Shown: positions 1 through 64,000 of the stretch, one piece after another | How positions within the stretch are numbered: the first letter of the stretch is position 1 | Layout: each line of letters opens with the position of its first letter | Notes under the pieces: generated by a model | The model's database searches: none | What the model was told of the DNA's origin: nothing | What the model saw: only the letters and a program-made list of their open reading frames with translations | Assembly: GCF_057098645.1 (NCBI RefSeq) | Contig: NZ_CM169472.1 | Direction: 5' to 3' (one strand) | Length of the DNA stretch: 64,000 bases | Made by a program: the position numbers and the translations under genes

Positions 1-258
1 GACAAGCGCCCCCTGCGGGCGCTTTCCTTCGTGATGGCGCTTCTGTTAGCAGGATGTATGTTTTGGGACCCATCACGTTTCGCCGCGAAGACCAGTGATC
101 TGGAAATCTGGCATGGTTTATTGCTGATGTGGGCCGTCTGTGCTGGTGTGATTCACGGCGTGGGCTTTCGTCCGCAGAAGGTTCTTTGGCAAGGGATTTT
201 TTGCCCATTGCTTGCCGATATTGTTCTCATTGTCGGGCTGATTTTCTTCTTCTTTTAA
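1..258 (+). CDS. ybgE: YbgE (cyd operon small membrane protein), 5-prime end lies before the window
   Basis: Frame 1 is open from nt 1 (DKRPLRALSFVMALLLAGCMFWDPSRF...FFFF) and matches recalled YbgE; stop at 256-258. Confidence 0.8.
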   Translation, partial: DKRPLRALSFVMALLLAGCMFWDPSRFAAKTSDLEIWHGLLLMWAVCAGVIHGVGFRPQKVLWQGIFCPLLADIVLIVGLIFFFF

Positions 259-281
259 ATCAGAATTCTCTTTAAAAAATT

Positions 282-309
282 ATGGGCCGCGCCAGGCCCA
301 TAAATTTTT
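282..309 (+). terminator. Intrinsic terminator after ybgE
   Basis: GC hairpin atgggcc-gcgcca-ggcccat followed by a T-run (aaattttt). Confidence 0.5.
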
Positions 310-407
310 ACGCTCCCTTAACTTGCCCTCATTCCCAAACCTCAATCGCGCGCGTATAGTAGCAGCGTTTAAAAGCTCTAACTTTTGTTGCATTACCGGG
401 ATGTAAA

Positions 408-1501
<1,094 letters not shown>

Positions 1502-1504
1502 GCC

Positions 1505-1933
1505 ATGGCCAGAGCGCGTGGACGAGGTCGTCGCGATCTCAAGTCCGAAATCAACATTGTACCGTTGCTGGACGTACTGCTGGTGCTGTTGCTGATCTTT
1601 ATGGCGACAGCGCCCATCATCACCCAGAGCGTGGAGGTCGATCTGCCAGACGCTACTGAATCACAGGCGGTGAGCAGTAACGATAATCCGCCAGTGATTG
1701 TTGAAGTGTCTGGTATTGGTCAGTACACCGTGGTGGTTGAGAAAGATCGCCTGGAGCGTTTACCACCAGAGCAGGTGGTGGCGGAAGTGTCCAGCCGTTT
1801 CAAGGCCAACCCGAAAACGGTCTTTCTGATCGGTGGCGCAAAAGATGTGCCTTACGATGAAATAATTAAAGCACTGAACTTGTTACATAGTGCGGGTGTG
1901 AAATCGGTTGGTTTAATGACGCAGCCTATCTAA
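1505..1933 (+). CDS. tolR: TolR
   Basis: 142 aa, MARARGRGRRDLKSEINIVPLLDVLLVLLLIFM... Confidence 0.95.
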   Translation: MARARGRGRRDLKSEINIVPLLDVLLVLLLIFMATAPIITQSVEVDLPDATESQAVSSNDNPPVIVEVSGIGQYTVVVEKDRLERLPPEQVVAEVSSRFKANPKTVFLIGGAKDVPYDEIIKALNLLHSAGVKSVGLMTQPI

Positions 1934-1997
1934 ACATCTGCGTTTCCCTTGCTTGAAAGAGAGCGGGTAACAGGCGAACAGTTTTTGGAAACCGAGA

Positions 1998-3263
1998 GTG
2001 TCAAAGGCAACCGAACAAAACGACAAGCTCAAGCGGGCGATAATTATTTCAGCAGTGCTGCATGTCATCTTATTTGCGGCGCTGATCTGGAGTTCGTTCG
2101 ATGAGAATATAGAAGCTTCAGCTGGAGGCGGCGGTGGTTCGTCCATCGACGCTGTCATGGTTGATTCAGGTGCGGTAGTTGAGCAGTACAAACGCATGCA
2201 AAGCCAGGAATCAAGCGCGAAGCGTTCTGATGAGCAGCGCAAGATGAAGGAACAGCAGGCTGCTGAAGAACTGCGTGAGAAGCAAGCGGCTGAACAGGAA
2301 CGCCTGAAGCAACTTGAGAAAGAGCGGTTAGCTGCTCAGGAACAGAAAAAGCAGGCTGAAGAAGCCGCAAAACAGGCCGAGTTAAAGCAGAAGCAAGCGG
2401 AAGAGGCGGCAGCGAAAGCGGCGGCAGATGCTAAAGCGAAGGCCGAAGCGGATGCTAAAGCTGCGGAAGATGCAGCGAAGAAAGCGGCTGCAGATGCGAA
2501 GAAAAAAGCAGAAGCAGAAGCCGCCAAAGCCGCAGCCGAAGCGCAGAAAAAAGCCGAGGCAGCAGCTGCGGCGCTGAAGAAGAAAGCGGAAGCGGCAGAA
2601 GCAGCTGCAGCTGAAGCAAGAAAGAAAGCGGCAACTGAAGCTGCTGAAAAAGCCAAGGCAGAAGCTGAGAAGAAAGCGGCTGCTGAAAAGGCTGCAGCTG
2701 ATAAGAAAGCGGCAGCAGAGAAAGCTGCAGCCGACAAAAAAGCAGCAGAAAAAGCGGCTGCAGAAAAGGCAGCAGCTGATAAGAAAGCAGCGGCGGAAAA
2801 AGCCGCCGCAGACAAAAAAGCGGCAGCTGCAAAAGCAGCAGCTGAAAAAGCCGCTGCAGCAAAAGCTGCCGCAGAGGCAGATGATATTTTCGGTGAGCTA
2901 AGCTCTGGTAAGAATGCACCGAAAACGGGGGGAGGGGCGAAAGGGAACAATGCTTCGCCTGCCGGGAGTGGTAATACTAAAAACAATGGCGCATCAGGGG
3001 CCGATATCAATAACTATGCCGGGCAGATTAAATCTGCTATTGAAAGTAAGTTCTATGACGCATCGTCCTATGCAGGCAAAACCTGTACGCTGCGCATAAA
3101 ACTGGCACCCGATGGTATGTTACTGGATATCAAACCTGAAGGTGGCGATCCCGCACTTTGTCAAGCTGCGTTGGCAGCAGCTAAACTTGCGAAGATCCCG
3201 AAACCACCAAGCCAGGCAGTATATGAAGTGTTCAAAAACGCGCCATTGGACTTCAAACCGTAA
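1998..3263 (+). CDS. tolA: TolA, with long Ala/Lys/Glu-rich helical domain II
   Basis: 421 aa, MSKATEQNDKLKRAIIISAVLHVILFAALIW..., repetitive (A/K/E)n domain at about 2300-2880, GTG start. Confidence 0.95.
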   Translation: MSKATEQNDKLKRAIIISAVLHVILFAALIWSSFDENIEASAGGGGGSSIDAVMVDSGAVVEQYKRMQSQESSAKRSDEQRKMKEQQAAEELREKQAAEQERLKQLEKERLAAQEQKKQAEEAAKQAELKQKQAEEAAAKAAADAKAKAEADAKAAEDAAKKAAADAKKKAEAEAAKAAAEAQKKAEAAAAALKKKAEAAEAAAAEARKKAATEAAEKAKAEAEKKAAAEKAAADKKAAAEKAAADKKAAEKAAAEKAAADKKAAAEKAAADKKAAAAKAAAEKAAAAKAAAEADDIFGELSSGKNAPKTGGGAKGNNASPAGSGNTKNNGASGADINNYAGQIKSAIESKFYDASSYAGKTCTLRIKLAPDGMLLDIKPEGGDPALCQAALAAAKLAKIPKPPSQAVYEVFKNAPLDFKP

Positions 3264-3395
3264 TCGCGATGTTGACTGTTCCGACGGTCAACATCAGGCA
3301 CCGGTTGCCACGGGGTTCTGGTAGTTTTGTGTATTTTAGTTTGTTAACATTCTGCTAAATTATCGTGGGCCATCGGTCCAGATAAGGGAGATATG

Positions 3396-4688
3396 ATGAA
3401 GCAGGCATTACGAGTAGCATTTGGTTTTCTCATACTGTGGGCATCAGTTCTGCATGCTGAAGTCCGCATTGTGATCGACAGCGGTGTAGATTCCGGTCGT
3501 CCTATTGGAGTTGTTCCTTTCCAGTGGGCGGGCCCTGGTGCGGCACCTGAAGATATTGGCGGCATCGTTGCTGCCGACTTGCGTAACAGCGGTAAATTTA
3601 ATCCGTTAGATCGCGCTCGTCTGCCACAGCAGCCGGGTAGTGCGCAGGAAGTACAACCAGCTGCATGGTCCGCGCTGGGCATTGACGCTGTAGTTGTCGG
3701 TCAGGTCACTCCGAATCCGGATGGTTCTTACAATGTTGCTTATCAACTTGTTGACACTGGCGGCGCACCGGGTACTGTACTTGCTCAGAACTCGTACAAA
3801 GTGAACAAGCAGTGGCTGCGTTATGCTGGTCATACCGCCAGTGATGAAGTGTTTGAAAAACTGACCGGTATTAAAGGTGCGTTCCGTACCCGTATTGCCT
3901 ACGTTGTTCAGACCAACGGCGGTCAGTTCCCGTATGAACTGCGCGTATCTGACTATGACGGTTACAACCAGTTTGTCGTTCACCGTTCACCACAGCCGCT
4001 GATGTCCCCGGCGTGGTCACCAGACGGTTCTAAACTGGCTTATGTGACCTTCGAAAGCGGTCGTTCCGCGCTGGTTATCCAAACGCTGGCAAACGGCGCT
4101 GTACGTCAGGTGGCTTCATTCCCGCGTCACAACGGTGCGCCTGCATTCTCGCCAGACGGCAGCAAACTGGCATTCGCCTTGTCGAAAACCGGTAGCCTGA
4201 ACCTGTACGTAATGGATTTGGCTTCTGGCCAGATCCGCCAGGTGACTGATGGTCGCAGTAACAATACCGAACCGACCTGGTTCCCGGACAGCCAGAACCT
4301 GGCATTTACTTCTGACCAGGCCGGTCGTCCACAGGTTTATAAAGTGAATATCAACGGCGGTGCGCCACAACGTATTACCTGGGAAGGTTCGCAGAACCAG
4401 GATGCGGATGTCAGCAGCGACGGTAAATTTATGGTAATGGTCAGCTCCAACGGTGGGCAGCAGCACATTGCCAAACAAGATCTGGCAACGGGAGGCGTAC
4501 AAGTTCTGTCGTCCACGTTCCTGGATGAAACGCCAAGTCTGGCACCTAACGGCACTATGGTAATCTACAGCTCTTCTCAGGGGATGGGATCCGTGCTGAA
4601 TTTGGTTTCTACAGATGGGCGTTTCAAAGCGCGTCTTCCGGCAACTGATGGACAGGTCAAATTCCCTGCCTGGTCGCCGTATCTGTGA
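3396..4688 (+). CDS. tolB: TolB periplasmic beta-propeller protein
   Basis: [21 protein letters not shown] signal peptide; 430 aa from the second ATG of the ORF. Confidence 0.95.
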
Positions 4689-4698
4689 TAATAATTAA

Positions 4699-5244
<546 letters not shown>

Positions 5245-5253
5245 GAGAATTGC

Positions 5254-6045
5254 ATGAGCAGTAACTTCAGACATCAACTATTGAGTCTGTCGTTACTGGT
5301 TGGTATAGCGGCCCCCTGGGCCGCTTTTGCTCAGGCACCAATCAGTAGTGTCGGCTCAGGCTCGGTCGAAGACCGCGTCACTCAACTTGAGCGTATTTCT
5401 AATGCTCACAGCCAGCTTTTAACCCAACTCCAGCAACAACTCTCTGATAATCAATCCGATATTGATTCCCTGCGTGGTCAGATTCAGGAAAATCAGTATC
5501 AACTGAATCAGGTCGTGGAGCGGCAAAAGCAGATCCTGTTGCAGATCGACAGCCTCAGCAGCGGTGGTGCAGCGGCGCAATCAACCAGCGGTGATCAAAG
5601 CGGTGCGGCGGCATCAACGACGCCGACAGCTGATGCTGGTACTGCGAATGCTGGCGCGCCGGTGAAAAGCGGTGATGCAAACACGGATTACAATGCAGCT
5701 ATTGCGCTGGTGCAGGATAAATCCCGCCAGGATGACGCAATGGTGGCATTTCAGAATTTCATCAAAAATTACCCTGATTCAACTTACCTGCCAAACGCCA
5801 ATTATTGGCTGGGTCAGTTAAACTACAACAAGGGTAAAAAAGATGATGCGGCGTACTATTTTGCTTCGGTAGTGAAAAACTATCCGAAGTCACCAAAGGC
5901 TGCAGATGCGATGTTTAAAGTCGGCGTCATCATGCAGGACAAAGGTGACACCGCAAAAGCGAAAGCCGTATACCAGCAGGTTATCAGTAAATACCCTGGT
6001 ACTGATGGCGCTAAACAGGCGCAAAAACGTCTGAACGCGATGTAA
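5254..6045 (+). CDS. cpoB: CpoB (YbgF), TPR-containing cell-division coordinator
   Basis: 263 aa, signal peptide, coiled-coil then TPR-like C-terminus; last gene of tol-pal. Confidence 0.9.
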   Translation: MSSNFRHQLLSLSLLVGIAAPWAAFAQAPISSVGSGSVEDRVTQLERISNAHSQLLTQLQQQLSDNQSDIDSLRGQIQENQYQLNQVVERQKQILLQIDSLSSGGAAAQSTSGDQSGAAASTTPTADAGTANAGAPVKSGDANTDYNAAIALVQDKSRQDDAMVAFQNFIKNYPDSTYLPNANYWLGQLNYNKGKKDDAAYYFASVVKNYPKSPKAADAMFKVGVIMQDKGDTAKAKAVYQQVISKYPGTDGAKQAQKRLNAM

Positions 6046-6209
6046 TGCATAACACACGACCAGAAGTCGCATTATTTCTGGTCGTGTCGTGCGAATCATA
6101 AGCAGTTGAGTGATCTACATCGAAATTTTTGTTGCGCTCAAGTCTGAAATCAGTAATATATGCCGCCGTTGCCACGGGATATCAAACAAACCGAAAGCAA
6201 CGAAAAAGT

Positions 6210-6285
6210 GGGTCGTTAGCTCAGTTGGTAGAGCAGTTGACTTTTAATCAATTGGTCGCAGGTTCGAATCCTGCACGACCCACCA
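6210..6285 (+). tRNA. lysT: tRNA-Lys (anticodon UUU)
   Basis: GGGTCGTTAGCTCAGTTGGTAGAGCAGTTGACTTTTAATCAATTGGTCGCAGGTTCGAATCCTGCACGACCCACCA; cloverleaf with encoded CCA. Confidence 0.9.
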
Positions 6286-6320
6286 CTAACCTAGTTAGTT
6301 GTAGTATCCAGCGTAGTATC

Positions 6321-6396
6321 GGGTGATTAGCTCAGCTGGGAGAGCACCTCCCTTACAAGGAGGGGGTCGGCGGTTCGATCCCGTCATCACCCACCA
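6321..6396 (+). tRNA. valT: tRNA-Val (anticodon UAC)
   Basis: GGGTGATTAGCTCAGCTGGGAGAGCACCTCCCTTACAAGGAGGGGGTCGGCGGTTCGATCCCGTCATCACCCACCA. Confidence 0.9.
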
Positions 6397-6398
6397 CC

Positions 6399-6474
6399 GG
6401 GTCGTTAGCTCAGTTGGTAGAGCAGTTGACTTTTAATCAATTGGTCGCAGGTTCGAATCCTGCACGACCCACCA
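6399..6474 (+). tRNA. lysW: tRNA-Lys (UUU)
   Basis: Identical 76-nt tRNA-Lys unit, 2 nt after valT. Confidence 0.9.
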
Positions 6475-6525
6475 CTAATTACGGTGGGTTCGGTGGAAGT
6501 AGTTTGTAGTATCCAGCGCAGTATC

Positions 6526-6601
6526 GGGTGATTAGCTCAGCTGGGAGAGCACCTCCCTTACAAGGAGGGGGTCGGCGGTTCGATCCCGTCATCACCCACC
6601 A
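6526..6601 (+). tRNA. valZ: tRNA-Val (UAC)
   Basis: Identical 76-nt tRNA-Val unit. Confidence 0.9.
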
Positions 6602-6604
6602 CTC

Positions 6605-6680
6605 GGGTCGTTAGCTCAGTTGGTAGAGCAGTTGACTTTTAATCAATTGGTCGCAGGTTCGAATCCTGCACGACCCACCA
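6605..6680 (+). tRNA. lysY: tRNA-Lys (UUU)
   Basis: Identical 76-nt tRNA-Lys unit. Confidence 0.9.
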
Positions 6681-6733
6681 ATTTTAACATCAAACTCAGA
6701 TGTTAAGCGTGAAGGATAACGTTGCGCCAGCAA

Positions 6734-6778
6734 CGGCCCGTAGGGCGAGCGAAGCGAGTCATCCTGCACGACCCACCA
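6734..6778 (+). repeat. tRNA-Lys 3-prime-end remnant repeat, copy 1
   Basis: CGGCCCGTAGGGCGAGCGAAGCGAGTCATCCTGCACGACCCACCA ends in the last 17 nt of tRNA-Lys; near-identical copy at 7123..7166. Confidence 0.6.
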
Positions 6779-6826
6779 ATCTTAAAGATTGGCCCCGAGT
6801 AAAAATCTTTCAGGTAACACCCGTAT

Positions 6827-6902
6827 GGGTCGTTAGCTCAGTTGGTAGAGCAGTTGACTTTTAATCAATTGGTCGCAGGTTCGAATCCTGCACGACCCAC
6901 CA
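6827..6902 (+). tRNA. lysZ: tRNA-Lys (UUU)
   Basis: Identical 76-nt tRNA-Lys unit. Confidence 0.9.
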
Positions 6903-6935
6903 TCCTGAATGATTAAAGCAGCATAATCCCGCAAG

Positions 6936-7011
6936 GGGTCGTTAGCTCAGTTGGTAGAGCAGTTGACTTTTAATCAATTGGTCGCAGGTTCGAATCCTGC
7001 ACGACCCACCA
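6936..7011 (+). tRNA. lysQ: tRNA-Lys (UUU)
   Basis: Identical 76-nt tRNA-Lys unit, last of the array. Confidence 0.9.
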
Positions 7012-7015
7012 ATGT

Positions 7016-7043
7016 AAAAAAGCGCCCTAAAGGCGCTTTTTTG
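7016..7043 (+). terminator. Intrinsic terminator after lysQ
   Basis: aaaaagcgcc-ctaa-aggcgc followed by TTTTTT. Confidence 0.75.
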
Positions 7044-7122
7044 CTATCTGCGATACTCAAAGATTCGAACCTGCAGCAGGTTTGAGTTGAGCGCAGCGAA
7101 ACAACGGAGCCGCTCGCGGCGA

Positions 7123-7166
7123 CGGCCCGAAGGGCGAGCGAAGCGAGTCATCCTGCACGACCCACC
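7123..7166 (+). repeat. tRNA-Lys 3-prime-end remnant repeat, copy 2
   Basis: CGGCCCGAAGGGCGAGCGAAGCGAGTCATCCTGCACGACCCACC; followed by a second copy of the terminator. Confidence 0.6.
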
Positions 7167-7172
7167 CGTGTT

Positions 7173-7199
7173 AAAAGGCGCCCTAAAGGCGCTTTTTTG
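7173..7199 (+). terminator. Second copy of the tRNA-operon intrinsic terminator
   Basis: aaaaggcgccctaaaggcgctttttt, same hairpin as 7016..7043. Confidence 0.7.
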
Positions 7200-7444
7200 C
7201 TATTCAGGCATCTCTCAATTTCAATTCTTAACCCTGATGAAATACTCCGCGCTTGCTGCGTAAATAACTTTACGTCGGAGGAATAAGATGCAAAGAGTGG
7301 CATTCGGCATCTCATACGTAATTCGAGTGACTTTTCCCCACCATTCGACTATCTTGTTTAGCATATAAAACAAATTACACCGATAACAGCGAATATGACG
7401 CTTATGTCGGTTTTAACGTTAAGCCTGTAAAACGAGATGGTAAG

Positions 7445-8488
7445 ATGAGCGTGATGTTTGATCCAGACACGGCGATTTATCCTTTCCCCCCGAAGCCGAC
7501 GCCGTTAAGCATTGATGAAAAAGCGTATTACCGCGAGAAGATAAAACGTCTGCTAAAAGAACGTAATGCGGTGATGGTTGCCCATTACTATACCGATCCC
7601 GAAATTCAACAACTGGCAGAAGAAACCGGTGGCTGTATTTCTGATTCTTTGGAAATGGCGCGCTTCGGTGCAAAGCATCCCGCTTCTACGTTGTTAGTCG
7701 CTGGGGTGAGATTTATGGGAGAAACCGCCAAAATTCTCAGTCCGGAAAAAACAATTCTGATGCCGACACTTCAGGCTGAGTGTTCACTGGATCTCGGCTG
7801 CCCTGTTGAAGAATTTAACGCATTTTGCGATGCCCATCCCGATCGTACTGTCGTCGTCTACGCCAACACTTCTGCTGCGGTAAAAGCGCGCGCAGATTGG
7901 GTGGTAACTTCAAGCATTGCCGTCGAACTTATTGATCATCTTGATAGTTTGGGTGAAAAAATCATCTGGGCACCCGACAAACATCTGGGGCGTTACGTGC
8001 AAAAACAGACGGGCGCAGACATTTTATGCTGGCAGGGTGCTTGCATTGTGCATGATGAATTTAAGACTCAGGCGTTAACCCGCTTGCAAGAAGAATACCC
8101 GGATGCTGCCATACTGGTGCATCCAGAATCACCACAAGCTATTGTCGATATGGCGGATGCGGTCGGTTCCACCAGTCAACTGATCGCTGCTGCAAAAACA
8201 TTGCCACATCAGCGGCTTATCGTGGCAACCGATCGGAGTATTTTCTACAAAATGCAGCAGGCGGTGCCAGATAAAGAGTTACTGGAAGCACCAACCGCAG
8301 GTGAGGGTGCAACCTGCCGCAGCTGCGCGCATTGTCCGTGGATGGCCATGAATGGCCTTCAGGCCATCGCAGAGGCATTAGAACAGGAAGGAAGCAATCA
8401 CGAGGTTCATGTTGATGAAAGGCTGCGAGAGAGGGCGCTGGTGCCGCTCAATCGTATGCTGGATTTTGCGGCTACACTACGTGGATAA
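7445..8488 (+). CDS. nadA: Quinolinate synthase NadA
   Basis: 347 aa, [37 protein letters not shown]... Confidence 0.95.
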
Positions 8489-8525
8489 CGAATAATAAGG
8501 CGTAACGTTACGCTTTGGGGGAAAG

Positions 8526-9245
8526 ATGGATTTTTTTAGTGTGCAGAATATCCTGGTACATATACCAATAGGAGCAGGCGGTTATGATCTCTCATGGATC
8601 GAAGCGGTAGGCACGATCGCCGGGTTGCTGTGTATTGGCCTTGCCAGTCTGGAGAAGATCAGCAACTACTTCTTTGGCCTGATCAACGTCACCTTGTTTG
8701 GCATTATTTTCTTTCAGATTCAGCTGTATGCCAGCCTGCTATTACAGGTGTTTTTCTTTGCCGCGAATATTTACGGTTGGTATGCGTGGTCGCGACAAAC
8801 CAGTCAGAACGAGGCGGAGTTGAAAATTCGCTGGTTGCCATTGCCGAAGGCGCTAAGCTGGTTGGCGGTTTGCGTTGTTTCGATTGGTCTGATGACGGTA
8901 TTTATCAATCCGGTGTTTGCATTTTTGACCCGCGTGGCAGTCATGATCATGCAAGCATTAGGATTACAGGTTGTGATGCCTGAACTGCAACCGGACGCTT
9001 TCCCGTTCTGGGATTCATGCATGATGGTGTTATCTATCGTGGCAATGATTCTGATGACGCGTAAGTATGTGGAAAACTGGCTGTTGTGGGTGATTATTAA
9101 CGTGATTAGCGTCGTTATTTTTGCACTTCAGGGCGTTTACGCCATGTCTCTGGAGTACATCATCCTGACCTTTATTGCGCTCAACGGCAGCCGGATGTGG
9201 ATCAACAGCGCACGTGAAAGAGGCTCACGCGCGCTGTCCCATTAA
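8526..9245 (+). CDS. pnuC: Nicotinamide riboside transporter PnuC
   Basis: 239 aa polytopic membrane protein immediately downstream of nadA. Confidence 0.9.
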
Positions 9246-10183
9246 TGGTGATGATGTGAATGGCCAGACACCCCTTCATTCAGGTGGCAGTCTGGCCCAT
9301 GACAAGGTTGATATTCCATCTGAATGGTGGCGTGCTCAATCTGATAGTGATCCATCAGGTAGTGTTGGATCTGATCCAACAAGGCATCGTGATCGTGTGG
9401 CGGGATCACCTGCACATGCAACGTCATCACCGGCTTCTCGCCTACCATCCATACATGCACATGGTGCACATTGCGGACTTCCGGGATTTCCCGGCACATA
9501 CGACGCTTCAGTTCAGCGATATCCAGCGATACCGGTGCACCTTCAAGTAATTCATTCACGCTATCTTTCAACAGTCGCCACGCGCTACGCAGAACCAGAA
9601 GCGACACCAGTATCGAGAGAATGGGGTCAGCAGGTGTCCAGCCGGTCCAGATAATAATCAACGCGGCAATAATAGCCCCAACCAAACCCAGCAGGTCCCC
9701 GAGCACATGCAGTGCCGCTGCGCGCACGTTGAGGTTTTTCTCTTCGCTGCCGTGATGAAGTAACCAGAAAGAAAGTATATTTGCCAGCAACCCAGCCACG
9801 GCAATTGCCATCATCATGCCGCCCTCGACCGGACGCGGTGTGCGGAAGCGTTCTATCGCCTCCCAGACAATCAAAATGGTAATCACCACCAGGGCGATGG
9901 CATTCACAAACGCCGCGAGCGTGGTCAATCTTAGCCAACCGAAAGTGTGGCGAATGGTGGGAGGTCGACGTGAAAATTGCACGGCGAGTAGGGCGAAAAG
10001 CAGGGCAGCAGTATCGGTCAACATATGACCCGCATCGGCCAGCAATGCCAGAGAACCAGAAAGAAAACCACCAACGACTTCTACCAGCATAAACCCGGCA
10101 GTCACGCCGAAAGCATACAACAAGCGACGAGCATTATTATCTTCTGGCAGGTGTGAGGACGTGTGTGAGTGTGAGTGCGCCAT
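9242..10183 (-). CDS. zitB: Zinc efflux cation-diffusion facilitator ZitB
   Basis: 313 aa, His-rich N- and C-termini ([15 protein letters not shown]), CDF transmembrane core. Confidence 0.9.
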
Positions 10184-10296
10184 GACGAGTCATCCCTTAA
10201 TTATTCTCACTTAACTTTATGACATCATACTGCTTTTAGAAGTGAAAAATTAAAAGGGAGAGACTCCGCTCTCCCATTATTGGCTATTTTGCAGGG

Positions 10297-10677
10297 TTAC
10301 TGCGTGGTACCGTCGGTTTTGGTATCGACATCATTATTGATGCCATCACCGGTTTGTACCTTTTTATTGATATCCGGACAGCGATCATCTTTGCACATGG
10401 TGTTCTTGTGCTCTTCATCTTTGGTCATTCCGTCATTGTTCATTGAAGAACCATCCGAATGCAGCATTGTGCCGCCAGAACCGGTATTTACCCCGTTATT
10501 GTCGACGTTATTTGGCGCGACATTTTCACGGGCGTCAGGGGCTACCTGGCCCGCATCAGCTGCGGCGTTTGCCTGGCCGTTATTAGTTTGCGCTCCGCTA
10601 TCGGCAGCCAGTGCGGCACCGCTGGCAAGGCTTAGAGTGGCAGTCAGAAATAGTGTGGCCAGTTTTGTCATTTTCAT
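10297..10677 (-). CDS. ybgS: YbgS, small secreted protein
   Basis: 126 aa with signal peptide ([24 protein letters not shown]), Asn/Gly/Asp-rich. Confidence 0.8.
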
Positions 10678-10992
10678 AGGATGCTCCTGTTATGGTCGTT
10701 ATGTCGGATAACCTCTTCCAACAGTGCATTTGCAGGTGAATATAAGGCATTGGTTTAAGATTTCAGCCAGGTTATGAAACGCAGCAGAGAATCTTGAAAT
10801 AATTAACAAACAAAGGAGTTACAGTTAGAAATTGTAGGAGAGATCTCGTTTTTCGCGACAATCTGGCGTTTTTCTTGCTAATTCCAGGATTAATCCGTTC
10901 ATAGTGTAAAACCCCGTTTACACATTCTGACGGAAGATATAGATTGGAAGTATTGCATTCACTAAGATAAGTATGGCAACACTGGAACAGAC

Positions 10993-12045
10993 ATGAATTA
11001 TCAGAACGACGATTTACGCATCAAAGAAATCAAAGAGTTACTTCCTCCTGTCGCATTGCTGGAAAAATTCCCCGCTACTGAAAATGCCGCGAATACGGTT
11101 GCCCATGCCCGAAAAGCGATCCATAAGATCCTGAAAGGTAATGATGATCGCCTGTTGGTGGTGATTGGCCCGTGCTCAATTCATGATCCTGTCGCGGCTA
11201 AAGAGTATGCCACTCGCTTGCTGGCGCTACGTGAAGAGCTGCAAGATGAGCTGGAAATCGTGATGCGCGTCTATTTTGAAAAGCCGCGGACCACGGTGGG
11301 CTGGAAAGGGCTGATTAACGATCCGCATATGGATAACAGCTTCCAGATCAACGACGGTTTGCGTATTGCCCGTAAATTGCTGCTCGATATTAACGACAGC
11401 GGTCTGCCAGCTGCGGGTGAATTCCTCGATATGATCACTCCTCAGTATCTCGCTGACCTGATGAGCTGGGGCGCAATTGGTGCACGTACCACGGAATCGC
11501 AGGTGCACCGCGAACTGGCGTCTGGTCTTTCTTGTCCGGTAGGTTTTAAAAATGGCACAGACGGTACGATTAAAGTGGCTATCGATGCCATTAATGCCGC
11601 CGGTGCGCCGCACTGCTTCCTGTCCGTAACGAAATGGGGGCATTCGGCGATTGTGAATACCAGCGGTAACGGCGATTGCCATATCATTCTGCGCGGCGGT
11701 AAAGAGCCTAACTACAGCGCGAAGCACGTTGCTGAAGTGAAAGAAGGGCTGAACAAAGCAGGTCTGCCAGCTCAGGTGATGATCGATTTCAGCCATGCTA
11801 ACTCGTCAAAACAATTCAAAAAGCAGATGGATGTTTGTGCTGACGTTTGCCAGCAGATTGCCGGTGGCGAAAAGGCCATTATTGGCGTGATGGTGGAAAG
11901 CCATCTGGTGGAAGGCAATCAGAGCCTCGAGAGCGGGGAGCCGCTGGCCTACGGTAAGAGTATCACCGATGCCTGCATTGGCTGGGATGATACCGATGCT
12001 CTGTTACGTCAACTGGCGAATGCAGTAAAAGCGCGTCGCGGGTAA
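10993..12045 (+). CDS. aroG: Phe-sensitive DAHP synthase AroG
   Basis: 350 aa, MNYQNDDLRIKEIKELLPPVALLEKFPATE... Confidence 0.95.
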   Translation: MNYQNDDLRIKEIKELLPPVALLEKFPATENAANTVAHARKAIHKILKGNDDRLLVVIGPCSIHDPVAAKEYATRLLALREELQDELEIVMRVYFEKPRTTVGWKGLINDPHMDNSFQINDGLRIARKLLLDINDSGLPAAGEFLDMITPQYLADLMSWGAIGARTTESQVHRELASGLSCPVGFKNGTDGTIKVAIDAINAAGAPHCFLSVTKWGHSAIVNTSGNGDCHIILRGGKEPNYSAKHVAEVKEGLNKAGLPAQVMIDFSHANSSKQFKKQMDVCADVCQQIAGGEKAIIGVMVESHLVEGNQSLESGEPLAYGKSITDACIGWDDTDALLRQLANAVKARRG

Positions 12046-12095
12046 AGTTTAATTGTCGGATGCGCCGTCAGAGTGGCGTATCCGATGAATCACCG

Positions 12096-12130
12096 TAGGC
12101 CTGATAAGACGCGCAGCGTCGCATCAGGCA
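12096..12130. repeat. REP (repetitive extragenic palindromic) element
   Basis: gtaggcctgataagacgcgcagcgtcgcatcaggc, imperfect palindrome typical of E. coli REP. Confidence 0.6.
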
Positions 12131-12151
12131 ATGTGCTCCATTGTTAGCAAC

Positions 12152-12190
12152 AAAAAAGCCGACTCACTTGCAGTCGGCTTTCTCATTTTT
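12152..12190. terminator. Bidirectional intrinsic terminator between aroG and gpmA
   Basis: aaaaaagccgact-cacttgc-agtcggc with T/A runs on both sides. Confidence 0.6.
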
Positions 12191-12203
12191 AAACGAATGA
12201 CGT

Positions 12204-12956
12204 TTACTTCGCTTTACCCTGGTTCGCAACGGCTGCTGCTTTCGCCGCGATCTCGTCAGCATTACCCAGATAATAGCGTTTCAGCGGTTTGAAATTCTCG
12301 TCGAACTCATACACCAGCGGCACGCCAGTCGGAATATTCAGCTCAAGAATCTCTTCTTCGCTCATGTTATCGAGATATTTCACCAGCGCACGTAACGAGT
12401 TACCATGTGCAGCGATGATTACGCGCTCACCGCTCTTCATACGCGGCAGAATGGTTTCATTCCAGTAAGGGATCACGCGGTCAATGGTCAGCGCCAGGCT
12501 TTCCGTCAGCGGCAGCTCTTTCTCGCTCAGTTTCGCGTAACGCGGATCGTGACCCGGATAACGCTCATCATCTTTAGTCAGTTCCGGCGGAGTCACGGCA
12601 AAACCACGACGCCACTGTTTCACCTGCTCGTCGCCATACTTTTCAGCAGTTTCCGCTTTGTTCAGACCCTGCAGCGCACCGTAGTGACGTTCGTTCAGTT
12701 TCCAGGATTTCTCAACGGGCAGCCATGCCTGATCCAGTTCGTCCAGCACATTCCACAGGGTATGGATAGCGCGTTTCAGCACAGAGGTGTAAGCAAAGTC
12801 AAAGCTGTAACCTTCCTCTTTCAGCAGCTTACCTGCTGCTTTTGCTTCGCTTACGCCTTTCTCAGACAGATCCACGTCGTACCAACCGGTGAAACGGTTT
12901 TCTTTGTTCCACTGACTTTCGCCATGACGAACCAGAACCAGCTTAGTTACAGCCAT
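12204..12956 (-). CDS. gpmA: 2,3-bisphosphoglycerate-dependent phosphoglycerate mutase
   Basis: [25 protein letters not shown]..., 250 aa from the internal ATG. Confidence 0.9.
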
Positions 12957-13157
12957 ATACTTACTCCTCAAATCATCTTTTAATGATAATAATTCTCATT
13001 ATATTGCTGTGACGAAGCAACAGCAATGCTTACGCATAACCATAGCGAAAATAGTGGCGCAGTGTAAGGTTGTTGTGAATATTGAGTTGCAAATATGTCG
13101 GTGTTTGCTGGTGATTTGAACAATATGAGATAAAGCCCTCATGACGAGGGCTTAACA

Positions 13158-14198
13158 TTACTCAGCAATAAACTGATATTCCGTCAGGCTGGAATACTCT
13201 TCGCCAGCACGGAGAAAGCAGTCCGGTTGCGGCCATTCAGGGTGGTTCGGGCTGTCCGGTAGAAACTCGCTTTCCAGAGCCAGCCCTTGCCAGTCGGCGT
13301 AAGGTTCGGTTCCCCGCGACGGTGTGCCGCCGAGGAAGTTGCCGGAGTAGAATTGCAGAGCCGGAGCGGTGGTGTAGACCTTCAACTGCAATTTTTCATC
13401 TGCTGACCAGAGATGTGCCGCCACTTTCTTGCCATCGCCTTTGGCCTGTAACAAGAACGCGTGATCGTAACCTTTCACTTTGCGCTGATCGTCGTCGGCA
13501 AGAAACTCACTGGCGATGATTTTGGCATTGCGGAAATCAAAAGATGTTCCGGCGACAGATTTCAGGCCGTCGAGGGGAATGCCGCCTTCATCAACCGGCA
13601 GATATTCGTCCGCCAGAATCTGCAACTTGTGATTGCGCACGTCAGACTGCTCGCCGTCGAGATTGAAATAGACGTGATTAGTCATATTCACCGGGCAAGG
13701 TTTATCAACTGTGGCGCGATAAGTAATGGAGATACGGTTATCGTCGGTCAGACGATATTGCACTGTCGCGCCGAGATTACCCGGGAAGCCCTGATCGCCA
13801 TCATCTGAACTCAGGGCAAACAGCACCTGACGATCGTTCTGGTTCACAATCTGCCAGCGACGTTTGTCGAACCCTTCCGGGCCGCCGTGCAGTTGGTTGA
13901 CGCCCTGACTTGGCGAAAGCGTCACGGTTTCACCGTCAAAGGTATAACGGCTATTGGCGATGCGGTTGGCATAACGACCAATAGAGGCCCCCAGAAACGC
14001 GGCCTGAACCTGATAGCATTCCGGGCTGGCACAGCCGAGCAGCGCCTCGCGGACGCTGCCATCGGAAAGCGGAATACGGGCTGAAAGTAAAGTCGCACCC
14101 CAGTCCATCAGCGTGACTACCATCCCTGCGTTGTTACGCAAAGTTAACAGTCGGTACGGCTGACCATCGGGTGCCAGTGCGGGAGTTTCGTTCAGCAC
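13158..14198 (-). CDS. galM: Aldose 1-epimerase (mutarotase)
   Basis: 346 aa, [23 protein letters not shown]... Confidence 0.95.
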
Positions 14199-15340
14199 TG
14201 TCCTGCTCCTTGTGATGGTTTACAAACGTAGAAAGTCTCTTTAATACCTGTTTTTGCTTCATATTGTTCAGCGACAGCTTGCTGTACGGCAGGCACCAGC
14301 TCTTCCGGGAGCAGCGCGACGATACAGCCGCCAAATCCGCCGCCGGTCATGCGTACGCCACCTTTGTCGCCAATCACAGCTTTGACGATTTCTACCAGAG
14401 TGTCAATTTGCGGAACGGTGATTTCGAAATCATCGCGCATAGAGGCATGAGACTCCGCCATCAACTCGCCCATACGTTTCAGGTCGCCTTGCTCCAGCGC
14501 GCTGGCAGCTTCAACGGTGCGGGCGTTTTCAGTCAGAATATGACGCACGCGTTTCGCCACGATTGGGTCCAGTTCATGCGCAACAGCGTTGAACTCTTCA
14601 ATGGTGACATCGCGCAGGGCTGGCTGCTGGAAGAAACGCGCACCGGTTTCGCACTGTTCACGACGGGTGTTGTATTCGCTGCCAACCAGGGTACGTTTGA
14701 AGTTACTGTTGATGATGACCACAGCCACACCTTTCGGCATGGAAACTGCTTTGGTACCCAGTGAGCGGCAGTCAATCAGCAAGGCGTGATCTTTTTTGCC
14801 GAGCGCGGAAATAAGTTGATCCATGATCCCGCAGTTACAGCCAACAAACTGGTTTTCTGCTTCCTGACCGTTAAGCGCGATTTGTGCGCCGTCCAGCGGT
14901 AGATGATAAAGCTGCTGCAATACGGTTCCGACCGCCACTTCCAGTGAGGCGGAAGAACTTAACCCGGCACCCTGCGGCACGTTGCCGCTGATCACCATGT
15001 CCACGCCGCCGAAGTTGTTGTTACGCAGTTGCAGATGTTTCACCACGCCACGAACGTAGTTAGCCCATTGATAGTTTTCATGAGCGACAATGGGCGCATC
15101 AAGGGAAAACTCATCAAGCTGATTTTCATAATCGGCTGCCATTACGCGAACTTTACGGTCATCGCGTGGCGCACAGCTGATCACGGTTTGATAATCAATC
15201 GCGCAGGGCAGAACGAAACCGTCGTTGTAGTCGGTGTGTTCACCAATCAAATTCACGCGGCCAGGCGCCTGAATGGTATGAGTGGCAGGGTAGCCAAATG
15301 CGTTGGCAAACAGAGATTGTGTTTTTTCTTTCAGACTCAT
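14192..15340 (-). CDS. galK: Galactokinase
   Basis: 382 aa, GHMP kinase motifs ([11 protein letters not shown]). Confidence 0.95.
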
Positions 15341-15343
15341 TTC

Positions 15344-16390
15344 TTACACTCCGGATTCGCGAAAATGGATATCGCTGACTGCGCGCAAACGCTCTGCTGC
15401 CTGTTCTGCGGTCAGGTCTCGCTGGGTTTCTGCCAGCATTTCATAACCAACCATAAATTTACGTACGGTGGCGGAGCGCAACAGAGGCGGATAAAAGTGC
15501 GCGTGCAGCTGCCAGTGTTGATTTTCTTCGCCATTAAATGGCGCGCCGTGCCAGCCCATAGAGTAGGGGAAGGAGCACTGGAAGAGGTTGTCATAACGAC
15601 TGGTCAGCTTTTTCAACGCCAGCGCCAGATCGCTGCGCTGGGCGTCGGTCAAATCGGTGATCCGTAAAACGTGGGCTTTGGGCAGCAGTAGCGTTTCGAA
15701 CGGCCAGGCAGCCCAGTAAGGCACTACGGCTAACCAGTGTTCGGTTTCGACAACGGTACGGCTACCGTCTGCCAGCTCGCGCTGAACATAATCCACCAGC
15801 ATTGGTGATTTCTGCTCGGCAAAATATTCTTTTTGCAGGCGGTCTTCGCGCTCAGCTTCGTTAGGCAGGAAGCTATTTGCCCAAACCTGTCCGTGCGGAT
15901 GCGGGTTAGAGCAGCCCATCGCCGCACCTTTGTTTTCAAAGACCTGCACCCACGGGTACGTTTTTCCCAGCTCTGCGGTTTGCTCCTGCCAGGTTTTGAC
16001 GATTTCCGTCAATGCCGCAACACTGAGCTCTGGCAGCGTTTTACTGTGATCCGGTGAAAAGCAGATCACCCGGCTGGTACCGCGCGCGCTCTGGCAACGC
16101 ATCAAAGGATCGTTGCTTTCTGGCGCATCTGGCGTGTCAGACATCAAGGCCGCAAAGTCATTAGTGAAAACGTAAGTCCCGGTGTAATCGGGGTTTTTAT
16201 CGCCTGTCACCCGCACATTACCTGCGCAGAGGAAGCAATCTGGATCGTGCGCAGGTAACACCTGTTTGGCTGGCGTTTCCTGCGCCCCCTGCCAGGGGCG
16301 CTTAGCGCGGTGCGGTGAAACCAGAATCCATTGCCCGGTGAGCGGGTTGTAGCGGCGATGTGGATGATCAACGGGATTAAATTGCGTCAT
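15344..16390 (-). CDS. galT: Galactose-1-phosphate uridylyltransferase
   Basis: 348 aa, HPHGQ active-site motif. Confidence 0.95.
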
Positions 16391-16399
16391 GGTCGTTCC

Positions 16400-17416
16400 T
16401 TAATCGGGATATCCCTGTGGATGGCGTGACTGCCAGTGCCAGGTGTCCTGCGCCATTTCATCGAGTGTGCGCGTTACGCGCCAGTTCAGTTCACGGTCGG
16501 CTTTGCTGGCGTCCGCCCAGTAGGCCGGAAGGTCGCCCTCGCGACGCGGTGCAAAATGATAATTAACCGATTTGCCGCAGGCTTTGCTGAAGGCATTAAC
16601 CACGTCCAGCACGCTGCTGCCTACGCCAGCACCGAGGTTGTAGATGTGTACGCCTGGCTTGTTCGCCAGTTTTTCCATCGCCACGACGTGACCGTCCGCC
16701 AGATCCATTACGTGGATGTAATCGCGTACGCCAGTACCGTCTTCGGTCGGATAATCGTTACCAAAAATCGCCAGCGAGTCGCGACGGCCTACAGCAACCT
16801 GGGCGATGTATGGCATCAGGTTATTCGGAATGCCTTGCGGATCTTCGCCCATATCGCCCGACGGATGCGCGCCAACCGGGTTGAAGTAGCGCAGCAGGGC
16901 AATGCTCCAGTCCGGCTGGGCTTTTTGCAGATCGGTGAGGATCTGTTCCACCATCAGCTTGCTTTTGCCGTAAGGGCTTTGCGGTGTGCCGGTCGGGAAG
17001 CTTTCAACGTATGGAATTTTGGGCTGATCGCCATAAACGGTGGCGGAGGAGCTAAAAATAAAGTTTTTGACGTTAGCGGCGCGCATGGCGCTAATCAGGC
17101 GCAGAGTACCGTTGACATTGTTGTCGTAATATTCCAGCGGTTTTTGTACCGATTCGCCAACGGCTTTCAGCCCGGCGAAGTGGATCACGGTGTCGATAGC
17201 GTGATCGTGCAGGATCTCGGTCATCAACGCTTCGTTACGGATATCGCCTTCAACAAATGTTGGATGTTTGCCGCCTAAACGCTCGATAACAGGCAGTACG
17301 CTGCGCTTACTGTTACAGAGGTTATCAAGAATGATGACATCATGACCGTTTTGCAGTAGTTGCACGCAGGTATGACTTCCAATGTAACCGCTACCACCGG
17401 TAACCAGAACTCTCAT
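16400..17416 (-). CDS. galE: UDP-glucose 4-epimerase
   Basis: MRVLVTGGSGYIGSHTCVQLL..., 338 aa from the internal ATG at 17416. Confidence 0.95.
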   Translation of the reverse strand: MRVLVTGGSGYIGSHTCVQLLQNGHDVIILDNLCNSKRSVLPVIERLGGKHPTFVEGDIRNEALMTEILHDHAIDTVIHFAGLKAVGESVQKPLEYYDNNVNGTLRLISAMRAANVKNFIFSSSATVYGDQPKIPYVESFPTGTPQSPYGKSKLMVEQILTDLQKAQPDWSIALLRYFNPVGAHPSGDMGEDPQGIPNNLMPYIAQVAVGRRDSLAIFGNDYPTEDGTGVRDYIHVMDLADGHVVAMEKLANKPGVHIYNLGAGVGSSVLDVVNAFSKACGKSVNYHFAPRREGDLPAYWADASKADRELNWRVTRTLDEMAQDTWHWQSRHPQGYPD

Positions 17417-17512
17417 AATTCGCTCCATTAGGCTTATGGTATGAAATAACCATAGCATAACAAAGATGCGAAAAGTGTGACATGGAATAAATTAGTGGAA
17501 TCGTTTACACAA
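17381..17512 (-). promoter_or_regulatory. gal operon control region: internal operator in galE, P1/P2 promoters, CRP site, external operator
   Basis: Internal operator (reverse complement) at 17381-17396, TATGGTTAT -10 region, GTGTGACATGGAATAA CRP-like site, external operator gtggaatcgtttacac at 17495-17510. Confidence 0.7.
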
Positions 17513-17677
17513 GAGTTTAGCCATTTTTTATGTGCGATTAAGTGATTATAAAACAGAGGGTTTATGAATGATTGCGCTTTTTATCTGAAAAAAAGACGCG
17601 GTTTCATGCCTGCATGCGTCGAACCGTTGGCCGGAGAGGGCGCTTAGGCCGCCTCCGGCAAGGTCAGCACTACCGAC

Positions 17678-19150
17678 TCAATATATTTTTGTCAGCACAT
17701 AGCGATAGAGTCCACCGTCCGGCACGAACTCAAGACGATGGGTAATACAGGCAGGCGCATCTTCAGCGTGGTGCGAAACAAACAACAATTGCGTTTCACC
17801 TTCGCTAATCAGCACATCAACAAAACGGCGGATAAGCTGGCGATTCAGCGGATCAAGCCCCTGTAGTGGTTCATCGAGAATAAGCAACGTCGGATGTTTC
17901 ACCAGTGCGCGGACAATCAGCGCCAGACGTTGCTGTCCCCAGGAAAGACTATGGAACGGAGCGTCAGCCGTGCGTTTATCAATGCCGAGAATATCCAGCC
18001 ACTGCTGCACCAGTTTTTGCTGGCGATCCGAAACGGCCTGATAAATGCCAATCGAATCGAAATAGCCAGAAAGAATCACATTACGCACCGTGGTACTGAC
18101 CCGGTAATCCAGATGCAAACTACTGCTGACGTAACCGATATGCTTTTTGATGTCCCAGATGGTTTCGCCGCTGCCGCGACGTCGGCCGAAAAGCGTCAAA
18201 TCGTTGCTGTAACCTTGCGGATGATCGCCAGTAATCAGGCTTAATAACGTCGATTTTCCCGCACCATTTGGCCCGACAATTTGCCAGTGCTCGCCAGGAT
18301 TCACCTGCCAGCTAAGGTTATTAAGAATGGGGCGATCGTTATAAGAAACCACGCCATTATTCAGCACAATGCGCGGTTCGTTGGTGGGTAAGGCGTGACG
18401 TGCTGAAGGTTCATCCGGCTCCGGCAGTTGCACACCTTCAAGCTGTTCACTATGCGCCAGTTGCGCGACGAGTGCTTGTTGGAGCAGTTCCTTTTTAGCG
18501 CCAGTTTCCGCTAACGTACAATCCGCCAGCACGCCAGCAAACTGGACAAATTCCGGGATCTCATCGAAGCGATTGAGCACCAGTACCAGAGTAATACCGG
18601 ACTGATGTAACGAGGCGAGTAGCTCAGCCAGCTGCTGACGTGAGGCAACATCCAGGCCATCGAACGGCTCATCAAGAATCAACAAGTCAGGCTCCGACAT
18701 CAGCGCCTGACACAGCAGGGTTTTTCGCGTCTCGCCAGTGGAAAGGTATTTAAAGCGTCGGTCGAGGAGGGCGGTAATACCGAACTGCTGTGCCAGTTGC
18801 ATGCAGCGCGGTGCATCCTTTACTTCATCCTGAATAATCTCAGCCGTAGTGCGTCCGGTGTCATCTTCGCCAGGGCCGAGCATATCGGTGTTATTCCGCT
18901 GCCATTCGTCGCTGACGAGCTTTTGCAATTGCTCGAAGGAGAGACGAGTGATGTGGGAAAACTGGCTTTGCCGTTCACCTTTCAAAAGCGGAAGTTCCCC
19001 CGCCAGCGCGCGGGCCAGGGCCGATTTCCCGCTTCCATTCGAACCGACAAACGCCCAACTATCACCCGCGTTTAACGTTAGCTGAGGCAATTGCAGCGTT
19101 TTTGTGTCGCTAAGACGAAATGTGCCTTGCAAAATTTGCAACGATGACAT
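17678..19150 (-). CDS. modF: ModF, ABC-type ATPase with duplicated nucleotide-binding domains
   Basis: MSSLQILQGTFRLSD..., two Walker A motifs (GSNGSGKS, GPNGAGKS). Confidence 0.9.
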   Translation of the reverse strand: MSSLQILQGTFRLSDTKTLQLPQLTLNAGDSWAFVGSNGSGKSALARALAGELPLLKGERQSQFSHITRLSFEQLQKLVSDEWQRNNTDMLGPGEDDTGRTTAEIIQDEVKDAPRCMQLAQQFGITALLDRRFKYLSTGETRKTLLCQALMSEPDLLILDEPFDGLDVASRQQLAELLASLHQSGITLVLVLNRFDEIPEFVQFAGVLADCTLAETGAKKELLQQALVAQLAHSEQLEGVQLPEPDEPSARHALPTNEPRIVLNNGVVSYNDRPILNNLSWQVNPGEHWQIVGPNGAGKSTLLSLITGDHPQGYSNDLTLFGRRRGSGETIWDIKKHIGYVSSSLHLDYRVSTTVRNVILSGYFDSIGIYQAVSDRQQKLVQQWLDILGIDKRTADAPFHSLSWGQQRLALIVRALVKHPTLLILDEPLQGLDPLNRQLIRRFVDVLISEGETQLLFVSHHAEDAPACITHRLEFVPDGGLYRYVLTKIY

Positions 19151-19217
19151 TTTATATCCCATTTTGTGCAGCGATTACTGACAGGGATACGTGTTTCATA
19201 ACAAATTGTCAACACGC

Positions 19218-20006
19218 TTAGCACAGCGTGGCGATAATCACGCTGTCGGCATTAAAGTAGGCCGTGACATTCTGTCCTTGCTGAAGAGAAGTCGCTTCAT
19301 TTACCGGCACTGTGGCGCACAGTGTTTGCCCGTCCGGTAGCGCCATTAATACTTCGCACTGCTCTGCGCCGCGCTCAATATGACTAATAATACCCGGTAA
19401 TTGGTTGTCAGCGTTTTGCGCGACCGCTTCGTCCTGAGTAATGCCTACCCACGGCGCTTTTAGCAATATCAACACTTCCTTGCCTTCATCCAGCCCCAGA
19501 CGCGCGCCGCTTTGTGCGGTAATTGCGACTTTCAGGCGTGTTTTTCCATCAGCCAGTAAGACATCAACATGCTGTTGAACGTCATCATGATCGCGGGCGG
19601 TGATGGTACCGAACCACTGGTTACGGGCGCTGGTTTGCAGTGAAAAACGTGAGATCGCGGCCAGCAGGCTGTTCAGCGGCAGGGCGTCATCGTCACTTAA
19701 CACATCAAAGGCTTTTTGCTGGATTTGCGCCAGTAAGTCATAGAGCTGAATCAGTCGCTGACCATAGCGGGTCAGTACTGCGCCGCCGCCACCTTTACCG
19801 CCTGTTGCGCGCTCGACCAGAATATGCTCACTTAACTGATTCATCTCGTTAATGGCATCCCAGGCGCTTTTATAGCTGATACCGGCATCTTTCGCTCCCT
19901 GGCTAATGGAACCGGAAAGCGCAATGTGTTTTAGTAGCGAAATGCGGCGCGGGTCGGCGAATAATTTTTGTTGGAGCTTAAGGGTGAGAAGGATTTCGGC
20001 CTGCAT
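19218..20006 (-). CDS. modE: Molybdate-responsive regulator ModE
   Basis: 262 aa, N-terminal HTH plus tandem Mop domains. Confidence 0.95.
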   Translation of the reverse strand: MQAEILLTLKLQQKLFADPRRISLLKHIALSGSISQGAKDAGISYKSAWDAINEMNQLSEHILVERATGGKGGGGAVLTRYGQRLIQLYDLLAQIQQKAFDVLSDDDALPLNSLLAAISRFSLQTSARNQWFGTITARDHDDVQQHVDVLLADGKTRLKVAITAQSGARLGLDEGKEVLILLKAPWVGITQDEAVAQNADNQLPGIISHIERGAEQCEVLMALPDGQTLCATVPVNEATSLQQGQNVTAYFNADSVIIATLC

Positions 20007-20116
20007 AACAATGTCCTGGCAAAAGTCTTATTGTGACGGAAAACGAACGCCACGCAAAGCTGACCGCACAAAAGGGGAGTGCTTTTCTGAGCTTAGCGGT
20101 TAGAATAATCTCATGA

Positions 20117-20284
<168 letters not shown>

Positions 20285-20407
20285 TTCCCTGAATGCCCGC
20301 TTAGTCGGGCATTTTCTTTTTCTCAACTTCCTGCTTTTCCTGCCGATATTTTTTCTTATCTACCTCACAAAGGTTAGCAATAACTGCTGGGAAAATTCCG
20401 AGTTAGT

Positions 20408-20431
20408 CGTTATATTGTCGCCTACATAACG
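20408..20431 (+). promoter_or_regulatory. ModE operator in the modA promoter
   Basis: Palindrome CGTTATATTGTCGCCTACATAACG about 20 bp upstream of modA. Confidence 0.7.
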
Positions 20432-20450
20432 TTACATTAAGGGGTTACCA

Positions 20451-21224
20451 ATGGCTCGTAAATGGTTGAACTTGTTTGCCGGGGCGGCACTCTCTTTCGC
20501 TGTTGCTGGCAATGCACTAGCAGATGAAGGGAAAATCACGGTGTTCGCCGCCGCATCACTGACTAACGCAATGCAGGACATTGCTACGCAGTATAAAAAA
20601 GAGAAAGGCGTGGATGTGGTTTCTTCTTTCGCTTCGTCATCTACTCTCGCCCGTCAGATTGAAGCGGGTGCGCCTGCGGATCTGTTTATTTCTGCCGATC
20701 AGAAATGGATGGATTATGCGGTTGATAAAAAAGCGATCGATACAGCTACGCGTCAGACACTGCTCGGCAATAGCCTGGTCGTTATAGCACCGAAAGCCAG
20801 CGAGCAGAAAGATTTCATCATCGACAGCAAAACTAACTGGACTTCGCTGCTGAATGGCGGTCGCCTCGCGGTTGGCGATCCGGAACATGTCCCTGCTGGC
20901 ATTTATGCAAAAGAAGCACTGCAAAAACTGGGCGCATGGGATACGCTCTCCCCGAAACTGGCTCCGGCGGAAGATGTTCGTGGCGCGCTGGCGTTGGTCG
21001 AACGCAATGAAGCGCCGTTGGGCATTGTTTACGGTTCTGACGCAGTTGCCAGCAAAGGGGTAAAAGTGGTTGCCACCTTCCCGGAAGATTCACATAAAAA
21101 AGTGGAATATCCGGTTGCTGTTGTGGAAGGGCATAACAATGCGACAGTGAAAGCATTTTATGATTATCTGAAGGGACCGCAGGCTGCGGAAATCTTTAAA
21201 CGTTACGGATTTACAACCAAGTAA
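20451..21224 (+). CDS. modA: Molybdate ABC transporter periplasmic binding protein
   Basis: 257 aa with signal peptide. Confidence 0.95.
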   Translation: MARKWLNLFAGAALSFAVAGNALADEGKITVFAAASLTNAMQDIATQYKKEKGVDVVSSFASSSTLARQIEAGAPADLFISADQKWMDYAVDKKAIDTATRQTLLGNSLVVIAPKASEQKDFIIDSKTNWTSLLNGGRLAVGDPEHVPAGIYAKEALQKLGAWDTLSPKLAPAEDVRGALALVERNEAPLGIVYGSDAVASKGVKVVATFPEDSHKKVEYPVAVVEGHNNATVKAFYDYLKGPQAAEIFKRYGFTTK

Positions 21225-21913
21225 TGATACTGACCGATCCAGAATGGCAGGCAGTTTTATTAAGCCTGAAAGTTTCTTCCCTGGCTGTGCTGTTTAGCCT
21301 GCCGTTTGGGATCTTTTTTGCCTGGTTACTGGTGCGTTGCACGTTTCCGGGCAAATCTCTGCTCGACAGCGTACTGCATCTACCGCTGGTGTTACCGCCC
21401 GTGGTCGTCGGTTACTTATTATTAGTTTCGATGGGGCGGCGCGGATTTATCGGTGAACGTCTGTATGACTGGTTTGGTATAACCTTCGCCTTTAGCTGGC
21501 GCGGCGCGGTTCTCGCTGCCGCCGTCATGTCGTTTCCGCTGATGGTGCGGGCAATTCGTCTGGCGCTGGAAGGGGTTGATGTCAAACTGGAACAGGCCGC
21601 AAGAACACTGGGGGCCGGGCGCTGGCGCGTTTTCTTTACTATCACGTTACCGCTGACCTTACCGGGAATTATTGTTGGTACGGTACTGGCTTTTGCTCGT
21701 TCTCTCGGTGAATTTGGCGCAACCATCACCTTTGTGTCGAACATTCCTGGTGAAACGCGAACCATTCCTTCTGCCATGTATACCCTGATTCAGACCCCCG
21801 GCGGGGAAAGTGGCGCAGCGAGACTGTGCATTATTTCTATTGCGCTGGCGATGATCTCCCTGTTGGTTTCAGAATGGTTGGCCAGAATCAGCCGTGAACG
21901 GGCGGGGCGCTAA
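21224..21913 (+). CDS. modB: Molybdate ABC transporter permease
   Basis: 229 aa, permease EAA-type loop. Confidence 0.95.
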
Positions 21914-21915
21914 TC

Positions 21916-22974
21916 ATGCTGGAACTGAATTTTTCCCAGACGTTGGGCAACCATTGCCTGACTATTAATGAAACGCTGCCCGCCAATGGCATCACTGCTA
22001 TCTTTGGCGTCTCCGGTGCCGGAAAAACTTCGCTGATTAACGCCATCAGTGGACTGACGCGCCCGCAAAAAGGGAGGATTGTCCTCAATGGTCGGGTACT
22101 AAATGACGCGGATAAAGGTATCTGCCTGACGCCAGAAAAACGTCGCGTTGGCTATGTTTTTCAGGATGCGCGGCTGTTTCCGCATTACAAAGTGCGTGGC
22201 AATCTGCGCTACGGCATGGCGAAAAGCATGGTCGATCAGTTCGATAAGCTGGTGGCGCTTTTAGGCATTGAACCGTTGCTTGACCGTTTACCAGGCAGCC
22301 TGTCCGGAGGCGAAAAACAGCGCGTAGCGATTGGGCGGGCTTTGCTGACGGCACCAGAATTGCTGTTGCTGGATGAACCGCTGGCGTCACTGGATATTCC
22401 GCGGAAACGCGAACTGTTGCCTTATCTGCAACGTCTGACGCGGGAAATCAACATCCCGATGTTGTATGTCAGCCATTCGCTGGATGAGATCCTCCATCTG
22501 GCAGACAGAGTGATGGTACTGGAAAACGGTCAGGTGAAAGCCTTTGGCGCGCTGGAAGAAGTCTGGGGTAGTAGCGTGATGAATCCGTGGCTGCCGAAAG
22601 AGCAACAAAGTAGCATTCTGAAAGTGACGGTGCTTGAGCATCATCCGCATTACGCGATGACCGCGCTGGCGCTGGGCGATCAGCATTTGTGGGTCAATAA
22701 GCTGGACGAACCGCTGCAAGCTGCGCTACGTATCCGCATTCAGGCTTCCGATGTTTCTCTGGTTTTACAACCGCCGCAGCAAACCAGCATTCGTAACGTA
22801 TTGCGGGCAAAAGTTGTTAATAGTTATGACGACAACGGCCAGGTGGAAGTGGAGCTGGAAGTCGGCGGTAAAACGCTGTGGGCGCGTATCAGCCCGTGGG
22901 CCAGGGATGAACTGGCGATCAAACCTGGCCTGTGGCTGTACGCGCAAATTAAAAGTGTGTCGATAACCGCCTGA
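21916..22974 (+). CDS. modC: Molybdate ABC transporter ATPase
   Basis: 352 aa, Walker [18 protein letters not shown] signature, C-terminal Mop domain. Confidence 0.95.
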
Positions 22975-23793
22975 TTAAATCAGGTGGCTATAAATGAACT
23001 GGGCAATGCTGTCGGTGGTGTTATCACCAATCACAATGTTGGCGCGCGCTTTTACCGCGTCATCGGCGTTGCCCATCGCCACACCTGTACCAGCGGCCTC
23101 CAGCATACTGATATCATTAAAGTTATCGCCGAACGCCACGACGTTTTCCATCGACCAGCCTTGCGCCTCAACCCATTTCGTCAAACGTTTACCTTTGCTG
23201 TTGCCGCCGCGTGCAATATCAACCTGATCGTGCCAGGACCATTCACACTCCAGTCCCAGTTCATGTTCGACATGCTTACCAAAATGCTGCAATTGCGGCA
23301 GGTCATCGTGCGTCAGGGCGAACTTCCATACGGCGTTAACTTGTTGCGCCGTTTCAGCCAGAGAAGCGACTTGTGTGAAAGTCGGACGCTGTTCCGGCGG
23401 CAGGGTTTGCGCCCAGTTAGACGTGCGAATGACATGCCCGGTCGGGTGCTCATAGACCATTGCATCATCCACATACATCAGACCGTGAATGTGGTGTTCA
23501 TTCAGCATCTCAATGAGTTGCAGGGCTTTATTAACGGGCATTGGGTCCGCTTCCAGCACGGTTTTTGCATGATAATCATACAAATAGGTGCCATTACAGC
23601 AAATAGCAGGTGTATCCAGCGCCAGCGCCTGATAAAAAGGATGAATAGCGACGTGATGGCGACCTGTGACGATGATTAATTGATAGCCTGCTTCGCGAGC
23701 GCGGGTCAGGGCTTCTATCGATGAAGGAAGCAGGGTCTTTTTCGGGGTCAATAAGGTGCCGTCTAAGTCGAGAGCAATCACGCGTGTGGTCAT
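22975..23793 (-). CDS. ybhA: HAD-family sugar-phosphate / pyridoxal-phosphate phosphatase YbhA
   Basis: MTTRVIALDLDGTLL HAD motif I; 272 aa from the internal ATG. Confidence 0.85.
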   Translation of the reverse strand: MTTRVIALDLDGTLLTPKKTLLPSSIEALTRAREAGYQLIIVTGRHHVAIHPFYQALALDTPAICCNGTYLYDYHAKTVLEADPMPVNKALQLIEMLNEHHIHGLMYVDDAMVYEHPTGHVIRTSNWAQTLPPEQRPTFTQVASLAETAQQVNAVWKFALTHDDLPQLQHFGKHVEHELGLECEWSWHDQVDIARGGNSKGKRLTKWVEAQGWSMENVVAFGDNFNDISMLEAAGTGVAMGNADDAVKARANIVIGDNTTDSIAQFIYSHLI

Positions 23794-23911
23794 GGCGTAT
23801 TCCAGATTAAGGTTAAGAATTTTCGTCTGCGCGAATGGTACACCGATACCACTATCGGACAAAATTCTGCGTTTTAATTCAGCATTCACCGCCAAAAGCG
23901 ACTAATTTTAG

Positions 23912-24943
<1,032 letters not shown>

Positions 24944-24983
24944 CCGCTGATTTACCCGGCGCAGTCTCTCCTGCGCCGGTGTA

Positions 24984-25941
24984 TTAACCTATCTCCTGTA
25001 ACGCATGTCTCTGGCGTTCGACGATATTGGTCCACAAATTGTCTTTATCGTCAGTCCACAAATTAATCAGCAAGGCAAAAAAGCGTTCAGCTGCCGGAGA
25101 AAGCACGGCATCTTTGCGGCGAATAATCCCCAATGTCCGACGTATAACGGGTTCCACCAGTGGGATACCAATAATCGAAGAATAGGGCGCATGGGGCATT
25201 GCCAGACCAGGAAGCGCTGAAATCCCCAGTCCTGCCTCCACCAGTCCTAATGACGTCGAAAGATGACGCACTTCGTAAAACCAGTCCAGCTTCCAGGGCT
25301 TGTCGGCTAGCTGTTGTTCTATCAACAGTCGGTTGCCGCTGGAGGAGCGTACGCCAATCATTTTGTAACCCACTAACTCCTGCCATTCTACAAGCTGCTT
25401 TTTGGCCAATGGATGAATTTGTGACGTTGTTCATGTTTATGCCAAAGTCTGATTCGTTACATAGCTCCGATTCCATGCAATTATTCGTGCCTTGTTCCAG
25501 AATCCGCACTTTAATATTGGGATACAGCTCATTAAATTTACCGATTGCCAGCGGTAAAAAATAAAATACTGCGGTCGGAATACACGCTAACGTCACCATA
25601 CCACGATGATAAGCATTCATATCACGAATATTAAAAAGCGTTTCATCGAATTTCTTTATTAATTCCCGCGCCTCCGGGAGCAACCTTTTTCCTGCTTTTG
25701 TTAACGTAACCTTGCGAGTTGTACGCTCAAATAGTTGAATATGTAAATCTTCCTCCATCTTTTTTATTCTTCGCGTTAATGCAGGTTGCGTAATGTTGAG
25801 TAATTTAGCGGCATTGTTAAATGAACTGGACTCTGCCAGTATGACAAATGCCTTCATACTTGATAATTCATGCTTCATTATTACTCCGGAAAATGGAAGC
25901 GTTGATTTTGGGTGGCTGGCCGTTAAAAATTTTAACTGCAT
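24984..25941 (-). pseudogene. ybhD: LysR-family regulator YbhD, apparently frameshifted at an A5 run
   Basis: N-terminal HTH half is in one frame (to about 25410) and the LysR C-terminal half is in the +1 frame (25409..24984); the switch coincides with the homopolymer at 25403-25407. Confidence 0.6.
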
Positions 25942-26061
25942 TTAGCCAACTTAAATTAATGAAAAAATGTTATTAATCGTTGAGCTAAAGTCATTAGAGA
26001 TGCTTTGCCCTTAATGTAACCATATCGCAATAAGTTATGTTTTTAAATTGAGGGCATTATT

Positions 26062-27114
26062 ATGAAAAAAATACCCTGCGTGATGATGCGAGGTGGAACC
26101 TCGAGGGGCGCGTTCCTGTTAGCGGAACATTTACCCGAAGATCAAACGCAGCGCGATAAAATATTGATGGCAATTATGGGTTCCGGTAACGATCTGGAAA
26201 TTGACGGTATTGGCGGCGGTAATCCACTGACCAGTAAAGTCGCCATTATAAGCCGTTCCAGCGATCCGCGTGCTGATGTTGATTATCTGTTTGCTCAAGT
26301 TATCGTCCATGAGCAACGTGTCGATACCACGCCTAACTGCGGCAATATGCTGTCTGGCGTTGGGGCATTCGCCATTGAAAATGGTTTGATTGCAGCGACT
26401 TCGCCAGTTACTCGCGTACGTATCCGCAACGTCAATACGGGTACGTTTATCGAAGCTGATGTGCAAACGCCAAATGGTGTAGTCGAGTACGAGGGTAGCG
26501 CCAGAATTGACGGCGTACCGGGTACTGCCGCACCGGTTGCACTCACTTTCCTGAATGCCGCTGGAACCAAAACCGGAAAAGTTTTCCCGACTGATAATCA
26601 GATTGATTATTTTGACGATGTCCCGGTGACCTGTATCGATATGGCGATGCCAGTCGTCATTATTCCGGCTGAATATCTGGGAAAAACAGGCTATGAATTA
26701 CCGGCGGAACTGGATGCCGACAAAGCATTATTAGCCCGCATTGAATCTATCCGTCTACAAGCGGGTAAAACAATGGGCTTAGGCGATGTCAGTAATATGG
26801 TTATCCCTAAACCTGTGCTTATTTCTCCAGCGCAGAAAGGCGGGGCAATTAATGTGCGTTATTTTATGCCGCATTCTTGCCATCGCGCGCTGGCGATAAC
26901 CGGTGCTATTGCTATTTCCAGTAGTTGTGCATTGGAAGGCACCGTCACCCGACAAATCGTCCCTTCTGTAGGATACGGCAATATCAATATTGAACACCCC
27001 AGTGGTGCGCTCGACGTTCATTTAAGTAATGAAGGTCAGGATGCCACGACGTTACGCGCATCTGTTATTCGGACAACCAGAAAAATATTTTCCGGTGAAG
27101 TTTATCTTCCCTGA
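26062..27114 (+). CDS. ybhH: YbhH, PrpF/AcnD-accessory-like isomerase family
   Basis: 350 aa, synteny ybhD-ybhH-ybhI. Confidence 0.8.
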   Translation: MKKIPCVMMRGGTSRGAFLLAEHLPEDQTQRDKILMAIMGSGNDLEIDGIGGGNPLTSKVAIISRSSDPRADVDYLFAQVIVHEQRVDTTPNCGNMLSGVGAFAIENGLIAATSPVTRVRIRNVNTGTFIEADVQTPNGVVEYEGSARIDGVPGTAAPVALTFLNAAGTKTGKVFPTDNQIDYFDDVPVTCIDMAMPVVIIPAEYLGKTGYELPAELDADKALLARIESIRLQAGKTMGLGDVSNMVIPKPVLISPAQKGGAINVRYFMPHSCHRALAITGAIAISSSCALEGTVTRQIVPSVGYGNINIEHPSGALDVHLSNEGQDATTLRASVIRTTRKIFSGEVYLP

Positions 27115-27189
27115 AAAAATTCGTTGTCAGGATAAGGACAATCAATAAAGGACTTCTGTATGAGTCATACAGAAAGAACAGGATTTTAA

Positions 27190-28623
27190 ATGAATAAGAA
27201 ATCGTTATGGAAGCTAATTCTGATATTAGCGATCCCATGTATTATTGGTTTTATGCCAGCTCCGGCAGGATTAAGCGAACTGGCGTGGGTGCTTTTTGGT
27301 ATTTACCTGGCGGCCATTGTGGGGCTGGTTATCAAGCCTTTCCCGGAACCTGTCGTACTGTTAATTGCTGTTGCTGCCTCCATGGTGGTGGTCGGTAACT
27401 TATCCGACGGTGCGTTTAAGACCACCGCCGTATTAAGCGGTTACTCTTCAGGTACCACCTGGCTGGTGTTCTCGGCGTTTACCTTAAGCGCCGCATTTGT
27501 GACCACCGGCTTAGGTAAACGTATTGCCTATTTGCTGATTGGTAAAATTGGTAGCACTACCCTGGGGCTGGGTTACGTTACGGTATTTCTCGATCTGGTA
27601 CTGGCTCCGGCAACACCGTCTAACACCGCGCGTGCGGGCGGCATTGTGTTACCGATCATCAACAGCGTGGCGGTGGCTTTGGGGTCCGAACCGGAAAAAA
27701 GTCCGCGTCGTGTCGGACATTACCTGATGATGTCCATTTACATGGTCACCAAAACCACCAGCTATATGTTCTTTACCGCAATGGCGGGGAACATTCTGGC
27801 GCTGAAAATGATCAACGACATTCTGCACCTGCAAATTAGCTGGGGGGGATGGGCGCTGGCCGCCGGATTGCCGGGCATCATTATGCTGCTGGTTACTCCG
27901 CTGGTGATTTACACCATGTATCCGCCAGAAATTAAGAAGGTGGATAATAAAACCATCGCCAAAGCGGGCCTTGCCGAACTGGGACCGATGAAAATCCGCG
28001 AAAAAATGCTGCTCGGTGTCTTTGTGCTGGCGCTGCTGGGCTGGATTTTCAGTAAGTCCCTGGGGGTTGATGAATCCACCGTGGCAATCGTTGTTATGGC
28101 GACCATGCTGCTGCTGGGTATCGTTACCTGGGAAGACGTGGTTAAAAATAAAGGCGGCTGGAATACCTTAATCTGGTACGGCGGTATTATCGGCTTAAGC
28201 TCCTTATTATCGAAAGTTAAATTCTTCGAATGGTTAGCTGAAGTCTTTAAAAATAACCTGGCATTTGATGGTCACGGTAACGTTGCTTTCTTCGTTATTA
28301 TTTTCCTCAGCATCATCGTGCGTTATTTCTTCGCTTCCGGTAGTGCCTATATCGTTGCCATGTTGCCGGTATTTGCCATGCTGGCGAACGTCTCCGGCGC
28401 ACCGTTAATGTTAACCGCGCTGGCACTGTTGTTCTCCAACTCCTATGGCGGCATGGTTACTCACTATGGCGGCGCGGCAGGTCCGGTCATCTTTGGCGTG
28501 GGTTACAACGATATTAAATCCTGGTGGTTGGTCGGTGCGGTACTGACGATATTAACCTTCCTGGTGCATATCACCCTCGGCGTGTGGTGGTGGAATATGC
28601 TGATCGGCTGGAACATGCTGTAA
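27190..28623 (+). CDS. ybhI: YbhI, DASS-family di/tricarboxylate transporter
   Basis: 477 aa polytopic membrane protein. Confidence 0.85.
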   Translation: MNKKSLWKLILILAIPCIIGFMPAPAGLSELAWVLFGIYLAAIVGLVIKPFPEPVVLLIAVAASMVVVGNLSDGAFKTTAVLSGYSSGTTWLVFSAFTLSAAFVTTGLGKRIAYLLIGKIGSTTLGLGYVTVFLDLVLAPATPSNTARAGGIVLPIINSVAVALGSEPEKSPRRVGHYLMMSIYMVTKTTSYMFFTAMAGNILALKMINDILHLQISWGGWALAAGLPGIIMLLVTPLVIYTMYPPEIKKVDNKTIAKAGLAELGPMKIREKMLLGVFVLALLGWIFSKSLGVDESTVAIVVMATMLLLGIVTWEDVVKNKGGWNTLIWYGGIIGLSSLLSKVKFFEWLAEVFKNNLAFDGHGNVAFFVIIFLSIIVRYFFASGSAYIVAMLPVFAMLANVSGAPLMLTALALLFSNSYGGMVTHYGGAAGPVIFGVGYNDIKSWWLVGAVLTILTFLVHITLGVWWWNMLIGWNML

Positions 28624-28805
28624 ATATACTCGTCATACTTCAAGTTGCATGTGCTGCGTCTGTGTTCGCTCACCCCAGTCACTTACTTATGTAAGTGACT
28701 GGGGATTCACTCGCTTGTCGCCTTCCTGCAACTCGAATTATTTAGAGTATATCCATTTATTATCTTTCTGCGCACTTCACGGTGCGCAGATATCTGGAGC
28801 ATTTG

Positions 28806-31067
28806 ATGATCAAGTTATCTGAAAAAGGCGTGTTTCTCGCCAGTAATAACGAAATAATTGCCGAAGAACATTTCACCGGCGAAATTAAAAAAGAAGAAGC
28901 CAAAAAAGGCACTATTGCCTGGTCTATTCTCTCTTCGCATAATACGTCCGGAAATATGGATAAACTTAAAATTAAGTTTGATTCATTAGCCTCTCACGAT
29001 ATTACCTTTGTTGGTATTGTACAGACCGCTAAAGCGTCCGGTATGAAACGTTTCCCGCTGCCGTATGTGCTGACCAACTGCCATAACTCACTCTGCGCCG
29101 TCGGTGGCACCATTAACGGTGATGACCATGTTTTTGGTTTATCGGCGGCTCAGCGTTATGGCGGTATTTTTGTGCCTCCGCACATTGCGGTCATCCATCA
29201 ATATATGCGTGAGATGATGGCAGGCGGTGGCAAAATGATCCTCGGGTCAGACAGCCACACCCGTTACGGTGCATTAGGGACAATGGCAGTCGGTGAGGGC
29301 GGCGGTGAGTTGGTAAAACAGCTGCTTAATGACACCTGGGATATCGACTATCCGGGAGTTGTTGCGGTGCATCTGACCGGAAAACCAGCGCCGTATGTGG
29401 GGCCGCAGGATGTGGCGTTGGCTATCATCGGTGCCGTGTTCAAAAACGGCTACGTCAAAAACAAAGTGATGGAATTCGTAGGTCCCGGTGTTGCTGCGCT
29501 CTCTACCGATTTCCGTAACAGCGTTGACGTTATGACCACTGAAACGACCTGTTTAAGTTCTGTCTGGCAAACCGATGAAGAAGTCCATAACTGGCTGGCG
29601 CTGCACGGTCGCGGCCAGGATTACTGCCAGCTTAACCCTCAACCGATGGCGTACTACGATGGCTGCATCAGCGTTGATTTAAGCGCCATCAAACCAATGA
29701 TTGCGCTGCCGTTCCACCCGAGCAACGTGTATGAAATCGACACGCTGAACCAGAACCTGACCGACATTCTACGTGAGATTGAAATTGAGTCCGAGCGCGT
29801 GGCGCACGGTAAAGCCAAACTCTCGCTGCTGGATAAAGTGGAAAATGGCCGCCTGAAAGTGCAGCAGGGGATTATCGCGGGCTGTTCTGGCGGTAACTAC
29901 GAAAACGTTATCGCGGCGGCGAATGCACTGCGCGGTCAATCCTGTGGCAATGACACCTTCTCGCTGGCGGTTTACCCGTCATCACAGCCGGTGTTTATGG
30001 ATTTAGCCAAAAAAGGTGTGGTAGCAGATTTGATTGGCGCAGGCGCAATTATCAGAACCGCGTTCTGTGGCCCATGCTTTGGCGCGGGCGATACGCCAAT
30101 CAACAACGGTTTGAGTATTCGCCACACCACGCGTAACTTCCCGAACCGCGAAGGCTCTAAGCCAGCTAATGGGCAGATGTCAGCGGTGGCGTTGATGGAC
30201 GCTCGTTCTATCGCTGCGACTGCGGCAAACGGTGGCTATTTAACCTCTGCCAGCGAACTCGATTGCTGGGACAACGTGCCGGAGTACGCCTTCGATGTAA
30301 CGCCGTATAAAAATCGCGTCTATCAAGGCTTTGTGAAAGGGGCGACCCAGCAACCGCTGATTTACGGACCGAACATTAAAGACTGGCCGGAATTGGGTGC
30401 GCTGACTGACAATATCGTCCTCAAAGTGTGCTCGAAGATCCTCGACGAAGTGACCACCACCGACGAATTGATTCCTTCCGGTGAAACCTCTTCTTATCGT
30501 TCAAATCCGATTGGTCTGGCGGAGTTTACCCTGTCTCGCCGTGATCCCGGTTATGTTGGCAGAAGTAAAGCGACTGCTGAGCTGGAAAATCAGCGTCTGG
30601 CGGGGAATGTCAGCGAGCTGACAGAGGTGTTTGCGCGCATTAAGCAGATTGCTGGTCAGGAGCATATTGATCCGCTGCAAACTGAAATTGGCAGCATGGT
30701 CTATGCGGTGAAACCAGGCGATGGTTCTGCGCGTGAACAGGCGGCGAGCTGCCAGCGTGTGATTGGCGGTCTGGCGAATATTGCCGAGGAGTACGCGACT
30801 AAACGCTACCGTTCTAACGTCATCAACTGGGGGATGTTACCTTTGCAGATGGCGGAAGTGCCAACCTTTGAAGTGGGGGATTACATTTACATCCCTGGTA
30901 TTAAAGCGGCGCTGGATAATCCGGGTACGACGTTTAAAGGTTATGTGATCCATGAAGATGCGCCGGTAACGGAAATTACGCTCTATATGGAAAGTCTGAC
31001 TGCTGAAGAGCGCGAGATTATCAAGGCGGGTAGTTTGATTAACTTCAATAAAAACCGTCAGATGTAA
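28806..31067 (+). CDS. ybhJ: YbhJ, aconitase-family protein
   Basis: [23 protein letters not shown]..., aconitase-like cysteine ligands (GSDSHT, CGPCFG). Confidence 0.85.
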
Positions 31068-31077
31068 AAAGCACCAT

Positions 31078-31191
<114 letters not shown>

Positions 31192-31207
31192 AAATAGTTA
31201 ATAGCTC

Positions 31208-32491
31208 TTACTTCTTCGCCTCTGCAACCACTTTGCTACCCACGCCGCGGTTATTGTATTCCCACATGCGGTTGTAGTTAGTGTCATTCAGATTGCGCTG
31301 TATTTCGTCGCTATCGTCAACGCTGCCGGTATTACCCGCAAACGGACGATTAGAGCTCACCGCATCGGCCCATGGTTTAGCCGTGTTAAAACCTTCGTTG
31401 ATGGCGCTATCACGGATCACCACCTGACCGTTGGTATTGGCATCAACATCCAGCGAGCGGCCCATTTGTGCCACGCCATCACCGGAAGCATTGAAACGGC
31501 TGTTTACGGCGAGGAAACCGTAGTAAATGTTGGACAGCGTAGCCGGTGCAAACACATACGCTTCTTGCTGAGTACGTGAGTTCACCACGCGGAATTCGGT
31601 GTTATCGAACACCACTGCGCCGCGACCAGAAACGATATCCACATCCCCTTCAATGTAGCTGTTGGTCACCAGCGTACGCGGCTGACGATTCGTTTCCAGA
31701 CGGTTCTGCACACCGCTGTTGGTGACAAAGAAGGTGTTCTGACGACCGAGAATGTTAACGTTGTTAATCTGTACCTGGTCACCGTCAGTACGCAGTGCCA
31801 CCGCCGGATGGTTACCTGCATCTACGCTATCGCCCAGCGTGTTTTCGATGGTCAGATTTTGCAGTTGCAGGCCATTGTTTTGTGACCAGAAGACCGCAGA
31901 ACAGAGAACACCGATACTGTCGCTGCGTTTGCTCTGGCAGCTATCGTACATATACCACGCTGGTTTACCTGGCATATATTTGCCGCGCGGGTTGACGTCG
32001 TGACGCCAGTCGGCAGGGCTCATGCCCCCATCAAGGGAAAGCCCAATCTTCACATCAATCGGTTTTTCACCTGTACCGTACAGAGTAATTCCACCTGGAG
32101 CAGCAGGGACATACACCGTTCCCTGATACTCACCAGGCATCACGGCAATATACTGGCGCTTGTTGGTACGCTTGATAATTGCCGCATCTACCGCCGCCTG
32201 AATCGTGGTATGCGTTACACCTTGAGTACCCGCCGGGCCGACAACAAAGTCAGGTTGCGCAGGCAGGGTTATCGGGGACGGATTCCACGCTGCAGCACCT
32301 GGTGTCAGGGATGCAAAATAGTGTTGCGCATCGAAATTCTGCGCTTCTTTTGCCGACAGAATCGGGCGAGAAGAGGTACCAGGCGCAGTTTGATCAGAAG
32401 GACGTTGATCGGGTGGTGTTGAGCTACAGGCGGTCAGCGTCACGCCAAAAGCCAATGCCAGCGCCAGACGGGAAACTGAAAATGTGTTCAC
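31208..32491 (-). CDS. ybhC: YbhC, outer-membrane lipoprotein with pectinesterase-like beta-helix
   Basis: 427 aa, lipobox LTAC; last host gene before the lambda attachment site. Confidence 0.9.
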   Translation of the reverse strand: MNTFSVSRLALALAFGVTLTACSSTPPDQRPSDQTAPGTSSRPILSAKEAQNFDAQHYFASLTPGAAAWNPSPITLPAQPDFVVGPAGTQGVTHTTIQAAVDAAIIKRTNKRQYIAVMPGEYQGTVYVPAAPGGITLYGTGEKPIDVKIGLSLDGGMSPADWRHDVNPRGKYMPGKPAWYMYDSCQSKRSDSIGVLCSAVFWSQNNGLQLQNLTIENTLGDSVDAGNHPAVALRTDGDQVQINNVNILGRQNTFFVTNSGVQNRLETNRQPRTLVTNSYIEGDVDIVSGRGAVVFDNTEFRVVNSRTQQEAYVFAPATLSNIYYGFLAVNSRFNASGDGVAQMGRSLDVDANTNGQVVIRDSAINEGFNTAKPWADAVSSNRPFAGNTGSVDDSDEIQRNLNDTNYNRMWEYNNRGVGSKVVAEAKK

Positions 32492-32537
32492 AGGTTGCTC
32501 CGGGCTATGAAATAGAAAAATGAATCCGTTGAAGCCT

Positions 32538-32552
32538 GCTTTTTTATACTAA
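32538..32552. other. attL: Lambda attachment core (attL) at the chromosome/prophage junction
   Basis: GCTTTTTTATACTAA core followed by the lambda P-prime arm (AGTTGGCATTATAAAAAAGCATTGCTTATCAATTTGTTGCAACGAACAGGTCACTATCAGTC). Confidence 0.85.
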
Positions 32553-32625
32553 GTTGGCATTATAAAAAAGCATTGCTTATCAATTTGTTGCAACGAACAG
32601 GTCACTATCAGTCAAAATAAAATCA

Positions 32626-33696
32626 TTATTTGATTTCAATTTTGTCCCACTCCCTGCCTCTGTCATCACGATACTGTGATGCCATGGTGTCCGACTTATG
32701 CCCGAGAAGATGTTGAGCAAACTTATCGCTTATCTGCTTCTCATAGAGTCTTGCAGACAAACTGCGCAACTCGTGAAAGGTAGGCGGATCCCCTTCGAAG
32801 GAAAGACCTGATGCTTTTCGTGCGCGCATAAAATACCTTGATACTGTGCCGGATGAAAGCGGTTCACGACGAGTAGATGCAATTATGGTTTCTCCGCCAA
32901 GAATCTCTTTGCATTTATCAAGTGTTTCCTTCATTGATATCCCGAGAGCATCAACATGCAATGTTGTAGGGATGGCAATTTTTACGCCTGTTTTGCTTTG
33001 TTCGACATAAAGATATCCATCTACGATATCAGACCACTTCATTTCGCATAAATCACCAACTCGCTGCCCGGTAACAACAGCCAGTTCCATTGCAAGTCTG
33101 AGCCAACATGGTGATGATTCTGCTGCTTGATAAATTTTCAGGTATTCGTCAGCCGTAAGTCTTGATCTCCTTACCTCTGATTTTGCTGCGCGAGTGGCAG
33201 CGACCGGGTTTGTTGTTATATGGCCTTCAGCTATTGCCTCTCGGAATGCATCGCTCAGTGTTGATCTGATTAACTTGGCTGACGCCGCCTTGCCCTCGTC
33301 TATGTATCCATTGAGCATTGCCGCAATTTCTTTTGTGGTGATGTCTTCAAGTGGAGCATCAGGCAGCCCCCTCCTTATTGCTTTAATTTTGCTCATGTAA
33401 TTTATGAGTGTCTTCTGCTTGATTCCTCTGCTGGCGAGGATTTTTTCGTAGCGATCAAGCCATGAATGTAACGTAACAGAATTATCACTGTTGATTCTCG
33501 CTGTCAGAGGCTTGTGTTTGTGTCCTGAAAATAACTCAATATTGGCCTGTATTGCTTCAGTGATTGCTATCCTCCTGTCTCGGCCTAAACCAAACTCTTT
33601 ACCCGTCCTTGGGTCCCTGTAGCAGTAATATCCATTGTTTCTTATATAAAGGTTAGGGGGTAAATCCCGGCGCTCATGACTTCGCCTTCTTCCCAT
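32626..33696 (-). CDS. int: Lambda integrase
   Basis: 356 aa, MGRRRSHERRDLPPNLYIRNNGYYCYRDPRTGKEFGLGRDRRIAITEAIQ..., matches recalled lambda Int. Confidence 0.97.
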   Translation of the reverse strand: MGRRRSHERRDLPPNLYIRNNGYYCYRDPRTGKEFGLGRDRRIAITEAIQANIELFSGHKHKPLTARINSDNSVTLHSWLDRYEKILASRGIKQKTLINYMSKIKAIRRGLPDAPLEDITTKEIAAMLNGYIDEGKAASAKLIRSTLSDAFREAIAEGHITTNPVAATRAAKSEVRRSRLTADEYLKIYQAAESSPCWLRLAMELAVVTGQRVGDLCEMKWSDIVDGYLYVEQSKTGVKIAIPTTLHVDALGISMKETLDKCKEILGGETIIASTRREPLSSGTVSRYFMRARKASGLSFEGDPPTFHELRSLSARLYEKQISDKFAQHLLGHKSDTMASQYRDDRGREWDKIEIK

Positions 33697-33892
33697 TTCT
33701 GATCCTCTTCAAAAGGCTACCTGTTACTGGTCGATTTAAGTCAACCTTTACCGCTGATTCGTGGAACAGATACTCTCTTCCATCCTTAACCGGAGGAGGG
33801 AATATCCTGCATTCGCGCACCCATCGACGAACTGTTTCAAGGCTTCTTGGGCGTCGCTGGCGTGCGTTCCACTCCTGAAGTGTCAAGTACAT
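33674..33892 (-). CDS. xis: Lambda excisionase
   Basis: 72 aa, MYLTLQEWNARQRRPRSLETVRRWVRECRIFPPPVKDGREYLFHESAVKVDLNRP... Confidence 0.95.
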   Translation of the reverse strand: MYLTLQEWNARQRRPRSLETVRRWVRECRIFPPPVKDGREYLFHESAVKVDLNRPVTGSLLKRIRNGKKAKS

Positions 33893-33918
33893 CGCAAAGT
33901 CTCCGCAATTACACGCAA

Positions 33919-33940
33919 GAAAAAGCCGCCATCAGGCGGC
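33919..33940 (-). terminator. Intrinsic terminator for leftward transcription near orf55/xis
   Basis: On the minus strand gccgcc-tgat-ggcggc followed by TTTTT. Confidence 0.5.
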
Positions 33941-34099
33941 TTGGTGTTCTTTCAGTTCTTCAATTCGAATATTGGTTATGTCTGCATGTGCTATCTGCGC
34001 CCATATCATCCAGTGGTCATAGCAGTCATTGATGTTCTCTGCTTCGATAACTCTGTTGAATGGTTCTCCATTCCATTCACCTGTGACTCGGAAGTGCAT
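33932..34099 (-). CDS. Lambda orf55-like small protein
   Basis: 55-aa ORF MHFRVTGEWNGEPFNRVIEAENINDCYDHWMIWAQIAHADITNIRIEELKEHQAA, below the ORF-track cutoff. Confidence 0.7.
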   Translation of the reverse strand: MHFRVTGEWNGEPFNRVIEAENINDCYDHWMIWAQIAHADITNIRIEELKEHQAA

Positions 34100-34341
34100 T
34101 TATCATCTCCATAAAACAAAACCCGCCGTAGCGAGTTCAGATAAAAGAAATCCTCGTCAGTGCGAGGATGCTGTTCATTGCTGCTATACACTTTTTTGCT
34201 CTCAACGTAAGCGGTAGCTCATTCTGTTGGGTTGGTGCAGTTGCTTTTAGGAAATGCTATTTACCCCTTAAACGTCGGCTGAAAGAGCTAAAATCCATGC
34301 AAAAAATTTACGCAATTTTGTGTATTATTGTGCAGTAAGTA

Positions 34342-34944
34342 ATGAGCTATTTTCTGCGCAAAAAATGGATGGTAAATTTGTCCGGGGCAGGAAAAATTTT
34401 ATGGGCGCTAAACATGAAAAAAGATTCGTATCCTTATTTGATTTGCATGACAGTTTCAGGCCTGATCTTTATTTTCCTTTTCTTCTGGTGGCGGGCAGAT
34501 ATTTACAGGGTCACGTTTCTTAATCAGAGTATATCCCACTATTACATTCTGTTTAGCATGGGAATAGCTTTTCTGTTATCTCTGTTTTGGGTTAAGAAGG
34601 GGATAGTAAAACAAAGCGGCTGGAAGAGTCTGTCAGCATACCTTAAGGTTTATGCAGGGATGTGCATATTTGCTGGATTTTTTCTGATTATACCCCTTAC
34701 AACACTAACTTATTTTTTGCCTGGAGAGACATCGTCTTATGTTGCACCGTATCGGTATACTTCCGGTAGTTCAAAAAGTTGTTCTGGAGCTGAGGTGGAT
34801 GACCCCGATCTACATGAGAATATTCGCATTTGCTATCCGTATGGCAATTATGAGTACGATAATATTATCTATGTTGAAAAGAAAATTAATACATTAGGTG
34901 CGGTAGTAACATATGCACAGACCGCGCGTGATGATACTGAATGA
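34342..34944 (+). CDS. Hypothetical membrane protein (3-4 predicted TM helices plus C-terminal soluble domain); start uncertain
   Basis: 200-aa ORF, visibly AT-rich, opposite strand to the pL operon, occupying the lambda ea8.5/ea22 slot. Confidence 0.5.
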   Translation: MSYFLRKKWMVNLSGAGKILWALNMKKDSYPYLICMTVSGLIFIFLFFWWRADIYRVTFLNQSISHYYILFSMGIAFLLSLFWVKKGIVKQSGWKSLSAYLKVYAGMCIFAGFFLIIPLTTLTYFLPGETSSYVAPYRYTSGSSKSCSGAEVDDPDLHENIRICYPYGNYEYDNIIYVEKKINTLGAVVTYAQTARDDTE

Positions 34945-35154
34945 GATAGTATATAGCGGGCAAGTTTTAGTTAATTTATCGAGGTAATATAATTTACCTC
35001 GACTCGTTTATTCTGGTATTAATATTTCGCTTTACGATCGATTTTTATCTGATGATATCATGCGGTTTTCATATACTGACTTACTGTCTTTTCTCCGTTA
35101 GCGATTTTCTCCTGCTCAGCGATGATTTTATCTTTGGCTTCTAGTTAATTTCGC

Positions 35155-35376
35155 TCACTTCGAACCTCTCTGTTTACTGATAAGTTCCAGATCCTCCTGG
35201 CAACTTGCACAAGTCCGACAACCCTGAACGGCCAGGCGTCTTCGCTCATCTATGGGATCGCCACACTCACAACAATGAGTGGCAGATATAGCCTGGTGGT
35301 TCAGGCGGCGCATTTTTATTGCTGTGTTGCGCTGTAATTCTTCAATTTCTGATGCTGAATCAATGATGTCTGCCAT
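35155..35376 (-). CDS. TraR/DksA-family C4 zinc-finger protein
   Basis: 73 aa, CxxC-x17-CxxC (HCCECGDPIDERRRLAVQGCRTCASCQ). Confidence 0.75.
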   Translation of the reverse strand: MADIIDSASEIEELQRNTAIKMRRLNHQAISATHCCECGDPIDERRRLAVQGCRTCASCQEDLELISKQRGSK

Positions 35377-35474
35377 CTTCCATTAATCCCTGAATTGTTG
35401 GTTAATACGCTTGAGGGTGAATGCGAACAATAAAAAAGGAGCCTGTAGCTCCCTGATGATTTTGCTTTTCATGC

Positions 35475-35690
35475 TCACCGTTCCTTAAAGACGCCGTTTA
35501 ACATGCCGATCGCCAGGCTTAAATGAGTCGGTGTGAATCCCATCAGCGTTACCGTTTCGCGGTGCTTCTTCAGTACGCTACGGCAAATGTCATCGACGTT
35601 TTTATCCGGAAACTGCTGTCTGGCTTTTTTGATTTCAGAATTAGCCTGACGGGCAATACTGCGAAGGGCGTTTTCTTGCTGAGGTGTCAT
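35475..35690 (-). CDS. Hypothetical small protein (71 aa from MTPQQENALRSIARQ...)
   Basis: ORF in the pL operon between the TraR-like gene and orf63. Confidence 0.5.
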   Translation of the reverse strand: MTPQQENALRSIARQANSEIKKARQQFPDKNVDDICRSVLKKHRETVTLMGFTPTHLSLAIGMLNGVFKER

Positions 35691-35766
35691 TGAACAAGTC
35701 CCATGTCGGCAAGCATAAGCACACAGAATATGAAGCCCGCTGCCAGAAAAATGCATTCAGTGGTTG

Positions 35767-35958
35767 TCATACCAGGTCTCTCTCATCTGCTTCTGCTTTC
35801 GCCACCATCATTTCCAGCTTTTGCGAAAGGGATGTGGCTAACGTATGAAATTCTTCGTCTGTTTCTACTGGTATTGGCACAAACCTGACTCCAATTTGAG
35901 CAAGGCTATGTGCCATCTCAATACTCGTTCTTAACTCAACAGGAGATGCTTTGTGCAT
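35767..35958 (-). CDS. Lambda orf63-like protein
   Basis: 63 aa, position upstream of orf60a/exo as in lambda. Confidence 0.55.
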   Translation of the reverse strand: MHKASPVELRTSIEMAHSLAQIGVRFVPIPVETDEEFHTLATSLSQKLEMMVAKAEADERDLV

Positions 35959-36113
35959 ATCGCCTCCCGTTTATTATTTATCTCCTCAGCCAGCCGCTGG
36001 GCTTTCAGCGGATTTCGGATAACAGAAAGGCCGGGAAATACCCAGCCTCGCTTCGTAACGGAGTAGACGAAAGTGATCGTGCCTACGCGGATATTATCGT
36101 GAGGATGCTTCAT
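35931..36113 (-). CDS. Lambda orf60a-like protein
   Basis: 60 aa from [24 protein letters not shown]..., immediately upstream of exo. Confidence 0.55.
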
Positions 36114-36790
36114 CGCCATTGCTCCCCAAATACAAAACCAATTTCAGCCAGTGCCTCGTCCATTTTTTCGATGAACTCCGGCACCATCTCGTCAAAACCC
36201 GCCATGTACTTTTCATCCCGCTCAACCACGACATAATGCAGGCCTTCACGCTTCATACGCGGGTCATAGTTGGCAAAGTACCAGGCATCTTTTCGCGTCA
36301 CCCACATGCTGTACTGCACCTGGGCCATGTAAGCCGACTTTATGGCCTCGAAACCACCGAGCCTGAACTTCATGAAATCCCGGGAGGTAAACGGGCATTT
36401 CAGCTCAAGGCCGTTGCCGTCACTGCATAAACCATCGGGAGAGCAGGCGGTGCGCATACTTTCGTCGCGATAGATGATCGGGGATTCAGTAACATTCACG
36501 CCGGAAGTGAATTCAAACAGGGTTCTGGCGTCGTTCTCGTACTGTTTTCCCCAGGCCAGCGCCTTAGCATTAACTTCCGGAGCCACACCGGTGCAAACCT
36601 CAGCCAGCAGGGTGTGGAAGTAGGACATTTTCATGTCAGGCCACTTCTTTCCTGAGCGGGGCTTTGCTATCACGTTGTGAACTTCTGAAGCGGTGATGAC
36701 GCCGAGCCGTAATTTGTGCCATGCATCATCCCCCTGTTCGACAGCTCTCACGTCGATCCCGGTACGCTGCAGGATAATGTCCGGTGTCAT
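36110..36790 (-). CDS. exo: Lambda exonuclease (Red-alpha)
   Basis: 226 aa, [58 protein letters not shown]... Confidence 0.95.
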
Positions 36791-37572
36791 GCTGCCACCT
36801 TCTGCTCAGTGGCTTTCTGTTTCAGGAATCCAAGAGCTTTCACTGCTTCGGCCTGTGTCAGTTCTGACGATGCGCGAATGTCGCGGCGAAATATCTGGGA
36901 ACAGAGCGGCAATAAGTCGTCATCCCATGTTTTATCCAGGGCGATTAGCAGAGTGTTAATCTCCTGCATGGTTTCATCGTTAACCGGAGTGATGTCGCGT
37001 TCCGGCTGGCGTTCTGCAGTGTATGCAGTATTTTCGACAATGCGCTCGGCTTCATCCTTGTCATAGATACCAGCAAATCCGAAGGCCAGACGGGCACACT
37101 GAATCATGGCTTTATGCCGTAACATCCGTTTAGGATGCGACTGCCACGGCCCCGTGATTTCTCTGCCTTCGCGGGTTTTGAATGGTTCGCGGCGGCATTC
37201 ATCCATCCATTCGGTAACGCAGATCGGATGATTACGGTCCTTGCGGTAAATCCGGCATGTACAGGATTCATTGTCCTGCTCAAAGTCCATGCCATCAAAC
37301 TGCTGGTTTTCATTGATGATGCGGGACCAGCCATCAACGCCCACCACCGGAACGATGCCGTTCTGCTTATCAGGGAAGGCGTAAATTTCTTTCGTCCACG
37401 GATTAAGGCCGTACTGGTTGGCGACGATCAACAATGCGATGAACTGCGCATCGCTGGCATCGCCTTTAAATGCCGTCTGGCGAAGAGTGGTGATCAGTTC
37501 CTGTGGGTCGACAGAATCCATGCCGACACGTTCAGCCAGCTTCCCTGCCAGCGTTGCGAGTGCTGTACTCAT
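36787..37572 (-). CDS. bet: Lambda Bet (Red-beta) single-strand annealing protein
   Basis: 261 aa, [59 protein letters not shown]... Confidence 0.95.
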
Positions 37573-37577
37573 CCGTT

Positions 37578-37994
37578 TTATACCTCTGAATCAATATCAA
37601 CCTGATGGTGAGCAATGGTTTCAACCATGTACCGGATGTGTTCTGCCATGCGCTCCTGAAACTCAACATCGTCATCAAACGCACGGGTAATGGCTTTTTT
37701 GCTGGCCCCGTGGCGTTGCAAATGACCGATGCATAGCGATTCAAACAGGTGCTGGGGCAGGCCTTTTTCCATGTCGTCTGCCAGTTCTGCCTCTTTCTCT
37801 TCACGGGCTATCTGCTGGTAGTGACGCGCCCAGCTCTGAGCCTCAAGACGATCCTGAATGTAATAAGCGTTCATGGCCGAACTCCTGAAATAGCTGTGAA
37901 AATATCGCCCGCGAAATGCCGGGCTGATTAGGAAAACAGGAAAGGGGGTTAGTGAATGCTTTTGCTTGATCTCAGTTTCAGTATTAATATCCAT
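37578..37994 (-). CDS. gam: Lambda Gam (RecBCD inhibitor)
   Basis: 138 aa, [61 protein letters not shown]... Confidence 0.95.
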
Positions 37995-38092
37995 TTTTTA
38001 TAAGCGTCGACGGCCTCACGAAACATCTTTTCATCGCCAATAAAAGTGGCGATAGTGAATTTAGTCTGGATAGCCATAATTGTTTGATCCAT
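37949..38092 (-). CDS. kil: Lambda Kil (FtsZ inhibitor)
   Basis: 47 aa, [47 protein letters not shown]. Confidence 0.85.
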
Positions 38093-38225
38093 TTTTTGGG
38101 ACTCCTGGCTGATTAAGTATGTCGATAAGGCGTTTCCATCCGTCACGTAATTTACGGGTGATTCGTTCAAGTAAAGATTCGGAAGGGCAGCCAGCAACAG
38201 GCCACCCTGCAATGGCATATTGCAT
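38061..38225 (-). CDS. cIII: Lambda cIII (FtsH inhibitor)
   Basis: 54-aa ORF beginning MQYAIAGWPVAGCPSESLLER, overlapping kil by 32 nt as in lambda; below the ORF-track cutoff. Confidence 0.85.
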   Translation of the reverse strand: MQYAIAGWPVAGCPSESLLERITRKLRDGWKRLIDILNQPGVPKNGSNNYGYPD

Positions 38226-38297
38226 GGTGTGCTCCTTATTTATACATAACGAAAAACGCCTCGAGTGAAGCGTAATTGGTATGCGGTAACGCCGCGC

Positions 38298-38666
38298 TCA
38301 GGCGGCCTTGATAGTCATATCATCTGAATCAAATATTTCTGATGTATCGATATCGGTAATTCTTATTCCTTCACTACCATCCATTGGAGGCCATCCTTCC
38401 TGACCATTTCCATCATTCCAGTCGAACTCACACACAACACCATATGCATTTAAGTCGCTTGAAATTGCTATAAGCAGAGCATGTTGCGCCAGCATGATTA
38501 ATACAGCATTTAATACAGAGCCGTGTTTATTGAGTCGGTATTCAGAGTCTGACCAGAAATTATTAATCTGGTGAAGTTTTTCCTCTGTCATTACGTCATG
38601 GTCGATTTCAATTTCTATTGATGCTTTCCAGTCGTAATCAATGATGTATTTTTTGATGTTTGACAT
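38298..38666 (-). CDS. ea10: Lambda Ea10-like protein
   Basis: 122 aa, MSNIKKYIIDYDWKASIEIEIDHDVMTEEKLHQINNFWSDSEYRL... Confidence 0.8.
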   Translation of the reverse strand: MSNIKKYIIDYDWKASIEIEIDHDVMTEEKLHQINNFWSDSEYRLNKHGSVLNAVLIMLAQHALLIAISSDLNAYGVVCEFDWNDGNGQEGWPPMDGSEGIRITDIDTSEIFDSDDMTIKAA

Positions 38667-38685
38667 CTGTTCATATCCTCACAGA

Positions 38686-38712
38686 TAAAAAATCGCCCTC
38701 ATCTTGGAGGGC
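38686..38712 (-). terminator. Intrinsic terminator in the pL operon, upstream of ea10
   Basis: Minus strand gccctc-caagat-gagggc followed by gATTTTTT. Confidence 0.55.
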
Positions 38713-38854
38713 AAAGAAGATTTCCAATAATCAGAACAAGTCGGCTCCTGTTTAGTTACGAGCGACATTGCTCCGTGTATTCACTCGTTGGAATGAATAC
38801 ACAGCGCTGTGTTTATTCTGTTGTTTGCGTGAAAATGAAATCCGCCTGAGCGGG

Positions 38855-39736
38855 TTATGACCACTTTTTGTTTGGGTTTCGTTGGTGAGCGTGGTTTACA
38901 GGATTATTTGATATACCCCATAACTCTGACTCGCTTATCTCTACACGAGAGAAAGACCTGCTTTCTTTCAGTTCTTTTATAAACCTAGAACCTAAGATGA
39001 CATCTATTGTACCAGAAAGTTCTTGTAAAAGATCTTTGTTTTTTCTGAGGAAGAAAATATCTTCTTTATATTTAATTTTTACATAGAATTTATTCTGTAT
39101 TTTTAATATATCAAAGCATGGCAGATATCTATATCCCTCATATTTTCGCCACTGCTTAACAATTATAACATCTTTTTCATTTACTGCATTAATCAGCCCA
39201 AGACCAAGTACAGGTATGAATATTCTATTGTCTGCCGAAAGCGTACAATTATCACCACCAGGCAAATATGTATAAATCATGTCGGAATTTTTATACGCAT
39301 CAACGAATGCACGTAAGAAGCGTACATATTTTTGCCATCCGTTTATACCGAATTTACCATATAAGTATTCTTTATTTGTTAGAAGAAAACTATTTGTATC
39401 AGGATCCTTATCTACAGACCTGTCGATAAGATCTCCAACTACGTTTACAAAGTCAAAGACAGAGTTTAATAAGAACAATTGTCTTTCAGTAGGGCGAATT
39501 TCAATTATGTAGCCAGGATGAAGACGATATTGCATCTGCTTACGAAGTATACCGAACGCTTGGGTCCGAGCATCTGAAAGCAACTTCTTGTCGCCATCGC
39601 CGTGAGCATTGTTTCTAATAAAACTGATATAATTTGCTAATTTTTCAGCCTCTTTTTTGTGTTTTTTTCGCTCTGATGCTGAGTCTATTGGTTTTGGTAT
39701 GGACTTGTAATCAATCTTCTTCATTACGTACCTCAT
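38855..39736 (-). CDS. Uncharacterised 293-aa protein translationally coupled to N (lambda ral/sieB slot)
   Basis: Start ATG overlaps the N stop (ATGA), visibly AT-rich, lambda ral/sieB absent at this position; no motif I can assign. Confidence 0.6.
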   Translation of the reverse strand: MRYVMKKIDYKSIPKPIDSASERKKHKKEAEKLANYISFIRNNAHGDGDKKLLSDARTQAFGILRKQMQYRLHPGYIIEIRPTERQLFLLNSVFDFVNVVGDLIDRSVDKDPDTNSFLLTNKEYLYGKFGINGWQKYVRFLRAFVDAYKNSDMIYTYLPGGDNCTLSADNRIFIPVLGLGLINAVNEKDVIIVKQWRKYEGYRYLPCFDILKIQNKFYVKIKYKEDIFFLRKNKDLLQELSGTIDVILGSRFIKELKESRSFSRVEISESELWGISNNPVNHAHQRNPNKKWS

Positions 39737-40056
39737 GCCAATGGAATGGATTCCCCTTTAACCTTTTGTCTTCCTTGACAAGTTATACCGAACTCACCTG
39801 GCTTGCTATACCAAACTCGATGATTCTTGCGCTCAATACGTTGCAGGTTGCTTTCAATCTGTTCGTGGTATTCAGCCAGCACCGTAAGGTCTATCGGATT
39901 CAGTGCGCTTTCTACTCGTGATTTCGGTTTGCGATTCAGCGAGAGAATAGGGCGGTTAACTGGTTTAGCGCTTACCCCAACCAACAGGGGATTTGCTGCT
40001 TTCCATTGAGCCTGTTTCTCTGCGCGACGTTCGCGGCGGCGTGTTTGTGCATCCAT
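39733..40056 (-). CDS. N: Lambda antiterminator N
   Basis: 107 aa, MDAQTRRRERRAEKQAQWKAANPLLVGVSAKPVNRPILSLNRKPKSRVESALNPIDLTVLAEYH... Confidence 0.9.
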   Translation of the reverse strand: MDAQTRRRERRAEKQAQWKAANPLLVGVSAKPVNRPILSLNRKPKSRVESALNPIDLTVLAEYHEQIESNLQRIERKNHRVWYSKPGEFGITCQGRQKVKGESIPLA

Positions 40057-40213
40057 CTGGATTCTCCTGTCAGTTAGCTTTGGTTGTGTGTGGGAGTCGT
40101 AGTCCTGAACGAAAACACCCCGCAATGGCACATTGGCAGCTAATCCGGATTCGCACTTCCGGCCAATGCTTCGTTTCGTATCACACACACCAAAGCCTTC
40201 TGCTTTGAATGCT

Positions 40214-40228
40214 GCCCTTCTTCAGGGC
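40214..40228 (-). promoter_or_regulatory. nutL boxB hairpin
   Basis: Minus-strand GCCCTGAAGAAGGGC, the lambda boxB sequence, between pL and N. Confidence 0.65.
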
Positions 40229-40279
40229 TTAATTTTTAAGAGCCTCACCTTCAATGGTGGTCAGTGCGTCCTGCTGATG

Positions 40280-40348
40280 GCTTAAAATTACAAGGAAGAT
40301 TGTATGTTGTAAACAAGAAATATTGTAAAAAAGGGACGTGAAAAACAA
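40280..40348 (-). promoter_or_regulatory. 434-type left operators (OL1-OL3) with the pL promoter
   Basis: Three 14-bp ACAA-N6-TTGT sites: ACAAGGAAGATTGT, ACAAGAAATATTGT, ACAAACTCCATTGT. Confidence 0.7.
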
Positions 40349-40408
40349 ACTCCATTGTTTTTAAACGGAAAATAGTTTGTTTTTTTGTTATCGAGATTGA
40401 GGTGGGGA

Positions 40409-41454
<1,046 letters not shown>

Positions 41455-41473
41455 TTATTTACCCCCAATCTTC

Positions 41474-41532
41474 ACAAGAAAAACTGTATTTGACAAACAA
41501 GATACATTGTATGAAAATACAAGAAAGTTTGT
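41474..41532. promoter_or_regulatory. 434-type right operators OR3-OR2-OR1 with pRM/pR
   Basis: ACAAGAAAAACTGT (41474-41487), ACAAGATACATTGT (41497-41510), ACAAGAAAGTTTGT (41519-41532). Confidence 0.8.
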
Positions 41533-41545
41533 TGATGGAGGCGAT

Positions 41546-41575
41546 ATGCAAACTCTTTCTGAACGCCTCAAGAAG
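41546..41575 (+). pseudogene. cro: 434-type cro truncated after codon 10 by an IS insertion
   Basis: ATG CAA ACT CTT TCT GAA CGC CTC AAG AAG (MQTLSERLKK) runs directly into the IS terminal repeat TGAACCGCCCC. Confidence 0.75.
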
Positions 41576-41617
41576 TGAACCGCCCCGGGTTTCCTGGAGA
41601 GTATTTTATCTGTGAAC

Positions 41618-42508
41618 TCAGGCTGCCAGATCATTATTTCCGATGGAAGCATAATAAGCTTTTTCTGCTTCTGCCGGAGGAATATGGCCCAGCCTTTCCA
41701 GCAATCGTCGATTGTTATACCAGTCCACCCACGTGAGTGTGGCCAGTTCCACTTCTGCACGGTTTTTCCAGCTCTTACGGTGTATTACCTCCGCTTTGTA
41801 AAGACCATTGATGCTCTCCGCCATCGCGTTGTCATACGAGTCGCCAGTACTCCCTGTTGATGCCAGTAATCCGGCTTCCTTAAGCCGCTGCGTGTAGGCC
41901 AGCGATACATACTGAGAACCTTTATCACTGTGATGGATTGTGCCGGACGGCCGACGGGCCCACAACGCCTGCTCCAGTGCATCCAGCACGAATGTTGTTT
42001 CCATGGATGATGAGACCTGCCATCCCACGATGTATCCGGCGAACACATCAATGATGAACGCCACATAAACGAAGCCCCGCCATGTGCTGACGTAAGTAAA
42101 ATCAGCCACCCACAGCTGGTCAGGTCGTTCTGCCACGAACTGACGGTTTACGCGGTCGCCTGCGGCAACGGCTTTCCGGCTGATGGTCGTACGGACCTTT
42201 TTACCCCGGAGAACACCGGCAAGTCCCATAACTGCCATGAGACGTGCCACAGTGCATCTGGCCACTCTGATACCTTCCCGTAACAACTGACGCCAGACTT
42301 TACGCACACCGTATACCTGGTGATTTTCATCGTATACGCGCTGTATCTCTTTCTTCAGCCAGTCATCGTGCTGCGCACGGGCACTGCGTTTATCCGGATG
42401 ATGTCGCTGTTGCTGACAGTGGTAATACGTTGACGGGGCAATATGCAGTTCGCTGCATAGCGGTCCGACCCCGTACTGCTCACGCAGCTTATCCAGCAGT
42501 GGCATCAT
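41618..42508 (-). CDS. IS629-like transposase OrfB (DDE/integrase domain)
   Basis: 296-aa ORF with IS3-family DDE region ([10 protein letters not shown]...[11 protein letters not shown]). Confidence 0.85.
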
Positions 42509-42831
42509 TTTTTCCAGAGGCGGTCGAACTCCGCCTTCGCAAAATAAGCGGAAGCCTGGCGAAGGATATCGTTACTGCGGCGCAGTTCACGATTTTCACG
42601 CTCCAGCTCTTTCAGACGCTGACGTTCAGCGGTGGTGAGCCCGCCATCACCGCCCCCGGTATCCCGCTCATGCTGGCGAACCCAGACACGCAGAGTCTCC
42701 GGCGTACAGCCAATCTTTGGAGCAATGGAACAAATTGTCGCCCATTGTGAGTCATATTCATCCTGACTTTCCAGAACCATACGAATCGCCCGCTGACGGA
42801 CTTCGGGGGAAAAACGAGTATTTTTAGTCAT
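42505..42831 (-). CDS. IS629-like transposase OrfA (HTH)
   Basis: 108 aa, [50 protein letters not shown]... Confidence 0.85.
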
Positions 42832-42885
42832 CCTGTTTACCTCTTTCTCAGGGAGTTTAGTCTCCAGGATTTCCGGGGCGGTTCA

Positions 42886-43265
42886 ACCAGCCAGAAAACG
42901 ACCTTTCTGTGGTGAAACCTGATGCTGCATGGGGGACAGCAGAAGACCTGACCGCCGCAGAGTGGATGTTTGACATGGTGAAGACTATCGCGCCATCAGC
43001 CAGAAAACCGAATTTTGCAGGGTGGGCTAACGATATCCGCCTGATGCGTGAACGTGACGGACGTAACCACCGCGATATGTGTGTGCTGTTCCGCTGGGCC
43101 TGCCAGGACAACTTCTGGTCCGGTAATGTGCTGAGCCCGGCCAAACTCCGCGACAAGTGGACCCAGCTCGAAATCAACCGTAACAAGCAACAGGCAGTCG
43201 TGACAGCCAGCAAACCAAAACTCGACCTGACAAACACAGACTGGATTTACGGGGTGGATTTATGA
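42886..43265 (+). pseudogene. O: Lambda O replication initiator, C-terminal fragment only
   Basis: ...WGTAEDLTAAEWMFDMVKTIAPSARKPNFAGWANDIRLMRERDGRNHRDMCVLFRW...TDWIYGVDL; begins at the IS boundary. Confidence 0.8.
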
Positions 43266-43963
43266 AAAACATCGCCGCACAGATGGTTAACTTTGACCGT
43301 GAGCAGATGCGTCGGATCGCCAACAACATGCCGGAACAGTACGACGAAAAGCCTCAGGTACAGCAGGTAGCGCAGATCATCAACGGTGTGTTCAGCCAGT
43401 TACTGGCAACTTTCCCGGCGAGCCTGGCTAACCGTGACCAGAACGAACTGAACGAAATCCGCCGCCAGTGGGTTCTGGCTTTCCGGGAAAACGGGATCAC
43501 CACAATGGAACAGGTTAACGCAGGAATGCGCGTAGCCCGTCGGCAGAATCGACCATTTCTGCCATCACCCGGGCAGTTTGTTGCATGGTGCCGGGAAGAA
43601 GCATCCGTTATCGCCGGACTGCCAAACGTCAGCGAGCTGGTTGATATGGTTTACGAGTATTGCCGGAAGCGAGGCCTGTATCCGGATGCGGAGTCTTATC
43701 CGTGGAAATCAAACGCGCACTACTGGCTGGTTACCAACCTGTATCAGAACATGCGGGCCAATGCGCTTACTGATGCGGAATTACGGCGCAAGGCTGCCGA
43801 TGAACTGTCCTGTATGACCGCACGAATTAACCGTGGTGAGGCTATACCTGAACCAGTAAAACAACTTCCTGTCATGGGCGGTAGACCTCTAAATCGTGCA
43901 CAGGCTCTGGCGAAGATCGCAGAAATCAAAGCTAAGTTTGGGCTGAAAGGAGCAAGTGTATGA
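43262..43963 (+). CDS. P: Lambda P (DnaB helicase loader)
   Basis: 233 aa, MKNIAAQMVNFDREQMRRIANNMPEQYDEKPQVQQVAQIINGVFSQLLATFPASLANRDQNELNEIRRQW... Confidence 0.95.
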   Translation: MKNIAAQMVNFDREQMRRIANNMPEQYDEKPQVQQVAQIINGVFSQLLATFPASLANRDQNELNEIRRQWVLAFRENGITTMEQVNAGMRVARRQNRPFLPSPGQFVAWCREEASVIAGLPNVSELVDMVYEYCRKRGLYPDAESYPWKSNAHYWLVTNLYQNMRANALTDAELRRKAADELSCMTARINRGEAIPEPVKQLPVMGGRPLNRAQALAKIAEIKAKFGLKGASV

Positions 43964-44250
43964 CGGGCAAAGAGGCAATTATTCATTACCTGGGGACGCA
44001 TAATAGCTTCTGTGCGCCGGACGTTGCCGCGTTAACAGGCGCAACAGTAACCAGCATAAATCAGGCCGCGGCTAAAATGGCACGGGCAGGTCTTCTGGTT
44101 ATCGAAGGTAAGGTCTGGCGAACGGTGTATTACCGGTTCGCTACTAGGGAAGAACGGGAAGGAAAGATGAGCACGAACCTGATTTTTAAGGAGTGTCGCC
44201 AGAGTGCCGCGATGAAACGGGTATTGGCGGTATATGGAGTTAAAAGATGA
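43960..44250 (+). CDS. ren: Lambda Ren
   Basis: 96 aa, MTGKEAIIHYLGTHNSFCAPDVAALTGATVTSINQAAAKMARAGLLVIEGKVWRTVYYRF... Confidence 0.9.
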   Translation: MTGKEAIIHYLGTHNSFCAPDVAALTGATVTSINQAAAKMARAGLLVIEGKVWRTVYYRFATREEREGKMSTNLIFKECRQSAAMKRVLAVYGVKR

Positions 44251-44323
44251 CCATCTACATCACTGAGCTAATAACAGGCCTGCTGGTAATCGCAGGCCTT
44301 TTTATTTGGGGGAGAGGGAAGTC

Positions 44324-44764
44324 ATGAAAAAACTAACCTTTGAAATTCGATCTCCAGCACATCAGCAAAACGCTATTCACGCAGTACAGCAAATCCTTCC
44401 AGACCCAACCAAACCAATCGTAGTAACCATTCAGGAACGCAACCGCAGCTTAGACCAAAACAGGAAGCTATGGGCCTGCTTAGGTGACGTCTCTCGTCAG
44501 GTTGAATGGCATGGTCGCTGGCTGGATGCAGAAAGCTGGAAGTGTGTGTTTACCGCAGCATTAAAGCAGCAGGATGTTGTTCCTAACCTTGCCGGGAATG
44601 GCTTTGTGGTAATAGGCCAGCCAACCAGCAGGATGCGTGTAAGCGAATTTGCGGAGCTATTAGAGCTTATACAGGCATTCGGTACAGAGCGTGGCGTTAA
44701 GTGGTCAGACGAAGCGCGACTGGCTCTCGAATGGAAAGCGCGATGGGGAGATCGGGCTGCATGA
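44324..44764 (+). CDS. ninB: NinB (Orf recombination mediator)
   Basis: 146 aa from MKKLTFEIRSPAHQQNAIHAVQQILPDPTKPIVVTIQERNRSLDQNRKLW... Confidence 0.9.
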   Translation: MKKLTFEIRSPAHQQNAIHAVQQILPDPTKPIVVTIQERNRSLDQNRKLWACLGDVSRQVEWHGRWLDAESWKCVFTAALKQQDVVPNLAGNGFVVIGQPTSRMRVSEFAELLELIQAFGTERGVKWSDEARLALEWKARWGDRAA

Positions 44765-45288
44765 CTATCAAATCAAATACGCCAGCACACGACAAGGACT
44801 GCTGGCAAACGCCGCTTTGGCTTTTTGATGCACTGGATATTGAGTTTGGATTCTGGCTGGATTCGGCAGCGAGCGACAAAAACGCTCTGTGCGCTCACTG
44901 GCTAACTGAGGCTGACGACGCGCTAAATTCTGAGTGGATAAGCCACGGTGCAATCTGGAATAACCCACCGTACAGCAATATCAGGCCGTGGGTGGAAAAA
45001 GCCGCTGAGCAGTGCATACAACAGCGACAGACGGTAGTGATGCTTGTGCCAGAGGATATGTCTGTCGGATGGTTCAGCAAGGCTCTGGAGAGTGTTGACG
45101 AAGTTCGTATTATCACTGATGGACGGATTAATTTTATCGAACCATCGACAGGGCTGGAGAAGAAGGGAAACAGCAAAGGCTCCATGCTGCTGATTTGGCG
45201 ACCGTTCATTAGTCCTCGACGGATGTTTACTATCGTATCCAAAGCGGCATTGATGGCGATCGGGCAGGGCGTCAGGAGGGCGGCATGA
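44761..45288 (+). CDS. Phage N6-adenine DNA methyltransferase (orphan, NPPY motif)
   Basis: 175 aa with WQTPLWLFD and NPPY motifs; ATG overlaps the ninB stop; in the nin-region slot. Confidence 0.7.
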
Positions 45289-45467
45289 GGCGACAACGAC
45301 GAAGTTTCACCGACATCATCTGCGAAAACTGCAAATACCTTCCAACGAAACGCTCCAGAAATAAACGCAAGCCAATCCCAAAAGAATCTGACGTAAAAAC
45401 CTTCAACTACACGGCTCACCTGTGGGATATCCGGTGGCTAAGACATCGTGCGAGGAATACAAGGTGA
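45285..45467 (+). CDS. ninE: NinE-like protein
   Basis: 60 aa, [52 protein letters not shown]... Confidence 0.75.
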
Positions 45468-45634
45468 TTGACCCAAATCGAAGTTACGAACAAGAAAGCG
45501 TCGAGCGGGCTTTAACGTGCGCTAATTGCGGTCAGAAGCTGCATGTGCTGGAAGTTCACGTGTGTGAGCACTGCTGTGCAGAGCTGATGAGCGATTCGAA
45601 TAGCTCGATGCACGAGGAAGAAGATGATGGCTAA
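45464..45634 (+). CDS. ninF: NinF-like protein (GTG start)
   Basis: 56 aa, [42 protein letters not shown]..., cysteine-rich. Confidence 0.7.
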
Positions 45635-46238
45635 ACCAGCGCGAAGACGATGTAAAAACGATGAATGTCGGGAATGGTTTCACCCTGCATTCGCTAATCA
45701 GTGGTGGTGCTCTCCAGAGTGTGGAACCAAGATAGCACTCGAACGACGAAGTAAAGAACGCGAAAAAGCGGAAAAAGCAGCAGAGAAGAAACGACGACGA
45801 GAGGAGCAGAAACAGAAAGATAAACTTAAGATTCGAAAACTCGCCTTAAAGCCCCGCAGTTACTGGATTAAACAAGCCCAACAAGCCGTAAACGCCTTCA
45901 TCAGAGAAAGAGACCGCGACTTACCATGTATCTCGTGCGGAACGCTCACGTCTGCTCAGTGGGATGCCGGACATTACCGGACAACTGCTGCGGCACCTCA
46001 ACTCCGATTTGATGAACGCAATATTCACAAGCAATGCGTGGTGTGCAACCAGCACAAAAGCGGAAATCTCGTTCCGTATCGCGTCGAACTGATTAGCCGC
46101 ATCGGGCAGGAAGCAGTAGACGAAATCGAATCAAACCATAACCGCCATCGCTGGACTGTCGAAGAGTGCAAGGCGATCAAGGCAGAGTACCAACAGAAAC
46201 TCAAAGACCTGCGAAACAGCAGAAGTGAGGCTGCATGA
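45624..46238 (+). CDS. ninG: NinG (Rap Holliday-junction endonuclease)
   Basis: 204 aa, [56 protein letters not shown]... Confidence 0.9.
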
Positions 46239-46900
46239 ATATCTACGAAAGAATTGATGGCAGCAAATACCGAAATATTTGGGTAGCTGGCGACCTGCAC
46301 GGATGCTACACGAACCTGATGAACAAACTGGATACGATTGGATTCGACACCAAAAAAGACCTGCTCATCTCGGTTGGCGATTTGGTTGATCGCGGTACAG
46401 AGAACGTCGAATGTCTGGAATTAATCACATTCCCCTGGTTCAGAGCTGTGCGTGGAAACCATGAGCAAATGATGATTGATGGCTTATCAGAGCGTGGAAA
46501 CGTTAATCACTGGCTGCTTAATGGCGGTGGCTGGTTCTTTAATCTCGATTACGACAAAGAGACTCTGGCTAAAGTTCTTGCCCATAAAGCAGAAGAACTT
46601 CCGTTAATCATCGAACTGGTGAGCAAAGATAAAAAATATGTCATTTGCCACGCCGATTATCCTTGTGATAAATACGAGTTTGGAAAGCCAGTTGATCATC
46701 AGCAGGTAATCTGGAACCGCGAACGAATCAGCAACTCACAAGACGGGATCGTGAAAGAAATCAAAGGCGCGGACACGTTCATCTTTGGTCATACGCCAGC
46801 AGTGAAACCACTCAAATTTGCCAACCAGATGTATATCGATACTGGCGCAGTGTTCTGCGGAAACCTCACATTGATTCAGGTACAGGGAGAAGGCGCATGA
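46235..46900 (+). CDS. ninI: NinI Ser/Thr protein phosphatase (metallophosphatase)
   Basis: 221 aa, GDLHGC and GNHE metallophosphoesterase motifs. Confidence 0.9.
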
Positions 46901-46986
46901 GACTCGAAAGCGTAGCTAAATTTCATTCGCCAAAAAGCCCGATGATGAGCGACTCACTACTGGCCATAGTTTATTGGTTTTCGTAA
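46897..46986 (+). pseudogene. Q: Lambda Q antiterminator, N-terminal stub only
   Basis: [20 protein letters not shown] matches the start of lambda Q, then diverges and stops after 29 codons. Confidence 0.7.
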
Positions 46987-47111
46987 CTGAGTCATTTTAT
47001 TATTTTATTGCAACTTTTAATCTTTTATAGTGCGAAATAAATGGAGCTGGCATTCATTTCGCACTTTATGTTTTTGTTGGACTTATGTTATTTTGATTGA
47101 ATTCAATTCAG

Positions 47112-48071
47112 TTAAAAAAAGAAGGTGATTGCTCCATTTATAAATGAATAGTCATCCCCTGTCTTGAATTCTGATGTTACTTTATTAAATGCTAGTGTGA
47201 AGGCTACAGGTGCATACCCAATTGTTGCGCCAACTTGATATTCATCAACAGTTTTGTTTAGCGATACTGTTGTTTGTTTCGTCTGTATTGTTTTTCCTTC
47301 GAGAGTATAGTTGCGATTGACATCTCGTCTTTCCATACCTGCAAAAATCTTGTATTTGAATCCGCTTGTATCGGACATATGCATTAAACCACGGGGAGCC
47401 AGCAGACCAAAGCCATTATCCGAATTGAAGGTTTTATCATTACCAATGGCAATGGTTGCGCCATATGCTACATATTGAAATAAGTTTCCAGTAACAGCAG
47501 AAACTTCAGGGTATAATCCAACATTAGCACCTAAAATATCCATACTTGGTGTCATGGATAGCATCCCTTTTACAGTATAACCGTAGCGATTCTCTATTTG
47601 ATCATCCCATGCATGATATTTTTCTGCCCCAATAATCTCATGAGCTTTATTTTGTACTTTCTGACCGCCTGCGTCGGGGCCAACAACACCTATGTCAGTA
47701 CCTAATCGATAGCGAATCCAGTCATTCGCAAGGGAGTTCCATTCAATACCAGTGTGAGTGTATGCACTAAAAGCTCTGTCTCCAGTTACAGCTGTGTTGT
47801 GTCTTTTATTACTGCCTGATGGAGAGTAAATATCTTGCGCAATATGGAGAGATAATTGGCTCGAGTCTGAGATATCGTGGCTATATCCCAGAAATAAGCC
47901 TTGTGAGTAATCATCTCTGTTTTCATGTTTATTGCCATAAATATCATTAAGTATTGGTTGAAACTTCCCTGCATCATCATTTGCTAATGATAATGCAAGG
48001 CTGTTCGCGATAGCTGAACACGTGGTAAATGACAGAGCAATAAAGACGCCAGCGATGACACTTTTTTTCAT
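47112..48071 (-). CDS. Outer-membrane beta-barrel protein, LpxR (lipid A 3-prime-O-deacylase)-like by length and architecture
   Basis: 319 aa, signal peptide MKKSVIAGVFIALSFTTCSAIA, C-terminal aromatic residues (ITFFF); visibly AT-rich with a long AT-rich upstream region. Confidence 0.45.
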   Translation of the reverse strand: MKKSVIAGVFIALSFTTCSAIANSLALSLANDDAGKFQPILNDIYGNKHENRDDYSQGLFLGYSHDISDSSQLSLHIAQDIYSPSGSNKRHNTAVTGDRAFSAYTHTGIEWNSLANDWIRYRLGTDIGVVGPDAGGQKVQNKAHEIIGAEKYHAWDDQIENRYGYTVKGMLSMTPSMDILGANVGLYPEVSAVTGNLFQYVAYGATIAIGNDKTFNSDNGFGLLAPRGLMHMSDTSGFKYKIFAGMERRDVNRNYTLEGKTIQTKQTTVSLNKTVDEYQVGATIGYAPVAFTLAFNKVTSEFKTGDDYSFINGAITFFF

Positions 48072-48462
48072 ATGTTATTGTCTTCCTTTTTTTTGAATGG
48101 TGCGCGTATTTTACATACATGAGTTTGTAATACAAGGTGCGTAATCAATATGATGTTTTATAATTGCGTGAGACAATTGATTTATTCGTTTTTTATTGCG
48201 GTTTTATTATCTTTTAATGTAATGGTGTTTTTATTAAGTGTGTTTGCGTGGTGTTTTATGTTTTTTATAATTTTTTATTTTATTAAATTTAAATGCATTA
48301 GTAATGGCTATTCTATATAGCAATATAAGAACTGTTACAAAAAAAGGGGGGGCAATTACAGGTAGTTATGGATGATGAGTGAAACAGATATTGGAGAACC
48401 GGGGAATGAATGATGTCTGAGTCTTATATATCAGAACTCCTTCGCTGTCGCTGGGGGCTCCT

Positions 48463-49236
48463 GTGCTTATGTCGTTTCCCCGATTCGGTTTTGAACGATT
48501 ACCGAATGTTGAAGAATTATGCCAAAATATAGAAAGGATTTACTGCATGAATACCCAATATTTACAGTATGTTCGTGAGCAACTTATGGCAGCTACTGCT
48601 GACTTGAACGGAGCAACGAAAGGCCAGCTCGAAGCCTGGCAGGAGCATGCACAATTTGATACTGGTACATACAAACGAAAGAAGCCGCGCATTCTGGATG
48701 TGGTAACTGGCAAGATGATTACGCTGGATAATACGCCGACTTCCGGTAAGCAGTCGTACGCAAAAGGTTCATCCATTGCTTTGGTCAGCCCGGTTGAATT
48801 CTCAACCTCTTCATGGCGCCGCGCGGTTTTGTCTCTCGATGAACATCAGAAAGCATGGTTGCTTTGGTGTTACAGCGAAAGCGTTCGATGGGGGCATCAG
48901 GTCACCATAACGCAATGGGCATGGAGCGAGTTTAAAGATTTGTTAAGTAACAGAAAAATTGCAGGTAAGACACTGGATCGCCTGAAGACGTTAATCTGGC
49001 TGGCTGCACAGGATGTGAAGAGCGAACTTGCAGGGCGTGAGGCCTATGAATACCAGACACTGGCATCATTGGTGGGAGTGACAACAAAAAACTGGTCCGA
49101 GACATTTACTGAACGCTGGGTTGCAATGAAGCACATTTTTCTACAGCTTGATAGTGATGCTTTATTGCTTGTGACGAGAACACGTTCAAAACAAAAGGCA
49201 GCATTTTTACAGCAAAATATTGCAAAACTGGATTAA
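48463..49236 (+). CDS. Hypothetical protein, possibly a non-lambda late-gene regulator; start uncertain (alternative ATG at 48547)
   Basis: 257-aa ORF downstream of the Q stub, no zinc-finger cysteines; function not assignable from sequence. Confidence 0.35.
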   Translation: MLMSFPRFGFERLPNVEELCQNIERIYCMNTQYLQYVREQLMAATADLNGATKGQLEAWQEHAQFDTGTYKRKKPRILDVVTGKMITLDNTPTSGKQSYAKGSSIALVSPVEFSTSSWRRAVLSLDEHQKAWLLWCYSESVRWGHQVTITQWAWSEFKDLLSNRKIAGKTLDRLKTLIWLAAQDVKSELAGREAYEYQTLASLVGVTTKNWSETFTERWVAMKHIFLQLDSDALLLVTRTRSKQKAAFLQQNIAKLD

Positions 49237-49405
49237 AAGCCATATACTTCATGCAAATTTGGTATGTTGTAAAAAATGTATAAACCCGCTGCCGAGTGGG
49301 TTTTTTTTATGCCCTGAGTTGTACTTGTACGGTAAACATGCTGGCTGCTATGTAATAGAGTTTTTTTAGCCTGTAACCTCTTGACGGCATTGAATTGCTT
49401 TTGTT

Positions 49406-50164
49406 ATGAGTTGTAAGCCAATGTTATCATCTTGTATTGGGGTGGTTATGAAGGATGGTGCGCTGCTCAGGAGTTCTTCACTTTTTATTGCCTACATGGG
49501 ATGCCTTGGATGGGGGAGTGCTTATTTCTATGGATGGGGTACTTCTTTTTACTACGGCTTCCCATGGTGGATTGTAGGTGCAGGTGTTGATGATGTTGCC
49601 AGAAGTTTATTTTTTGCAGTTATCGTCATTGCTATATTTCTTATCGGTTGGGGTATTGGTGTTGTATTCTTTTTCGCAGTGAAAAGAAAACATTCTATGC
49701 AAGAGCTAAATGTATTTCGCCTTTATTTTGCTGTGGAATTATTGTTTGTGCCGGCAATTATTGAGTTTTCTATATTGAGACAGAAGATTCAGGTACCTCT
49801 TTTGCTACTGTCAGCAGCGATTGCGCTGGCGGTTACAATTTCGATAAGATCTTATGGGCGATTTTTATCGGTATCATGCTTCTATGATAAGCCATTTATA
49901 AAAAAACATTTTTTTGAGATTGTGATGATTGCTTTTGTGGCATATTTTTGGCTTTTTTCATTTCTGACAGGATATTACAAACCACAGTTTAAGAAAGAAT
50001 ATGAAATGATTAATTATAATGATGGTTGGTATTATGTTCTTGCTCGTTATGATAATTGTCTGGTTTTGTCTACTTCTTTCAATGCAGGTAGTAAAAGGTT
50101 TGTCATTTATCAATCAGCACAAGATAAGAATCTTCAGGTTGATATTGTAAGGACCAGAATTTAA
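49406..50164 (+). CDS. Hypothetical polytopic membrane protein (cargo gene in the Q-to-lysis region)
   Basis: 252-aa ORF, several hydrophobic helices, visibly AT-rich. Confidence 0.5.
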   Translation: MSCKPMLSSCIGVVMKDGALLRSSSLFIAYMGCLGWGSAYFYGWGTSFYYGFPWWIVGAGVDDVARSLFFAVIVIAIFLIGWGIGVVFFFAVKRKHSMQELNVFRLYFAVELLFVPAIIEFSILRQKIQVPLLLLSAAIALAVTISIRSYGRFLSVSCFYDKPFIKKHFFEIVMIAFVAYFWLFSFLTGYYKPQFKKEYEMINYNDGWYYVLARYDNCLVLSTSFNAGSKRFVIYQSAQDKNLQVDIVRTRI

Positions 50165-50297
50165 TTGGCTGCATAAATAATATTTTAAGTTGCAAGTTGG
50201 CTATTCGTAGGAATAGAACCTTAGGCATGCTGAATGCGTTTTCTGAACATTGTTTTATAAACTGTGTCTGCTTGCTGTTGTGATCCTGCTTTTAGTG

Positions 50298-50408
50298 ATG
50301 GTGATGATGGATTTCACCAGCAGGATAATGTTGGTACTGACTGATGGCGCTCTGGTCTGCGGCATTGTGGTATTGCTGTGGCCGATGATGAAAGAACAGA
50401 ATGAATAA
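50298..50408 (+). CDS. Putative 36-aa hydrophobic peptide
   Basis: MVMMDFTSRIMLVLTDGALVCGIVVLLWPMMKEQNE, one TM-like segment; below the ORF-track cutoff. Confidence 0.3.
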   Translation: MVMMDFTSRIMLVLTDGALVCGIVVLLWPMMKEQNE

Positions 50409-50593
50409 TTCTTGACTTTTTTGTTTACTGTTTATTAAAAAATCAACCGCATGGTGAATCCTCCTTGGAGGGGCTAAATGATCGAGTTTTAAGGGCACGT
50501 AGCGAGTTCTGTTTGATCATTGCAGAACTTAGCGGGAGGCGCCATGCGTACATCACTAGTGTTATTCCTTTTATCATTTTCCTTGTGAGTTCT

Positions 50594-50620
50594 GGCTGCG
50601 CATTGCGCAGCCTTTTTTTT
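50594..50620 (+). terminator. Intrinsic terminator (possible late-leader terminator)
   Basis: ggctgcgca-t-tgcgcagcc followed by TTTTTTTT. Confidence 0.6.
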
Positions 50621-50706
50621 ATGACCTGCCACTGGCAGATGGTCATCCTGTGATTTGATTCCGCTTCCGGCTTTTTAACTCTGTTCCTCTACACGGGAGA
50701 AATTCG

Positions 50707-52556
50707 ATGTCGATTAAACATTACGATGTTGTCAGGGCGGCGTCGCCGTCAGACCTTGCGGAAAAGCTGACACACAAACTGAAAGAGGGCTGGCAGCCAT
50801 ACGGCGGACCGGTTGCCATTACGCCGTACACACTGATGCAGGCGGTGGCTATTGAAGGAGAGCCACAGGTCGGCCCTTCATCTGAGCCGGATTGGTACTA
50901 CGTCATCGTACTGGCCGGGCAGTCCAATGCCATGGCTTACGGTGAAGGGCTTCCGCTGCCGGATTCATACGATGCTCCGGATCCGCGCATTAAACAGCTG
51001 GCGCGCCGCAGTACAGTGACGCCGGGCGGGGCTGCCTGCAGATATAACGATATTATTCCGGCTGACCACTGTCTGCATGATGTGCAGGATATGAGTACGC
51101 TGAATCATCCGAGGGCTGACCTGAGCAAAGGGCAGTACGGCTGTGTCGGTCAGGGTTTACATATTGCCAAAAAACTGCTCCCGTATATCCCGAATAACGC
51201 GGGGATCCTGCTGGTACCATGCTGTCGTGGTGGTTCGGCATTTACCCAGGGCGCGGAGGGGACATTCAGCGAGTCCACGGGGGCCAGTCAGGATTCGGCA
51301 CGCTGGGGGTGGGCAAGCCGTTATATCAGGATCTGATTTCCCGCACAAAAGCGGCATTGCAGAAAAATCCCAAAAACGTTCTGCTGGCCGTCTGCTGGAT
51401 GCAGGGTGAGTTTGACATGAGCGCCGCCACCCACGCACAGCAACCTGCGCTGTTTACAGCCATGCTGACACAGTTTCGTGCTGACCTCTCCGTGTTTAAC
51501 GCGCAGTGCCATGGTGGCAGTGCTGCAGATGTGCCGTGGATTTGTGGTGACACGACGTATTACTGGAAAAATACATACGCTACCCAGTACGACACCGTGT
51601 ACGGCGGGTATAAAAACAGGGAGAGTGAGGGCGTTTATTTTGTGCCCTTCATGACAGACGGTAACGGCGTCAATACCGCCACTAACGCGCCGGCAGAAGA
51701 TCCGGATATTCCGGCATCAGGATATTACGGTGCGGCATCGAGAACGAATGGAAACCAGGTATCATCAAACCGCCCGACACATTTCAGTTCATGGGCGCGC
51801 AGGAGCATTATTCCGGATCGTCTGGCAACCGCTATTCTGAACGCAGCCGGGCGCACCTCAGCCTTCATCAGTGGTAAGGCACCGGAAATCAAACCCTCGC
51901 CCGGCGGCAACACGCCATCGGGTCCGTCTGCAGATACGTCCGTTCGCACAATCTCCCTGCTGCCGGCAGCCGGAGAGGCTGCTGCGCAGGGCTGGAGCAT
52001 TAAGGATGGCGGAATTCAGTTGTCAGATGGTGTATTTAAGATCACCAAGCAGAGCAATAAAACCTGGTCCCTGACGCATCCGGTGGATGACGCAATTACC
52101 CTGCTGACACAGGGCGGCAGACTGACCTGTAAGTTCCGCCTGTCAGGCGCACTGACCAACAATCAGTTCGGGCTGGGGATTTATCTGTATACGGATGCTC
52201 CCGTTCCTGATGGTGTGGCGATGACGGGTACCGGTAATCCGTTCCTGATGTCGTACTTCACTCAGACCACTGACGGCAGAGTGAATCTGATGCATCACAG
52301 GAAAGCCGGAAACACGAAGCTGGGGGAGTTCGGCGATTACGGTAACGACTGGCAGACGCTGGAGCTGGTGTTCACCGCCGGCAGTGCCACGGTTACTCCG
52401 AAACTGAATGGAGTGGCTGGCCCGGCATTCCAGGTTATAAAAGACAGTCTGACACTGGGACTGAATGCGCTGACGCTGACGGATGTTACAAAAAATGCAG
52501 CGTATGGCGTTGAGATAGAAAGTCTGATGCTGGAGATAAATGCACCGGCAGCATAA
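50707..52556 (+). pseudogene. Prophage sialate O-acetylesterase-like (NanS-p family) gene, split by a frameshift at a G5 run
   Basis: N-terminal esterase half (GQSN motif) in ORF 50707..51336 and C-terminal half in ORF 51219..52556; the frames meet at the G-run near 51281-51285. Confidence 0.6.
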
Positions 52557-52728
52557 TAAAAAAAGCCAGCGACTGACCTGAAAAAGAAGACGCTGGCTAA
52601 AAGGCCTTATATGTTTGTAGAGACTTATTTTTCACAGACAGCAATGATGCCTGTCAATATATTATCAATATGCGGATTGTTTCAGTTACAGATGCCTTAT
52701 TAAGGAAAAAAACAGCCAGCTGTAGTGG

Positions 52729-53756
<1,028 letters not shown>

Positions 53757-53760
<4 letters not shown>

Positions 53761-54197
53761 TGCCACTGCTGGATAAGCTGCGTGAGCAGTACGGGGTCGG
53801 ACCGCTATGCAGCGAACTGCATATTGCCCCGTCAACGTATTACCACTGTCAGCAACAGCGACATCATCCGGATAAACGCAGTGCCCGTGCGCAGCGCGAT
53901 GACTGGCTGAAGAAAGAGATACAGCGCGTATACGATGAAAATCACAAGGTATACGGTGTGCGTAAAGTCTGGCGTCAGTTGTTACGGGAAGGTATCAGAG
54001 TGGCCAGATGCACTGTGGCACGTCTCATGGCGGTTATGGGACTTGCCGGTGTTCTCCGGGGTAAAAAGGTCCGTACGACCATCAGCCGGAAAGCCGTTGC
54101 CGCAGGCGACCGCGTAAACCGTCAGTTCGTGGCAGAACGACCTGACCAGCTGTGGGTGGCTGATTTTACTTACGTCAGCACATGGCAGGGCTTCGTG
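53757..54197 (+). pseudogene. IS629-like OrfB, N-terminal part (copy 2), interrupted by IS21-family insertion
   Basis: Matches copy-1 OrfB up to ...[14 protein letters not shown], then reads into the foreign element. Confidence 0.8.
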
Positions 54198-54294
54198 CGT
54201 ATTCCGCTCTATTCGATCACGGATTGGCATCGAAGTCCGATCAGCGATTCGCATCCATTCGATCAACCGGGAACTTAACTTTTTCTACCGCTTT

Positions 54295-55050
54295 TTAACG
54301 CGTTTTTTCGCTGCTTTCCACTACCGGGGGATTTTTCCTCAGTGACTCTCCCTGAAGGACCACTCGGTGTGAGTTATGTACCAGTCTGTCCAGGATGGCA
54401 TCTGCTGTTGTTGGGTTCTCCATCAGACCATGCCATTTATCTACCGGGAACTGGCTTACCACTATCGTGCTGCTTTGTCCGTAACGATCCTCTATGAGCT
54501 CCAGAAGGTCATTACACTGGGCGTTACTTAACTGTTCCAGCCCCAGATCGTCCAGGATTAGAACCTGTATTTTTTGCAACTGTTTCAGATATTTCAGCCA
54601 GCTGCCATCAACACGTCCCTGAGCCAGTTGTTCCAGTAATCGCCCGGTTCTACAGTACCGGACGCTGTGTTTCTGTCGACATGCCTGTTCGCCCAGCGCA
54701 TTGGCTATCCAGCTCTTGCCACATCCTGTCGGACCGGTTATCAGCAGGTTTTTCCTGTGGGTTATGTAGTGGCCGTTCAGCAGTTCTCTCATCTGTTCAG
54801 CCCGCAGACCTCTTGAGGCCGGATAGCGCAGCCCTTCCGGTGTTGCCTGGTATTTCAGGCCGGCATTTTTTCTCAACCGTGCCACACGGCTGTTTTCCCT
54901 GCTCAGAAGCTCGTCATCAACCAGCAGCGTCAGCCTTTCCTCGAACGACAGTTCGTCGTAGGTCTGAGGCGTTTCCCGCTGCCGTATCAGGCTCCCGGCC
55001 ATCGCCGGGAGTTTCAGTTGGGTCAGTTTGTTTAACAGGTTATCACTCAT
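54295..55050 (-). CDS. istB: IstB-like ATPase helper of IS21-family transposition
   Basis: Walker A GPTGCGKS; start taken at MSDNLLNKLTQLKLP within the longer ORF. Confidence 0.8.
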   Translation of the reverse strand: MSDNLLNKLTQLKLPAMAGSLIRQRETPQTYDELSFEERLTLLVDDELLSRENSRVARLRKNAGLKYQATPEGLRYPASRGLRAEQMRELLNGHYITHRKNLLITGPTGCGKSWIANALGEQACRQKHSVRYCRTGRLLEQLAQGRVDGSWLKYLKQLQKIQVLILDDLGLEQLSNAQCNDLLELIEDRYGQSSTIVVSQFPVDKWHGLMENPTTADAILDRLVHNSHRVVLQGESLRKNPPVVESSEKTR

Positions 55051-55066
55051 ACTGTTGTTCCTTCTG

Positions 55067-56602
55067 TCAGTGGTAGTAGCCCGGACCACGCAGGTTTTCA
55101 TGCTCTGAAGCATATGCCGGATGTTGTTCGCCCTGGCGGGATAATGGAAGCTCCAGGTTCTCCCGATGGTGACGCAGCAGATTGTCGATAAAGCGTCTGT
55201 CAGGGGCGTTATAGTGCAGGGCAACGTAACAGGCCTTTTCCAGCCGTTCCGGGCCGTATTTTTTCTGAAGTGCCAGCAGCCCCAGAACTGCACGATAAGC
55301 CAGTTCCGGATGGGGTTTTGCCTTCAGCATGGATTCAACCACCCGGCCTGTGGACGGGCCCGTACGTTTTCCCTGCTCGATCAGGCGTTCCGGTGTCCAT
55401 GTCCCGTGCTGCCGGTGGCGCTCTGGCATGTGAAGCGGATTGGTTGTGTGTTTATATTCATGTGTGCTGCGCGGATGTTGCGCCACACACTGCCCCTTGT
55501 GCCAGAGCTGTACCACCGACTGCCCCGCCTTCAGTGACAGACGCTGACCGACCAGTTCGTGTGGAACGGAGTACCAGTGACGGGCATATTCAACGTGGTA
55601 GTCAGGGCCAACCTTCACAGCTTTGTATTCCGTGTATTCATAAGGTGCCAGAGGCAGCGGAGAGAGTGCTGGCGCATCCAGTATGCGGAAGCGTTCTGCA
55701 CGGGTTTGATTGCCGTACCCCTTCATTGGCCGGTTATTCATGTCTGTCAGTAACTCCCTAAGGCGCGCATTCAGCGCCCTGAGCGTGTGGAAGGTTTCAT
55801 TACGGATGCGGGCAAGAAGCCATCGTTCAACGATGAGGACGCCGTTTTCTGCTTTTGGTTTATCTTTAGGTTTGCGTGGTCGGGCCGGGATGATAACCGT
55901 GCCATAGTGCTCAGCCAGTGCCTGATAACTGTCGTTGATGACAGGCTCATATCGATCGGCCTTTTTCACTGCGCTTCTGAGGTTATCGGGGATGAGCAGC
56001 TTCGGTACGCCGCCCAGGAAGGTCAGGCAACGGCTGTGGGCATTTAACCATGACATCATGTCCTGACCTTCGCACGCTTCAACGTAGGTATAGTTGGACG
56101 CCCCCATTACGGCCACGAAGATTGCCACGCGGCGTATCTCACCGGTGTCCGGATTAATAACAGGAACCGTAGGACCACAGAAGTCGATAAAAAGCTTTTC
56201 GCCGGCACGATGCTCCTGGCGCATGGAGAGACGTCGCGTTTTTTTCCACTCCCGGTAGCAACGGCAGAAGTGCGAGTATCCCATCGCTTTGTTACCCGCC
56301 TGTGCCTTGTATTCCATCCACAACAGTTGCCGCGTCACACCTGGTTTTCTCATTTCCGTATCGAAGTACAACATGTCAGGCATTACAAGCTCTGATGCAA
56401 AGGTGTCTTTGGGCGGAAAAATGAGTTTCTCCAGCGTGTCATGGGATATATCAGCAGGTAATGGCCATGACAGAGAAGAGGCTTTGAAGCGGGCAAGAAC
56501 CTCAAAAACGGTTGAGGCGCTGATGTGTAACGTCAGTCCGATACAACGGTTAGTCAGCTTCTTGTCGAACTTGAGCTGAAGGATCTTAAAACAGGTTTCC
56601 AT
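55067..56602 (-). CDS. istA: IstA-like IS21-family transposase; start uncertain
   Basis: Long ORF with N-terminal HTH and DDE-type core, ends 16 nt upstream of istB. Confidence 0.7.
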   Translation of the reverse strand: METCFKILQLKFDKKLTNRCIGLTLHISASTVFEVLARFKASSLSWPLPADISHDTLEKLIFPPKDTFASELVMPDMLYFDTEMRKPGVTRQLLWMEYKAQAGNKAMGYSHFCRCYREWKKTRRLSMRQEHRAGEKLFIDFCGPTVPVINPDTGEIRRVAIFVAVMGASNYTYVEACEGQDMMSWLNAHSRCLTFLGGVPKLLIPDNLRSAVKKADRYEPVINDSYQALAEHYGTVIIPARPRKPKDKPKAENGVLIVERWLLARIRNETFHTLRALNARLRELLTDMNNRPMKGYGNQTRAERFRILDAPALSPLPLAPYEYTEYKAVKVGPDYHVEYARHWYSVPHELVGQRLSLKAGQSVVQLWHKGQCVAQHPRSTHEYKHTTNPLHMPERHRQHGTWTPERLIEQGKRTGPSTGRVVESMLKAKPHPELAYRAVLGLLALQKKYGPERLEKACYVALHYNAPDRRFIDNLLRHHRENLELPLSRQGEQHPAYASEHENLRGPGYYH

Positions 56603-56742
56603 AGTGCTCCTGGATTTTCTCTTTCTGGACATTGACGTCTCCACTGGTTTAAACACGGCAATGGAGACTGTGGTGAAAAGAGTTAATTCCCGGAGTGACT
56701 GGCAGGATGCCAATCAATGATCGGAAGCATGCCAAATCGTGA

Positions 56743-57291
<549 letters not shown>

Positions 57292-57303
57292 GTTCACAGA
57301 TAA

Positions 57304-58017
<714 letters not shown>

Positions 58018-58140
58018 TGACAGACAGTGACGGATGTTGTCAAGATATTGTGTCATTTATAACCTGAATCAGGGGAGGCCGGAATGTTATCTGGCATTTT
58101 TAGCAGAGCCTGAATGCCATAATCACGGCTCCCGGCGTTG

Positions 58141-58172
58141 GCCGTCAGTGGGTGACACTGGCGGCTTTTTTG
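58141..58172 (+). terminator. Intrinsic terminator upstream of the lysis cassette
   Basis: gccgtcagtg-ggtga-cactggcggc followed by TTTTTTG. Confidence 0.55.
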
Positions 58173-58221
58173 TTTTTCTTTACTTTCATTTTCTGTCGGC
58201 GGTGACGGAGACATACATCAG

Positions 58222-58428
58222 ATGGAAAAAATCACAACAGGTGTGTCATACACCACGTCAGCGGTGGGGACGGGATACGGGTTACTGCAGCTGCTGGACA
58301 AAGTCTCTCCGTCCCAGTGGGTGGCAATAGGTGTGCTGGGAAGTCTGCTGTTTGGCCTGCTGACGTATCTGACAAATCTTTATTTCAAGATTAAAGAAGA
58401 TAAGCGTAAGGCTGCGAGAGGTGAATAA
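58222..58428 (+). CDS. S: Class II holin, phage 21 S-type (pinholin-like)
   Basis: 68 aa, two TM segments, ...[41 protein letters not shown]. Confidence 0.85.
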
Positions 58429-58925
58429 TGTCGCCGTCATTACGCAAGGCTGTTGCAGCTGCTATTGGTGGTGGGGCTGTTGCCATAGCGTCTGTGCTCA
58501 TCACTGGTCCAGGTGGTAACGATGGTCTGGAAGGTGTCAGCTACATACCATACAAAGATATCGTTGGCGTATGGACTGTATGTCACGGACACACCGGAAA
58601 AGACATCATGCCCGGTAAAACGTATACCGAAGCAGAATGCAAAGCCCTCCTGAATAAAGACCTTGCCACGGTCGCCAGACAAATTAACCCGTACATCAAA
58701 ATCGATATACCGGAAACAACGCGCGGCGCTCTTTACTCGTTCGTTTACAACGTGGGCGCTGGCAATTTCAGAACATCGACGCTTCTTCGCAAAATAAACC
58801 AGGGCGATATCAAAGGCGCATGTGATCAGCTACGGCGCTGGACATACGCTGGCGGTAAGCAATGGAAAGGGCTGATGACTCGCCGTGAGATTGAGCGTGA
58901 AGTCTGTTTGTGGGGGCAACAATGA
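58428..58925 (+). CDS. R: SAR-endolysin, T4-lysozyme-like muramidase
   Basis: 165 aa, N-terminal Gly/Ala-rich SAR segment followed by a lysozyme-type catalytic region. Confidence 0.85.
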
Positions 58926-59359
58926 GCAGAGTAACCGCGATTATCTACGTTCTGGTCATCTGCCTCATCGTCTGCCTTTCATGGGCTGTTAATCATTACC
59001 GTGATAACGCCATCGCCTACAAAGAGCAGCGCGATAAAGCCACATCCATCATCGCTGATATGCAGAAGCGGCAACGTGATGTAGCAGAACTTGACGCCAG
59101 ATACACAAAGGAGCTTGCTGATGCTAATGCGACTATCGAAAGTCTCCGTGCTGATGTTTCTGCTGGGCGTAAGCGCCTGCAAGTCTCCGCCACCTGTGCA
59201 AAGTCAACGACCGGAGCCAGCAGCATGGGCGATGGAGAAAGCCCAGGACTTACAGCAGATGCTGAACTCAATTATTACCGTCTCCGAGGTGGAATCGACA
59301 AGATAACCGCGCAGGTTAACTACCTGCAGGAATACATCAGGACGCAGTGCTTAAAATAA
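58922..59359 (+). CDS. Rz: Rz-like inner-membrane spanin
   Basis: [25 protein letters not shown] segment then coiled-coil; ATG overlaps the R stop. Confidence 0.8.
59121..59306 (+). CDS. Rz1: Rz1-like outer-membrane lipoprotein spanin, embedded in Rz in the +1 frame
   Basis: [20 protein letters not shown] lipobox followed by a Pro-rich segment. Confidence 0.6.
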
Positions 59360-59577
59360 TTTTAATTTCACTGAAATTTAACAAGTGACTTTCAGGAAAA
59401 TGCCTCGCAGATGCGGGGCATTTTTGTACCGGTATTTCACCGCGCACCGCAGCGCACAATAAACACCGAACCTGACCCTTTGGAATGGGCCTTTGAGGAT
59501 ACCAGTTAGTGCTGGCGAGCCTCGGTGGGCTGGTTTCCTATGCGGCAAAGGTTCATTTCAAAGAAGCAGGCAACGCC

Positions 59578-60126
59578 ATGAATGAATTAATTGCGAATCA
59601 TGACTTCGACTTTCGCCAGTTAGTTACCGCAGCAGAAGGTCAACCGGTAACTGACACCTTCCAGATTGCCAGGGCATTTGGTAAACGCCATCAGCATGTG
59701 ATTAGGGCTATTAAATGTTTGAGATGTTCTGAGGAATTCTCGACAACCCATTTTTGGGCCGTCGAGAAAATCAATGACTTAGGTATTTTTGACAAGAAAC
59801 AGATTTACTACCGCATGGACTTTAGTGGCTTCGTTATGCTGGTTATGGGATTTAACGGGGCAAAAGCCGATGCTGTTAAAGAAGCCTATATCAATGCGTT
59901 TAACTGGATGTCAGCAGAACTCCGTAAGTACAGCGAAAGTTATGAAGCAGAACGTAACGCCGTAATGCTGGAGTACATGAAAGAGAAGGATGTCGCCAGC
60001 ATGTCAGGCCGTCTGCTCAATCGCTGGGGGAGAACGAAAAAACCTCAATTGCTTGCAAAGCTGGAACGTCTGGAGAGACAGGGACAGTTTTTATTACCGG
60101 GATTCGATAAAGGTATTCAAGCCTGA
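59578..60126 (+). CDS. Rha-family phage regulatory protein
   Basis: MNELIANHDFDFRQLVTAAEGQPVTDTFQIARAFGKRHQHVIRAI..., start taken at the internal ATG. Confidence 0.55.
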   Translation: MNELIANHDFDFRQLVTAAEGQPVTDTFQIARAFGKRHQHVIRAIKCLRCSEEFSTTHFWAVEKINDLGIFDKKQIYYRMDFSGFVMLVMGFNGAKADAVKEAYINAFNWMSAELRKYSESYEAERNAVMLEYMKEKDVASMSGRLLNRWGRTKKPQLLAKLERLERQGQFLLPGFDKGIQA

Positions 60127-60313
60127 CACATTATGCGCTGTATCGTCGCCGTATTCCCGCATTAACCATGACCGTAGCCCGACGGGGAATTCCTTCTGCG
60201 TGAGTGTGCGGGAATAATCAAAAACGATGCACACCGGGTTTTACTGTGCTGACAGACGCAGGGTTACCCTCATAGTCGCTTTTCCGGTGCGATGGTGGAA
60301 GAAACCGGGATGT

Positions 60314-60508
60314 TCATCCATCATCACTTTGGATTGATGTATATGCTCTCTTTTCTGACGTTAGTCTCCGACGGCAGGCTTCAATGACCCAGGCTGAGAA
60401 ATTCCCAGACCCTTTTTGCTCAAGAGCGATGTTAATTTGTTCAATCATTTGGTTAGGAAAGCGGATGTTGCGGGTTGTTGTTCTGCGGGTTCTGTTCTTC
60501 GTTGACAT
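60314..60508 (-). CDS. Hypothetical small basic protein, possible ribbon-helix-helix DNA binder
   Basis: 64-aa ORF, Arg/Thr-rich N-terminus. Confidence 0.35.
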   Translation of the reverse strand: MSTKNRTRRTTTRNIRFPNQMIEQINIALEQKGSGNFSAWVIEACRRRLTSEKRAYTSIQSDDG

Positions 60509-60707
60509 GAGGTTGCCCCGTATTCAGTGTCGCTGATTTGTATTGTCTGAAGTTGTTTTTACGTTAAGTTGACGCAGATCAATTAATACGATACCTGCGT
60601 CATAATTGATTATTTGACGTGGTTTGATGGCGTAGATGCACGTTGTGACATGTAGATGATAATTATTATCATTTTGCGGGTCCTTTCCGGCGATCCGACA
60701 GGTTACG

Positions 60708-60719
60708 GGGCGGCGACCT
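60708..60719. other. cos: Lambda cosN cohesive-end site, with cosB immediately downstream
   Basis: GGGCGGCGACCT followed by CGCGGGTTTTCGCTATTTATGAAAATTTTCCGG, the lambda left-end sequence. Confidence 0.8.
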
Positions 60720-60902
60720 CGCGGGTTTTCGCTATTTATGAAAATTTTCCGGGAACCATGTCCGGTTTCTCTGCAAGTTAACTACATGAAAAATATAAGA
60801 ACGGGCTTTCCGTGAACCGGACATGCGCAAAAAATGGACATATAAACCGGACATGATCGGTTTTGTGCTAATTGTGAGGTGAGAGTTTTTGCGAGGTGAG
60901 GA

Positions 60903-61412
60903 GTGGCTACGCAGACTGAAGTTGCCAGGCATTTAAGTCTGACCGATCGCCAGCTTCGCAGATTGCAGAAATTGCCGGGTGCCCCGATATCAAATAAGCG
61001 AGGGCAACTGGATCTGGATGCCTGGCGCGATTTTTACATATCGTATCTGAGGAGAAGTAAAAACGATGTGCCTGATGGCGATAGCGAAGACGACTATGAG
61101 GAGAAATTGCTTATTGCCAGATGGGAACTGACAGCAGAACAGGCTGTTACACAGCAGTTAAAAAATGAGGTGTCAAAAGGAAAACTTATTGACACCGGGT
61201 TCTGTATTTTTGCCCTCAGTAAGCTGGCAATGGCGTTATCCAGTACGCTTGATTCCATCCCTTTATCCATGCAGCGACAGTTTCCTGATTTAACACCGCG
61301 CCATCTTGACCATCTGAAAACCCTTATTGCTAAGGGGGCAAATCAGTGTGCGCGGGCAGGGGATAAATTACCGGATTTACTCGATGAATATATCAGAGCA
61401 ACAACTGAATAA
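60903..61412 (+). CDS. Terminase small subunit (Nu1-like), GTG start
   Basis: 169 aa, N-terminal wHTH, C-terminal region resembles recalled lambda Nu1. Confidence 0.8.
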   Translation: MATQTEVARHLSLTDRQLRRLQKLPGAPISNKRGQLDLDAWRDFYISYLRRSKNDVPDGDSEDDYEEKLLIARWELTAEQAVTQQLKNEVSKGKLIDTGFCIFALSKLAMALSSTLDSIPLSMQRQFPDLTPRHLDHLKTLIAKGANQCARAGDKLPDLLDEYIRATTE

Positions 61413-63312
61413 TATGATGGCTGCCGTTTCGGTTGCGCTGCAGCCTCTGGTCAGGGTTGTACCAATGACGGCAGTTGAATGGGCTGATCAAAATTATTAT
61501 CTGCCTAAAGAATCCTCATACGGTGAGGGCGAATGGAAAACGCTGCCATTCCAGATCGCCATTATGAACTGTATGGGTAACGACCAGGTTCGCACGGTTA
61601 ACCTGATTAAATCTGCCCGTGTTGGCTATACAAAGATGTTGCTGGGGGTGGTCGGGTATTTTATTGAGCATAAATCCCGAAACAGTCTGCTTTTTCAGCC
61701 CACGGATTCTGCCGCTGAAGATTTTATGAAGTCTCACGTGGAGGCGACGATTCGGAACGTGCCATGCCTGAAAGACCTTTCCCCATGGCTGGGTCGTAAA
61801 CATCGTGACAATACTCTCACGCTGAAACGCTTTTCATCGGGCGTCGGTTTCTGGTGCCTGGGCGGCGCTGCCGCCAAAAACTACCGTGAAAAATCCGTGG
61901 ACGTGGTCTGCTATGACGAACTTTCCTCGTTCGAGCCGGATGTCGAAAAAGAGGGCTCGCCAACCCTGCTGGGGGATAAGCGTATTGAGGGGTCGGTGTG
62001 GCCAAAATCCATTCGCGGCTCGACGCCTAAAATCAAAGGCACCTGCCAGATCGAAAAAGCCGCTAACGAGTCGGCGCATTTTATGCGTTTTTATGTGCCC
62101 TGCCCGCACTGTGGGGAGGCGCAGTATCTGAAATTTGGCGATGAGTCCACGCCTTTTGGGCTTAAATGGGAGAAGGACAGCCCCGAAAGTGTTTTCTACC
62201 TCTGTGAACATCATGGCTGCGTGATCCATCAGTCTGAACTGGACCAGAGCAACGGGCGGTGGATCTGTGAAAACACGGGCATGTGGACCCGTGACGGTCT
62301 GACGTTTTTCAGCGCCCGGGGTGATGAAATTCCGCCGCCGCGCTCCATCACGTTCCATATCTGGACGGCGTACAGTCCGTTTACCACCTGGGTACAGATA
62401 GTCTATGACTGGCTGGATGCACTGAAAGATCCCAACGGCCTGAAAACCTTTGTGAACACCACGCTGGGCGAGACCTGGGAAGAAGCCGTGGGCGAAAAAC
62501 TCGATCACCAGGTACTGATGGATAAGGTGGTGCATTACACGGCGGCGGTACCTGCCCGGGTGGTTTATCTGACGGCGGGCATTGACTCGCAGCGAAACCG
62601 TTTTGAGATGTATGTCTGGGGATGGGCACCGGGAGAGGAAGCTTTTCTGGTGGATAAAATCATCATTATGGGCCGTCCCGATGAGGAAGAGACGCTGTTA
62701 CGTGTGGATGCGGCGATCAACAAAAAATACTGCCATGCAGACGGAACCGAAATGACCATTTCCCGTGTCTGCTGGGACACCGGGGGGATCGATGGTGAAA
62801 TTGTCTATCAGAGGTCAAAAAAACACGGTGTTTTCCGGGTGCTGCCGGTAAAAGGCGCATCTGTCTATGGCAAGCCGGTGATCACCATGCCGAAAACCCG
62901 CAATCAGCGGGGCGTGTATCTGTGTGAAGTGGGAACGGACACCGCAAAAGAAATTCTCTATGCCCGTATGAAAGCCGATCCCACGCCTGCGGATGAAGCC
63001 ACGTCGTATGCCATCCGTTTTCCTGATGATCCGGAGATTTTTTCGCAGACAGAGGCGCAGCAACTGGTGGCGGAAGAGCTTGTGGAGAAGTGGGAAAAAG
63101 GAAAGATGCGTCTGCTGTGGGATAACAAAAAGCGGCGTAACGAAGCGCTGGACTGCCTGGTGTATGCCTACGCGGCATTACGTGTGTCCGTGCAACGCTG
63201 GCAGCTTGATCTGGCTGTACTGGCAAAATCCCGGGAAGAAGAGACGACCCGGCCAACCCTGAAAGAACTGGCAGCGAAGCTGTCCGGAGGAGTGAATGGT
63301 TACAGTCGCTGA
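61384..63312 (+). CDS. A: Terminase large subunit (lambda gpA homologue)
   Basis: About 642 aa from MNISEQQLNNMMAAV...; TAVEWADQNYYLPKES and other blocks match recalled lambda A. Confidence 0.9.
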   Translation: MNISEQQLNNMMAAVSVALQPLVRVVPMTAVEWADQNYYLPKESSYGEGEWKTLPFQIAIMNCMGNDQVRTVNLIKSARVGYTKMLLGVVGYFIEHKSRNSLLFQPTDSAAEDFMKSHVEATIRNVPCLKDLSPWLGRKHRDNTLTLKRFSSGVGFWCLGGAAAKNYREKSVDVVCYDELSSFEPDVEKEGSPTLLGDKRIEGSVWPKSIRGSTPKIKGTCQIEKAANESAHFMRFYVPCPHCGEAQYLKFGDESTPFGLKWEKDSPESVFYLCEHHGCVIHQSELDQSNGRWICENTGMWTRDGLTFFSARGDEIPPPRSITFHIWTAYSPFTTWVQIVYDWLDALKDPNGLKTFVNTTLGETWEEAVGEKLDHQVLMDKVVHYTAAVPARVVYLTAGIDSQRNRFEMYVWGWAPGEEAFLVDKIIIMGRPDEEETLLRVDAAINKKYCHADGTEMTISRVCWDTGGIDGEIVYQRSKKHGVFRVLPVKGASVYGKPVITMPKTRNQRGVYLCEVGTDTAKEILYARMKADPTPADEATSYAIRFPDDPEIFSQTEAQQLVAEELVEKWEKGKMRLLWDNKKRRNEALDCLVYAYAALRVSVQRWQLDLAVLAKSREEETTRPTLKELAAKLSGGVNGYSR

Positions 63313-63502
63313 ACTGCAGGCGCTGCGTCAGGCGCGCCTTGATTTATTAACCGGTAAACGGGTGGTGTCTGTCCAGAAAGATGGTCGCAGAATTGAATAT
63401 ACGGCGGCTTCTCTGGATGAGCTTAACCGGGCGATCAATGATGCGGAGTCGGTACTGGGGACAACCCGGCGTCGCCGTCGTCCGCTGGGAGTGAGGTTAT
63501 GA
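63296..63502 (+). CDS. W: Head-tail joining protein W
   Basis: 68 aa, MVTVAELQALRQARLDLLTGKRVVSVQKDGRRIEYTAASLDELNRAINDAESVL... Confidence 0.85.
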   Translation: MVTVAELQALRQARLDLLTGKRVVSVQKDGRRIEYTAASLDELNRAINDAESVLGTTRRRRRPLGVRL

Positions 63503-64000
63503 AACGAACGCCTGTCCTGATTGATGTGAACGGCGTTCCGCTTCGGGAGAGCCTCAGCTACAACGGGGGCGGCGCAGGATTTGGCGGGCAAATGGCGGAG
63601 TGGTTGCCACCGGCGCAGAGTGCCGATGCAGCTCTGTTGCCCGCGTTGCGTCTGGGGAATGCCCGTGCAGATGATCTGGTACGCAATAACGGGATAGCGG
63701 CTAATGCGGTGGCACTGCATAAGGATCACATTGTCGGGCATATGTTTCTGATCAGCTACCGTCCGAACTGGCGCTGGCTGGGGATGCGGGAGACCGCAGC
63801 AAAAAGCTTTGTCGATGAGGTGGAGGCGGCCTGGTCGGAATACGCCGAAGGGATGTCTGGCGAGATCGACGTGGAAGGAAAACGCACGTTCACGGAATTT
63901 ATCCGTGAAGGTGTGGGCGTTCATGCGTTTAACGGCGAAATCTTTGTGCAGCCGGTCTGGGATACGGAGAGCACGCAACTGTTTCGTACGCGTTTTAAAG
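63499..64000 (+). CDS. B: Portal protein B, N-terminal part (runs off the window)
   Basis: MKRTPVLIDVNGVPLRESLSYNGGGAGFGGQMAEWLPPAQSADAALLPALRLGNARADDLV... Confidence 0.9.
   Translation, partial: MKRTPVLIDVNGVPLRESLSYNGGGAGFGGQMAEWLPPAQSADAALLPALRLGNARADDLVRNNGIAANAVALHKDHIVGHMFLISYRPNWRWLGMRETAAKSFVDEVEAAWSEYAEGMSGEIDVEGKRTFTEFIREGVGVHAFNGEIFVQPVWDTESTQLFRTRFK

Follow-up and report, generated by a model that had tools for sequence, protein, structure and literature searches.

A polymorphic in-frame tandem repeat in the helical domain II of the Escherichia coli force transducer TolA

An Ala/Lys/Glu/Asp-rich coding tract in the window, i.e., the whole 64-kb stretch of DNA that was analysed, almost certainly corresponds to the helical domain II of the force transducer TolA, and its 3' part to an in-frame VNTR. 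This tract, its polymorphism and its phenotypes are already known, and have been experimentally characterised since 2012 (PMC3477136).

The tandem-repeat (TR) region of tolA was described by Zhou, Michiels and Aertsen (PLoS One 2012; PMC3477136). The tolA gene of strain MG1655 has 13 units of 15 or 18 bp, and 234 isolates carried 8-16 units, with 13 units in 66% of them (PMC3477136). Engineered alleles of 2-39 units all keep some function, and all rescue the SDS and osmotic phenotypes; deoxycholate tolerance spans four orders of magnitude and climbs with copy number, 0.6 M NaCl at pH 5 is best tolerated by strains with 6-13 units, and plating of phage fd is highest at 13 units (PMC3477136). 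Contractions arise at a frequency of 6.9e-5, which falls to 15% of that value in recA, rises 3.3-fold in uvrD and is unaffected by mutS (PMC3477136).

The K-12 protein (Levengood et al. 1991; PMC3477136) resembles the window allele in having 421 aa and 13 units of 15/18 nt, and differs from it by one residue. At the nucleotide level, the two tolA loci are separated by 21 substitutions over 1501 nt (98.6% identity).

Gene identity, domains and neighbourhood of tolA

The open reading frame (ORF) at 1998-3263 is tolA, and no evidence contradicts this identity. Its product matches the Pfam TolA C-terminal family along the full profile (PF06519; E=2e-38, aa 325-419, profile positions 1-96 of 96). 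With the NCBIfam TolA equivalog NF007065 its score is 554 bits (cut-off 213), and with TIGR02794 it is 309 bits (cut-off 59). The structure of full-length E. coli TolA (PDB 9k49_H) matches residues 1-421 with E=5.9e-227, and the domain III structures 1tol, 1s62, 2x9a and 3qdp match at E<=3e-59. When complete E. coli genomes were searched by megablast, the closest to the window was that of an O145 strain (99.9% identity). RefSeq places the tolA CDS at identical coordinates in K-12 and in the O145 strain, and annotates the same CDS in 5,425 genomes. Pfam searches with seven neighbouring ORFs, together with the RefSeq annotation under the match, gave the gene order ybgC-tolQ-tolR-tolA-tolB-pal-cpoB, which fills the first 6.1 kb of the window. 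The gene, its two terminal domains and its partners are as follows.

809-1501, plus strand: tolQ (Pfam MotA_ExbB), inner-membrane motor partner of TolA
1505-1933, plus strand: tolR (Pfam ExbD), inner-membrane motor partner of TolA
1998..3263, plus strand: tolA CDS, GTG start, 421 aa plus stop (ORF list, Pfam PF06519, NCBIfam NF007065, RefSeq coordinates)
1998..2099, plus strand: domain I, N-terminal transmembrane anchor, aa 1-34 (AlphaFold2 helix 3-34; translation)
2970..3254, plus strand: domain III (TolA C-terminal), aa 325-419 (Pfam PF06519; solved structures)
3393-4688, plus strand: tolB (Pfam TolB_N/PD40, beta-propeller), outer-membrane-side partner
4723-5244, plus strand: pal (Pfam OmpA), outer-membrane-side partner
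5254-6045, plus strand: cpoB/ybgF (Pfam TolA_bind_tri/TPR), outer-membrane-side partner

The helix of domain I bears a Ser18-His22-Leu29-Ser33 (SHLS) motif, read off the translation; this motif, which binds the TolQR motor, was defined in PMC10666116. The whole protein was modelled with AlphaFold2 (AF2), run on the single sequence and used for secondary structure alone (pTM 0.25). Domain II was predicted as two long helices, residues 60-193 and 197-302, with block pLDDT values of 70-89, mostly 85-89. On its N-terminal side lies a linker at low confidence (34-60), and on its C-terminal side a disordered Gly/Asn/Ser linker (306-331) followed by the small alpha/beta domain III. Because this is a single-sequence model with a pTM of 0.25, the mutual arrangement of the two domain II helices (straight or folded back) is unreliable.

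As predicted, TolA would belong to the gamma-proteobacterial type with an extended alpha-helical domain II. Domain II is summarised as an extended alpha-helical domain spanning the periplasm in PMC10666116 and PMC12204202, both citing Levengood 1991, and the same work is cited in PMC3477136 for CD evidence of helicity. A structured domain II is required for outer-membrane stabilisation (PMC10666116). A 2025 survey reported TolA domain II lengths from 110 to 335 residues across Proteobacteria, the helical form being mainly gamma-proteobacterial (PMC12204202).

An Rfam scan for structured RNA gave no match within tolA (1998-3263). Elsewhere in the window, the CpoB/ybgF RNA thermometer (5145-5283, plus strand; 142 bits) lies across the pal-cpoB junction, and seven tRNA genes (Lys-Val-Lys-Val-Lys-Lys-Lys; 6210-7011, plus strand) follow cpoB, together with a match to RtT RNA (6612-6778). 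A lambdoid prophage is implied further along the window by a lambda CIII thermoregulator element (38180-38238, minus strand). The two strands each carry an ALIL pseudoknot (42434-42550, minus; 53715-53831, plus) with the same score, which suggests two copies of an IS3-family element, and a match to the isrC sRNA occurs at 57745-57867 on the minus strand.

Composition and periodicity of the tract

The tract comprises the following features, including two ORFs on the opposite strand.

2300..2880, plus strand: Ala/Lys/Glu/Asp-rich tract, aa 101-295, in helical domain II (composition, T-poverty, shuffle tests, predicted helices)
2385..2654, plus strand: upstream degenerate repeats with periods of 24, 36 and 45 nt and matches of 65-88% (TRF; find_repeats families D2 and D4)
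2670..2876, plus strand (3' end ~2876): classical tolA tandem-repeat array of 13 imperfect 15- or 18-nt units, K1-2 A3-4 (E/D/A) (unit parse, TRF, primer positions)
2336..3010, minus strand: antisense ORF of 224 aa, A/F/S-rich and of low complexity, arising from composition and not a gene (ORF list, codon shuffles)
2455..2919, minus strand: antisense ORF of 154 aa, L/Q/P-rich and of low complexity, arising from composition (ORF list, codon shuffles)

Residues 101-295 include 96 Ala, 44 Lys, 29 Glu and 9 Asp among 195 positions, i.e., 91% A/K/E/D. With 6.7% T (window median 25%), 2300-2880 is the most T-poor of all 581-nt stretches in the 64-kb window. Splitting the protein at each Lys run yields 13 units in the order KKAAAE, KAAAD, KKAAAE, KAAAD, KKAAE, KAAAE, KAAAD, KKAAAE, KAAAD, KKAAAA, KAAAE, KAAAA and KAAAE. 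These are head-to-tail in-frame units, 13 of 15/18 nt, as in the reference allele. The strongest arrays found by TRF have a period of 15 nt with 13.2 copies (2668-2875), 33 nt with 3.3 copies, and 78 nt with 2.0 copies at 86% match. The primers published for delimiting the TR region match the window at 2664-2683 (0 mismatches) and 2849-2870 (1 mismatch).

As a control for periodicity, we used 1000 codon shuffles that kept amino-acid composition and codon usage. In the core (2655-2875), autocorrelation reached z values of 4.4-6.1 at lags of 15, 33, 48, 78, 96 and 111 nt, and none of the 1000 shuffles attained the observed maximum. The region 2300-2654 is biased but weakly periodic; its best value, z 3.7 at 42 nt, was reached by 4 of the 1000 shuffles. 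A uniform strong periodicity across 2300-2880 is thus rejected by the shuffle test, the strong signal being confined to 2655-2876.

One could suppose that the tract is merely compositionally biased, i.e., Ala/Lys/Glu low complexity devoid of tandem-repeat ancestry, with a periodicity that follows from helix-forming residue patterns. The weak signal of 2300-2654 and the TRF matches of just 65-88% there would agree with this reading, and for the tract as a whole we regard it as very improbable: lags of 15, 33, 78 and 111 nt in the core stand at z 4.9-6.1 with no shuffle reaching the maximum, the 78-nt period shows an 86% match, and natural insertions of 12-33 nt duplicate the adjoining units exactly. 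For the core, the shuffle test shows units agreeing at the codon level beyond what constraint on the amino acids would produce by itself.

The long antisense ORFs follow from the composition of the tract, since shuffles give equal lengths. When codons 101-295 were shuffled, the longest stop-free antisense stretch averaged 231 aa, compared with the 225 observed, and at least 150 aa was found in 91% of shuffles. The trinucleotides TTA, CTA and TCA, which are stops on the opposite strand, occur just five times in the tract, and the antisense strand at tolA is without an annotated feature in any RefSeq record inspected. Taken at face value, lengths of 224 and 154 aa might speak for a true overlapping gene at 2336..3010 or 2455..2919. 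We consider this exceedingly improbable given that shuffled codons produce equally long stretches, the translations are of low complexity, the antisense lengths shift with every tolA indel, and the RefSeq records inspected leave the ORFs unannotated; the codon-shuffle control rules out genuine antisense genes here. The gene is a clear case of a T-poor, Ala-rich coding repeat that yields long spurious antisense ORFs, which gene finders must ignore.

These results bear on a preliminary description of the same DNA, made from the sequence alone. It had placed a repetitive Ala/Lys/Glu-coding tract in tolA at 2300-2880, in agreement with the identity of the gene, the 91% A/K/E/D content and the shuffle-tested repeats, and it had called the antisense ORFs spurious, as the shuffles bear out. 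Its strong nucleotide periodicity holds for the last ~210 nt (2670-2876) and fails for 2300-2654, where periodicity is weak. The proposed AAEKAAAD KK unit was right as to repetition and is corrected here to a 5-6-residue K1-2 A3-4 (E/D/A) unit, often paired into the 11-residue KKAAAEKAAAD.

Allele lengths and extent of the variable zone in E. coli genomes

Positions 1900-3400 were compared by megablast with 5,426 complete E. coli genomes, and the locus was present in 5,425. Two systematic samples were taken down the ranking, with different queries and 59 full-length places each (n=118), and allele length was taken from the distance between the tolR end and the tolB start. The frequencies below reflect a database biased to clinical and outbreak lineages.

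421 aa: 81/118, 68.6% (95% CI 59-77%)
436 aa: 13/118, 11%
432 aa: 5/118, 4%
394 aa: 4/118, 3%
404 aa: 3/118, 2.5%
416 aa: 3/118, 2.5%
426 aa: 2/118, 1.7%
429 aa: 2/118, 1.7%
392, 400, 406 and 424 aa: 1/118 each, 0.8% each
frameshifted tolA: 1/118, 0.8%

A targeted search added a further allele, of 405 aa, in ~17 genomes, giving at least 13 in-frame tolA length classes of 392-436 aa. The window allele, with 13 units and 421 aa, is the commonest. Both the 69% share of the modal allele and the range of 392-436 aa (roughly 8-16 units) reproduce the figures of PMC3477136. Of the 37 non-modal spans, all are divisible by 3 except one, which has a 1-nt deletion that shifts the frame. The 436-aa allele (+45 nt) is found in near-identical form (at least 99%) in 524 of the 5,425 genomes, ~10%, and its abundance suggests one over-represented clonal lineage.

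For protein and nucleotide alignments, 17 alleles were fetched, the first 15 of which were used to assess the invariance of domains I and III. These two domains are protein-identical in the 15 alleles except for one G46D change. The in-frame indels are confined to one zone.

2411..2867, plus strand: zone holding every in-frame indel among 17 fetched E. coli alleles (protein and nucleotide alignments)

The preliminary description had viewed domain II as a long helical spacer that varies in length between strains. The predicted helices 60-193 and 197-302 and the literature are in accord with the former, and the range of 392-436 aa, with the length difference lying entirely within the tract, with the latter. 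It had also proposed comparing repeat number with other E. coli alleles; with at least 13 length classes, that number is not identical in all strains.

Indels upstream of the classical array include +12 nt after 2411, +24 nt after 2426 and -87 nt at 2508-2594. As they occur as far upstream as 2411, the variable zone extends over ~460 nt and not ~210 nt. The sequence gained in insertions of 12, 15, 24 and 33 nt repeats the neighbouring copy in tandem without a mismatch (identity 1.00), and the 45-nt insertion of one allele (L010) is just 78% identical to its following copy. Deletions range from 3 to 87 nt and are flanked by 0-12 nt of exact direct repeat. Two O157:H7 alleles of 404 and 424 aa (L011 and L015) differ by a single 60-nt in-frame block and 0 substitutions over 1450 nt, which points to a recent change within the clone.

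It is scarcely conceivable that all tolA genes share one allele and that their apparent differences in length arose from errors of assembly or alignment in a low-complexity repeat. Repeats are error-prone in assembly, and one record does carry a 1-nt frameshift; this lone frameshift lies outside the tract, however, and the remaining 36 non-modal spans keep the reading frame. In addition, alleles recur in independent complete genomes (436 aa in 524, 405 aa in 17), and independent PCR sizing of 234 isolates gave 8-16 units (PMC3477136). In-frame indels, recurrence and PCR sizing together rule out assembly artefact as the cause of the length variation. The frameshifted record (NZ_CP115376.1) has its 1-nt deletion in a G-run at ~2927, just 3' of the tract, and RefSeq annotates the gene as frameshifted; this may represent a sequencing error or a true pseudogene.

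In laboratory selection no contraction of units 12-13 was seen; YbgF/CpoB binding was proposed to require these units. Laboratory deletions can extend upstream of the array (Zhou et al., PMC3477136). Among natural alleles, one of 405 aa (NZ_CP032986.1) has a deletion of 2796-2843 and is found in ~17 genomes from birds, pigs, humans and wastewater, and one of 406 aa (NZ_CP011416.1) has a deletion of 2823-2867 and occurs in one genome. Distal-unit deletions of either kind (2796-2843 or 2823-2867) are present in ~0.3% of complete genomes.

Substitutions are also unevenly distributed. Compared with K-12, the window tolA has 14 synonymous differences per 135 sites in 2300-2880 and 5 per 155 elsewhere in the gene, a ~3-fold difference (Fisher p=0.017), and its only nonsynonymous change is E/D at aa 158. 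The synonymous excess in the tract might come from intragenic conversion between repeats, or from compensating indels that resemble substitutions. In one further reading, which we hold to be somewhat less likely than not, the hypervariable zone is ~2x the classical array, distal units of the proposed CpoB/YbgF-binding segment are lost in ~0.3% of genomes, and the synonymous excess perhaps stems from conversion. If this is true, a PCR-sized 'TR number' under-describes tolA alleles, and the distal-unit requirement for CpoB binding needs revisiting. Upstream indels, distal-unit deletions and synonymous excess are small additions beyond the published picture, and they leave the verdict on the tract unchanged.

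Proposed mechanism and significance of length variation

In the mechanism that we propose, the K1-2 A3-4 (E/D/A) units make up a long alpha-helical stalk. This stalk connects the domain I helix, whose S18-H22-L29-S33 face engages the proton-driven TolQ-TolR motor in the inner membrane, with domain III, the part that engages TolB/Pal at the outer membrane. Gain or loss of 5-6-residue units alters the length of the stalk and leaves both ends undisturbed. With the textbook helical rise of 1.5 Å per residue, one 5-residue unit corresponds to ~7.5 Å. For a stalk that forms one uninterrupted straight helix, the natural 44-residue range would amount to ~66 Å.

In the same mechanism, the imperfect 15/18-nt repeats, along with the higher-order periods of 33, 78 and 111 nt, supply misaligned homology. 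RecA-dependent unequal exchange between such homeologous repeats, and probably some slippage, then generates in-frame expansions and contractions. The RecA dependence, the contraction frequency of ~7e-5 and the phenotypes are taken from the literature (PMC3477136). Slippage between perfect repeats cannot cover every event, because several deletions have 0-2 nt of exact flanking homology. Perfect-repeat slippage as the sole mechanism is weakened by these short flanks, and the published homeologous RecA-dependent recombination fits better.

We infer that the 13-unit allele is held modal by opposing selective pressures. The alternative is that length variation is neutral, i.e., that domain II is a permissive spacer, that drift or hitch-hiking with clonal lineages sets allele frequencies, and that the repeat lacks a contingency-locus function. 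This we think rather unlikely, and it has facts in its favour: a spacer that neutrally tolerates length change would yield a similar pattern, alleles follow lineages (436 aa in 524 genomes; 404/424 aa in O157:H7), chimeric and lengthened domain II constructs keep partial function (PMC10666116), and engineered variants across the whole 2-39-unit series rescue the SDS and osmotic phenotypes (PMC3477136). Neutrality does not sit easily, however, with a 421-aa allele that is modal at ~69% across hosts and lineages despite a contraction frequency near 1e-4, nor with a natural range (392-436 aa) that is narrow against the laboratory-viable 2-39 units. Moreover, the published phenotypes with deoxycholate, with NaCl at pH 5 and with phage fd vary with copy number (PMC3477136). 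TolA stalk length is among the few naturally tunable dimensions of trans-envelope force transduction, and has been linked to bile-salt tolerance and to the entry of filamentous phages and colicins. The tolA repeat can be used for typing, and its natural variants offer a way to study how periplasm-spanning length affects outer-membrane stabilisation.

Two known systems are of interest for comparison. TonB is a homologous force transducer with a common three-domain plan, whose central domain, which spans the periplasm, likewise consists of repeats and varies in length (PMC10666116, PMC12204202). Its domain II is partly interchangeable with that of TolA (PMC10666116, PMC12204202) but differs in consisting of Glu-Pro/Lys-Pro repeats that form a polyproline II helix, whereas TolA has an alpha-helix, and the two domains share no sequence similarity. 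Like the in-frame VNTRs and contingency loci of bacterial surface proteins, tolA has units whose length in nt is divisible by 3, varies in copy number among strains and shows measurable instability within clones. In contrast to contingency loci, the tolA units are imperfect and each is unique in sequence, change is mainly RecA-dependent and not by slipped-strand phase variation, and the variation tunes the length of the protein in place of an on/off switch of expression.

Follow-up and report, generated by a model that had tools for sequence, protein, structure and literature searches.

Two extra tRNA-Lys 3' ends in the lysT operon of Escherichia coli are the ends of tRNA-linked repeats (TLR/RtT)

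TLRs and related elements of stable RNA operons

tRNA-linked repeats (TLRs), described in 1978 (Egan & Landy), catalogued in 1999 (Rudd) and summarized by Stenum et al. 2021 (PMC8144298), are defined by a 3' end of 18–19 bp identical to that of the upstream tRNA or rRNA, and Escherichia coli K-12 has 22 copies at 10 loci, with 1–5 per locus (PMC8144298). A stable RNA gene, a terminator, the element and a second terminator also follow each other at rrA, rrB and rrF, which lie between T1 and T2 of rrnA, rrnB and rrnD (PMC8144298). With the Rfam model of the family (RtT, RF00391), five matches were obtained in the K-12 lysT operon, one after each tRNA-Lys gene, four at tyrT and one at lysV. The RtT RNA is rttR of the tyrT-tyrV operon, reportedly treated by Bosl & Kersten in 1991.

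In a 64,000-nt stretch of DNA (NCBI RefSeq assembly GCF_057098645.1, contig NZ_CM169472.1; hereafter the window), the lysT operon holds two additional copies of the tRNA-Lys 3' end, which the first-pass annotation had explained as scars of unequal recombination. Both remnants are the 3' ends of TLRs, a family already known; TLRs are ordinary for the lysT operon and the window adds nothing unexpected. Like the K-12 TLRs, the two units are placed in a tRNA operon right after a tRNA gene and have the core and a 17–18-nt tRNA-identical 3' end. They are orthologues of the third (145/146 positions identical in the lysY-lysZ spacer) and the fifth (188/192) TLR of the K-12 lysT operon, from which the window differs by the absence of the other three, by a terminal copy ending in CCACCC, and by 4 clustered changes in this copy before the second terminator.

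The core and overall structure are shared with the RtT copies of tyrT, but the latter score 133–138 bits and are closed by a clean 10-bp helix (GGGGAAGGAT/ATCCTTCCCC), whereas the Lys units are divergent. The arrangement lysQ-terminator-TLR-terminator mirrors the 5S-T1-rrB-T2 of rrnB, and rrA, rrB and rrF share with the Lys units the core hairpins AACGTTGC-N3-GCAACG and GCCCGNAGGG as well as 18 nt copied from the 3' end of the upstream RNA, directly before the second terminator. They differ in having 5S rRNA as host and loops with CsrA-binding GGA motifs (PMC8144298). T1 and T2 of the rrn loci are moreover unlike each other, while the second terminator after lysQ is a copy of the first, and the Rfam RtT model gave no match to rrB. 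3'ETS-leuZ and other tRNA-spacer RNAs are likewise processing by-products of tRNA operon transcripts, but they have no sequence or structural relation to the TLRs, and 3'ETS-leuZ is a base-pairing sponge with known targets, such as are not known for TLR-Lys.

The two elements in the lysT operon

The operon is flanked by cpoB and nadA, and the five identical tRNA-Lys and two identical tRNA-Val genes listed in the first pass were recovered by both ARAGORN and Rfam at the same positions (Table 1), their identity being confirmed by exact-match counts. The 17-mer ATCCTGCACGACCCACC occurs 7 times in the window (0.00 expected from shuffles), namely in the five tRNA-Lys genes and at 6761–6777 and 7150–7166. 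The stretches 6734–6777 and 7123–7166 differ at 1 of 44 positions, and the repeat finder extended this pair to 57 nt with 91% identity (6730–6786 vs. 7119–7175). The first remnant shares 18 nt with tRNA-Lys, final A included, and the second 17 nt, as it ends in CCACCC and not CCACCA. The first pass had described a 45-bp unit ending in the last 17 nt of tRNA-Lys; the two extra tails were thus real, but the length of the first had to be corrected, as had the unit size, the true repeat units being ~98 nt (6681–6778) and ~124 nt (7044–7167). The proposed check of the remnants for cloverleaf folding came out negative: ARAGORN called the seven genes only, and the Rfam tRNA model had no matches in the remnants. 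Open reading frames in the operon are short and overlapping, with chance-level coding capacity in the 98–124 nt units; one Arg-rich frame (7087–7263) is reminiscent of the doubtful Tpr peptide of tyrT.

Table 1. Features of the lysT operon in the window (positions are those of the window).
Feature	Position	Strand	Basis
tRNA-Lys(UUU) lysT	6210..6285	+	ARAGORN; Rfam tRNA 79.2 bits; K-12 lysT position
tRNA-Val(UAC) valT	6321..6396	+	ARAGORN, Rfam, K-12 comparison
tRNA-Lys(UUU) lysW	6399..6474	+	ARAGORN, Rfam, K-12 comparison
tRNA-Val(UAC) valZ	6526..6601	+	ARAGORN, Rfam, K-12 comparison
tRNA-Lys(UUU) lysY	6605..6680	+	ARAGORN, Rfam, K-12 comparison
Internal-type TLR / RtT-like element, most of the lysY-lysZ spacer	6681..6778	+	Rfam RF00391, K-12 match, fold
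5' arm CGTGAAGGAT, pairs with the tRNA-derived tail and closes the element	6708..6717	+	MFE and centroid folds
18-nt tail = tRNA-Lys 3' end (T-loop A59 to CCA), 18/18	6761..6778	+	repeat finder, counts, tail comparison
tRNA-Lys(UUU) lysZ	6827..6902	+	ARAGORN, Rfam, K-12 comparison
tRNA-Lys(UUU) lysQ	6936..7011	+	ARAGORN, Rfam, K-12 comparison
First intrinsic terminator	7014..7044	+	fold -19.1 kcal/mol, z -6.2, then UUUUUU
Terminal-type TLR / RtT-like element between the two terminators	7044..7167	+	Rfam RF00391, PGAP-annotated orthologues
GATTCGAACCTGC, exact reverse complement of the tRNA-Lys T arm	7062..7074	+	inverted repeats
17-nt tail = tRNA-Lys 3' end, next base C for terminal A (17/18)	7150..7166	+	counts, K-12 comparison
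Second intrinsic terminator, diverged copy of the first	7170..7200	+	fold -15.0 kcal/mol, z -3.0, then UUUUUU

The internal unit begins at the base after lysY, on the same strand, and was matched by RF00391 at 6612–6778 with 54.4 bits (gathering score 45). It lacks the inverted T-arm and the CGAGCG hairpin of RtT, so that the Rfam model aligns the tRNA itself there. The unit folds with -32.7 kcal/mol (z -3.6) into a 5' hairpin (6683–6691 with 6699–6707) and the core hairpins ACGTTGC/GCAACG (6720–6725 with 6730–6735), GCCC/GGGC (6736–6739 with 6743–6746) and GC-GAA-GC (6749–6755), and all helices of the element are present according to both folds and alignment. In the alignment of 15 internal-type sequences, 95% of the cells are paired; in the closing helix, pairing amounts to 90% over the Lys and Arg units, and one pair has switched from UA to GC.

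The terminal unit lies after lysQ and the first terminator, also on the same strand. Its RF00391 match (7042–7167, E 3e-7) reached 44.2 bits, i.e., 0.8 bits below the gathering score, while the K-12 orthologues scored 46.7 (lysQ, above gathering) and 47.3 (lysV). This small deficit explains why the copy escapes automatic annotation: as the first pass had stated, the remnants are outside annotated genes in the matching RefSeq record, but PGAP labels the lysQ-side orthologue "RtT sRNA" in other genomes of E. coli. The segment GATTCGAACCTGC belongs to the inverted 5' segment that long-type TLRs typically have, and aligns with its equivalents in Tyr, Pro, and Arg TLRs. The core is present in the E. 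coli terminal unit, but its 5' arm is degenerate (~5/10 pairs); with this arm and the lack of a final CCA in the window copy, the tRNA-like end is weakest here.

The duplication of the terminator seen in the first pass was borne out, as two strong hairpins, each with a U-run behind it, were folded. The second differs from the first by 4 clustered substitutions just 5' of the stem, and tRNA 3' end and terminator together form a block that occurs twice, with a period of 156 bp (6994–7047 vs. 7150–7203, 93%). The first terminator is identical in sequence to the one after K-12 lysV; the lysV and lysQ terminators were reported as identical, the first terminator being the one studied there, and the K-12 operon transcript as ~1100 nt long (PMC4176162), which is consistent with an end at the first terminator. 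A simple terminator scan of the + strand listed neither of the two, probably because the A-run pairs with the U-run. The first pass had also considered that a remnant could be part of a longer RNA with its own promoter; a recognized longer RNA element was indeed found, but no promoter of its own. The promoter scan of 5900–7600 gave no site at all, although the operon must have its promoter upstream of lysT, so its silence within the operon is weak evidence against an internal promoter.

A core shared across genera and the origin of the tails

The core recurs in ~20 genera, downstream of tRNA-Lys, Tyr, Pro, Arg and 5S rRNA, and in both window units it aligns with the TLRs of the tyrT, proK-type and argV-type loci. 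The tail equals the upstream 3' end in 56 units from ~20 genera, covering tRNA-Lys, Tyr, Pro(CGG), Pro(UGG), Arg(ACG) and Arg(CCG), and mirrors two lineage-specific tRNA substitutions (loci L058 and L059). The long-type alignment has 90.1% of its cells paired vs. 34–46% when the partners are slid, 17 of its pairs are changed on both sides, and its covariation score was reached by 0 of 500 shuffles. Judging from the covariation of the core hairpins, the RNA seems to be under some selection, which sits uneasily with an absence of function.

A TLR consists of a core of small hairpins, the 17–18-nt tail and an upstream arm complementary to the tail, by which the RNA can close into an acceptor/T-stem-like helix ending in single-stranded NCCA. 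In a free search for the arm-tail complement, a unit's own tail was better than the tails of other tRNAs by only ~1 pair, with a background of 8–9/13 pairs due to the ATCCT and the pyrimidine runs common to all tails; fixed-register pair counts on the alignments were used to assess the pairing in place of the free search. RNAalifold favors another pairing, of the tail with a direct copy of the T-stem. The complementarity of arm and tail could be a by-product of origin, i.e., of an inverted copy of the tRNA end, and not of selection.

The segment from the T loop to the 3' end is typically duplicated by tRNA-targeting integrases, and the identity boundary in the T loop (position 58/59) and the span of 18–19 bp would suit attR-like leftovers of decayed integrative elements. 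Several aspects of the units make such an origin extremely unlikely: their core follows six tRNA species plus 5S rRNA, unlike the targets of one site-specific integrase, and they are 98–125 nt long, often in tandem, and inside operons between functional genes. In addition, the annotated genes on either side of the operon include no integrase, and within phage and plasmid collections, the core was found nearly always on chromosome fragments or chromosome-sized records, the few exceptions being short unannotated ones of 7–121 kb.

The occurrence of one hairpin series after 5S rRNA as well as six tRNA species, with every copy bearing the 3' end of its host and the inverted complement, raises the question of whether the core is a dispersible structured module and not a sequence specific to lysT or tyrT. 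Alcanivorax sp. 24 has tandem copies of a clearly related 74-nt module at 20 or more loci, and Salinicola and Alishewanella carry the module as well; an upstream tRNA with a matching tail was not found at the modules of these three. We regard this idea as speculative and rather unlikely. If it were true, an uncharacterized selfish or regulatory repeat family would include the TLRs as a domesticated or target-specific branch, and there would be a mechanism that copies the 3' end of highly transcribed stable-RNA genes.

Strain variation, turnover and processing

Compared with K-12, the window lacks three units of 98–100 bp, each absent exactly between the 3' end of a tRNA and the 18-bp copy of that end downstream, and the spacers retained at these sites have 1 mismatch each. 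An arrangement invariant in all E. coli, which the first-pass annotation had named as evidence against its own reading, is not what we observed, as 14 loci showed 10 layouts, with 0, 1 or 2 terminal units, 4 to 6 tRNA-Lys and 2 to 3 tRNA-Val genes. Some strains (L007) have the block of tail and terminator in three copies, while ST131 (L013) and FDAARGOS_1302 (L010) have the operon without any TLR. A single matched place with ≥ 80% of 6100–7300 was obtained for only 885 of 5,426 genomes, which likewise speaks against an invariant arrangement. The 14 loci were sampled directly, as a flank-to-flank length query across all genomes broke the locus up. The lysW slot and the terminal unit were counted from match pieces in evenly spaced 60-row samples, in which the lysW-slot unit was present in ~42% and the unit after lysQ in ~43% of the genomes; 12 of 60 sampled E. 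coli genomes (~20%) had no lysW/lysY-type unit and 24 of 60 (~40%) had no terminal unit at lysQ or lysV. Counts at ≥ 80% coverage are upper bounds (lysT slot, at most 3,592 genomes; lysY slot, at most 4,067), as they are inflated by pieces of neighboring TLRs joined with the spacer of the slot.

That the array recombines, as the first-pass annotation had supposed, is supported by these layouts and by the precise losses of 98–100 bp, but the remnants were not created as scars within it. Pure scars would come from unequal crossing-over of tRNA-Lys genes and have flanks without an identity of their own. The varying numbers of both tRNA genes would fit this, and so would the tail and terminator doubled as one 156-bp block, or tripled as in L007. 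The sequence upstream of the tails is instead the conserved core found at tyrT, proK-type, argV-type and 5S loci in many genera, backed by compensatory changes and a curated Rfam family, and an exchange between complete tRNA genes gives whole genes, not an 18-nt end on a foreign core. The scar reading is already contradicted as the origin of the remnants, and we hold it to be very improbable.

As a further alternative, TLR-Lys could be processed to trans-acting small RNAs with a regulatory role, be it as protein sponges in the manner of RrA/B/F (Hfq, CsrA) or as RNA sponges in that of 3'ETS-leuZ. The core-hairpin covariation across genera would agree with this; the 5S-linked RrA/B/F undergo processing, interact with Hfq and CsrA in vitro, and become more abundant when translation is arrested (PMC8144298), and RtT RNAs were differentially expressed in Klebsiella RNA-seq (PMC4147364). 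We nevertheless consider such a role unlikely, as every unit is dispensable in nature (cf. the counts above and the two strains without any TLR), no stable spacer RNA was reported from wild-type K-12 (PMC4176162), InvenireSRNA gave the 19 tRNA-linked TLRs CsrA-binding scores of < 0.01, and the original claim on rtT and the stringent response was withdrawn (PMC8144298).

In our assessment, the two units are most probably best explained as a pair of TLR family members with a tRNA-like end and repeat-driven turnover. Family membership, anatomy, conserved structure, the agreement of tail and host 3' end and the differing presence of units among strains were demonstrated, whereas transcription, processing, lack of function and the cause of turnover are inferences. 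The internal unit would be transcribed within the operon precursor, and the terminal unit only if transcription passes the first terminator, as reported for rrB of rrnB. Due to its tRNA-like end, the transcript may enter the normal 3'-end machinery, with an RNase E cut just downstream and exonuclease trimming to a defined end. In K-12, Northern probes to the spacers detected few processing intermediates in the wild type; cuts by RNase E in the long spacers appeared only in the absence of RNase P activity, and RNase II and PNPase were proposed as the enzymes that take off the trailers (PMC4176162), which leaves a discrete stable TLR-Lys RNA putative. By itself, the RNA presumably does little or nothing that is essential. 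At the DNA level, the 18-bp direct repeats on both sides of each unit, together with the identical 76-bp tRNA-Lys genes, would promote precise loss, duplication and unequal exchange, and this is probably why strains differ.

For annotation, these findings mean that such stretches should be labeled as TLR / RtT-like elements, not as scars. E. coli strains carry zero to six TLRs in the lysT operon and so provide a natural deletion series, which lets the effect of TLRs on the maturation and levels of tRNA-Lys, or on terminator read-through, be tested.

Identity of the duplicated tRNA ends

The array (Table) is flanked by cpoB and nadA and is 100% identical to the corresponding region of E. coli O145 RM9872. 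The 17-mer ATCCTGCACGACCCACC occurs seven times in the window (0.00 expected from shuffles), in the five tRNA-Lys genes and at two extra sites that also have their 5' sequence in common, and a block of tRNA end plus terminator is repeated at a spacing of 156 bp, both terminator hairpins having strong predicted folds followed by a U-run. This confirms the duplicated tRNA-Lys ends and terminator reported in the first-pass annotation; copies of its 45-bp remnant unit also exist (1/44 mismatched in their 44-nt overlap), but the true units are longer.

Features of the array and other Rfam matches in the window
Feature	Position	Detail
CpoB/ybgF thermometer	5145-5283	upstream of operon; Rfam, gathering level
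tRNA genes, seven	6210-7011	5 Lys(UUU), 2 Val(UAC); ARAGORN, Rfam
RtT match	6612-6778	54.4 bits (gathering 45)
Internal unit	6681-6778	starts with 5' hairpin, 9 bp
Arm CGTGAAGGAT	6708-6717	next after 5' hairpin
Three small hairpins		3' of arm; ACGTTGC/GCAACG, GCCC/GGGC, GC-GAA-GC
Tail ATCCTGCACGACCCACCA		3' end of internal unit
Extra 17-mer copies	6761-6777, 7150-7166
Repeat around extra copies	6730-6786, 7119-7175	91% identity; repeat finder
tRNA end plus terminator	6994-7047, 7150-7203	93% identity
YrlA (Y RNA-like) match	6847-6987 (+)	44 bits (gathering 69)
RtT match	7042-7167	44.2 bits (gathering 45)
Terminal unit	7044-7167
Inverted T arm	7062-7074	exact reverse complement
TTG-start frame	7087-7263 (+)	58 codons
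Tail/terminator junction	7167-7185	4 substitutions within 12 bp
Lambda cIII thermoregulator	38180-38238	Rfam, gathering level
ALIL pseudoknots, two	42434-42550, 53715-53831	Rfam, gathering level
isrC	57745-57867	Rfam, gathering level

Rfam matches (RtT, RF00391) together with the published catalogue establish that the remnants belong to the already known tRNA-linked repeats (TLRs), with the lysT operon as their five-copy locus; what was observed holds up, but it is no new element. The K-12 lysT operon gave five RtT matches, each behind a tRNA-Lys with none of these genes skipped, lysV gave one, and tyrT-tyrV, the RtT type locus, four (133-138 bits). TLR is the literature name for these sequences, which were first sighted in 1978; a 1999 catalogue counted 22 of them in K-12, spread over ten loci with between one and five at each. 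An early stringent-response claim for rtT was later withdrawn (PMC8144298). The remnants do lie outside annotated genes in the window, where the terminal allele falls narrowly below the RtT threshold and lacks annotation, but in further E. coli genomes the post-lysQ element carries the PGAP label "RtT sRNA". ARAGORN found no cloverleaf in the remnants, which rules out tRNA pseudogenes.

The sub-threshold YrlA match across the lysZ-lysQ junction is an artefact, two neighbouring tRNA halves mimicking the YrlA tRNA-like domain. The cIII thermoregulator, ALIL (a motif linked to IS3-family frameshift sites) and isrC matches indicate that the distal window carries a lambdoid prophage as well as IS copies.

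Architecture and relatives of the units

The arm of the internal unit pairs with its tail in the predicted fold. The terminal unit is of the long form, as at tyrT: its first segment is a tRNA T-arm copy in inverted orientation, after which come a direct T-stem half, a CGAGCG-type hairpin, the core found in the internal unit and, last, the tail; its 5' arm is degenerate in E. coli. In the window this tail ends in CCACCC, and the junction substitutions (CCACCAATGTAAAAAAGC in K-12 vs CCACCCGTGTTAAAAGGC in the window) abolish the CCA and shorten the A-U extension of the second terminator; the allele is rare (only 27 records at ≥ 99% identity). The TTG-start frame through this unit, with the Arg-rich stretch SAAKQRSRSRRRPEGRAKR, is reminiscent of Tpr, the doubtful protamine-like frame within the tyrT repeat, and probably arises only because the core is rich in G+C.

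Paired cells made up 90.1% of an alignment of 29 long-type sequences (34-46% with partners slid) and 95.0% of one of 15 internal-type sequences (28-46%), a contrast inflated by drawing the structure from the same sequences. In the former, 17 pairs changed on both sides and the covariation score was reached by 0/500 shuffles; in the latter, the closing helix was paired at 90%. Pure junk is disfavoured because the hairpins covary. Arm-tail complementarity could stem from an origin as an inverted copy instead of selection. In the RNAalifold prediction the direct T-stem half is the preferred partner of the tail, hence two competing folds.

A core-pattern scan (one genome per species, with chance matches in G+C-rich genomes) placed units, among the matches listed, in Escherichia, Citrobacter, Klebsiella, Enterobacter, Pluralibacter, Superficieibacter, Siccibacter, Erwinia, Rahnella, Edwardsiella, Acerihabitans, Gilliamella and Marinobacterium. 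At least 56 units ending in ≥ 14 nt of the upstream tRNA 3' end were kept (hosts Lys, Tyr, Pro(CGG), Pro(UGG), Arg(ACG) and Arg(CCG)), most with 18-19 nt of identity, and the arm varied with the tail (Tyr GGGGAAGGAT, Lys CGTGAAGGAT, Arg(ACG) GGGAGGAT, Arg(CCG) CGCCTGGAGGG). Acceptor 3'-strand changes in tRNA-Lys of Citrobacter sp. FP75 (L058, A to C) and tRNA-Tyr of Enterobacter sp. BIGb0383 (L059, A to G) recur in the adjacent tails, a pattern suggestive of tRNA-TLR gene conversion and of concerted evolution, with the caveat that units were chosen for matching tails.

The core also occurs in units ending in the last ~16 nt of 5S rRNA in several genera (loci L130, L132, L133 (Siccibacter), L065 (Superficieibacter) and L079 (Budvicia)) and, with the same tail type, in the K-12 rrnB T1-T2 region (L137, 320-440). 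These are the rrA/rrB/rrF elements between dual rRNA terminators, that of rrnB being rrB, and the terminator-element-terminator order is common to rrnB and the lysQ and lysV ends. The RtT model does not detect these 5S-linked units, so Rfam splits one family. rrB is transcribed through T1 read-through, has a 3' end mapped 3 nt beyond the repeat, and binds Hfq and CsrA in vitro (PMC8144298). Integrase att scars are rejected on the grounds of one core at six tRNA species and 5S rRNA and of no integrase annotated among the operon's neighbours; the searched phage and plasmid collections gave no true carriage of the core, which also counts against them.

A 74-76-nt module (AAAAATTGCCGGGAGCAATTTTTAACGTTGCTGTGCGACGGCCCGCAGGGTGACCGCCATGGACGGCGGTCAT), single or in tandem pairs, was observed in Alcanivorax sp. 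24 (L081-L101; at least 31 copies in 20 loci, most without tRNA), Salinicola tamaricis (L103) and Alishewanella longhuensis (L105). Its hairpins follow the series of the TLR core, with the closest resemblance to rrB, CGGGA loop included; GGA motifs lie in its loops, and an Rfam search gave no match, with weak sub-threshold rsmX matches for the Salinicola copy.

Turnover among strains

Array architecture is not invariant in E. coli, as 14 loci fell into 10 layouts.

Layouts of the array (K, Lys; V, Val; r, TLR; T, terminator)
Layout	Genomes
KVKVKrKKTrT	window, dog isolate CUVET24-CCU25
KrVKrVKrKrKTrT	K-12, N18-04097
KVKVKrKT	O157:H7
KVKVKKKT	ST131 (L013), FDAARGOS_1302 (L010)
KVKVKVKT	ABU 83972
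KrVKVKrKKTrTrT	PRO_A-1551
KrVKVKKKT	FDAARGOS_1285
KrVKrVKrKKTrT	KCJ3K291
KrVKVKrKrKT	STB20-1, H1
KrVKVKrKKKTrT	2012C-4221

Three K-12 units are absent from the window, each precisely excised between the end of the tRNA and the 18-bp copy of that end (one mismatch in each spacer left). Samples of 60 evenly spaced rows showed the unit of the lysW slot as one full-length piece in 25/60 genomes, and any unit of that type was lacking in 12/60; the post-lysQ unit was present in 26/60, whereas a unit stood solely at lysV in 10/60 and at neither place in 24/60. An essential role is disfavoured because whole clades lack units. The first-pass annotation was partly right: recombination within the array happens, as the differing layouts attest, but the remnants do not owe their origin to it, and their conserved core, common to other loci, rules out pure recombination scars.

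These strain comparisons are direct evidence of turnover at the DNA level, which may be caused by slippage or recombination involving 18-bp direct repeats ~100 bp apart and, additionally, by unequal exchange among identical tRNA genes. At the RNA level, the tRNA-like end probably draws the same 3'-end processing as tRNA or 5S RNA, paralleling the proposal for rrB. K-12 Northerns with spacer probes revealed few intermediates in the wild type, with RNase E cleavage of the long spacers seen only when RNase P was inactive (PMC4176162), which disfavours a stable TLR product; TLR-Lys as a trans-acting sRNA is possible but unsupported. The number of tRNA genes also varies, with three Val in ABU 83972 (L011, KVKVKVK), six Lys in 2012C-4221 (L014) and four Lys in O157:H7 (L006), and tRNA-Lys(UUU) gene dosage therefore differs among lineages.

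Follow-up and report, generated by a model that had tools for sequence, protein, structure and literature searches.

The locus described here lies in a 64,000-nucleotide stretch of contig NZ_CM169472.1 (RefSeq assembly GCF_057098645.1), which is called the window throughout. The genes follow each other in the order pgl - ybhD - ybhH - ybhI - ybhJ, with the same synteny as in E. coli K-12 (Table 1). The initial annotation had reported that ybhD, the gene of a LysR-type regulator, is split, and the list of open reading frames (ORFs) with their translations bore this out: the N-terminal part with the helix-turn-helix (HTH) and the LysR-type C-terminal part are encoded in different frames. The longest mechanical ORF for the HTH-bearing part spans 25087-25941. 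Position 25941, which had been taken as the end coordinate of the gene, corresponds to an upstream in-frame ATG, and the start annotated by RefSeq in related genomes is found at 25878, where the protein begins with MKHELSS and a GGAG motif is located just before the start codon. The frame is broken at codon 158 as compared to conserved intact orthologues, which supports the view that ybhD is a pseudogene in this strain.

Table 1. Coordinates of ybhD, its remnants and the neighbouring features in the window.
Feature	Position	Strand	Description
pgl	23948-24943	+	Flank of ybhD
ybhD remnant (very probable pseudogene)	24984-25878	-	895 nt versus 954 nt (317 aa) in the intact gene
Frameshift-product ORF	25087-25878 (from the annotated start)	-	263 aa, composed of 157 native and 106 out-of-frame residues
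Orphan C-terminal ORF	24984-25409	-	141 aa, TTG start; remaining effector-binding domain in the original frame
A5 run (T5 on the plus strand), blamed in the initial annotation	25399-25403		Wild-type length, outside the lesion
Deletion junction	25407-25415		Sole retained copy of CAATGGATG (CATCCATTG on the gene strand)
ybhD-ybhH divergent control region	25879-26061		Intact, identical to O145 RM9872
ybhH (PrpF family)	26062-27114	+	350 aa, intact, divergent from ybhD

Domain content of the two ORFs

Pfam assigned HTH_1 (PF00126) to residues 6-64 of the N-terminal product (E = 2e-21), followed by LysR_substrate (PF03466) at residues 91-157 only, corresponding to profile positions 4-70. In the C-terminal ORF, LysR_substrate was detected at profile positions 91-205, and in the intact O145 protein the domain runs in one stretch from position 4 to position 204. 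Hence, about 20 profile positions (71-90) are absent between the two ORFs and the domain is not contiguous, an observation for which Pfam alone suffices and no reference genome is needed. The frame shifts at LysR_substrate position 70 of 209, after about one third of the effector-binding domain. What remains in the product is the winged HTH, the linker and this first third of the domain, and the other two thirds are gone. YbhD could be aligned over its full length with the LysR-type regulators NtcB, CbbR, OxyR and BenM, and in this alignment the missing segment corresponds to part of the NtcB effector domain. Compared to YbhD of K-12 (b0768), HTH_1 and both pieces of the effector domain are present at the same locus in the window, but the gene is 59 bp short and does not permit synthesis of the full-length 317-aa protein.

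A 59-bp gap bounded by 9-bp direct repeats

A megablast search with the region 24900-26061 against 5,426 complete E. coli genomes found 100% identity in 24 of them, nearly all of which carry an O145 label. In all 24 the match fell into two pieces, with a span of 1,221 bases in the record as compared to the 1,162 bases of the query. O145 RM9872, in which ybhD is annotated as intact (954 nt, 317 aa), served as reference for the alignment. It revealed a single clean 59-bp gap in the window gene, with 0 mismatches and 100% identity on either side. Alignment to intact alleles placed the gap at nucleotides 473-531 of the 954-nt gene, and a clean 59-bp gap bounded by repeats was likewise obtained with the K-12 allele.

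Intact alleles contain two exact copies of the sequence CATCCATTG (gene strand) at nucleotides 464-472 and 523-531, which flank the deleted segment. On the plus strand the repeat reads CAATGGATG, and its two copies are found 59 bp apart in O145 RM9872, K-12 and others. One repeat of 9 bp and the 50-bp spacer together account for the length of the deletion. Across the junction, where the 59 bp are absent, the window sequence is TTCATCCATTGGCCAAAAAG, and the intact form with the 59 bp present reads ...CATTGATTTTAGCCC... Identical repeats that bracket the lost segment, with exactly one copy left, correspond to the anatomy of a deletion between short direct repeats. Based on these alignments, we consider it very probable that ybhD is a genuine pseudogene, which arose when a single deletion between two direct repeats of 9 bp removed 59 bp.

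Recurrence in other ybhD alleles

Clustering at 90% identity grouped the frameshift product with two further members of 254 aa each, which share the NSSIGQKAACRM junction and carry other substitutions. At the DNA level, both members (L008 and L009) exhibited the same 59-bp deletion. L008 (run SRR25294113) differs from the window at 18 of 895 ybhD positions and is the same as ybhD of strain 23CRST009 except for the 59 bp; the 3.5-kb stretch around it is 100.0% identical to 23CRST009 and 99.9% identical to ATCC 8739. L009 (a metagenome scaffold, ERZ28649373) represents a third allele, which is 98.8% identical to the nearest complete genomes, where the gene is intact; the nearest of them differs at 10 sites. 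The alleles of the window and of L008 each equal an intact allele of a complete genome minus the same 59 bp. The junction is therefore common to the window clone, L008 and L009, whose ybhD alleles all differ, which indicates, as judged from the allele sequences, at least three independent origins of the identical 59-bp deletion.

Both repeat copies were present in 6 of the 8 intact alleles sampled; one allele had a first copy matching at 8 of 9 positions, and one divergent lineage (89.5% identity) was devoid of the repeats. Independent recurrence in other lineages can be understood because most sampled E. coli ybhD alleles hold both copies. Further carriers were sought with an exact 30-nt junction pattern, which had zero matches in JGI metagenome contigs, and with a protein search using the junction plus the frameshift tail, which returned no new carriers and just unrelated ybhD frameshift fragments. 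Public assemblies contain many ybhD fragments with other frameshift points (P0049-P0072), several of them on short contigs from read runs or metagenomes; some of these fragments may reflect assembly noise and not real lesions.

Proposed route of the deletion

The junction anatomy suggests replication slippage, i.e. misalignment at short homology, as the most likely route. The nascent strand with the first repeat copy would re-pair with the second copy, and this re-pairing would result in the loss of one copy together with the 50-bp spacer. Other routes that use short homology, for instance single-strand annealing following a break, would produce an identical junction. The classic deletion hot spots of lacI are RecA-independent slippage deletions between short direct repeats. 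The ybhD deletion resembles them in that the 9-bp repeats are exact and 59 bp apart, one copy is retained and the event is recurrent. It differs from them in that no slippage-enhancing hairpin was found between the repeats; when the interval from one repeat to the other was folded as DNA, on either strand, the z-scores (-0.2 to -1.0) did not reach significance.

An exceptional hot spot was considered and rejected, because ybhD has other comparably close repeats and the pair is not unique. In intact ybhD, further direct repeats of 11 bp at a spacing of 24 and of 9 bp at a spacing of 84 were identified (positions 1631-1665 and 1754-1846 of L001, the O145 RM9872 sequence). Deletions between these other repeats would be in-frame and would encompass 8 and 28 codons, respectively.

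Predicted consequences for regulation

Rodionova et al. 2022 (PMC9068703) reported strong up-regulation of ybhH in a ybhD deletion mutant of K-12, which also exhibited a growth phenotype with L-malate; regarding the function of ybhH, ybhI and ybhJ, this study was the sole informative source in the literature. Given the domain loss, the YbhD protein of the window strain is probably non-functional and its regulatory function lost. Extrapolating from K-12, we expect that the neighbouring ybhH(I) is probably de-repressed, since ybhH is up-regulated in the K-12 ybhD deletion mutant. The AT-rich intergenic region between ybhD and ybhH contains a perfect dyad, ATTAAT-N11-ATTAAT, at 25955-25977. It fits the T-N11-A pattern of LysR boxes and is a candidate YbhD operator.

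If the deletion is real, the HTH and linker of the 263-aa product might still dimerise and bind the operator, giving rise to an effector-blind repressor or a partial regulator and hence to no de-repression. Dimerisation and DNA binding are possible for isolated LysR N-terminal domains that include the linker helix, and in the window HTH_1 and the linker that follows it are intact, as is the candidate LysR box in the intergenic region. However, two thirds of the effector/oligomerisation domain are swapped for 106 nonsense residues, frameshifted and truncated products of this kind are usually unstable, and LysR regulators are usually tetramers that need their C-terminal domains. We consider residual binding unlikely and favor loss of YbhD function.

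The recurrent deletion could also be read as a one-way "off switch" for YbhD that is encoded by the repeats, is favoured by selection and de-represses ybhH-ybhI(-ybhJ) in some niches. This reading, which appears quite improbable to us, was set against neutral decay at a slippage-prone site.

In RM9872 (O145:H28), ybhD is intact and ybhH is interrupted by IS629 (L001 2722-4221; RM9872 checked), an interruption that is probably shared by other O145:H28 genomes. RM9872 and the window strain are alike in that the same small regulon is inactivated in the same clonal group. They differ in the gene that is hit and in the type of lesion: in RM9872 it is the enzyme gene by IS insertion, whereas in the window it is the regulator by deletion, with ybhH intact. 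One locus inactivated in two ways within one clonal group suggests relaxed selection.

Genuine allele versus assembly artefact

Alternatively, the 59-bp gap might have been introduced in assembling the source genome or calling its consensus, and the strain might truly have an intact ybhD. This would agree with the finding that the allele is present in no complete RefSeq genome. A junction probe of 64 bases, for which a coverage of at least 80% is possible only in deletion carriers, had full coverage in none of the 5,426 complete RefSeq E. coli genomes, and the intact 86-bp interval was present in 5,368 of the 5,426. In the closest backbones, which belong to O145:H28 strains, ybhD is intact and 100% identical on both sides of the gap; because these closest genomes are intact, the deletion is recent.

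Several lines of evidence argue against an artefact. The exact 263-aa frameshift product (P0001) was found on 12 other contigs in a collection of 15 billion proteins, including a 215-kb contig of the NCBI draft GCA_015672185.1 and Logan assemblies of the runs ERR4283519, SRR26133514 and ERR12122442. Four carrier contigs (L004-L007) were read; they exhibit the same junction, and their flanks of 5.6-6.8 kb are 0-1 bases off the window. The same junction with matching flanks is thus shared by an NCBI draft and at least three run assemblies with separate accessions, and it also occurs in two unrelated backgrounds. The k-mers that short-read assemblers work with are typically longer than 9 bp. Collapse of the 59 bp is therefore not expected, the 9-bp repeat being shorter than the k-mers. 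Finally, the backbone has no pattern of indel errors relative to O145:H28 RM12761, as described below. An artefact of this kind is very unlikely in our estimation, and we regard the deletion as a genuine allele of a small clone.

Homopolymer runs in the rest of the window

The initial annotation had counted ybhD as the second homopolymer frameshift in the window and suspected a systematic artefact. The closest genomes over 15000-39999 were those of RM12761 and RM13516, from which the window differs in a few SNPs, in the prophages and IS elements present and in tRNA number; the window backbone is ~99.95% identical to both O145:H28 strains. Every difference between the window and RM12761 was listed, with ~41 kb of backbone aligned. 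This comparison yielded zero homopolymer indels in the ~41 kb of backbone. The other backbone indels were an in-frame insertion of 6 bp in zitB (a GTGTGA unit at 10163-10168), an in-frame insertion of 3 bp in ybhH (GTC at 26653-26655; 350 aa versus 349 aa in RM12761) and one non-homopolymer base. This single base falls in the prophage gene gam (37578-37994), which is intact in the window (138 aa), whereas in RM12761 it is annotated as frameshifted and is without one C that is present at window position 37752.

Three 1-bp run-length differences (48271, 48346 and 51305) were found, all in a diverged prophage segment. G5 at 51306-51310, as compared to G6 in RM12761, splits a prophage nanS-p-like esterase (DUF1737 + SASA + DUF6645; window 50707-52556) into a 209-aa and a 445-aa ORF. 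We take this difference to be the other homopolymer frameshift of the initial annotation. The frameshift as such is real, but it is no sign of an artefact: the exact 209-aa product is found on at least 9 other contigs, including the complete chromosomes CP027362.1 and CP016755.1, and therefore represents a shared allele and not noise of this assembly. With the lone gene-splitting run difference being a shared allele and ~41 kb of backbone free of homopolymer indels, a systematic indel artefact was rejected.

With regard to IS content, a complete IS629 (IS3 family) is located in the lambdoid prophage at 41576-42885, with orfA (42505-42831) and orfB (41618-42508) on the minus strand. A second IS629 copy is present in two parts (53380-54196 and 56835-57335), which are separated by a 2.6-kb IS21-family element (54197-56834; IstA-like at 55067-56713, IstB at 54295-55293) in a nested insertion. 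The array of Lys/Val tRNA genes at 6210-7011 comprises seven genes (Lys, Val, Lys, Val, Lys, Lys, Lys), as compared to six annotated in RM12761, and the difference is a copy-number variation in a tandem array.

The A5 run and the one-base repair

The initial annotation had attributed the frameshift to an A5 run, which it placed at about 25403-25407 (for the actual position see Table 1). The run sits just beyond the deletion junction and has the same length in all intact alleles examined, namely those of K-12 MG1655, O145 RM9872, O157:H7 611, O18ac:H14, FDAARGOS_1277, 23CRST009 and CFSAN061763; the sequence GGCCAAAAAGCAG at the run shows no difference between K-12, O145 and other intact alleles. 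Five is the normal length, which speaks against a homopolymer indel as the cause and equally against the proposed alternative of a run-length sequencing error. The alignment with K-12 ybhD, put forward as a check, corroborated the frameshift and assigned it to the 59-bp gap instead of a homopolymer indel.

Removal of one A joins the two frames, as had been claimed, and yields ...NSSIGQKQLVEWQ... This one-base repair restores the frame because 59 + 1 = 60 is a multiple of three. The "repaired" protein contains GQ in place of the intact residues 158-179 (DFSPLVNEPFVLACRRDHPLAK), i.e. 22 residues are replaced by 2 and the protein is 20 residues short in net terms. Correcting the run, whose length is unchanged, does not give a full-length protein, and this is at odds with a homopolymer frameshift. 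None of the 5,426 genomes contained an intact orthologue of ybhD in which these 59-60 bp are naturally missing.

The model in which one extra A in the A5 run, be it a real slip or a sequencing error, shifts an otherwise complete ybhD accounts for the joining of the frames once one A goes, but it is practically untenable, as the intact alleles all have A5 here, the window gene has 59 nt fewer than its intact counterpart and not 1 nt more, and the repaired protein is without 20 conserved residues (Pfam positions 71-90). Based on the alignments to the O145 and K-12 alleles, a homopolymer indel was rejected. Homopolymer-tract frameshifts, which are known as sequencing errors and from phase-variable contingency loci, share with ybhD that the frameshift adjoins a run (here A5) and that a one-base edit restores the frame. 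The ybhD case is different in that the run length is unchanged as compared to intact alleles and in that the lesion encompasses 59 bp and is irreversible.

Discussion

With ybhD, a known and poorly characterised regulator gene has been inactivated by an ordinary deletion, for which a textbook mechanism of mutation is the likely source. The one feature of mild interest is the recurrence of the identical deletion in independent lineages. In terms of annotation, the appropriate label for ybhD is pseudogene by 59-bp deletion, and no "correction" should be introduced at the A-run. In terms of the assembly, ybhD gives no ground to suspect homopolymer errors. The case also illustrates a methodological point: a frame that can be restored by a homopolymer edit does not imply that the homopolymer is the lesion, and it was the missing profile positions that gave the clue.

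A sub-lineage related to O145:H28 can be recognised by the 59-bp junction, which makes a clean clonal marker. The genes ybhH and ybhI constitute a poorly understood, putative tricarboxylate/malate-related locus. The strain is probably without the YbhD regulator and may express ybhH/ybhI constitutively, with an effect that would be small.

Follow-up and report, generated by a model that had tools for sequence, protein, structure and literature searches.

The window, i.e. the whole 64-kb stretch of DNA that was analysed, carries host chromosomal DNA with the gene ybhC on its left and prophage DNA beginning with int and xis on its right, and the segment under study (32492–32625) spans exactly the gap from the ybhC start codon to the int stop codon. 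The junction was compared with the unoccupied attB of E. coli K-12 MG1655, with lambda attP and with the attP of phage 434, and Int and IHF sites were located by pattern search, using the definitions of core-type, arm-type and IHF sites in the classical lambda att literature. The following features were assigned at and around the junction:

31208–32491, minus strand: ybhC, 427 aa, start codon toward attL (ORF list; annotated in K-12 and three relatives, collinear)
32492–32537: host B-arm DNA, 46 nt, from the ybhC start codon to the core, matching the left flank of K-12 attB
32536–32544: core-type Int site B, CTGCTTTTT (pattern position)
32538–32552, plus strand: common core of attL, the same core as in K-12 attB, lambda attP and 434 attP
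32543–32549: 7-bp overlap for strand exchange, TTTATAC, within the 15-bp core
32548–32556: core-type Int site C', CAACTTAGT on the bottom strand (pattern position)
32578–32590, plus strand: IHF site H', TATCAATTTGTTG (fits WATCAANNNNTTR), identical to lambda
32599–32608, plus strand: arm-type Int site P'1, identical to lambda
32609–32618, plus strand: arm-type Int site P'2, identical to lambda
32620–32629, plus strand: arm-type Int site P'3, overlapping the int stop codon, identical to lambda
32626–33696, minus strand: int, tyrosine integrase, 356 aa (ORF list, protein comparison)
33674–33892, minus strand: xis, excisionase, 72 aa

The 15-bp core GCTTTTTTATACTAA, which an earlier note on this DNA had already pointed out, was found as the sole exact copy in the window (32538–32552, plus strand), and exact copies occurred in 0 of 100 dinucleotide-preserving shuffles. 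To its left, 45 of 45 nt of the B arm were identical to K-12 MG1655 attB, and over 300 nt the left flank matched K-12 at 294 positions, the 6 differences all lying at least 121 nt from the core, inside ybhC. To its right, the core and the following 145 nt were identical to lambda attP/P' without exception (160/160), with all known P'-arm elements present at lambda spacing. Judged by its sequence, the segment 32492–32625 is a canonical lambda-type B-O-P' attL at the classical E. coli attB. The intact attL that the earlier note had claimed for the classical lambda site is therefore confirmed, core, B arm, P' arm, int and xis all being present.

Immediately right of the core, the 434 record (OL657226.1, 25031–25037) reads GTAGGCC, whereas lambda and the window (32553–32559) read GTTGGCA, and the C' core-type Int site contains the first of these differences. 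Since the window has GTTGGCA and not GTAGGCC, its att region was assigned to the lambda type, the rest of the early region being of the 434 type.

Int of the window agreed with lambda Int at 353 of 356 residues (substitutions H164P, A245T and I248V) and with 434 Int at all but one, and the catalytic residues R212, K235, H308, R311, H333 and Y342 were all present. Xis was identical to that of 434 and differed from lambda Xis only by G59S (71/72). Both genes are full length, int followed by xis, and int lies directly beyond the P' arm, as had been claimed. In lambda, Int bridges arm-type and core-type sites while IHF bends the DNA at H', strands are exchanged in the 7-bp overlap, and excision requires Xis together with an attR partner bearing the P arm. 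The attL side, int and xis are intact in sequence, and from this identity we infer that they would be competent for excision.

On the host side, the placement of attL downstream of ybhC in the earlier note was wrong: ybhC is encoded on the minus strand, with the same layout in K-12, so that attL is on its upstream side, 46 nt before the start codon. Both int and ybhC are oriented on the minus strand; a terminator scan around the window attL and K-12 attB yielded none, and hence none between int and ybhC, and a promoter scan around the same two regions gave one weak promoter-like site, no more than in shuffles. With this co-orientation and no predicted terminator, read-through from the prophage into ybhC is conceivable. 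The host backbone in the first 24 kb of the window was 100% identical to several O145:H28 STEC genomes, and by this sequence the host is of the O145:H28 type or lineage.

Further host features lie upstream of the prophage, namely a CpoB/ybgF thermometer (5145–5283) and seven tRNA genes (Lys-Val-Lys-Val-Lys-Lys-Lys) with an RtT element (6210–7011) in a normal tol-pal/lysT-valT region, this tRNA cluster being the source of the only internal repeat of the window that is not an IS. The K-12 ybhJ–ybhC intergenic region aligned twice to window positions 31091–31192 (~100 bp) and is 92 bp longer in K-12; K-12 and the window strain differ here in how many copies of a short intergenic repeat they have. 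A 237-bp IS629 fragment interrupts ybhH in one of the relatives, Z1323HEC0399 (L001 4663–4898); the window is uninterrupted there (~26656).

The prophage DNA was assigned by comparison with phage 434. Over the first 20 kb of the prophage the best phage match was 434 (99.8% identity over 93% of the query), and lambda covered 47%. Local BLAST gave the following collinear segments (window coordinates first):

32538–33929: att, int and xis; 434 25016–26406
33920–41575: early-left region to the start of cro; 434 26838–34492
42929–52720: 3' part of O to the esterase gene; 434 35687–45470
57936–59038: lysis genes; 434 45468–46570
60134–60707, plus strand: right end of the 434-like vegetative map, to cos; 434 47420–47993 (end of the linear record), 99.1%

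The genes and sites recognised within and beyond these segments were:

33932–40056, minus strand: mainly the pL operon, with exo, bet, gam, kil, cIII, ea10, a protein with the Nun C-terminal peptide, and N; 98–100% to 434
34168–34941, plus strand: two 434 membrane-protein genes inside the pL span (tblastn against 434)
40412–41442, minus strand: the 434 immunity genes hex and cI (tblastn; 434 annotation)
41474–41575, plus strand: oR3–oR1 with pRM/pR and the first 10 codons of cro, collinear with 434 34391–34492, no mismatches
43262–50650, plus strand: P, ren, ninB, adenine methyltransferase, ninE/F/G, phosphatase, ylcG, Q and downstream membrane proteins; 100% to 434 proteins
47112–48071, minus strand: lpxR; 100% to the 434 protein
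58222–59359, plus strand: lysis genes for holin, endolysin and a spanin-like protein (ORF list; annotation of relatives)
60903–64000, plus strand: head genes for small and large terminase, head-tail joining protein and the start of the portal protein, cut by the window end (annotation of relatives)

From Int through cI, 20 of 21 434 proteins were found at full length with 98–100% identity (tblastn), the exception being CPT_434_33, and the 210-aa cI repressor was 100% identical to 434 cI. The gene of CPT_434_33 (hypothetical) is gone with a stretch of ~430 bp (434 26407–26837) between xis and the next small ORF (window 33920–33930), and the same stretch is absent from the O145:H28 relatives. 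Compared with the 434 record, oL2 showed one substitution (window 40317) followed by a 1-bp insertion (40327), and a further substitution lies between oL2 and oL3 (40336); the remaining 434 operators, pL, nutL, pRM and pR were identical to 434. An Rfam match to the lambda cIII thermoregulator was obtained at 38180–38238.

The head proteins Nu1, A, W and B shared 40–66% protein identity with 434, and megablast of the head genes against 434 returned no match; since these proteins beyond cos are only 40–66% identical to 434, the element was classed as a mosaic lambdoid prophage. The lysis and head region (57334–64000) was 1.0–1.6% divergent from the relatives' prophages, compared with 0.03–0.1% in the early region. 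The sequence comparison suggests that recombination with another lambdoid prophage replaced the late region. The lambda character that the earlier note gave to the P' arm and int thus holds for the att/int type; the element as a whole is not lambda and has a 434 early/immunity region with 100% cI and non-434 head genes.

Among 5426 complete E. coli genomes, attL-type junctions were found in 1911, attR-type junctions in 1919 and an empty attB in 3488, i.e. the site is occupied in about one third of sequenced strains. Were the junction a chance or secondary-site match, or the result of contamination with, or a chimera of, laboratory lambda, the 160-nt identity to lambda over core and P' arm would be the one point in its favour; such an origin is of practically negligible probability, given B-arm and P'-arm flanks that are exact over hundreds of bases, an identical junction in many independent complete genomes, and an element that is phage 434-like, not lambda, in a pathogenic O145:H28 backbone.

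Several lesions were located inside the window:

41576–42885, minus strand: IS629/IS1203-like element of the IS3 family, replacing the rest of cro, cII, approximately the first 167 codons of O and the ori iterons
42886–43265, plus strand: 3' remnant of the replication gene O, ~residues 168–299 (the last ~132) (tblastn)
50707–52556, plus strand: SASA-family esterase gene, frameshifted (ORFs 50707–51336 and 51219–52556)
52721–57935: nested IS block of 5.2 kb with three IS, between the esterase and holin genes
52721–53379 and 57334–57935: outer IS3-family element, TSD AGC
53380–54196 and 56835–57333: middle IS629-like element, inside the outer IS, TSD GCT
54197–56834: inner IS21-family element, inside the IS629-like one, istA/istB on the minus strand, TSD CTTCGT

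The first of these elements is bordered by cro codon 10 on one side and ~O codon 168 on the other, 434 ~34493–35625 being replaced. No target site duplication was found around it, which indicates an IS-associated deletion. 434 cII gave no tblastn match in the window, and the four 434 ori iterons had no counterpart anywhere in the window, even with up to 3 mismatches allowed. Of the 434-immunity traits, cI and oR are kept, and cro (after codon 10) and cII are lost. The cro::IS junction was absent from the 5426 complete genomes, in which two matches were obtained in split form only, and the right half of the window was covered to at most 91% by any one genome.

IS lesions in gene O are also found in the O145:H28 strains RM12761 and RM13514, at other positions than in the window; because these positions differ, the replication region was struck by independent events in different strains. 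A single ancestral IS in gene O with differing adjacent deletions was considered and rejected, as junction position, orientation and IS variant (97.5% identity) all differ from RM12761 and RM13514. The IS at 41576–42885, which contains an ALIL pseudoknot (Rfam, 42434–42550), is 96–98% identical to the second IS629-like copy of the window, in opposite orientation, and this second copy (53380–54196 and 56835–57333) is 100% identical to the relatives' copies.

The Rfam model isrC (Hfq-binding sRNA) matched at full length with 150 bits at 57745–57867 on the minus strand; the match coincides with IS sequence, namely the orfA end of the outer IS3-family element. In the esterase gene, the frameshift is due to the loss of 1 bp from a G-run (G6 to G5, ~51305–51309), which has G6 in 434 and in three relatives; the change may be genuine or may be a sequencing error in the homopolymer. 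Its interpretation as an ISEc20 scar was discarded, since RM13514 has ISEc20 beside the same run yet retains the full G6.

The prophage is defective: it has no origin and neither cro (beyond codon 10) nor cII, and its late operon is interrupted. The kept lysogeny/excision module comprises attL, int, xis, N, cI, oR and pL/oL, the last with the small oL2 changes. Under the reading implicit in the earlier note, the prophage would be lambda-like, complete and inducible, and its right half would simply lie beyond the window; intact attL, int, xis, N, cI, P, Q, lysis and terminase genes are in keeping with this. Such a prophage is very improbable in view of a cro gene cut after codon 10, an absent cII, an O protein reduced to ~its last 132 residues, the lack of iterons, the 5.2-kb IS nest between Q and the lysis genes, and the absence of tail genes (FII to J) from all three relatives. 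The earlier note had also let the distinction between remnant and full prophage hinge on attR, which did not prove to be the case, as the window alone reveals the defects in cro, cII, O and the iterons, the IS nest and the frameshift.

That the right end lies beyond the window had been stated correctly. The window contains no second core, no P arm (of the lambda, 434 or relatives' type) and no ybhB/bio sequence, and ends inside the open portal gene. A search for a second core with up to 2 mismatches in the 64 kb gave a single match at 53300–53314, which was rejected as a degenerate attR, since it belongs to an IS3-family transposase ORF and has neither P arm nor B' nearby. Three relatives (RM13514, RM12761 and Z1323HEC0399), all with an attL identical to that of the window, were read end to end for an attR of the form P-O-B', and an attR with exact core adjoining ybhB was found in 3/3. 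The prophage measures 35.8 kb in RM13514 and 43.2 kb in RM12761; all three relatives have one and the same deletion, which begins in FI, reaches the 3' end of J and leaves them without tail genes (FII to J), and in all three nleH, cif and espJ lie beside attR. IS lesions differ among the relatives and between them and the window, which argues for ongoing, strain-specific decay.

The right boundary of the prophage (attR and the last ~13 kb or more past the window) is predicted here by analogy with the relatives only. An attR that is intact in the source strain, where it would be expected to read ...CGTTCA GCTTTTTTATACTAA CTTGAGCGAAACGGG... and then ybhB and bioA, is likely on this basis, since 3/3 relatives are exact, since 24 of 25 genomes with a 100% attL match, among the matches listed, also appear among the 45 listed attR matches, and since the junction counts are near-equal. 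Even with such an attR, the prophage would not be a full one. A one-ended remnant, in which attL and part of the prophage persist, the right end with attR has been lost by deletion or rearrangement and the site never recombines, would be compatible with an attR outside the window, with the IS-mediated inversions and deletions found inside the prophage in this lineage, and with RM9154-C1, where attL and attR stand on opposite strands. This reading is improbable, as it is opposed by the same overlap of 24 of 25 listed attL genomes with the listed attR matches, by the nearly equal totals of 1911 and 1919, and by the 31.5 kb of collinear prophage that the window holds up to the portal gene.

In RM9154-C1 (NZ_CP031353.1, O145), the attL match is on the minus strand (845239–845739) and the attR match on the plus strand (871735–872075), which implies an inverted segment that has one of its ends within the prophage. 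In the relatives' attR P arm (L006 37551–37740, L007 44076–44276), the lambda P2 position reads ATAGTTACTA and not ATAGTGACTG; the latter is present at the P2 arm-type site of both lambda and 434, so that the relatives carry two changes, and P1, H1, the X1 region and H2 look conserved. The P2 arm-type Int site is needed for lambda excision. The two P2 changes might weaken excision in this prophage lineage.

Taken together, the attL was in all probability left by Int-mediated integration of a lambdoid phage of the lambda int type at the ybhC–ybhB/bioA attB of an O145:H28-lineage strain, in which the element now resides as a defective prophage. The integrating phage would have combined an att/int/xis module common to lambda and 434 with a 434 early/immunity region and different head genes. 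If lambda biology is applied to these identical sites, Int would have acted on B, C' and P'1–P'3 with an IHF bend at H' and strand exchange in TTTATAC, and the same attL would, with Xis and an attR partner, serve as the excision substrate. cI434 would still repress pL and pR and give 434 immunity, and from the intact cI434 immunity to 434-immunity phages is predicted. SOS cleavage of cI would allow expression of N, then of xis and int, and excision would probably be possible. Lytic growth would be blocked by the IS-associated deletion of cro, cII, the N-terminal part of O and the origin, and by IS in the late operon, and the lack of tail genes in close relatives would be a further bar. As neither replication nor virions would follow, the excised circle would be lost, so that induction would at most cure the element.

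Compared with lambda attL in a K-12 lysogen, the window shares the attB, the 15-bp core and the P' arm (160 nt with C', H' and P'1–P'3), with Int at 353/356 and Xis at 71/72, and is distinguished by 434 immunity, by lpxR and esterase as cargo, by other head genes and by an O145:H28-type host. With phage 434 (OL657226.1), it has the regions Int–cI and P–esterase in common (99.8% DNA identity), as well as the att core, cI (100%), an identical Xis and an Int one residue off; 434 itself bears T3SS-effector genes beside attP. Unlike 434, the window has a lambda-type C', lacks CPT_434_33, cro, cII, the 5' part of O and ori, and has Nu1, A, W and B at 40–66% identity. The degraded nleH-cif-espJ prophage of O145:H28 strains RM13514 and RM12761 is alike in its identical attL and int, head genes of 98–99% identity and IS-driven decay, and the early region of RM12761 is 99.97% identical to the window over 10 kb. 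RM13514 has lost int, xis and the whole pL operon, all of which are kept in the window, whereas RM12761 has kept cro and cII, which are lost in the window, and in both strains gene O is joined to another IS variant, at a different position and in a different orientation.

The site itself is well documented. The ybhC/ybhB locus is the integration site of Sp3 in O157:H7 Sakai (PMC8190617), a likeness with the window which, as taken from this literature, concerns the integration site only, and of prophages in EDL933 and UMN026 and of a Stx1a phage (PMC4551483). Defective, IS-ridden, effector-carrying lambda-like prophages are typical of O145:H28 (PMC8112680); our literature search for a published description of an O145:H28 prophage at ybhC gave this general context and not the present locus. 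An attL at the classical lambda/434 site is already known, and nothing found here departs from known biology.

Beyond annotation the finding matters little: it establishes where, at the best-studied integration site in biology, the prophage has its left end. Its added value is a corrected annotation, that of a defective 434-like element, as is typical of EHEC/EPEC genomes, whose attL is upstream of ybhC. In practice the junction can be used reliably to delimit the prophage, and the strain-specific IS lesions could serve typing or phylogeny within the O145:H28 lineage. It is conceivable, though rather doubtful, that the window copy is the least-decayed survivor of the nleH-cif-espJ prophage of this lineage, which would then be a former 434-immunity phage. 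As attL, int, xis, N, cI and the Red module are intact, though cro and ori are gone, such an element could still be excised upon SOS induction, or recombination with lambdoid or Stx phages resident in the same host could rescue or mobilise it. If so, it would not be inert DNA: it would move effectors as a cassette and pass on 434 immunity and Red functions.

Follow-up and report, generated by a model that had tools for sequence, protein, structure and literature searches.

The closest described counterparts of the gene examined here are the morons of Hendrix and colleagues, such as gene 15 of HK97 and lom and bor of lambda, and the sieA gene of P22, which encodes a membrane protein, stands singly, has a promoter of its own and opposes its flanking operon. 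A further point of comparison is the gpA-gpQ locus of P2-like prophages, bounded by a replication gene (gpA) and a portal gene (gpQ) and described as the old/tin anti-phage hotspot (PMC9122126; bioRxiv 10.1101/2024.10.15.618418). The gene lies in a window of 64,000 nucleotides, the whole stretch of DNA that was analysed (contig NZ_CM169472.1, NCBI RefSeq assembly GCF_057098645.1). The prophage around it is lambdoid, of the phage 434 type, and occupies the lambda attachment site beside ybhC, with the gene in its exo-xis region. The gene resembles the morons in being an extra gene, inserted between blocks that are adjacent in lambda, and in having a base composition unlike that of its flanks. 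As predicted from sequence, it also shares with them promoter-like and terminator-like elements and a position and orientation that would permit expression from a repressed prophage. The protein itself is unrelated to the 62-residue gp15 of HK97, to which no profile similarity was detected (hhalign probability 1.1%). Like SieA, it is a small inner-membrane protein of several helices, the product of a lone temperate-phage gene that has a promoter of its own (here predicted) and is directed against the neighbouring operon. It differs from SieA in genome position, and homology between the two was not detectable at the profile level (hhalign probability 0.3%). Read from its sequence, SieA has its soluble segment placed between helices and lacks a beta-domain at the C-terminus, unlike the protein encoded in the window. 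Homologues of the gene at 51-78% identity occupy exactly the locus of the P2 hotspot cargo (old, tin and the systems of Rousset et al. 2022, PMC9122126), whereas the copy in the window belongs to a lambdoid phage. Ea22 and Ea8.5 of lambda share its slot, between ORF55 and orf73, but are encoded on the opposite strand, are unrelated in sequence and are soluble proteins; no homology to them was found, the sole PHROG match being to PHROG 1416 and the Pfam Ead_Ea22 family giving none. The features of the locus are listed below in window coordinates.

33932 to 34099, minus strand: ORF55, the left neighbour, a lambdap35 homologue (phrog_676; annotated in M60848 and in lambda).
34150 to 34169, minus strand: t-L4 terminator hairpin of the leftward operon, at the left edge of the cassette (1991 annotation of phage 434, M60848; terminator scan of both strands).
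34168 to 34338, plus strand: 56-codon ORF, labelled 'putative membrane protein' in the phage 434 annotation.
34170 to 35142, no strand assigned: cargo cassette of 973 bp and 38% GC, replacing lambda 29356-30379 (ea8.5 and ea22), as defined by blastn against lambda and by GC content.
34308 to 34335, plus strand: three TTGTGCA-like heptamers with 10-bp spacing, 5' of the promoter-like motif and conserved in diverged copies.
34342 to 34413, plus strand: 24-codon N-terminal extension of the longest ORF, overlapping the promoter-like region and absent from homologues outside the 434-type allele.
34370 to 34378, plus strand: extended -10 promoter-like motif TGGTAAATT, 44 bp 5' of ATG 34414 (upstream alignment).
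34414 to 34944, plus strand: likely true CDS for a 176-residue inner-membrane protein, with stop codon (homologue starts, dN/dS, AlphaFold2 model).
34429 to 34719, plus strand: segment encoding three transmembrane helices (hydropathy, charge counts, AlphaFold2 model).
34720 to 34941, plus strand: segment encoding the C-terminal domain, residues 103-176, a five-stranded beta-barrel of about 75 residues.
34979 to 35002, plus strand: terminator-like hairpin with a 9-bp stem, then CUCGUUUAUU, 35 bp 3' of the stop codon (terminator scan).
35058 to 35158, minus strand: vestige of an ea22-type gene, GTG-SEIN-stop followed by a frameshifted LEAKDKIIAEQEKIA... remnant (minus-strand translation; alignment to the Ead_Ea22 gene flanking a P2-like copy).
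35155 to 35376, minus strand: orf73, the right neighbour, a TraR/DksA-family zinc-finger protein of the exo-xis region (phrog_54, E = 2e-25; PGAP name); lambda Orf73 is described in PMC9239242.

The edges of the cassette are sharp. Window positions 32538-34169 correspond to lambda 27724-29355 at 97.9% identity and positions 35143-37762 to lambda 30380-33000 at 97.4% identity (blastn), and homology to lambda breaks at 34169/34170 and at 35142/35143. An earlier note on this DNA had reported that ea8.5 and ea22 are missing, and the cassette stands exactly in their place. The AT-richness that it described for the ORF and its flanks is borne out by a GC content of 38.0% across 34170-35142, vs 45.8% for int-xis-ORF55 and 49.7% for orf73-exo. 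It was also right about strand, since the neighbours int, xis, ORF55, orf73, orf61-like, orf63, orf60a, exo, bet and gam are all on the minus strand. The ea22 vestige at the right edge spans about 100 bp; lambda Ea22 begins VSEIN. At the left edge, the 56-codon ORF gave no match in PHROG, PADLOC or NCBIfam and is not called by PGAP, and we consider that it is probably not a gene; only its last ~60-90 bp lie within DNA common to the P2-like cassette. The proposal of a cargo gene with its own transcription signals in the ea8.5/ea22 slot, that is, a moron, is well supported at the level of sequence by the sharp boundaries, the GC contrast, the conserved promoter-like motif and terminator-like hairpin (both predictions) and the recurrence of the cassette in an unrelated phage family.

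The 200-codon plus-strand ORF on which that proposal was built is present at 34342-34944. The translated product is most likely 176 residues long rather than 200, because every homologue starts at the residue equivalent to M25 of the 200-residue form (ATG 34414), because the closest diverged copy, a 78%-identical allele, carries an in-frame TAA four codons 5' of the conserved start, and because the conserved promoter-like motif falls 3' of ATG 34342. We thus rejected the start at 34342, and codons 34342-34413 are probably not translated. In the window's allele, ATG 34414 is preceded by a weak Shine-Dalgarno sequence. Annotations disagree: PGAP gives the 200-residue form, the phage 434 annotation begins at TTG 34378, the 1991 phage 434 record (M60848) called another reading frame, and the stated lengths are 200, 188, 176, 112 and 90 residues. 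Such disagreement over start, length and frame is what might be expected of a spurious ORF in AT-rich spacer DNA. This reading is refuted by the conservation of the family down to 23% identity with invariant cysteines, by a highly confident AlphaFold2 model and by a dN/dS of 0.08-0.15, about 0.1, in allele pairs with measurable dS, and we give it practically no credence. By the same estimate of dN/dS, the gene is under purifying selection. The common 112- and 90-residue versions, which might be taken for truncated genes, are gene-calling artefacts over an intact 176-codon ORF, and full-length copies are intact in 51 of 51 cases on viral contigs. Absence from related prophages had been named in the earlier note as the sign of a spurious ORF; the ORF is intact in related phages, and homologues at 23-78% identity with the same start and the same architecture are found in many Enterobacterales. 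Judged by these comparisons, the ORF is a genuine gene, as yet uncharacterised, whose product is a small inner-membrane protein.

When seven upstream regions, taken from lambdoid and P2-like copies, were aligned, the TG, TAA and TT positions of the promoter-like motif proved invariant. The pattern TGnTAAnTT lies at -44 to -48 in all examined phage-borne copies and in one Cedecea chromosomal copy. A simple sigma-70 scan of the window did not list this extended -10 motif, which is a prediction. The TTGTGCA-like heptamers are retained upstream of copies down to 51% protein identity, and the spaced pair TTGTG-N5-TTGTG occurs once in the window against an expectation of 0.21. Beyond the stop codon, the hairpin at 34979-35002 is the sole element in the centroid fold, is followed by a U-rich tract, and lies within the stretch common to the window and the P2-like copy.

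The claim that the protein has three to four hydrophobic helices holds for three; neither hydropathy nor the AlphaFold2 model contains a fourth. The soluble C-terminal domain that was said to follow them was confirmed by hydropathy and charge counts, and is acidic (6 K/R vs 12 D/E). The three hydrophobic segments comprise residues 6-28, 40-60 and 77-102 of the 176-residue form. The AlphaFold2 model (pLDDT 93.6, pTM 0.81) places helices at residues 6-29, 38-61 and 71-101, with a short strand at 34-36. TM1 is followed by a short conserved loop, IYRVTFL, whose strand sits against the C-terminal sheet in the model, and the TM2-TM3 loop is lysine-rich, with five K/R and no D/E. The N-terminus is predicted to be cytoplasmic and the C-terminal beta-barrel periplasmic. 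Exactly two cysteines are invariant in the family, C123 and C140, both in the C-terminal domain, and a single disulfide bond probably stabilises the barrel.

Database searches placed the protein in a family without a functional description. PHROG 1416 matched residues 113-200 of the 200-residue ORF with E = 2.1e-50; its 90-position profile covers the C-terminal part only, and it carries no function label. Pfam, NCBIfam and PADLOC gave no matches for the protein, and a sequence search of the PDB returned nothing. Foldseek hits against AFDB50 were almost exclusively uncharacterised relatives. Literature queries with locus tags, accession numbers and phage names turned up no publication that deals with the gene.

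Phages 434, 2B8 and mEp332 carry the 434-type cassette with no or hardly any differences in DNA sequence. Of 5426 complete E. coli genomes, 915 have the 434-type allele, roughly one genome in six; O157:H7, O55:H7 and O145:H28 strains are among them. P2-like prophages of E. coli carry a copy at 76% DNA identity over approximately 34246-35144, upstream and downstream flanks included, and next to this copy lies an Ea22-like gene to which the window's ea22 vestige corresponds. All 67 of the 67 viral-contig loci fall into two slots, either left of orf73-exo in lambdoid phages or in the gpQ-gpA interval of P2-like phages; the latter placement was also seen in E. coli assemblies and, for diverged protein homologues, in those of Salmonella and Klebsiella. 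As compared at the DNA level, the cassette is mobile between the lambdoid and P2-like families. The systems cloned in PMC9122126 do not include the gene, and it is missing from the relevant rows of Table S5. The distant homologues are single chromosomal genes across Enterobacterales. They occur, at 38-55% identity, in Enterobacter, Klebsiella, Cedecea, Citrobacter, Pseudescherichia and Serratia and on a Pantoea megaplasmid, in each case in surroundings free of phage genes. The Enterobacter homologue occupies one stable locus in several species, outside any phage.

We tentatively propose, with somewhat less than even confidence, that the locus is a self-contained single-gene moron cassette encoding a periplasm-facing superinfection-exclusion membrane protein that is expressed in the lysogen. 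Because the gene opposes the leftward early (pL) operon and has its own predicted extended -10 promoter and terminator, its product would be made while pL is repressed, that is, in the lysogen; during lytic growth the gene would be read antisense. The short conserved first loop and the C-terminal barrel would face the periplasm, and the prophage would in this way alter the cell envelope so that other phages fail to deliver their genomes. Such a block would act at a periplasmic or inner-membrane step, as superinfection exclusion, with the periplasmic domain binding tail-tip or ejection proteins of the incoming phage, or a host membrane component that they use. A defence or exclusion function is plausible, and the gene is a candidate for one because the same insert occupies a known anti-phage hotspot of unrelated P2-like prophages; its gpA-gpQ position strengthens this guess, and the stable chromosomal homologues outside phages weaken it. 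The lambdoid slot normally carries developmental genes (ea22, ea8.5) rather than defence genes, which counts against exclusion. The chromosomal and megaplasmid homologues fit a physiological role in the envelope at least as well as they fit defence.

Such a role would make the protein an envelope conversion or fitness factor unrelated to phages and carried because it benefits the lysogen, through tolerance of an envelope stress, modulation of a transporter or of a signalling protein, or immunity against a bacteriocin, or against a contact-dependent toxin, that acts at the inner membrane or in the periplasm. We regard this as rather doubtful, though it draws support from the 38-55% homologues being ordinary chromosomal or megaplasmid genes, from the Enterobacter locus common to several species and from the lack of a defence-family signature in PADLOC. 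Membrane-anchored periplasmic immunity proteins with a disulfide also exist, colicin M immunity being an example. However, the phage-borne clade is limited to two accessory slots, one of them the documented anti-phage hotspot, and no bacteriocin or toxin gene recurs as a neighbour in the contexts examined. Nor do the chromosomal neighbours share a theme, adjacency to PTS genes being confined to two independent loci. The position in the exo-xis region invites yet another reading, a role in phage development in place of ea22/ea8.5, in the lysis-lysogeny decision or in induction, perhaps switched on by CII as lysogeny is established. Genes of this region affect lysogenisation and induction (PMC3824215, PMC4195576), and the phage 434 annotation OL657226 labels TTGT-N6-TTGT at 34318-34331 as a CII site. 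A CII-activated promoter was nonetheless rejected: the looser CII-type pattern TTGY-N6-TTGY is at chance frequency (15 in the window against 16.4 expected), and the repeats persist at the P2-like copies, where no CII homologue was seen in the flanks examined. For a CII-type promoter, moreover, the site lies some 40 bp too far from the conserved -10 motif. The gene also runs opposite to the exo-xis operon, and P2-like prophages and chromosomes harbour it just as readily. We consider a developmental role improbable.

An abortive-infection membrane effector that damages or depolarises the inner membrane on infection, in the manner of RexB or of Cap15, a two-helix plus beta-barrel effector of CBASS, seems to us slightly less probable again. 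The protein shares with Cap15/S-2TMbeta an arrangement in which a small beta-rich domain follows transmembrane helices at the N-terminus. One weak Foldseek neighbour in AFDB50 is annotated 'SMODS-associating 2TM beta-strand rich effector' (E = 1.6e-7, TM-score 0.51, 18% identity), and transmembrane proteins of known systems are thought to be suicide effectors (PMC9122126). Unlike Cap15, the protein has three helices rather than two, none of 40 family members matched Pfam S-2TMbeta, and PADLOC gave no match. The gene stands singly, without a recurrent sensor or cyclase partner in any context, and no CD-NTase (cyclase) gene adjoined family members in the contexts read. Furthermore, the beta-domain, with its conserved cysteine pair, is predicted to be periplasmic and would therefore be beyond the reach of a cytoplasmic signal.

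Returning to exclusion, a broader version of the proposal would make these proteins a new family of single-protein, envelope-level anti-phage factors, swapped as a ready-made cassette by lambdoid siphoviruses and P2-like myoviruses. The barrel would intercept tail-tip or ejection proteins or mask an inner-membrane conduit, and the TTGTGCA repeats would tie expression to a host regulator; we think this extension unlikely on balance. Although the allele is carried by about one in six complete E. coli genomes and by phage 434, a classical laboratory phage, it has no assigned function and no Pfam family, and its annotation is inconsistent. Having passed between the exo-xis region of lambdoid phages and the anti-phage hotspot of P2, the cassette offers a cheap and well-defined candidate for exclusion or defence: a single gene in about 1 kb, native promoter included. 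If exclusion is true, a new periplasm-facing mechanism would join the short list of understood exclusion proteins, with relevance to phage therapy and to the typing of pathogenic E. coli and Salmonella. If it is false, the stable chromosomal homologues would point to an uncharacterised envelope function in Enterobacterales.

The chromosomal homologues have no common theme in their surroundings. A link to PTS sugar permeases, suggested by ptsG in Serratia and a bglF-like neighbour in Klebsiella, did not recur at other loci and was rejected. A plasmid bacteriocin-immunity context was likewise rejected: the plasmid hits comprise Pantoea megaplasmids and a fragment of a Serratia chromosome that was mis-assigned, and toxin genes are absent nearby. 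At three loci the homologues are adjoined by LysR regulators, in three different orientations.

E. coli chromosomal DNA makes up the left part of the window, with an aconitase-family gene followed by ybhC (31208-32491), and a lambdoid prophage begins at 32538, inserted at the lambda attachment site. The prophage genes run in the order int (32626-33696), xis, ORF55, the gene studied here, orf73, an orf61-like ORF, orf63, orf60a, exo, bet and gam. Phage 434 (OL657226) matches the window at 99.9% DNA identity from 33920 until at least 39150. The blastn match to lambda (97.9% identity) ends at 34169 (lambda 29355) and restarts at 35143 (lambda 30380) with 97.4% identity. Thus, a 973-bp cassette (34170-35142) exactly replaces the lambda ea8.5 and ea22 segment, bearing out the loss of both genes proposed in an earlier note on this DNA. 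The t-L4 terminator hairpin, annotated in the 1991 phage 434 record, abuts the left breakpoint. A remnant of ea22 marks the right breakpoint, beside orf73:

35058-35158, minus strand: ea22 remnant, GTG-SEIN-stop (the first five ea22 codons, VSEIN), then a frameshifted LEAKDKIIAEQEKIA... coiled-coil fragment
35155-35376, minus strand: orf73, encoding a 73-aa TraR/DksA-type zinc-finger protein

Lambda Orf73 is known in the literature (PMC9239242). In the lambda RefSeq feature table (NC_001416), ea22 and orf61 have no gene listed between them, although lambda and the window align at 97% across orf73. A 431-bp segment with ORF114, located between xis and ORF55 in phage 434 (3340-3770), is missing from the window (33920-33929) and from lambda.

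The earlier note described the gene as an AT-rich plus-strand ORF of 200 codons (34342-34944), and this description is correct. Every neighbour lies on the minus strand, and the GC content is 38.8% in the coding part and 38.0% in the cassette, compared with 45.8% in int-xis-ORF55 and 49.7% in orf73-exo. The search of 5.8 billion proteins returned 74 relatives, and 53 were recovered from 1.84 billion cluster representatives, which were searched exhaustively. Outside the near-identical E. coli allele, full-length relatives comprise 166-189 aa, and their first residue corresponds to M25 of the 200-aa ORF; four codons 5' of that methionine, the closest diverged allele (78% protein identity) has an in-frame TAA. 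These features favour a shorter product than the 200 aa originally given, most likely 176 aa from the ATG at 34414. The alternative that the ORF is spurious, and lacks conservation in related prophages, is refuted: the reading frame is intact in all 51 full-length copies from viral contigs, and dN/dS is 0.08-0.15 among alleles with measurable synonymous divergence (dN 0.125 and dS 1.21 between the window and the E. coli P2-like allele). Constraint is weaker among near-identical alleles, with 13 non-synonymous versus 7 synonymous polymorphic codons. Databases widely list the protein at "112 aa" or "90 aa", but these lengths are artefacts of gene calling, and the underlying 176-codon ORF is intact; the same artefacts explain why phrog_1416 is limited to the last 88 residues. 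As early as 1991, the phage 434 record (M60848, 2550-2616; window 34401-34467, plus strand) showed a rightward "ORF-22+" past t-L4, although its reading frame is not that of the conserved gene.

The 176-aa protein contains three hydrophobic segments (residues 6-28, 40-60 and 77-102). Of the three to four hydrophobic helices and soluble C-terminal domain originally described, three helices and the domain were recovered and a fourth helix was not. The loop between segments 2 and 3 has five Lys/Arg and no acidic residue, whereas the C-terminal 74 residues have six Lys/Arg and twelve Asp/Glu. By the positive-inside rule, the N-terminus and second loop are predicted to be cytoplasmic, and the first loop and C-terminal domain periplasmic. 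Two cysteines and no more, C123 and C140, are invariant in 40 sequences, down to 23% identity, which fits a predicted periplasmic disulfide bond. AlphaFold2 with the family alignment gave a confident model (pLDDT 93.6, pTM 0.81), in which three long helices precede a five-stranded beta-domain at the C-terminus and the conserved first loop (IYRVTFL) includes a short strand; the beta-domain was modelled with equal confidence alone (pLDDT 91.4). Neither the protein nor any of 40 family members matched a Pfam family, and the protein had no match in NCBIfam, PADLOC or the PDB sequences. Foldseek searches of AFDB50 recovered the family and, beyond it, weakly matching uncharacterised proteins of ~190 aa; one of the weak matches bears the annotation SMODS-associated 2TM beta-strand-rich effector (E = 1.6e-7, TM-score 0.51). 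Existing annotations, "putative membrane protein" or "hypothetical", cover an ORF visible since phage 434 was sequenced, and we found no study of the gene in the searchable literature.

We aligned the upstream region of the window with those of two E. coli and four Salmonella copies from P2-like prophages, and examined the flanking signals:

34308-34335, plus strand: three TTGTGCA-like heptamers with 10-bp spacing, also conserved in front of phage-borne copies with as little as 51% protein identity
34370-34378, plus strand: promoter-like motif TG-n-TAA-n-TT (TGGTAAATT), invariant across the alignment
34979-35002, 3' of the stop codon: predicted terminator-like hairpin (9-bp stem and U-rich tract), the sole stable element downstream

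TG-n-TAA-n-TT lies 44-48 bp 5' of the start codon in all phage-borne copies examined and in a Cedecea chromosomal copy. It reads as a predicted extended -10 promoter, which would place the transcription start near 34385, downstream of ATG 34342, ATG 34369 and TTG 34378. The motif was not among the sites listed by a generic promoter scan. No known regulator could be assigned to the heptamers. The phage 434 annotation labels them as a CII site, a reading we rejected: TTGY-N6-TTGY occurs 15 times in the window versus 16.4 expected, and the repeats also precede the P2-like copies.

Phages 434, 2B8 and mEp332 match the 1-kb stretch around the gene at 98.8-100% identity and are the only carriers of the protein among 50,697 deposited phage genomes. 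Of 5426 complete E. coli genomes, 915 carry this stretch, in every case on the chromosome; O157:H7, O55:H7 and O145:H28 strains are among them. Seventy-seven complete E. coli genomes have the P2-type allele (at least 95% identity). Scanning viral contigs gave 67 loci. Thirteen are P2-like, with gpA and/or the portal gene, and one is a short contig-end fragment without a marker; in nearly all others the gene lies directly left of orf73-exo. The left-hand module of these loci varies: some have lambda int-xis-ORF55, some an integrase with 75% identity, and some neither. At 98-99% protein identity, the gene also occurs together with orf73 and exo on a 3.5-kb contig assigned to "Candidatus Nanosynbacter" (JARKOR010000073.1), almost certainly a binning contaminant.

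The E. coli P2-like copy occupies the interval bounded by gpQ (portal) and gpA (replication), adjoining StbA/StbB genes. It shows 76% DNA identity to window 34277-35051, spanning the upstream region, gene and hairpin, with additional short matches at 34246-34281 and 35101-35144. Next to it is an Ead_Ea22-family gene, one segment of which is homologous to the frameshifted coiled-coil fragment of the ea22 remnant in the window. This common flank indicates that a single cassette moved between a lambdoid exo-xis region and the P2 locus, the remnant marking a past exchange. The gpQ-gpA interval also holds homologues from Salmonella (58-70% identity) and one from Klebsiella (56%). In P2 it contains old and tin and is a hotspot for anti-phage systems (PMC9122126), as confirmed by a 2024 preprint (bioRxiv 10.1101/2024.10.15.618418). 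In the assemblies examined here, the family gene was located in the P2 hotspot locus type surveyed in PMC9122126 Table S5; the relevant rows of that table lack it, and it was apparently missed by the underlying annotation. Two other genes share the Klebsiella hotspot with the homologue, possibly as a separate defence system:

Klebsiella locus 3251-5623, minus strand: 790-aa protein with a weak AAA_16 match
Klebsiella locus 2281-3120, minus strand: 279-aa protein of unassigned family

Relatives outside phages (38-55% identity) stand as single genes on chromosomes, and their surroundings differ. One locus, adjoining a GGDEF gene, is common to several Enterobacter species; a Klebsiella homologue is flanked by a bgl-type PTS operon and a LysR gene; others occur in Cedecea, in Citrobacter adjoining rstB-tus-fumC, and in a YmgB/YqeJ region. 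A further homologue is on a Pantoea agglomerans megaplasmid, and one in Serratia marcescens lies 235 bp downstream of ptsG on "plasmid" pE28_003 (NZ_CP042515.1). The latter record, linear and 67 kb, carries the core chromosomal genes pabC, mltG, tmk, holB, ptsG, mntR and lpoB, and looks like a mis-assigned chromosome fragment. No partner gene recurred across the contexts read, implying that the protein acts alone or with core host components.

Taken together, the cassette is a mobile single-gene unit encoding a conserved inner-membrane protein with a predicted periplasm-facing domain, in an orientation that permits transcription while the early-left operon is silent. We tentatively favour superinfection exclusion at the genome-entry step as its most probable function, at somewhat below an even chance. 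The domain is predicted to face the compartment crossed by incoming tails, two unrelated temperate phage types carry the gene, a proven anti-phage hotspot is one of the two slots it occupies, and exclusion functions usually take the form of a lone membrane protein expressed from its own promoter, as with P22 sieA. However, caution is needed because there is no homology to known exclusion proteins; profile comparison with P22 SieA and HK97 gp15 revealed no relationship. Caution also follows from the chromosomal relatives, which suggest that its older role was physiological. An envelope or immunity function unconnected with phages is a possible, if less probable, reading.

A part in phage development seems unlikely, and an abortive-infection membrane effector slightly more so. 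The gene is best described as a prophage moron for an envelope protein, not previously characterised. Nothing about it is surprising so far; it is very common in pathogenic E. coli, part of a classical phage, present in two accessory hotspots and easy to test. The prophage may carry another candidate cargo or exclusion gene, a 293-codon ORF at 38855-39736 (minus strand) in very AT-rich DNA (30-39% GC), annotated in phage 434 as "Nun C-terminal peptide-containing protein" (similar to HK022 Nun).

Follow-up and report, generated by a model that had tools for sequence, protein, structure and literature searches.

The minus-strand open reading frame at 35155..35376 of the window, by which we mean the whole 64,000-nucleotide stretch of contig NZ_CM169472.1 (assembly GCF_057098645.1), is almost certainly the delayed-early gene orf73 in the pL operon of a 434/lambda-type prophage, encoding a TraR-family protein that binds RNA polymerase (RNAP) and shuts down ribosome synthesis. 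The coordinates of the gene and of the elements that surround and control it are collected in Table 1.

The orf73 reading frame and its translation start

In the ORF listing the frame begins with ATG and runs for 73 codons to a TGA stop, which reads as TCA on the plus strand at 35155-35157. The product, MADIIDSASEIEELQRNTAIKMRRLNHQAISATHCCECGDPIDERRRLAVQGCRTCASCQEDLELISKQRGSK, carries an acidic motif close to its N terminus (D3-I-I-D6-S-A8, a D3xxD6xA8 arrangement), a finger in which C35-x2-C38 and C56-x2-C59 are separated by 17 residues (C35xxC38-x17-C56xxC59), an arginine pair (R46R47) and a glutamate at position 64. The arginine pair lies within E44-R-R-R47-L48 (E44xxR47L), the counterpart of the ExxRK motif of TraR, and two further cysteines, C36 and C53, fall outside the set of zinc ligands. 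An earlier sequence-only reading of this DNA had described a 73-residue protein with a CxxC-x17-CxxC finger, and the frame, its coordinates and the cysteine spacing all proved exact.

The ATG is directly preceded by CAGGGATTAATGGAAG; the motif AGGGA lies at 35391..35387 on the minus strand, GGAAG abuts the start codon, and the annotators of phage 434 place the ribosome-binding site at 35387-35389, within AGGGA. A 31-codon upstream ORF ends in a TAA at 35385..35383, 6 nt before the orf73 ATG. The notion that orf73 is a chance or wrongly delimited frame was rejected, given the exact start and stop, the strong family scores and the presence of the gene in hundreds of phages and thousands of genomes.

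Orf73 is a member of the TraR/DksA zinc-finger superfamily

The window protein belongs to the TraR/DksA C4 zinc-finger superfamily, with a score of 35.8 bits against Pfam PF01258 (zf-dskA_traR; gathering cut-off 24.9) for residues 33-64, aligned with profile positions 4-35 of 36. PHROG family phrog_54, 'DksA-like zinc-finger protein', is matched by residues 1-71 with E=2e-25. The NCBIfam model TIGR02419 (phage/conjugal plasmid C4 zinc finger, TraR family) is matched over its whole length (1-64 of 64, E=5.6e-15), at a score of 55.7 bits that marginally misses the cut-off of 59.7. In a phmmer search of PDB sequences, residues 1-64 align with residues 1-66 of F-plasmid TraR (5w1s, 6n57); this alignment pairs C35, C38, C56 and C59 with the four zinc ligands of TraR, D3, D6 and A8 with TraR D3, D6 and A8, and R46 and R47 with TraR R48 and R49.

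A HMMER search over 1.84 billion representative proteins returned 568 relatives at E<=0.001, from which alignment A1 was assembled with 90 full-length, finger-containing relatives together with the window protein, lambda Orf73 and TraR. C35, C38, R46, C56 and C59 are invariant in all 90 homologues, D6 and R47 are each kept in 87, A8 in 83 and E64 in 77; position 3 is D in 77 and E in 10 more. The additional cysteines are less widely shared, C53 being present in 53 of the 90 and C36 in two. The window protein has the consensus residue at every conserved position of A1, and an HMM derived from this alignment found no second TraR-like frame among the 847 six-frame ORFs of at least 40 aa in the window.

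Orthology with F TraR itself was rejected. The conjugal-TraR equivalog model NF010268 gives the window protein 26.3 bits, far below its cut-off of 108, so Orf73 is better described as a TraR-like phage protein, and its gene lies in a phage pL operon rather than in a tra operon by trbI/traV. DksA proper was likewise rejected, on the length of 73 aa, the position of the acidic motif at the extreme N terminus, partial coverage in Foldseek comparisons and the NCBIfam equivalog scores.

The predicted fold best matches RNAP-bound TraR

An AlphaFold2 model of the window protein, built on alignment A1 (mean pLDDT 85.3), comprises a helix at residues 3-22, a zinc knuckle, a short helix at 44-49 and a helix at 57-70. 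The predicted layout is thus an N-terminal helix, a zinc-binding globular domain and a C-terminal helix that carries E64, with no counterpart of the DksA coiled-coil hairpin. Foldseek ranked RNAP-bound TraR (6n57_M) first among PDB structures (TM 0.70, rmsd 2.6 Å, 71 columns), followed by YbiI, the TraR chains of 5W1S and then structures of DksA, which cover the model only partly (7khi_M, TMt 0.40; 1tjl_A, TMt 0.35). A sequence search of our PDB copy found no solved structure of Orf73 itself. The acidic tip, which the sequence-only reading had singled out as the feature whose absence would speak against a TraR/DksA relationship, is present as D3, D6 and A8, and the family claim itself stands on the Pfam score, the residue 1-64 alignment with F TraR and RNAP-bound TraR as the best match of the model.

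F TraR (PDB 5W1S, 6N57) shares with Orf73 its length of 73 aa, the same three-part architecture, DxxDxA at residues 3-8, the 17-residue finger spacing, the paired arginines and an acidic residue in the C-terminal part. The two differ in that their identity is only about 31-34%, in the location of the genes in a phage early operon and the tra operon, respectively, and in the addition of C36 and C53 in Orf73. E. coli DksA (PDB 1TJL, 7KHI) has in common with Orf73 the zf-dskA_traR finger, the acidic DxxDxA at the RNAP active site and the secondary-channel binding site. DksA is, however, a protein of 151 aa with a coiled-coil hairpin whose tip displays the motif, and it is fully active only with ppGpp; Orf73 spans no more than the equivalent of the DksA C-terminal half and, as lambda Orf73 demonstrates, is independent of ppGpp. 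E. coli YbiI (PDB 2KGO) is the best PDB sequence match over the finger (E=2.9e-5, Orf73 residues 29-65); yet YbiI is a chromosomal protein of 88 aa, the match consists of the finger without the N-terminal helix, the superposition is poor (TM 0.45), and Orf73 scores 39 bits against the YbiI model NCBIfam NF008243, far below the equivalog cut-off of 96.

A small DNA- or RNA-binding zinc-ribbon could in principle share the CxxC...CxxC spacing with TraR and DksA and nothing more, and Orf73 does produce sub-threshold Pfam matches to C1_1 (E=0.034) and RecO_C (E=0.15), as well as Foldseek matches to ribosomal zinc-ribbon proteins, the latter only at E>0.7. Against this, the similarity to TraR runs the whole length of Orf73 and is not confined to the finger, Orf73 has the conserved DxxDxA at its N terminus as well as the arginine pair and the acidic residue of the C-terminal helix, and the near-identical lambda protein binds RNAP at the DksA site. 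We regard a generic zinc-ribbon as extremely improbable, the full-length TraR similarity and the RNAP binding of lambda Orf73 having effectively refuted it.

Orf73 is identical to its phage 434 counterpart and differs from lambda Orf73 at one residue

The window protein is 100% identical to CPT_434_37 of phage 434 (OL657226.1, 28073..28294), a protein labelled only 'zinc finger domain protein' in the 434 record; there is no difference within the gene, and the IS insertions and deletions that set the window prophage apart from 434 lie elsewhere. Around orf73, a 3.6-kb stretch matches phage 434 (OL657226) at 99.9% identity, a value that also holds over the surrounding 5 kb; the parts of the 3.6-kb stretch that lambda shares are about 97% identical to it (97.6% over window 35143..38262). 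Lambda orf73 (NC_001416 30392..30613, minus strand, between ea22 and orf61) specifies a protein identical to that of the window at 72 of 73 residues, with the same length, six cysteines, DxxDxA, ExxRL and RR motifs, the sole difference being A49 in the window and V49 in lambda. The lambda RefSeq record NC_001416 contains no CDS feature for orf73 at this position (L002 2893..3114), despite the experimental characterization of the protein.

The A49/V49 difference was considered as a mark of a degenerate copy and rejected, since A is the majority residue in A1 (68 of 90 homologues) and V occurs in only two; by sequence comparison, it is the window protein that has the family consensus at residue 49, and lambda is the outlier. 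As A49 is the consensus state, the published biochemistry of lambda Orf73 should transfer, and by analogy the A49 form would be expected to behave as lambda Orf73 does, binding RNAP at the DksA site and inhibiting promoters without ppGpp.

orf73 lies in an uninterrupted early-left operon

On the pL (early-left) strand, orf73 sits between exo and xis, and it shares this strand with int, xis, exo, bet, gam, kil, cIII, ea10 and N. The order exo, orf60a, orf63, an orf61-like frame, a small ORF and orf73 is the exo-xis arrangement of lambda and 434, and the position between orf61 and the xis-proximal variable region is the same as in lambda. Regulatory coordinates were carried over from the annotated 434 genome by way of the colinear 99.9% alignment, which extends from the 434-type pL/oL, nutL and N down to orf73 with no insertion. 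The placement in an early-left operon that the sequence-only reading had put forward is confirmed by the strand, by the position between exo and xis, and by this uninterrupted colinearity with 434 from pL.

Table 1. Coordinates of orf73, its control elements and the IS elements of the prophage. Positions refer to the window.
Feature	Coordinates	Strand	Basis or remark
orf73 CDS, TraR-family zinc-finger protein	35155..35376	-	ORF listing, profile searches, alignment, model
orf73 translation-initiation region	35377..35391	-	sequence reading only; putative function
Terminator-like hairpin with T-run, AGGGAGCU-ACA-GGCUCCUU UUUUAUU	35436..35454	-	pattern scan; predicted
Second terminator-like hairpin with T-run	36027..36049	-	pattern scan; pL-transcribed strand, exo-xis region
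Antiterminator gene N, lambda-type, 107 aa	39733..40056	-	upstream of orf73, same operon
nutL boxB stem-loop	40213..40229	-	434 annotation; also found by hairpin scan at 40214..40228
pL promoter and 434-type operators oL1-oL3	40278..40358	-	transferred from phage 434; 1-nt uncertainty
434-type cI repressor gene, 210 aa	40810..41442	-	keeps pL, hence orf73, silent in the lysogen
IS3-family element, IS629-like end TGAACCGCCCCGGG	41576..42928		directly after codon 10 of 434 cro
IS3-family element, orfB	41618..42508		
IS3-family element, orfA	42505..42831		
IS21-like istB	54295..55293	-	
IS21-like istA	55067..56713	-	

Two terminator-like hairpins precede the gene on the transcribed strand (Table 1). 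The nearer one stands 60 nt upstream of orf73, inside both the pL transcription unit and the 31-codon ORF, and is identical in lambda; the 51-nt fragment that contains it has a folding energy of -11.1 kcal/mol, with z = -2.3 for the fragment as a whole. If these hairpins are real terminators, expression of orf73 depends on antitermination by N, a dependence that would fit orf73 as a delayed-early gene. A consensus promoter scan gave no support for a private orf73 promoter, with nine sigma-70-like sites found and 13.2 in shuffled sequence. We infer that orf73 in the window is expressed only when the 434 cI repressor is inactivated.

Several further features were noted in and beside this operon. 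In the orf61 region (window 35475..35756, minus strand) the window and 434 carry an A6 homopolymer and lambda an A7 (L002 3213..3525); the A6 run gives a single 93-codon frame in the window, matched full length by PHROG phrog_303, whereas in the lambda reference the region is divided between orf61 (61 aa) and a 60-aa frame that overlaps it. Lambda orf61 may be a frameshifted form, or the A-run a slippery site. Downstream of orf73, where lambda has ea22 and ea8.5, the window and 434 instead have two plus-strand ORFs for putative membrane proteins, as the 434 record terms them. These opposite-strand ORFs, of 56 aa and 200 aa, directly follow orf73 (window 34168..34944) and are moron-like and convergent with pL transcription, with a terminator-like hairpin at 34979..35002 on the plus strand; the C-terminal 88 aa of the 200-aa ORF match phrog_1416 (unknown function). 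Immediately downstream of N, a 293-aa ORF (window 38855..39736, minus strand), labelled 'Nun C-terminal peptide-containing protein' in 434, matches the C-terminal peptide of HK022 Nun with its last 20 residues (phrog_5632, E=7e-5) and phrog_12139 (unknown function) over the rest.

Activity of lambda Orf73 and the proposed mechanism

Purified lambda Orf73 was characterised by Gopalkrishnan et al. (mBio 2022, PMC9239242). It complements a dksA deletion on minimal medium, competes with labelled DksA for E. coli RNAP with half-maximal effect at 0.65-1 µM, and in the absence of ppGpp inhibits rpsT P2 and, with an IC50 of about 50 nM as for TraR, rrnB P1; D3N or D6N substitutions strongly weaken inhibition (PMC9239242). 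Driven by pL in a defective prophage unable to replicate, Orf73 brought pre-rRNA down to 29% and rpsT mRNA to 45%, slowed growth and lowered plating efficiency by about 10^4-fold (PMC9239242). Independently, Donaldson (PMC8614690) used TraR as the basis for a model of lambda Orf73 and described the same hallmarks, with ExxRL replacing ExxRK. In cryo-EM work on the TraR-RNAP complex, the N-terminal helix occupies the secondary channel, the C-terminal helix touches beta Si1, and the globular domain rests against beta'Si3 and the rim helices, a contact made by TraR R48/R49 (PMC9239242).

On this basis we propose a mechanism in which Orf73, as a TraR-family protein, would bind no DNA. Its N-terminal helix would enter the secondary channel of host RNAP and bring the DxxDxA residues D3, D6 and A8 near the active site, the C4 zinc knuckle with R46/R47 would lie at the channel rim and on beta'Si3, and the C-terminal helix would contact the beta lobe/Si1. 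Without ppGpp, Orf73 would then destabilise open complexes at intrinsically unstable promoters (rrn P1 and ribosomal protein promoters), so that ribosome synthesis would be switched off and host growth slowed; in an intact phage, the yield would rise.

The activating side of TraR and DksA is less evident in Orf73. F TraR activates host and tra promoters, whereas lambda Orf73 activates thrABC, argI and rpoH P3 weakly if at all, which its authors tentatively tie to the two extra cysteines, and had no effect on the lambda lytic promoters tested (PMC9239242). Since the host promoters examined were not activated, Orf73 is not a full mimic of DksA/ppGpp, and of the ppGpp/DksA mimicry invoked by the sequence-only reading the inhibitory half holds, as shown with lambda Orf73 (PMC9239242), while the activating half finds weak if any counterpart at these promoters. 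It is conceivable, though improbable, that the consensus A49 form, unlike lambda V49, can also activate promoters, because residue 49 adjoins the R46/R47 contact with beta'Si3.

The main role of Orf73 has also been sought in the lysis-lysogeny decision or in a block to host replication initiation ('bin', exo-xis region), rather than in an rRNA shut-off that diverts resources. According to the account given in PMC8614690, the Wegrzyn laboratory found orf73 and ea22 to be pro-lysogenic, with an orf73 deletion that lowered host survival and lysogenisation efficiency; the infection assays of Zdrojewska et al. 2019, as cited there and in PMC9239242, describe orf73 as 'pro-lysogenic', with the opposite sign on phage yield. 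Earlier work cited in PMC9239242 counts orf73 with the genes that prevent host replication from initiating. At higher concentrations, lambda Orf73 also acts in vitro on dnaA P2 and P1, with inhibitory IC50 values of about 0.42 and 1.7 µM, respectively (PMC9239242), and might use the same RNAP contact on such other promoters. However, Orf73 supplied by a single-copy prophage lowered dnaA mRNA only slightly or not at all, and the phage yield of mitomycin C-induced intact lysogens was 3- to 4-fold higher with wild-type orf73 than with D3A/D6A point mutants or an in-frame deletion (PMC9239242), which argues for a pro-lytic role. We therefore consider it unlikely that lysogeny or replication control is the principal function; these effects would be an added downstream consequence of the same mechanism and not a competitor to the shut-off of ribosome synthesis.

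An intact orf73 in a defective prophage

The window from position 1 to about 32500 is E. coli chromosome from the ybhJ-ybhI-ybhC side of the lambda attachment site, and this host flank is 100% identical to O145:H28 strains. The 434-like prophage at attB-lambda begins with int (32626..33696). The int-xis segment is 98.9% identical to 434, compared with 99.9% elsewhere, which suggests a recombination boundary; about 430 bp of 434 (L001 990..1420), containing the hypothetical gene CPT_434_33, is absent at window ~33920..33930, between xis and the next small ORF.

Two sets of IS elements disrupt the prophage. The cro ATG lies at 41547 and the end of an IS3-family element at 41576, so that cro is truncated after codon 10; at this element about 1.2 kb of phage DNA is missing, comprising cro beyond codon 10, nutR, cII, oop and the 5' half of O, which includes the four ori iterons. 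The cro/IS junction was found contiguous in none of 5426 complete E. coli genomes. In the late region, a 5.2-kb IS nest (52721..57935) that is absent from phage 434 separates the SASA-family esterase gene from the holin/endolysin lysis genes, and is made up of IS3-family fragments, an interrupted IS629-like copy and an IS21-like istA/istB pair. cI, Hex, pL, N and the entire pL operon are intact.

Such damage raises the question of whether orf73 is here an intact but functionless passenger, silenced by cI in a defective prophage and awaiting decay, as the loss of the cro-O segment and the IS nest in the late region would suggest. Against this reading, neither orf73 with its translation-initiation region nor the set of upstream elements formed by pL, the oL operators, nutL and N shows any damage, their sequences matching phage 434 at 99.9%; the protein retains the consensus residue at every conserved position, and a comparably defective, non-replicating lambda prophage sufficed for Orf73 to cut rRNA synthesis and plating efficiency. 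The combination of an intact pL-orf73 unit with the activity seen from the defective lambda prophage indicates that Orf73 would still act if pL were derepressed, and we hold the passenger view to be possible but doubtful.

The preferred reading, in which Orf73 is an RNAP-binding inhibitor of ribosome synthesis, has a restricted outcome in this prophage. With cro, cII and ori lost, induction cannot lead to a productive burst, and the burst-size benefit does not apply. Reprogramming of host transcription on induction, which the sequence-only reading had suggested as a possibility, has been demonstrated for lambda Orf73 after pL induction, but would not be part of a productive lytic cycle here. 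Induction could still derepress pL, and we infer that N, Kil, Gam and Orf73 would then be expressed without being turned down by Cro. This arrangement resembles the engineered defective lambda lysogen in which Orf73 alone caused the roughly 10^4-fold drop in plating. It is conceivable, though improbable, that Orf73, Kil and Gam have been co-opted as an SOS-triggered, ppGpp-free host growth-arrest module in the non-replicating prophage; as Cro is absent, pL would not be turned down after derepression, and the shut-off of rRNA synthesis would be sustained.

Prevalence and significance

The gene, its family, a structural model and the mechanism are already known and published for lambda (PMC9239242, PMC8614690), and the value of the present analysis is confirmatory, in that the reading of orf73 from raw sequence as a TraR-like regulator is correct. 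What is locally notable is that orf73 and the repressible pL in front of it are both intact in a prophage whose IS elements have cost it replication and the ability to make Cro. The gene is widespread, being present in 3307-3315 of 5426 complete E. coli genomes (3307 at a coverage of at least 80%), with up to six copies per genome, and in 435 phage and 202 plasmid records; PGAP names its product 'TraR/DksA family transcriptional regulator'.
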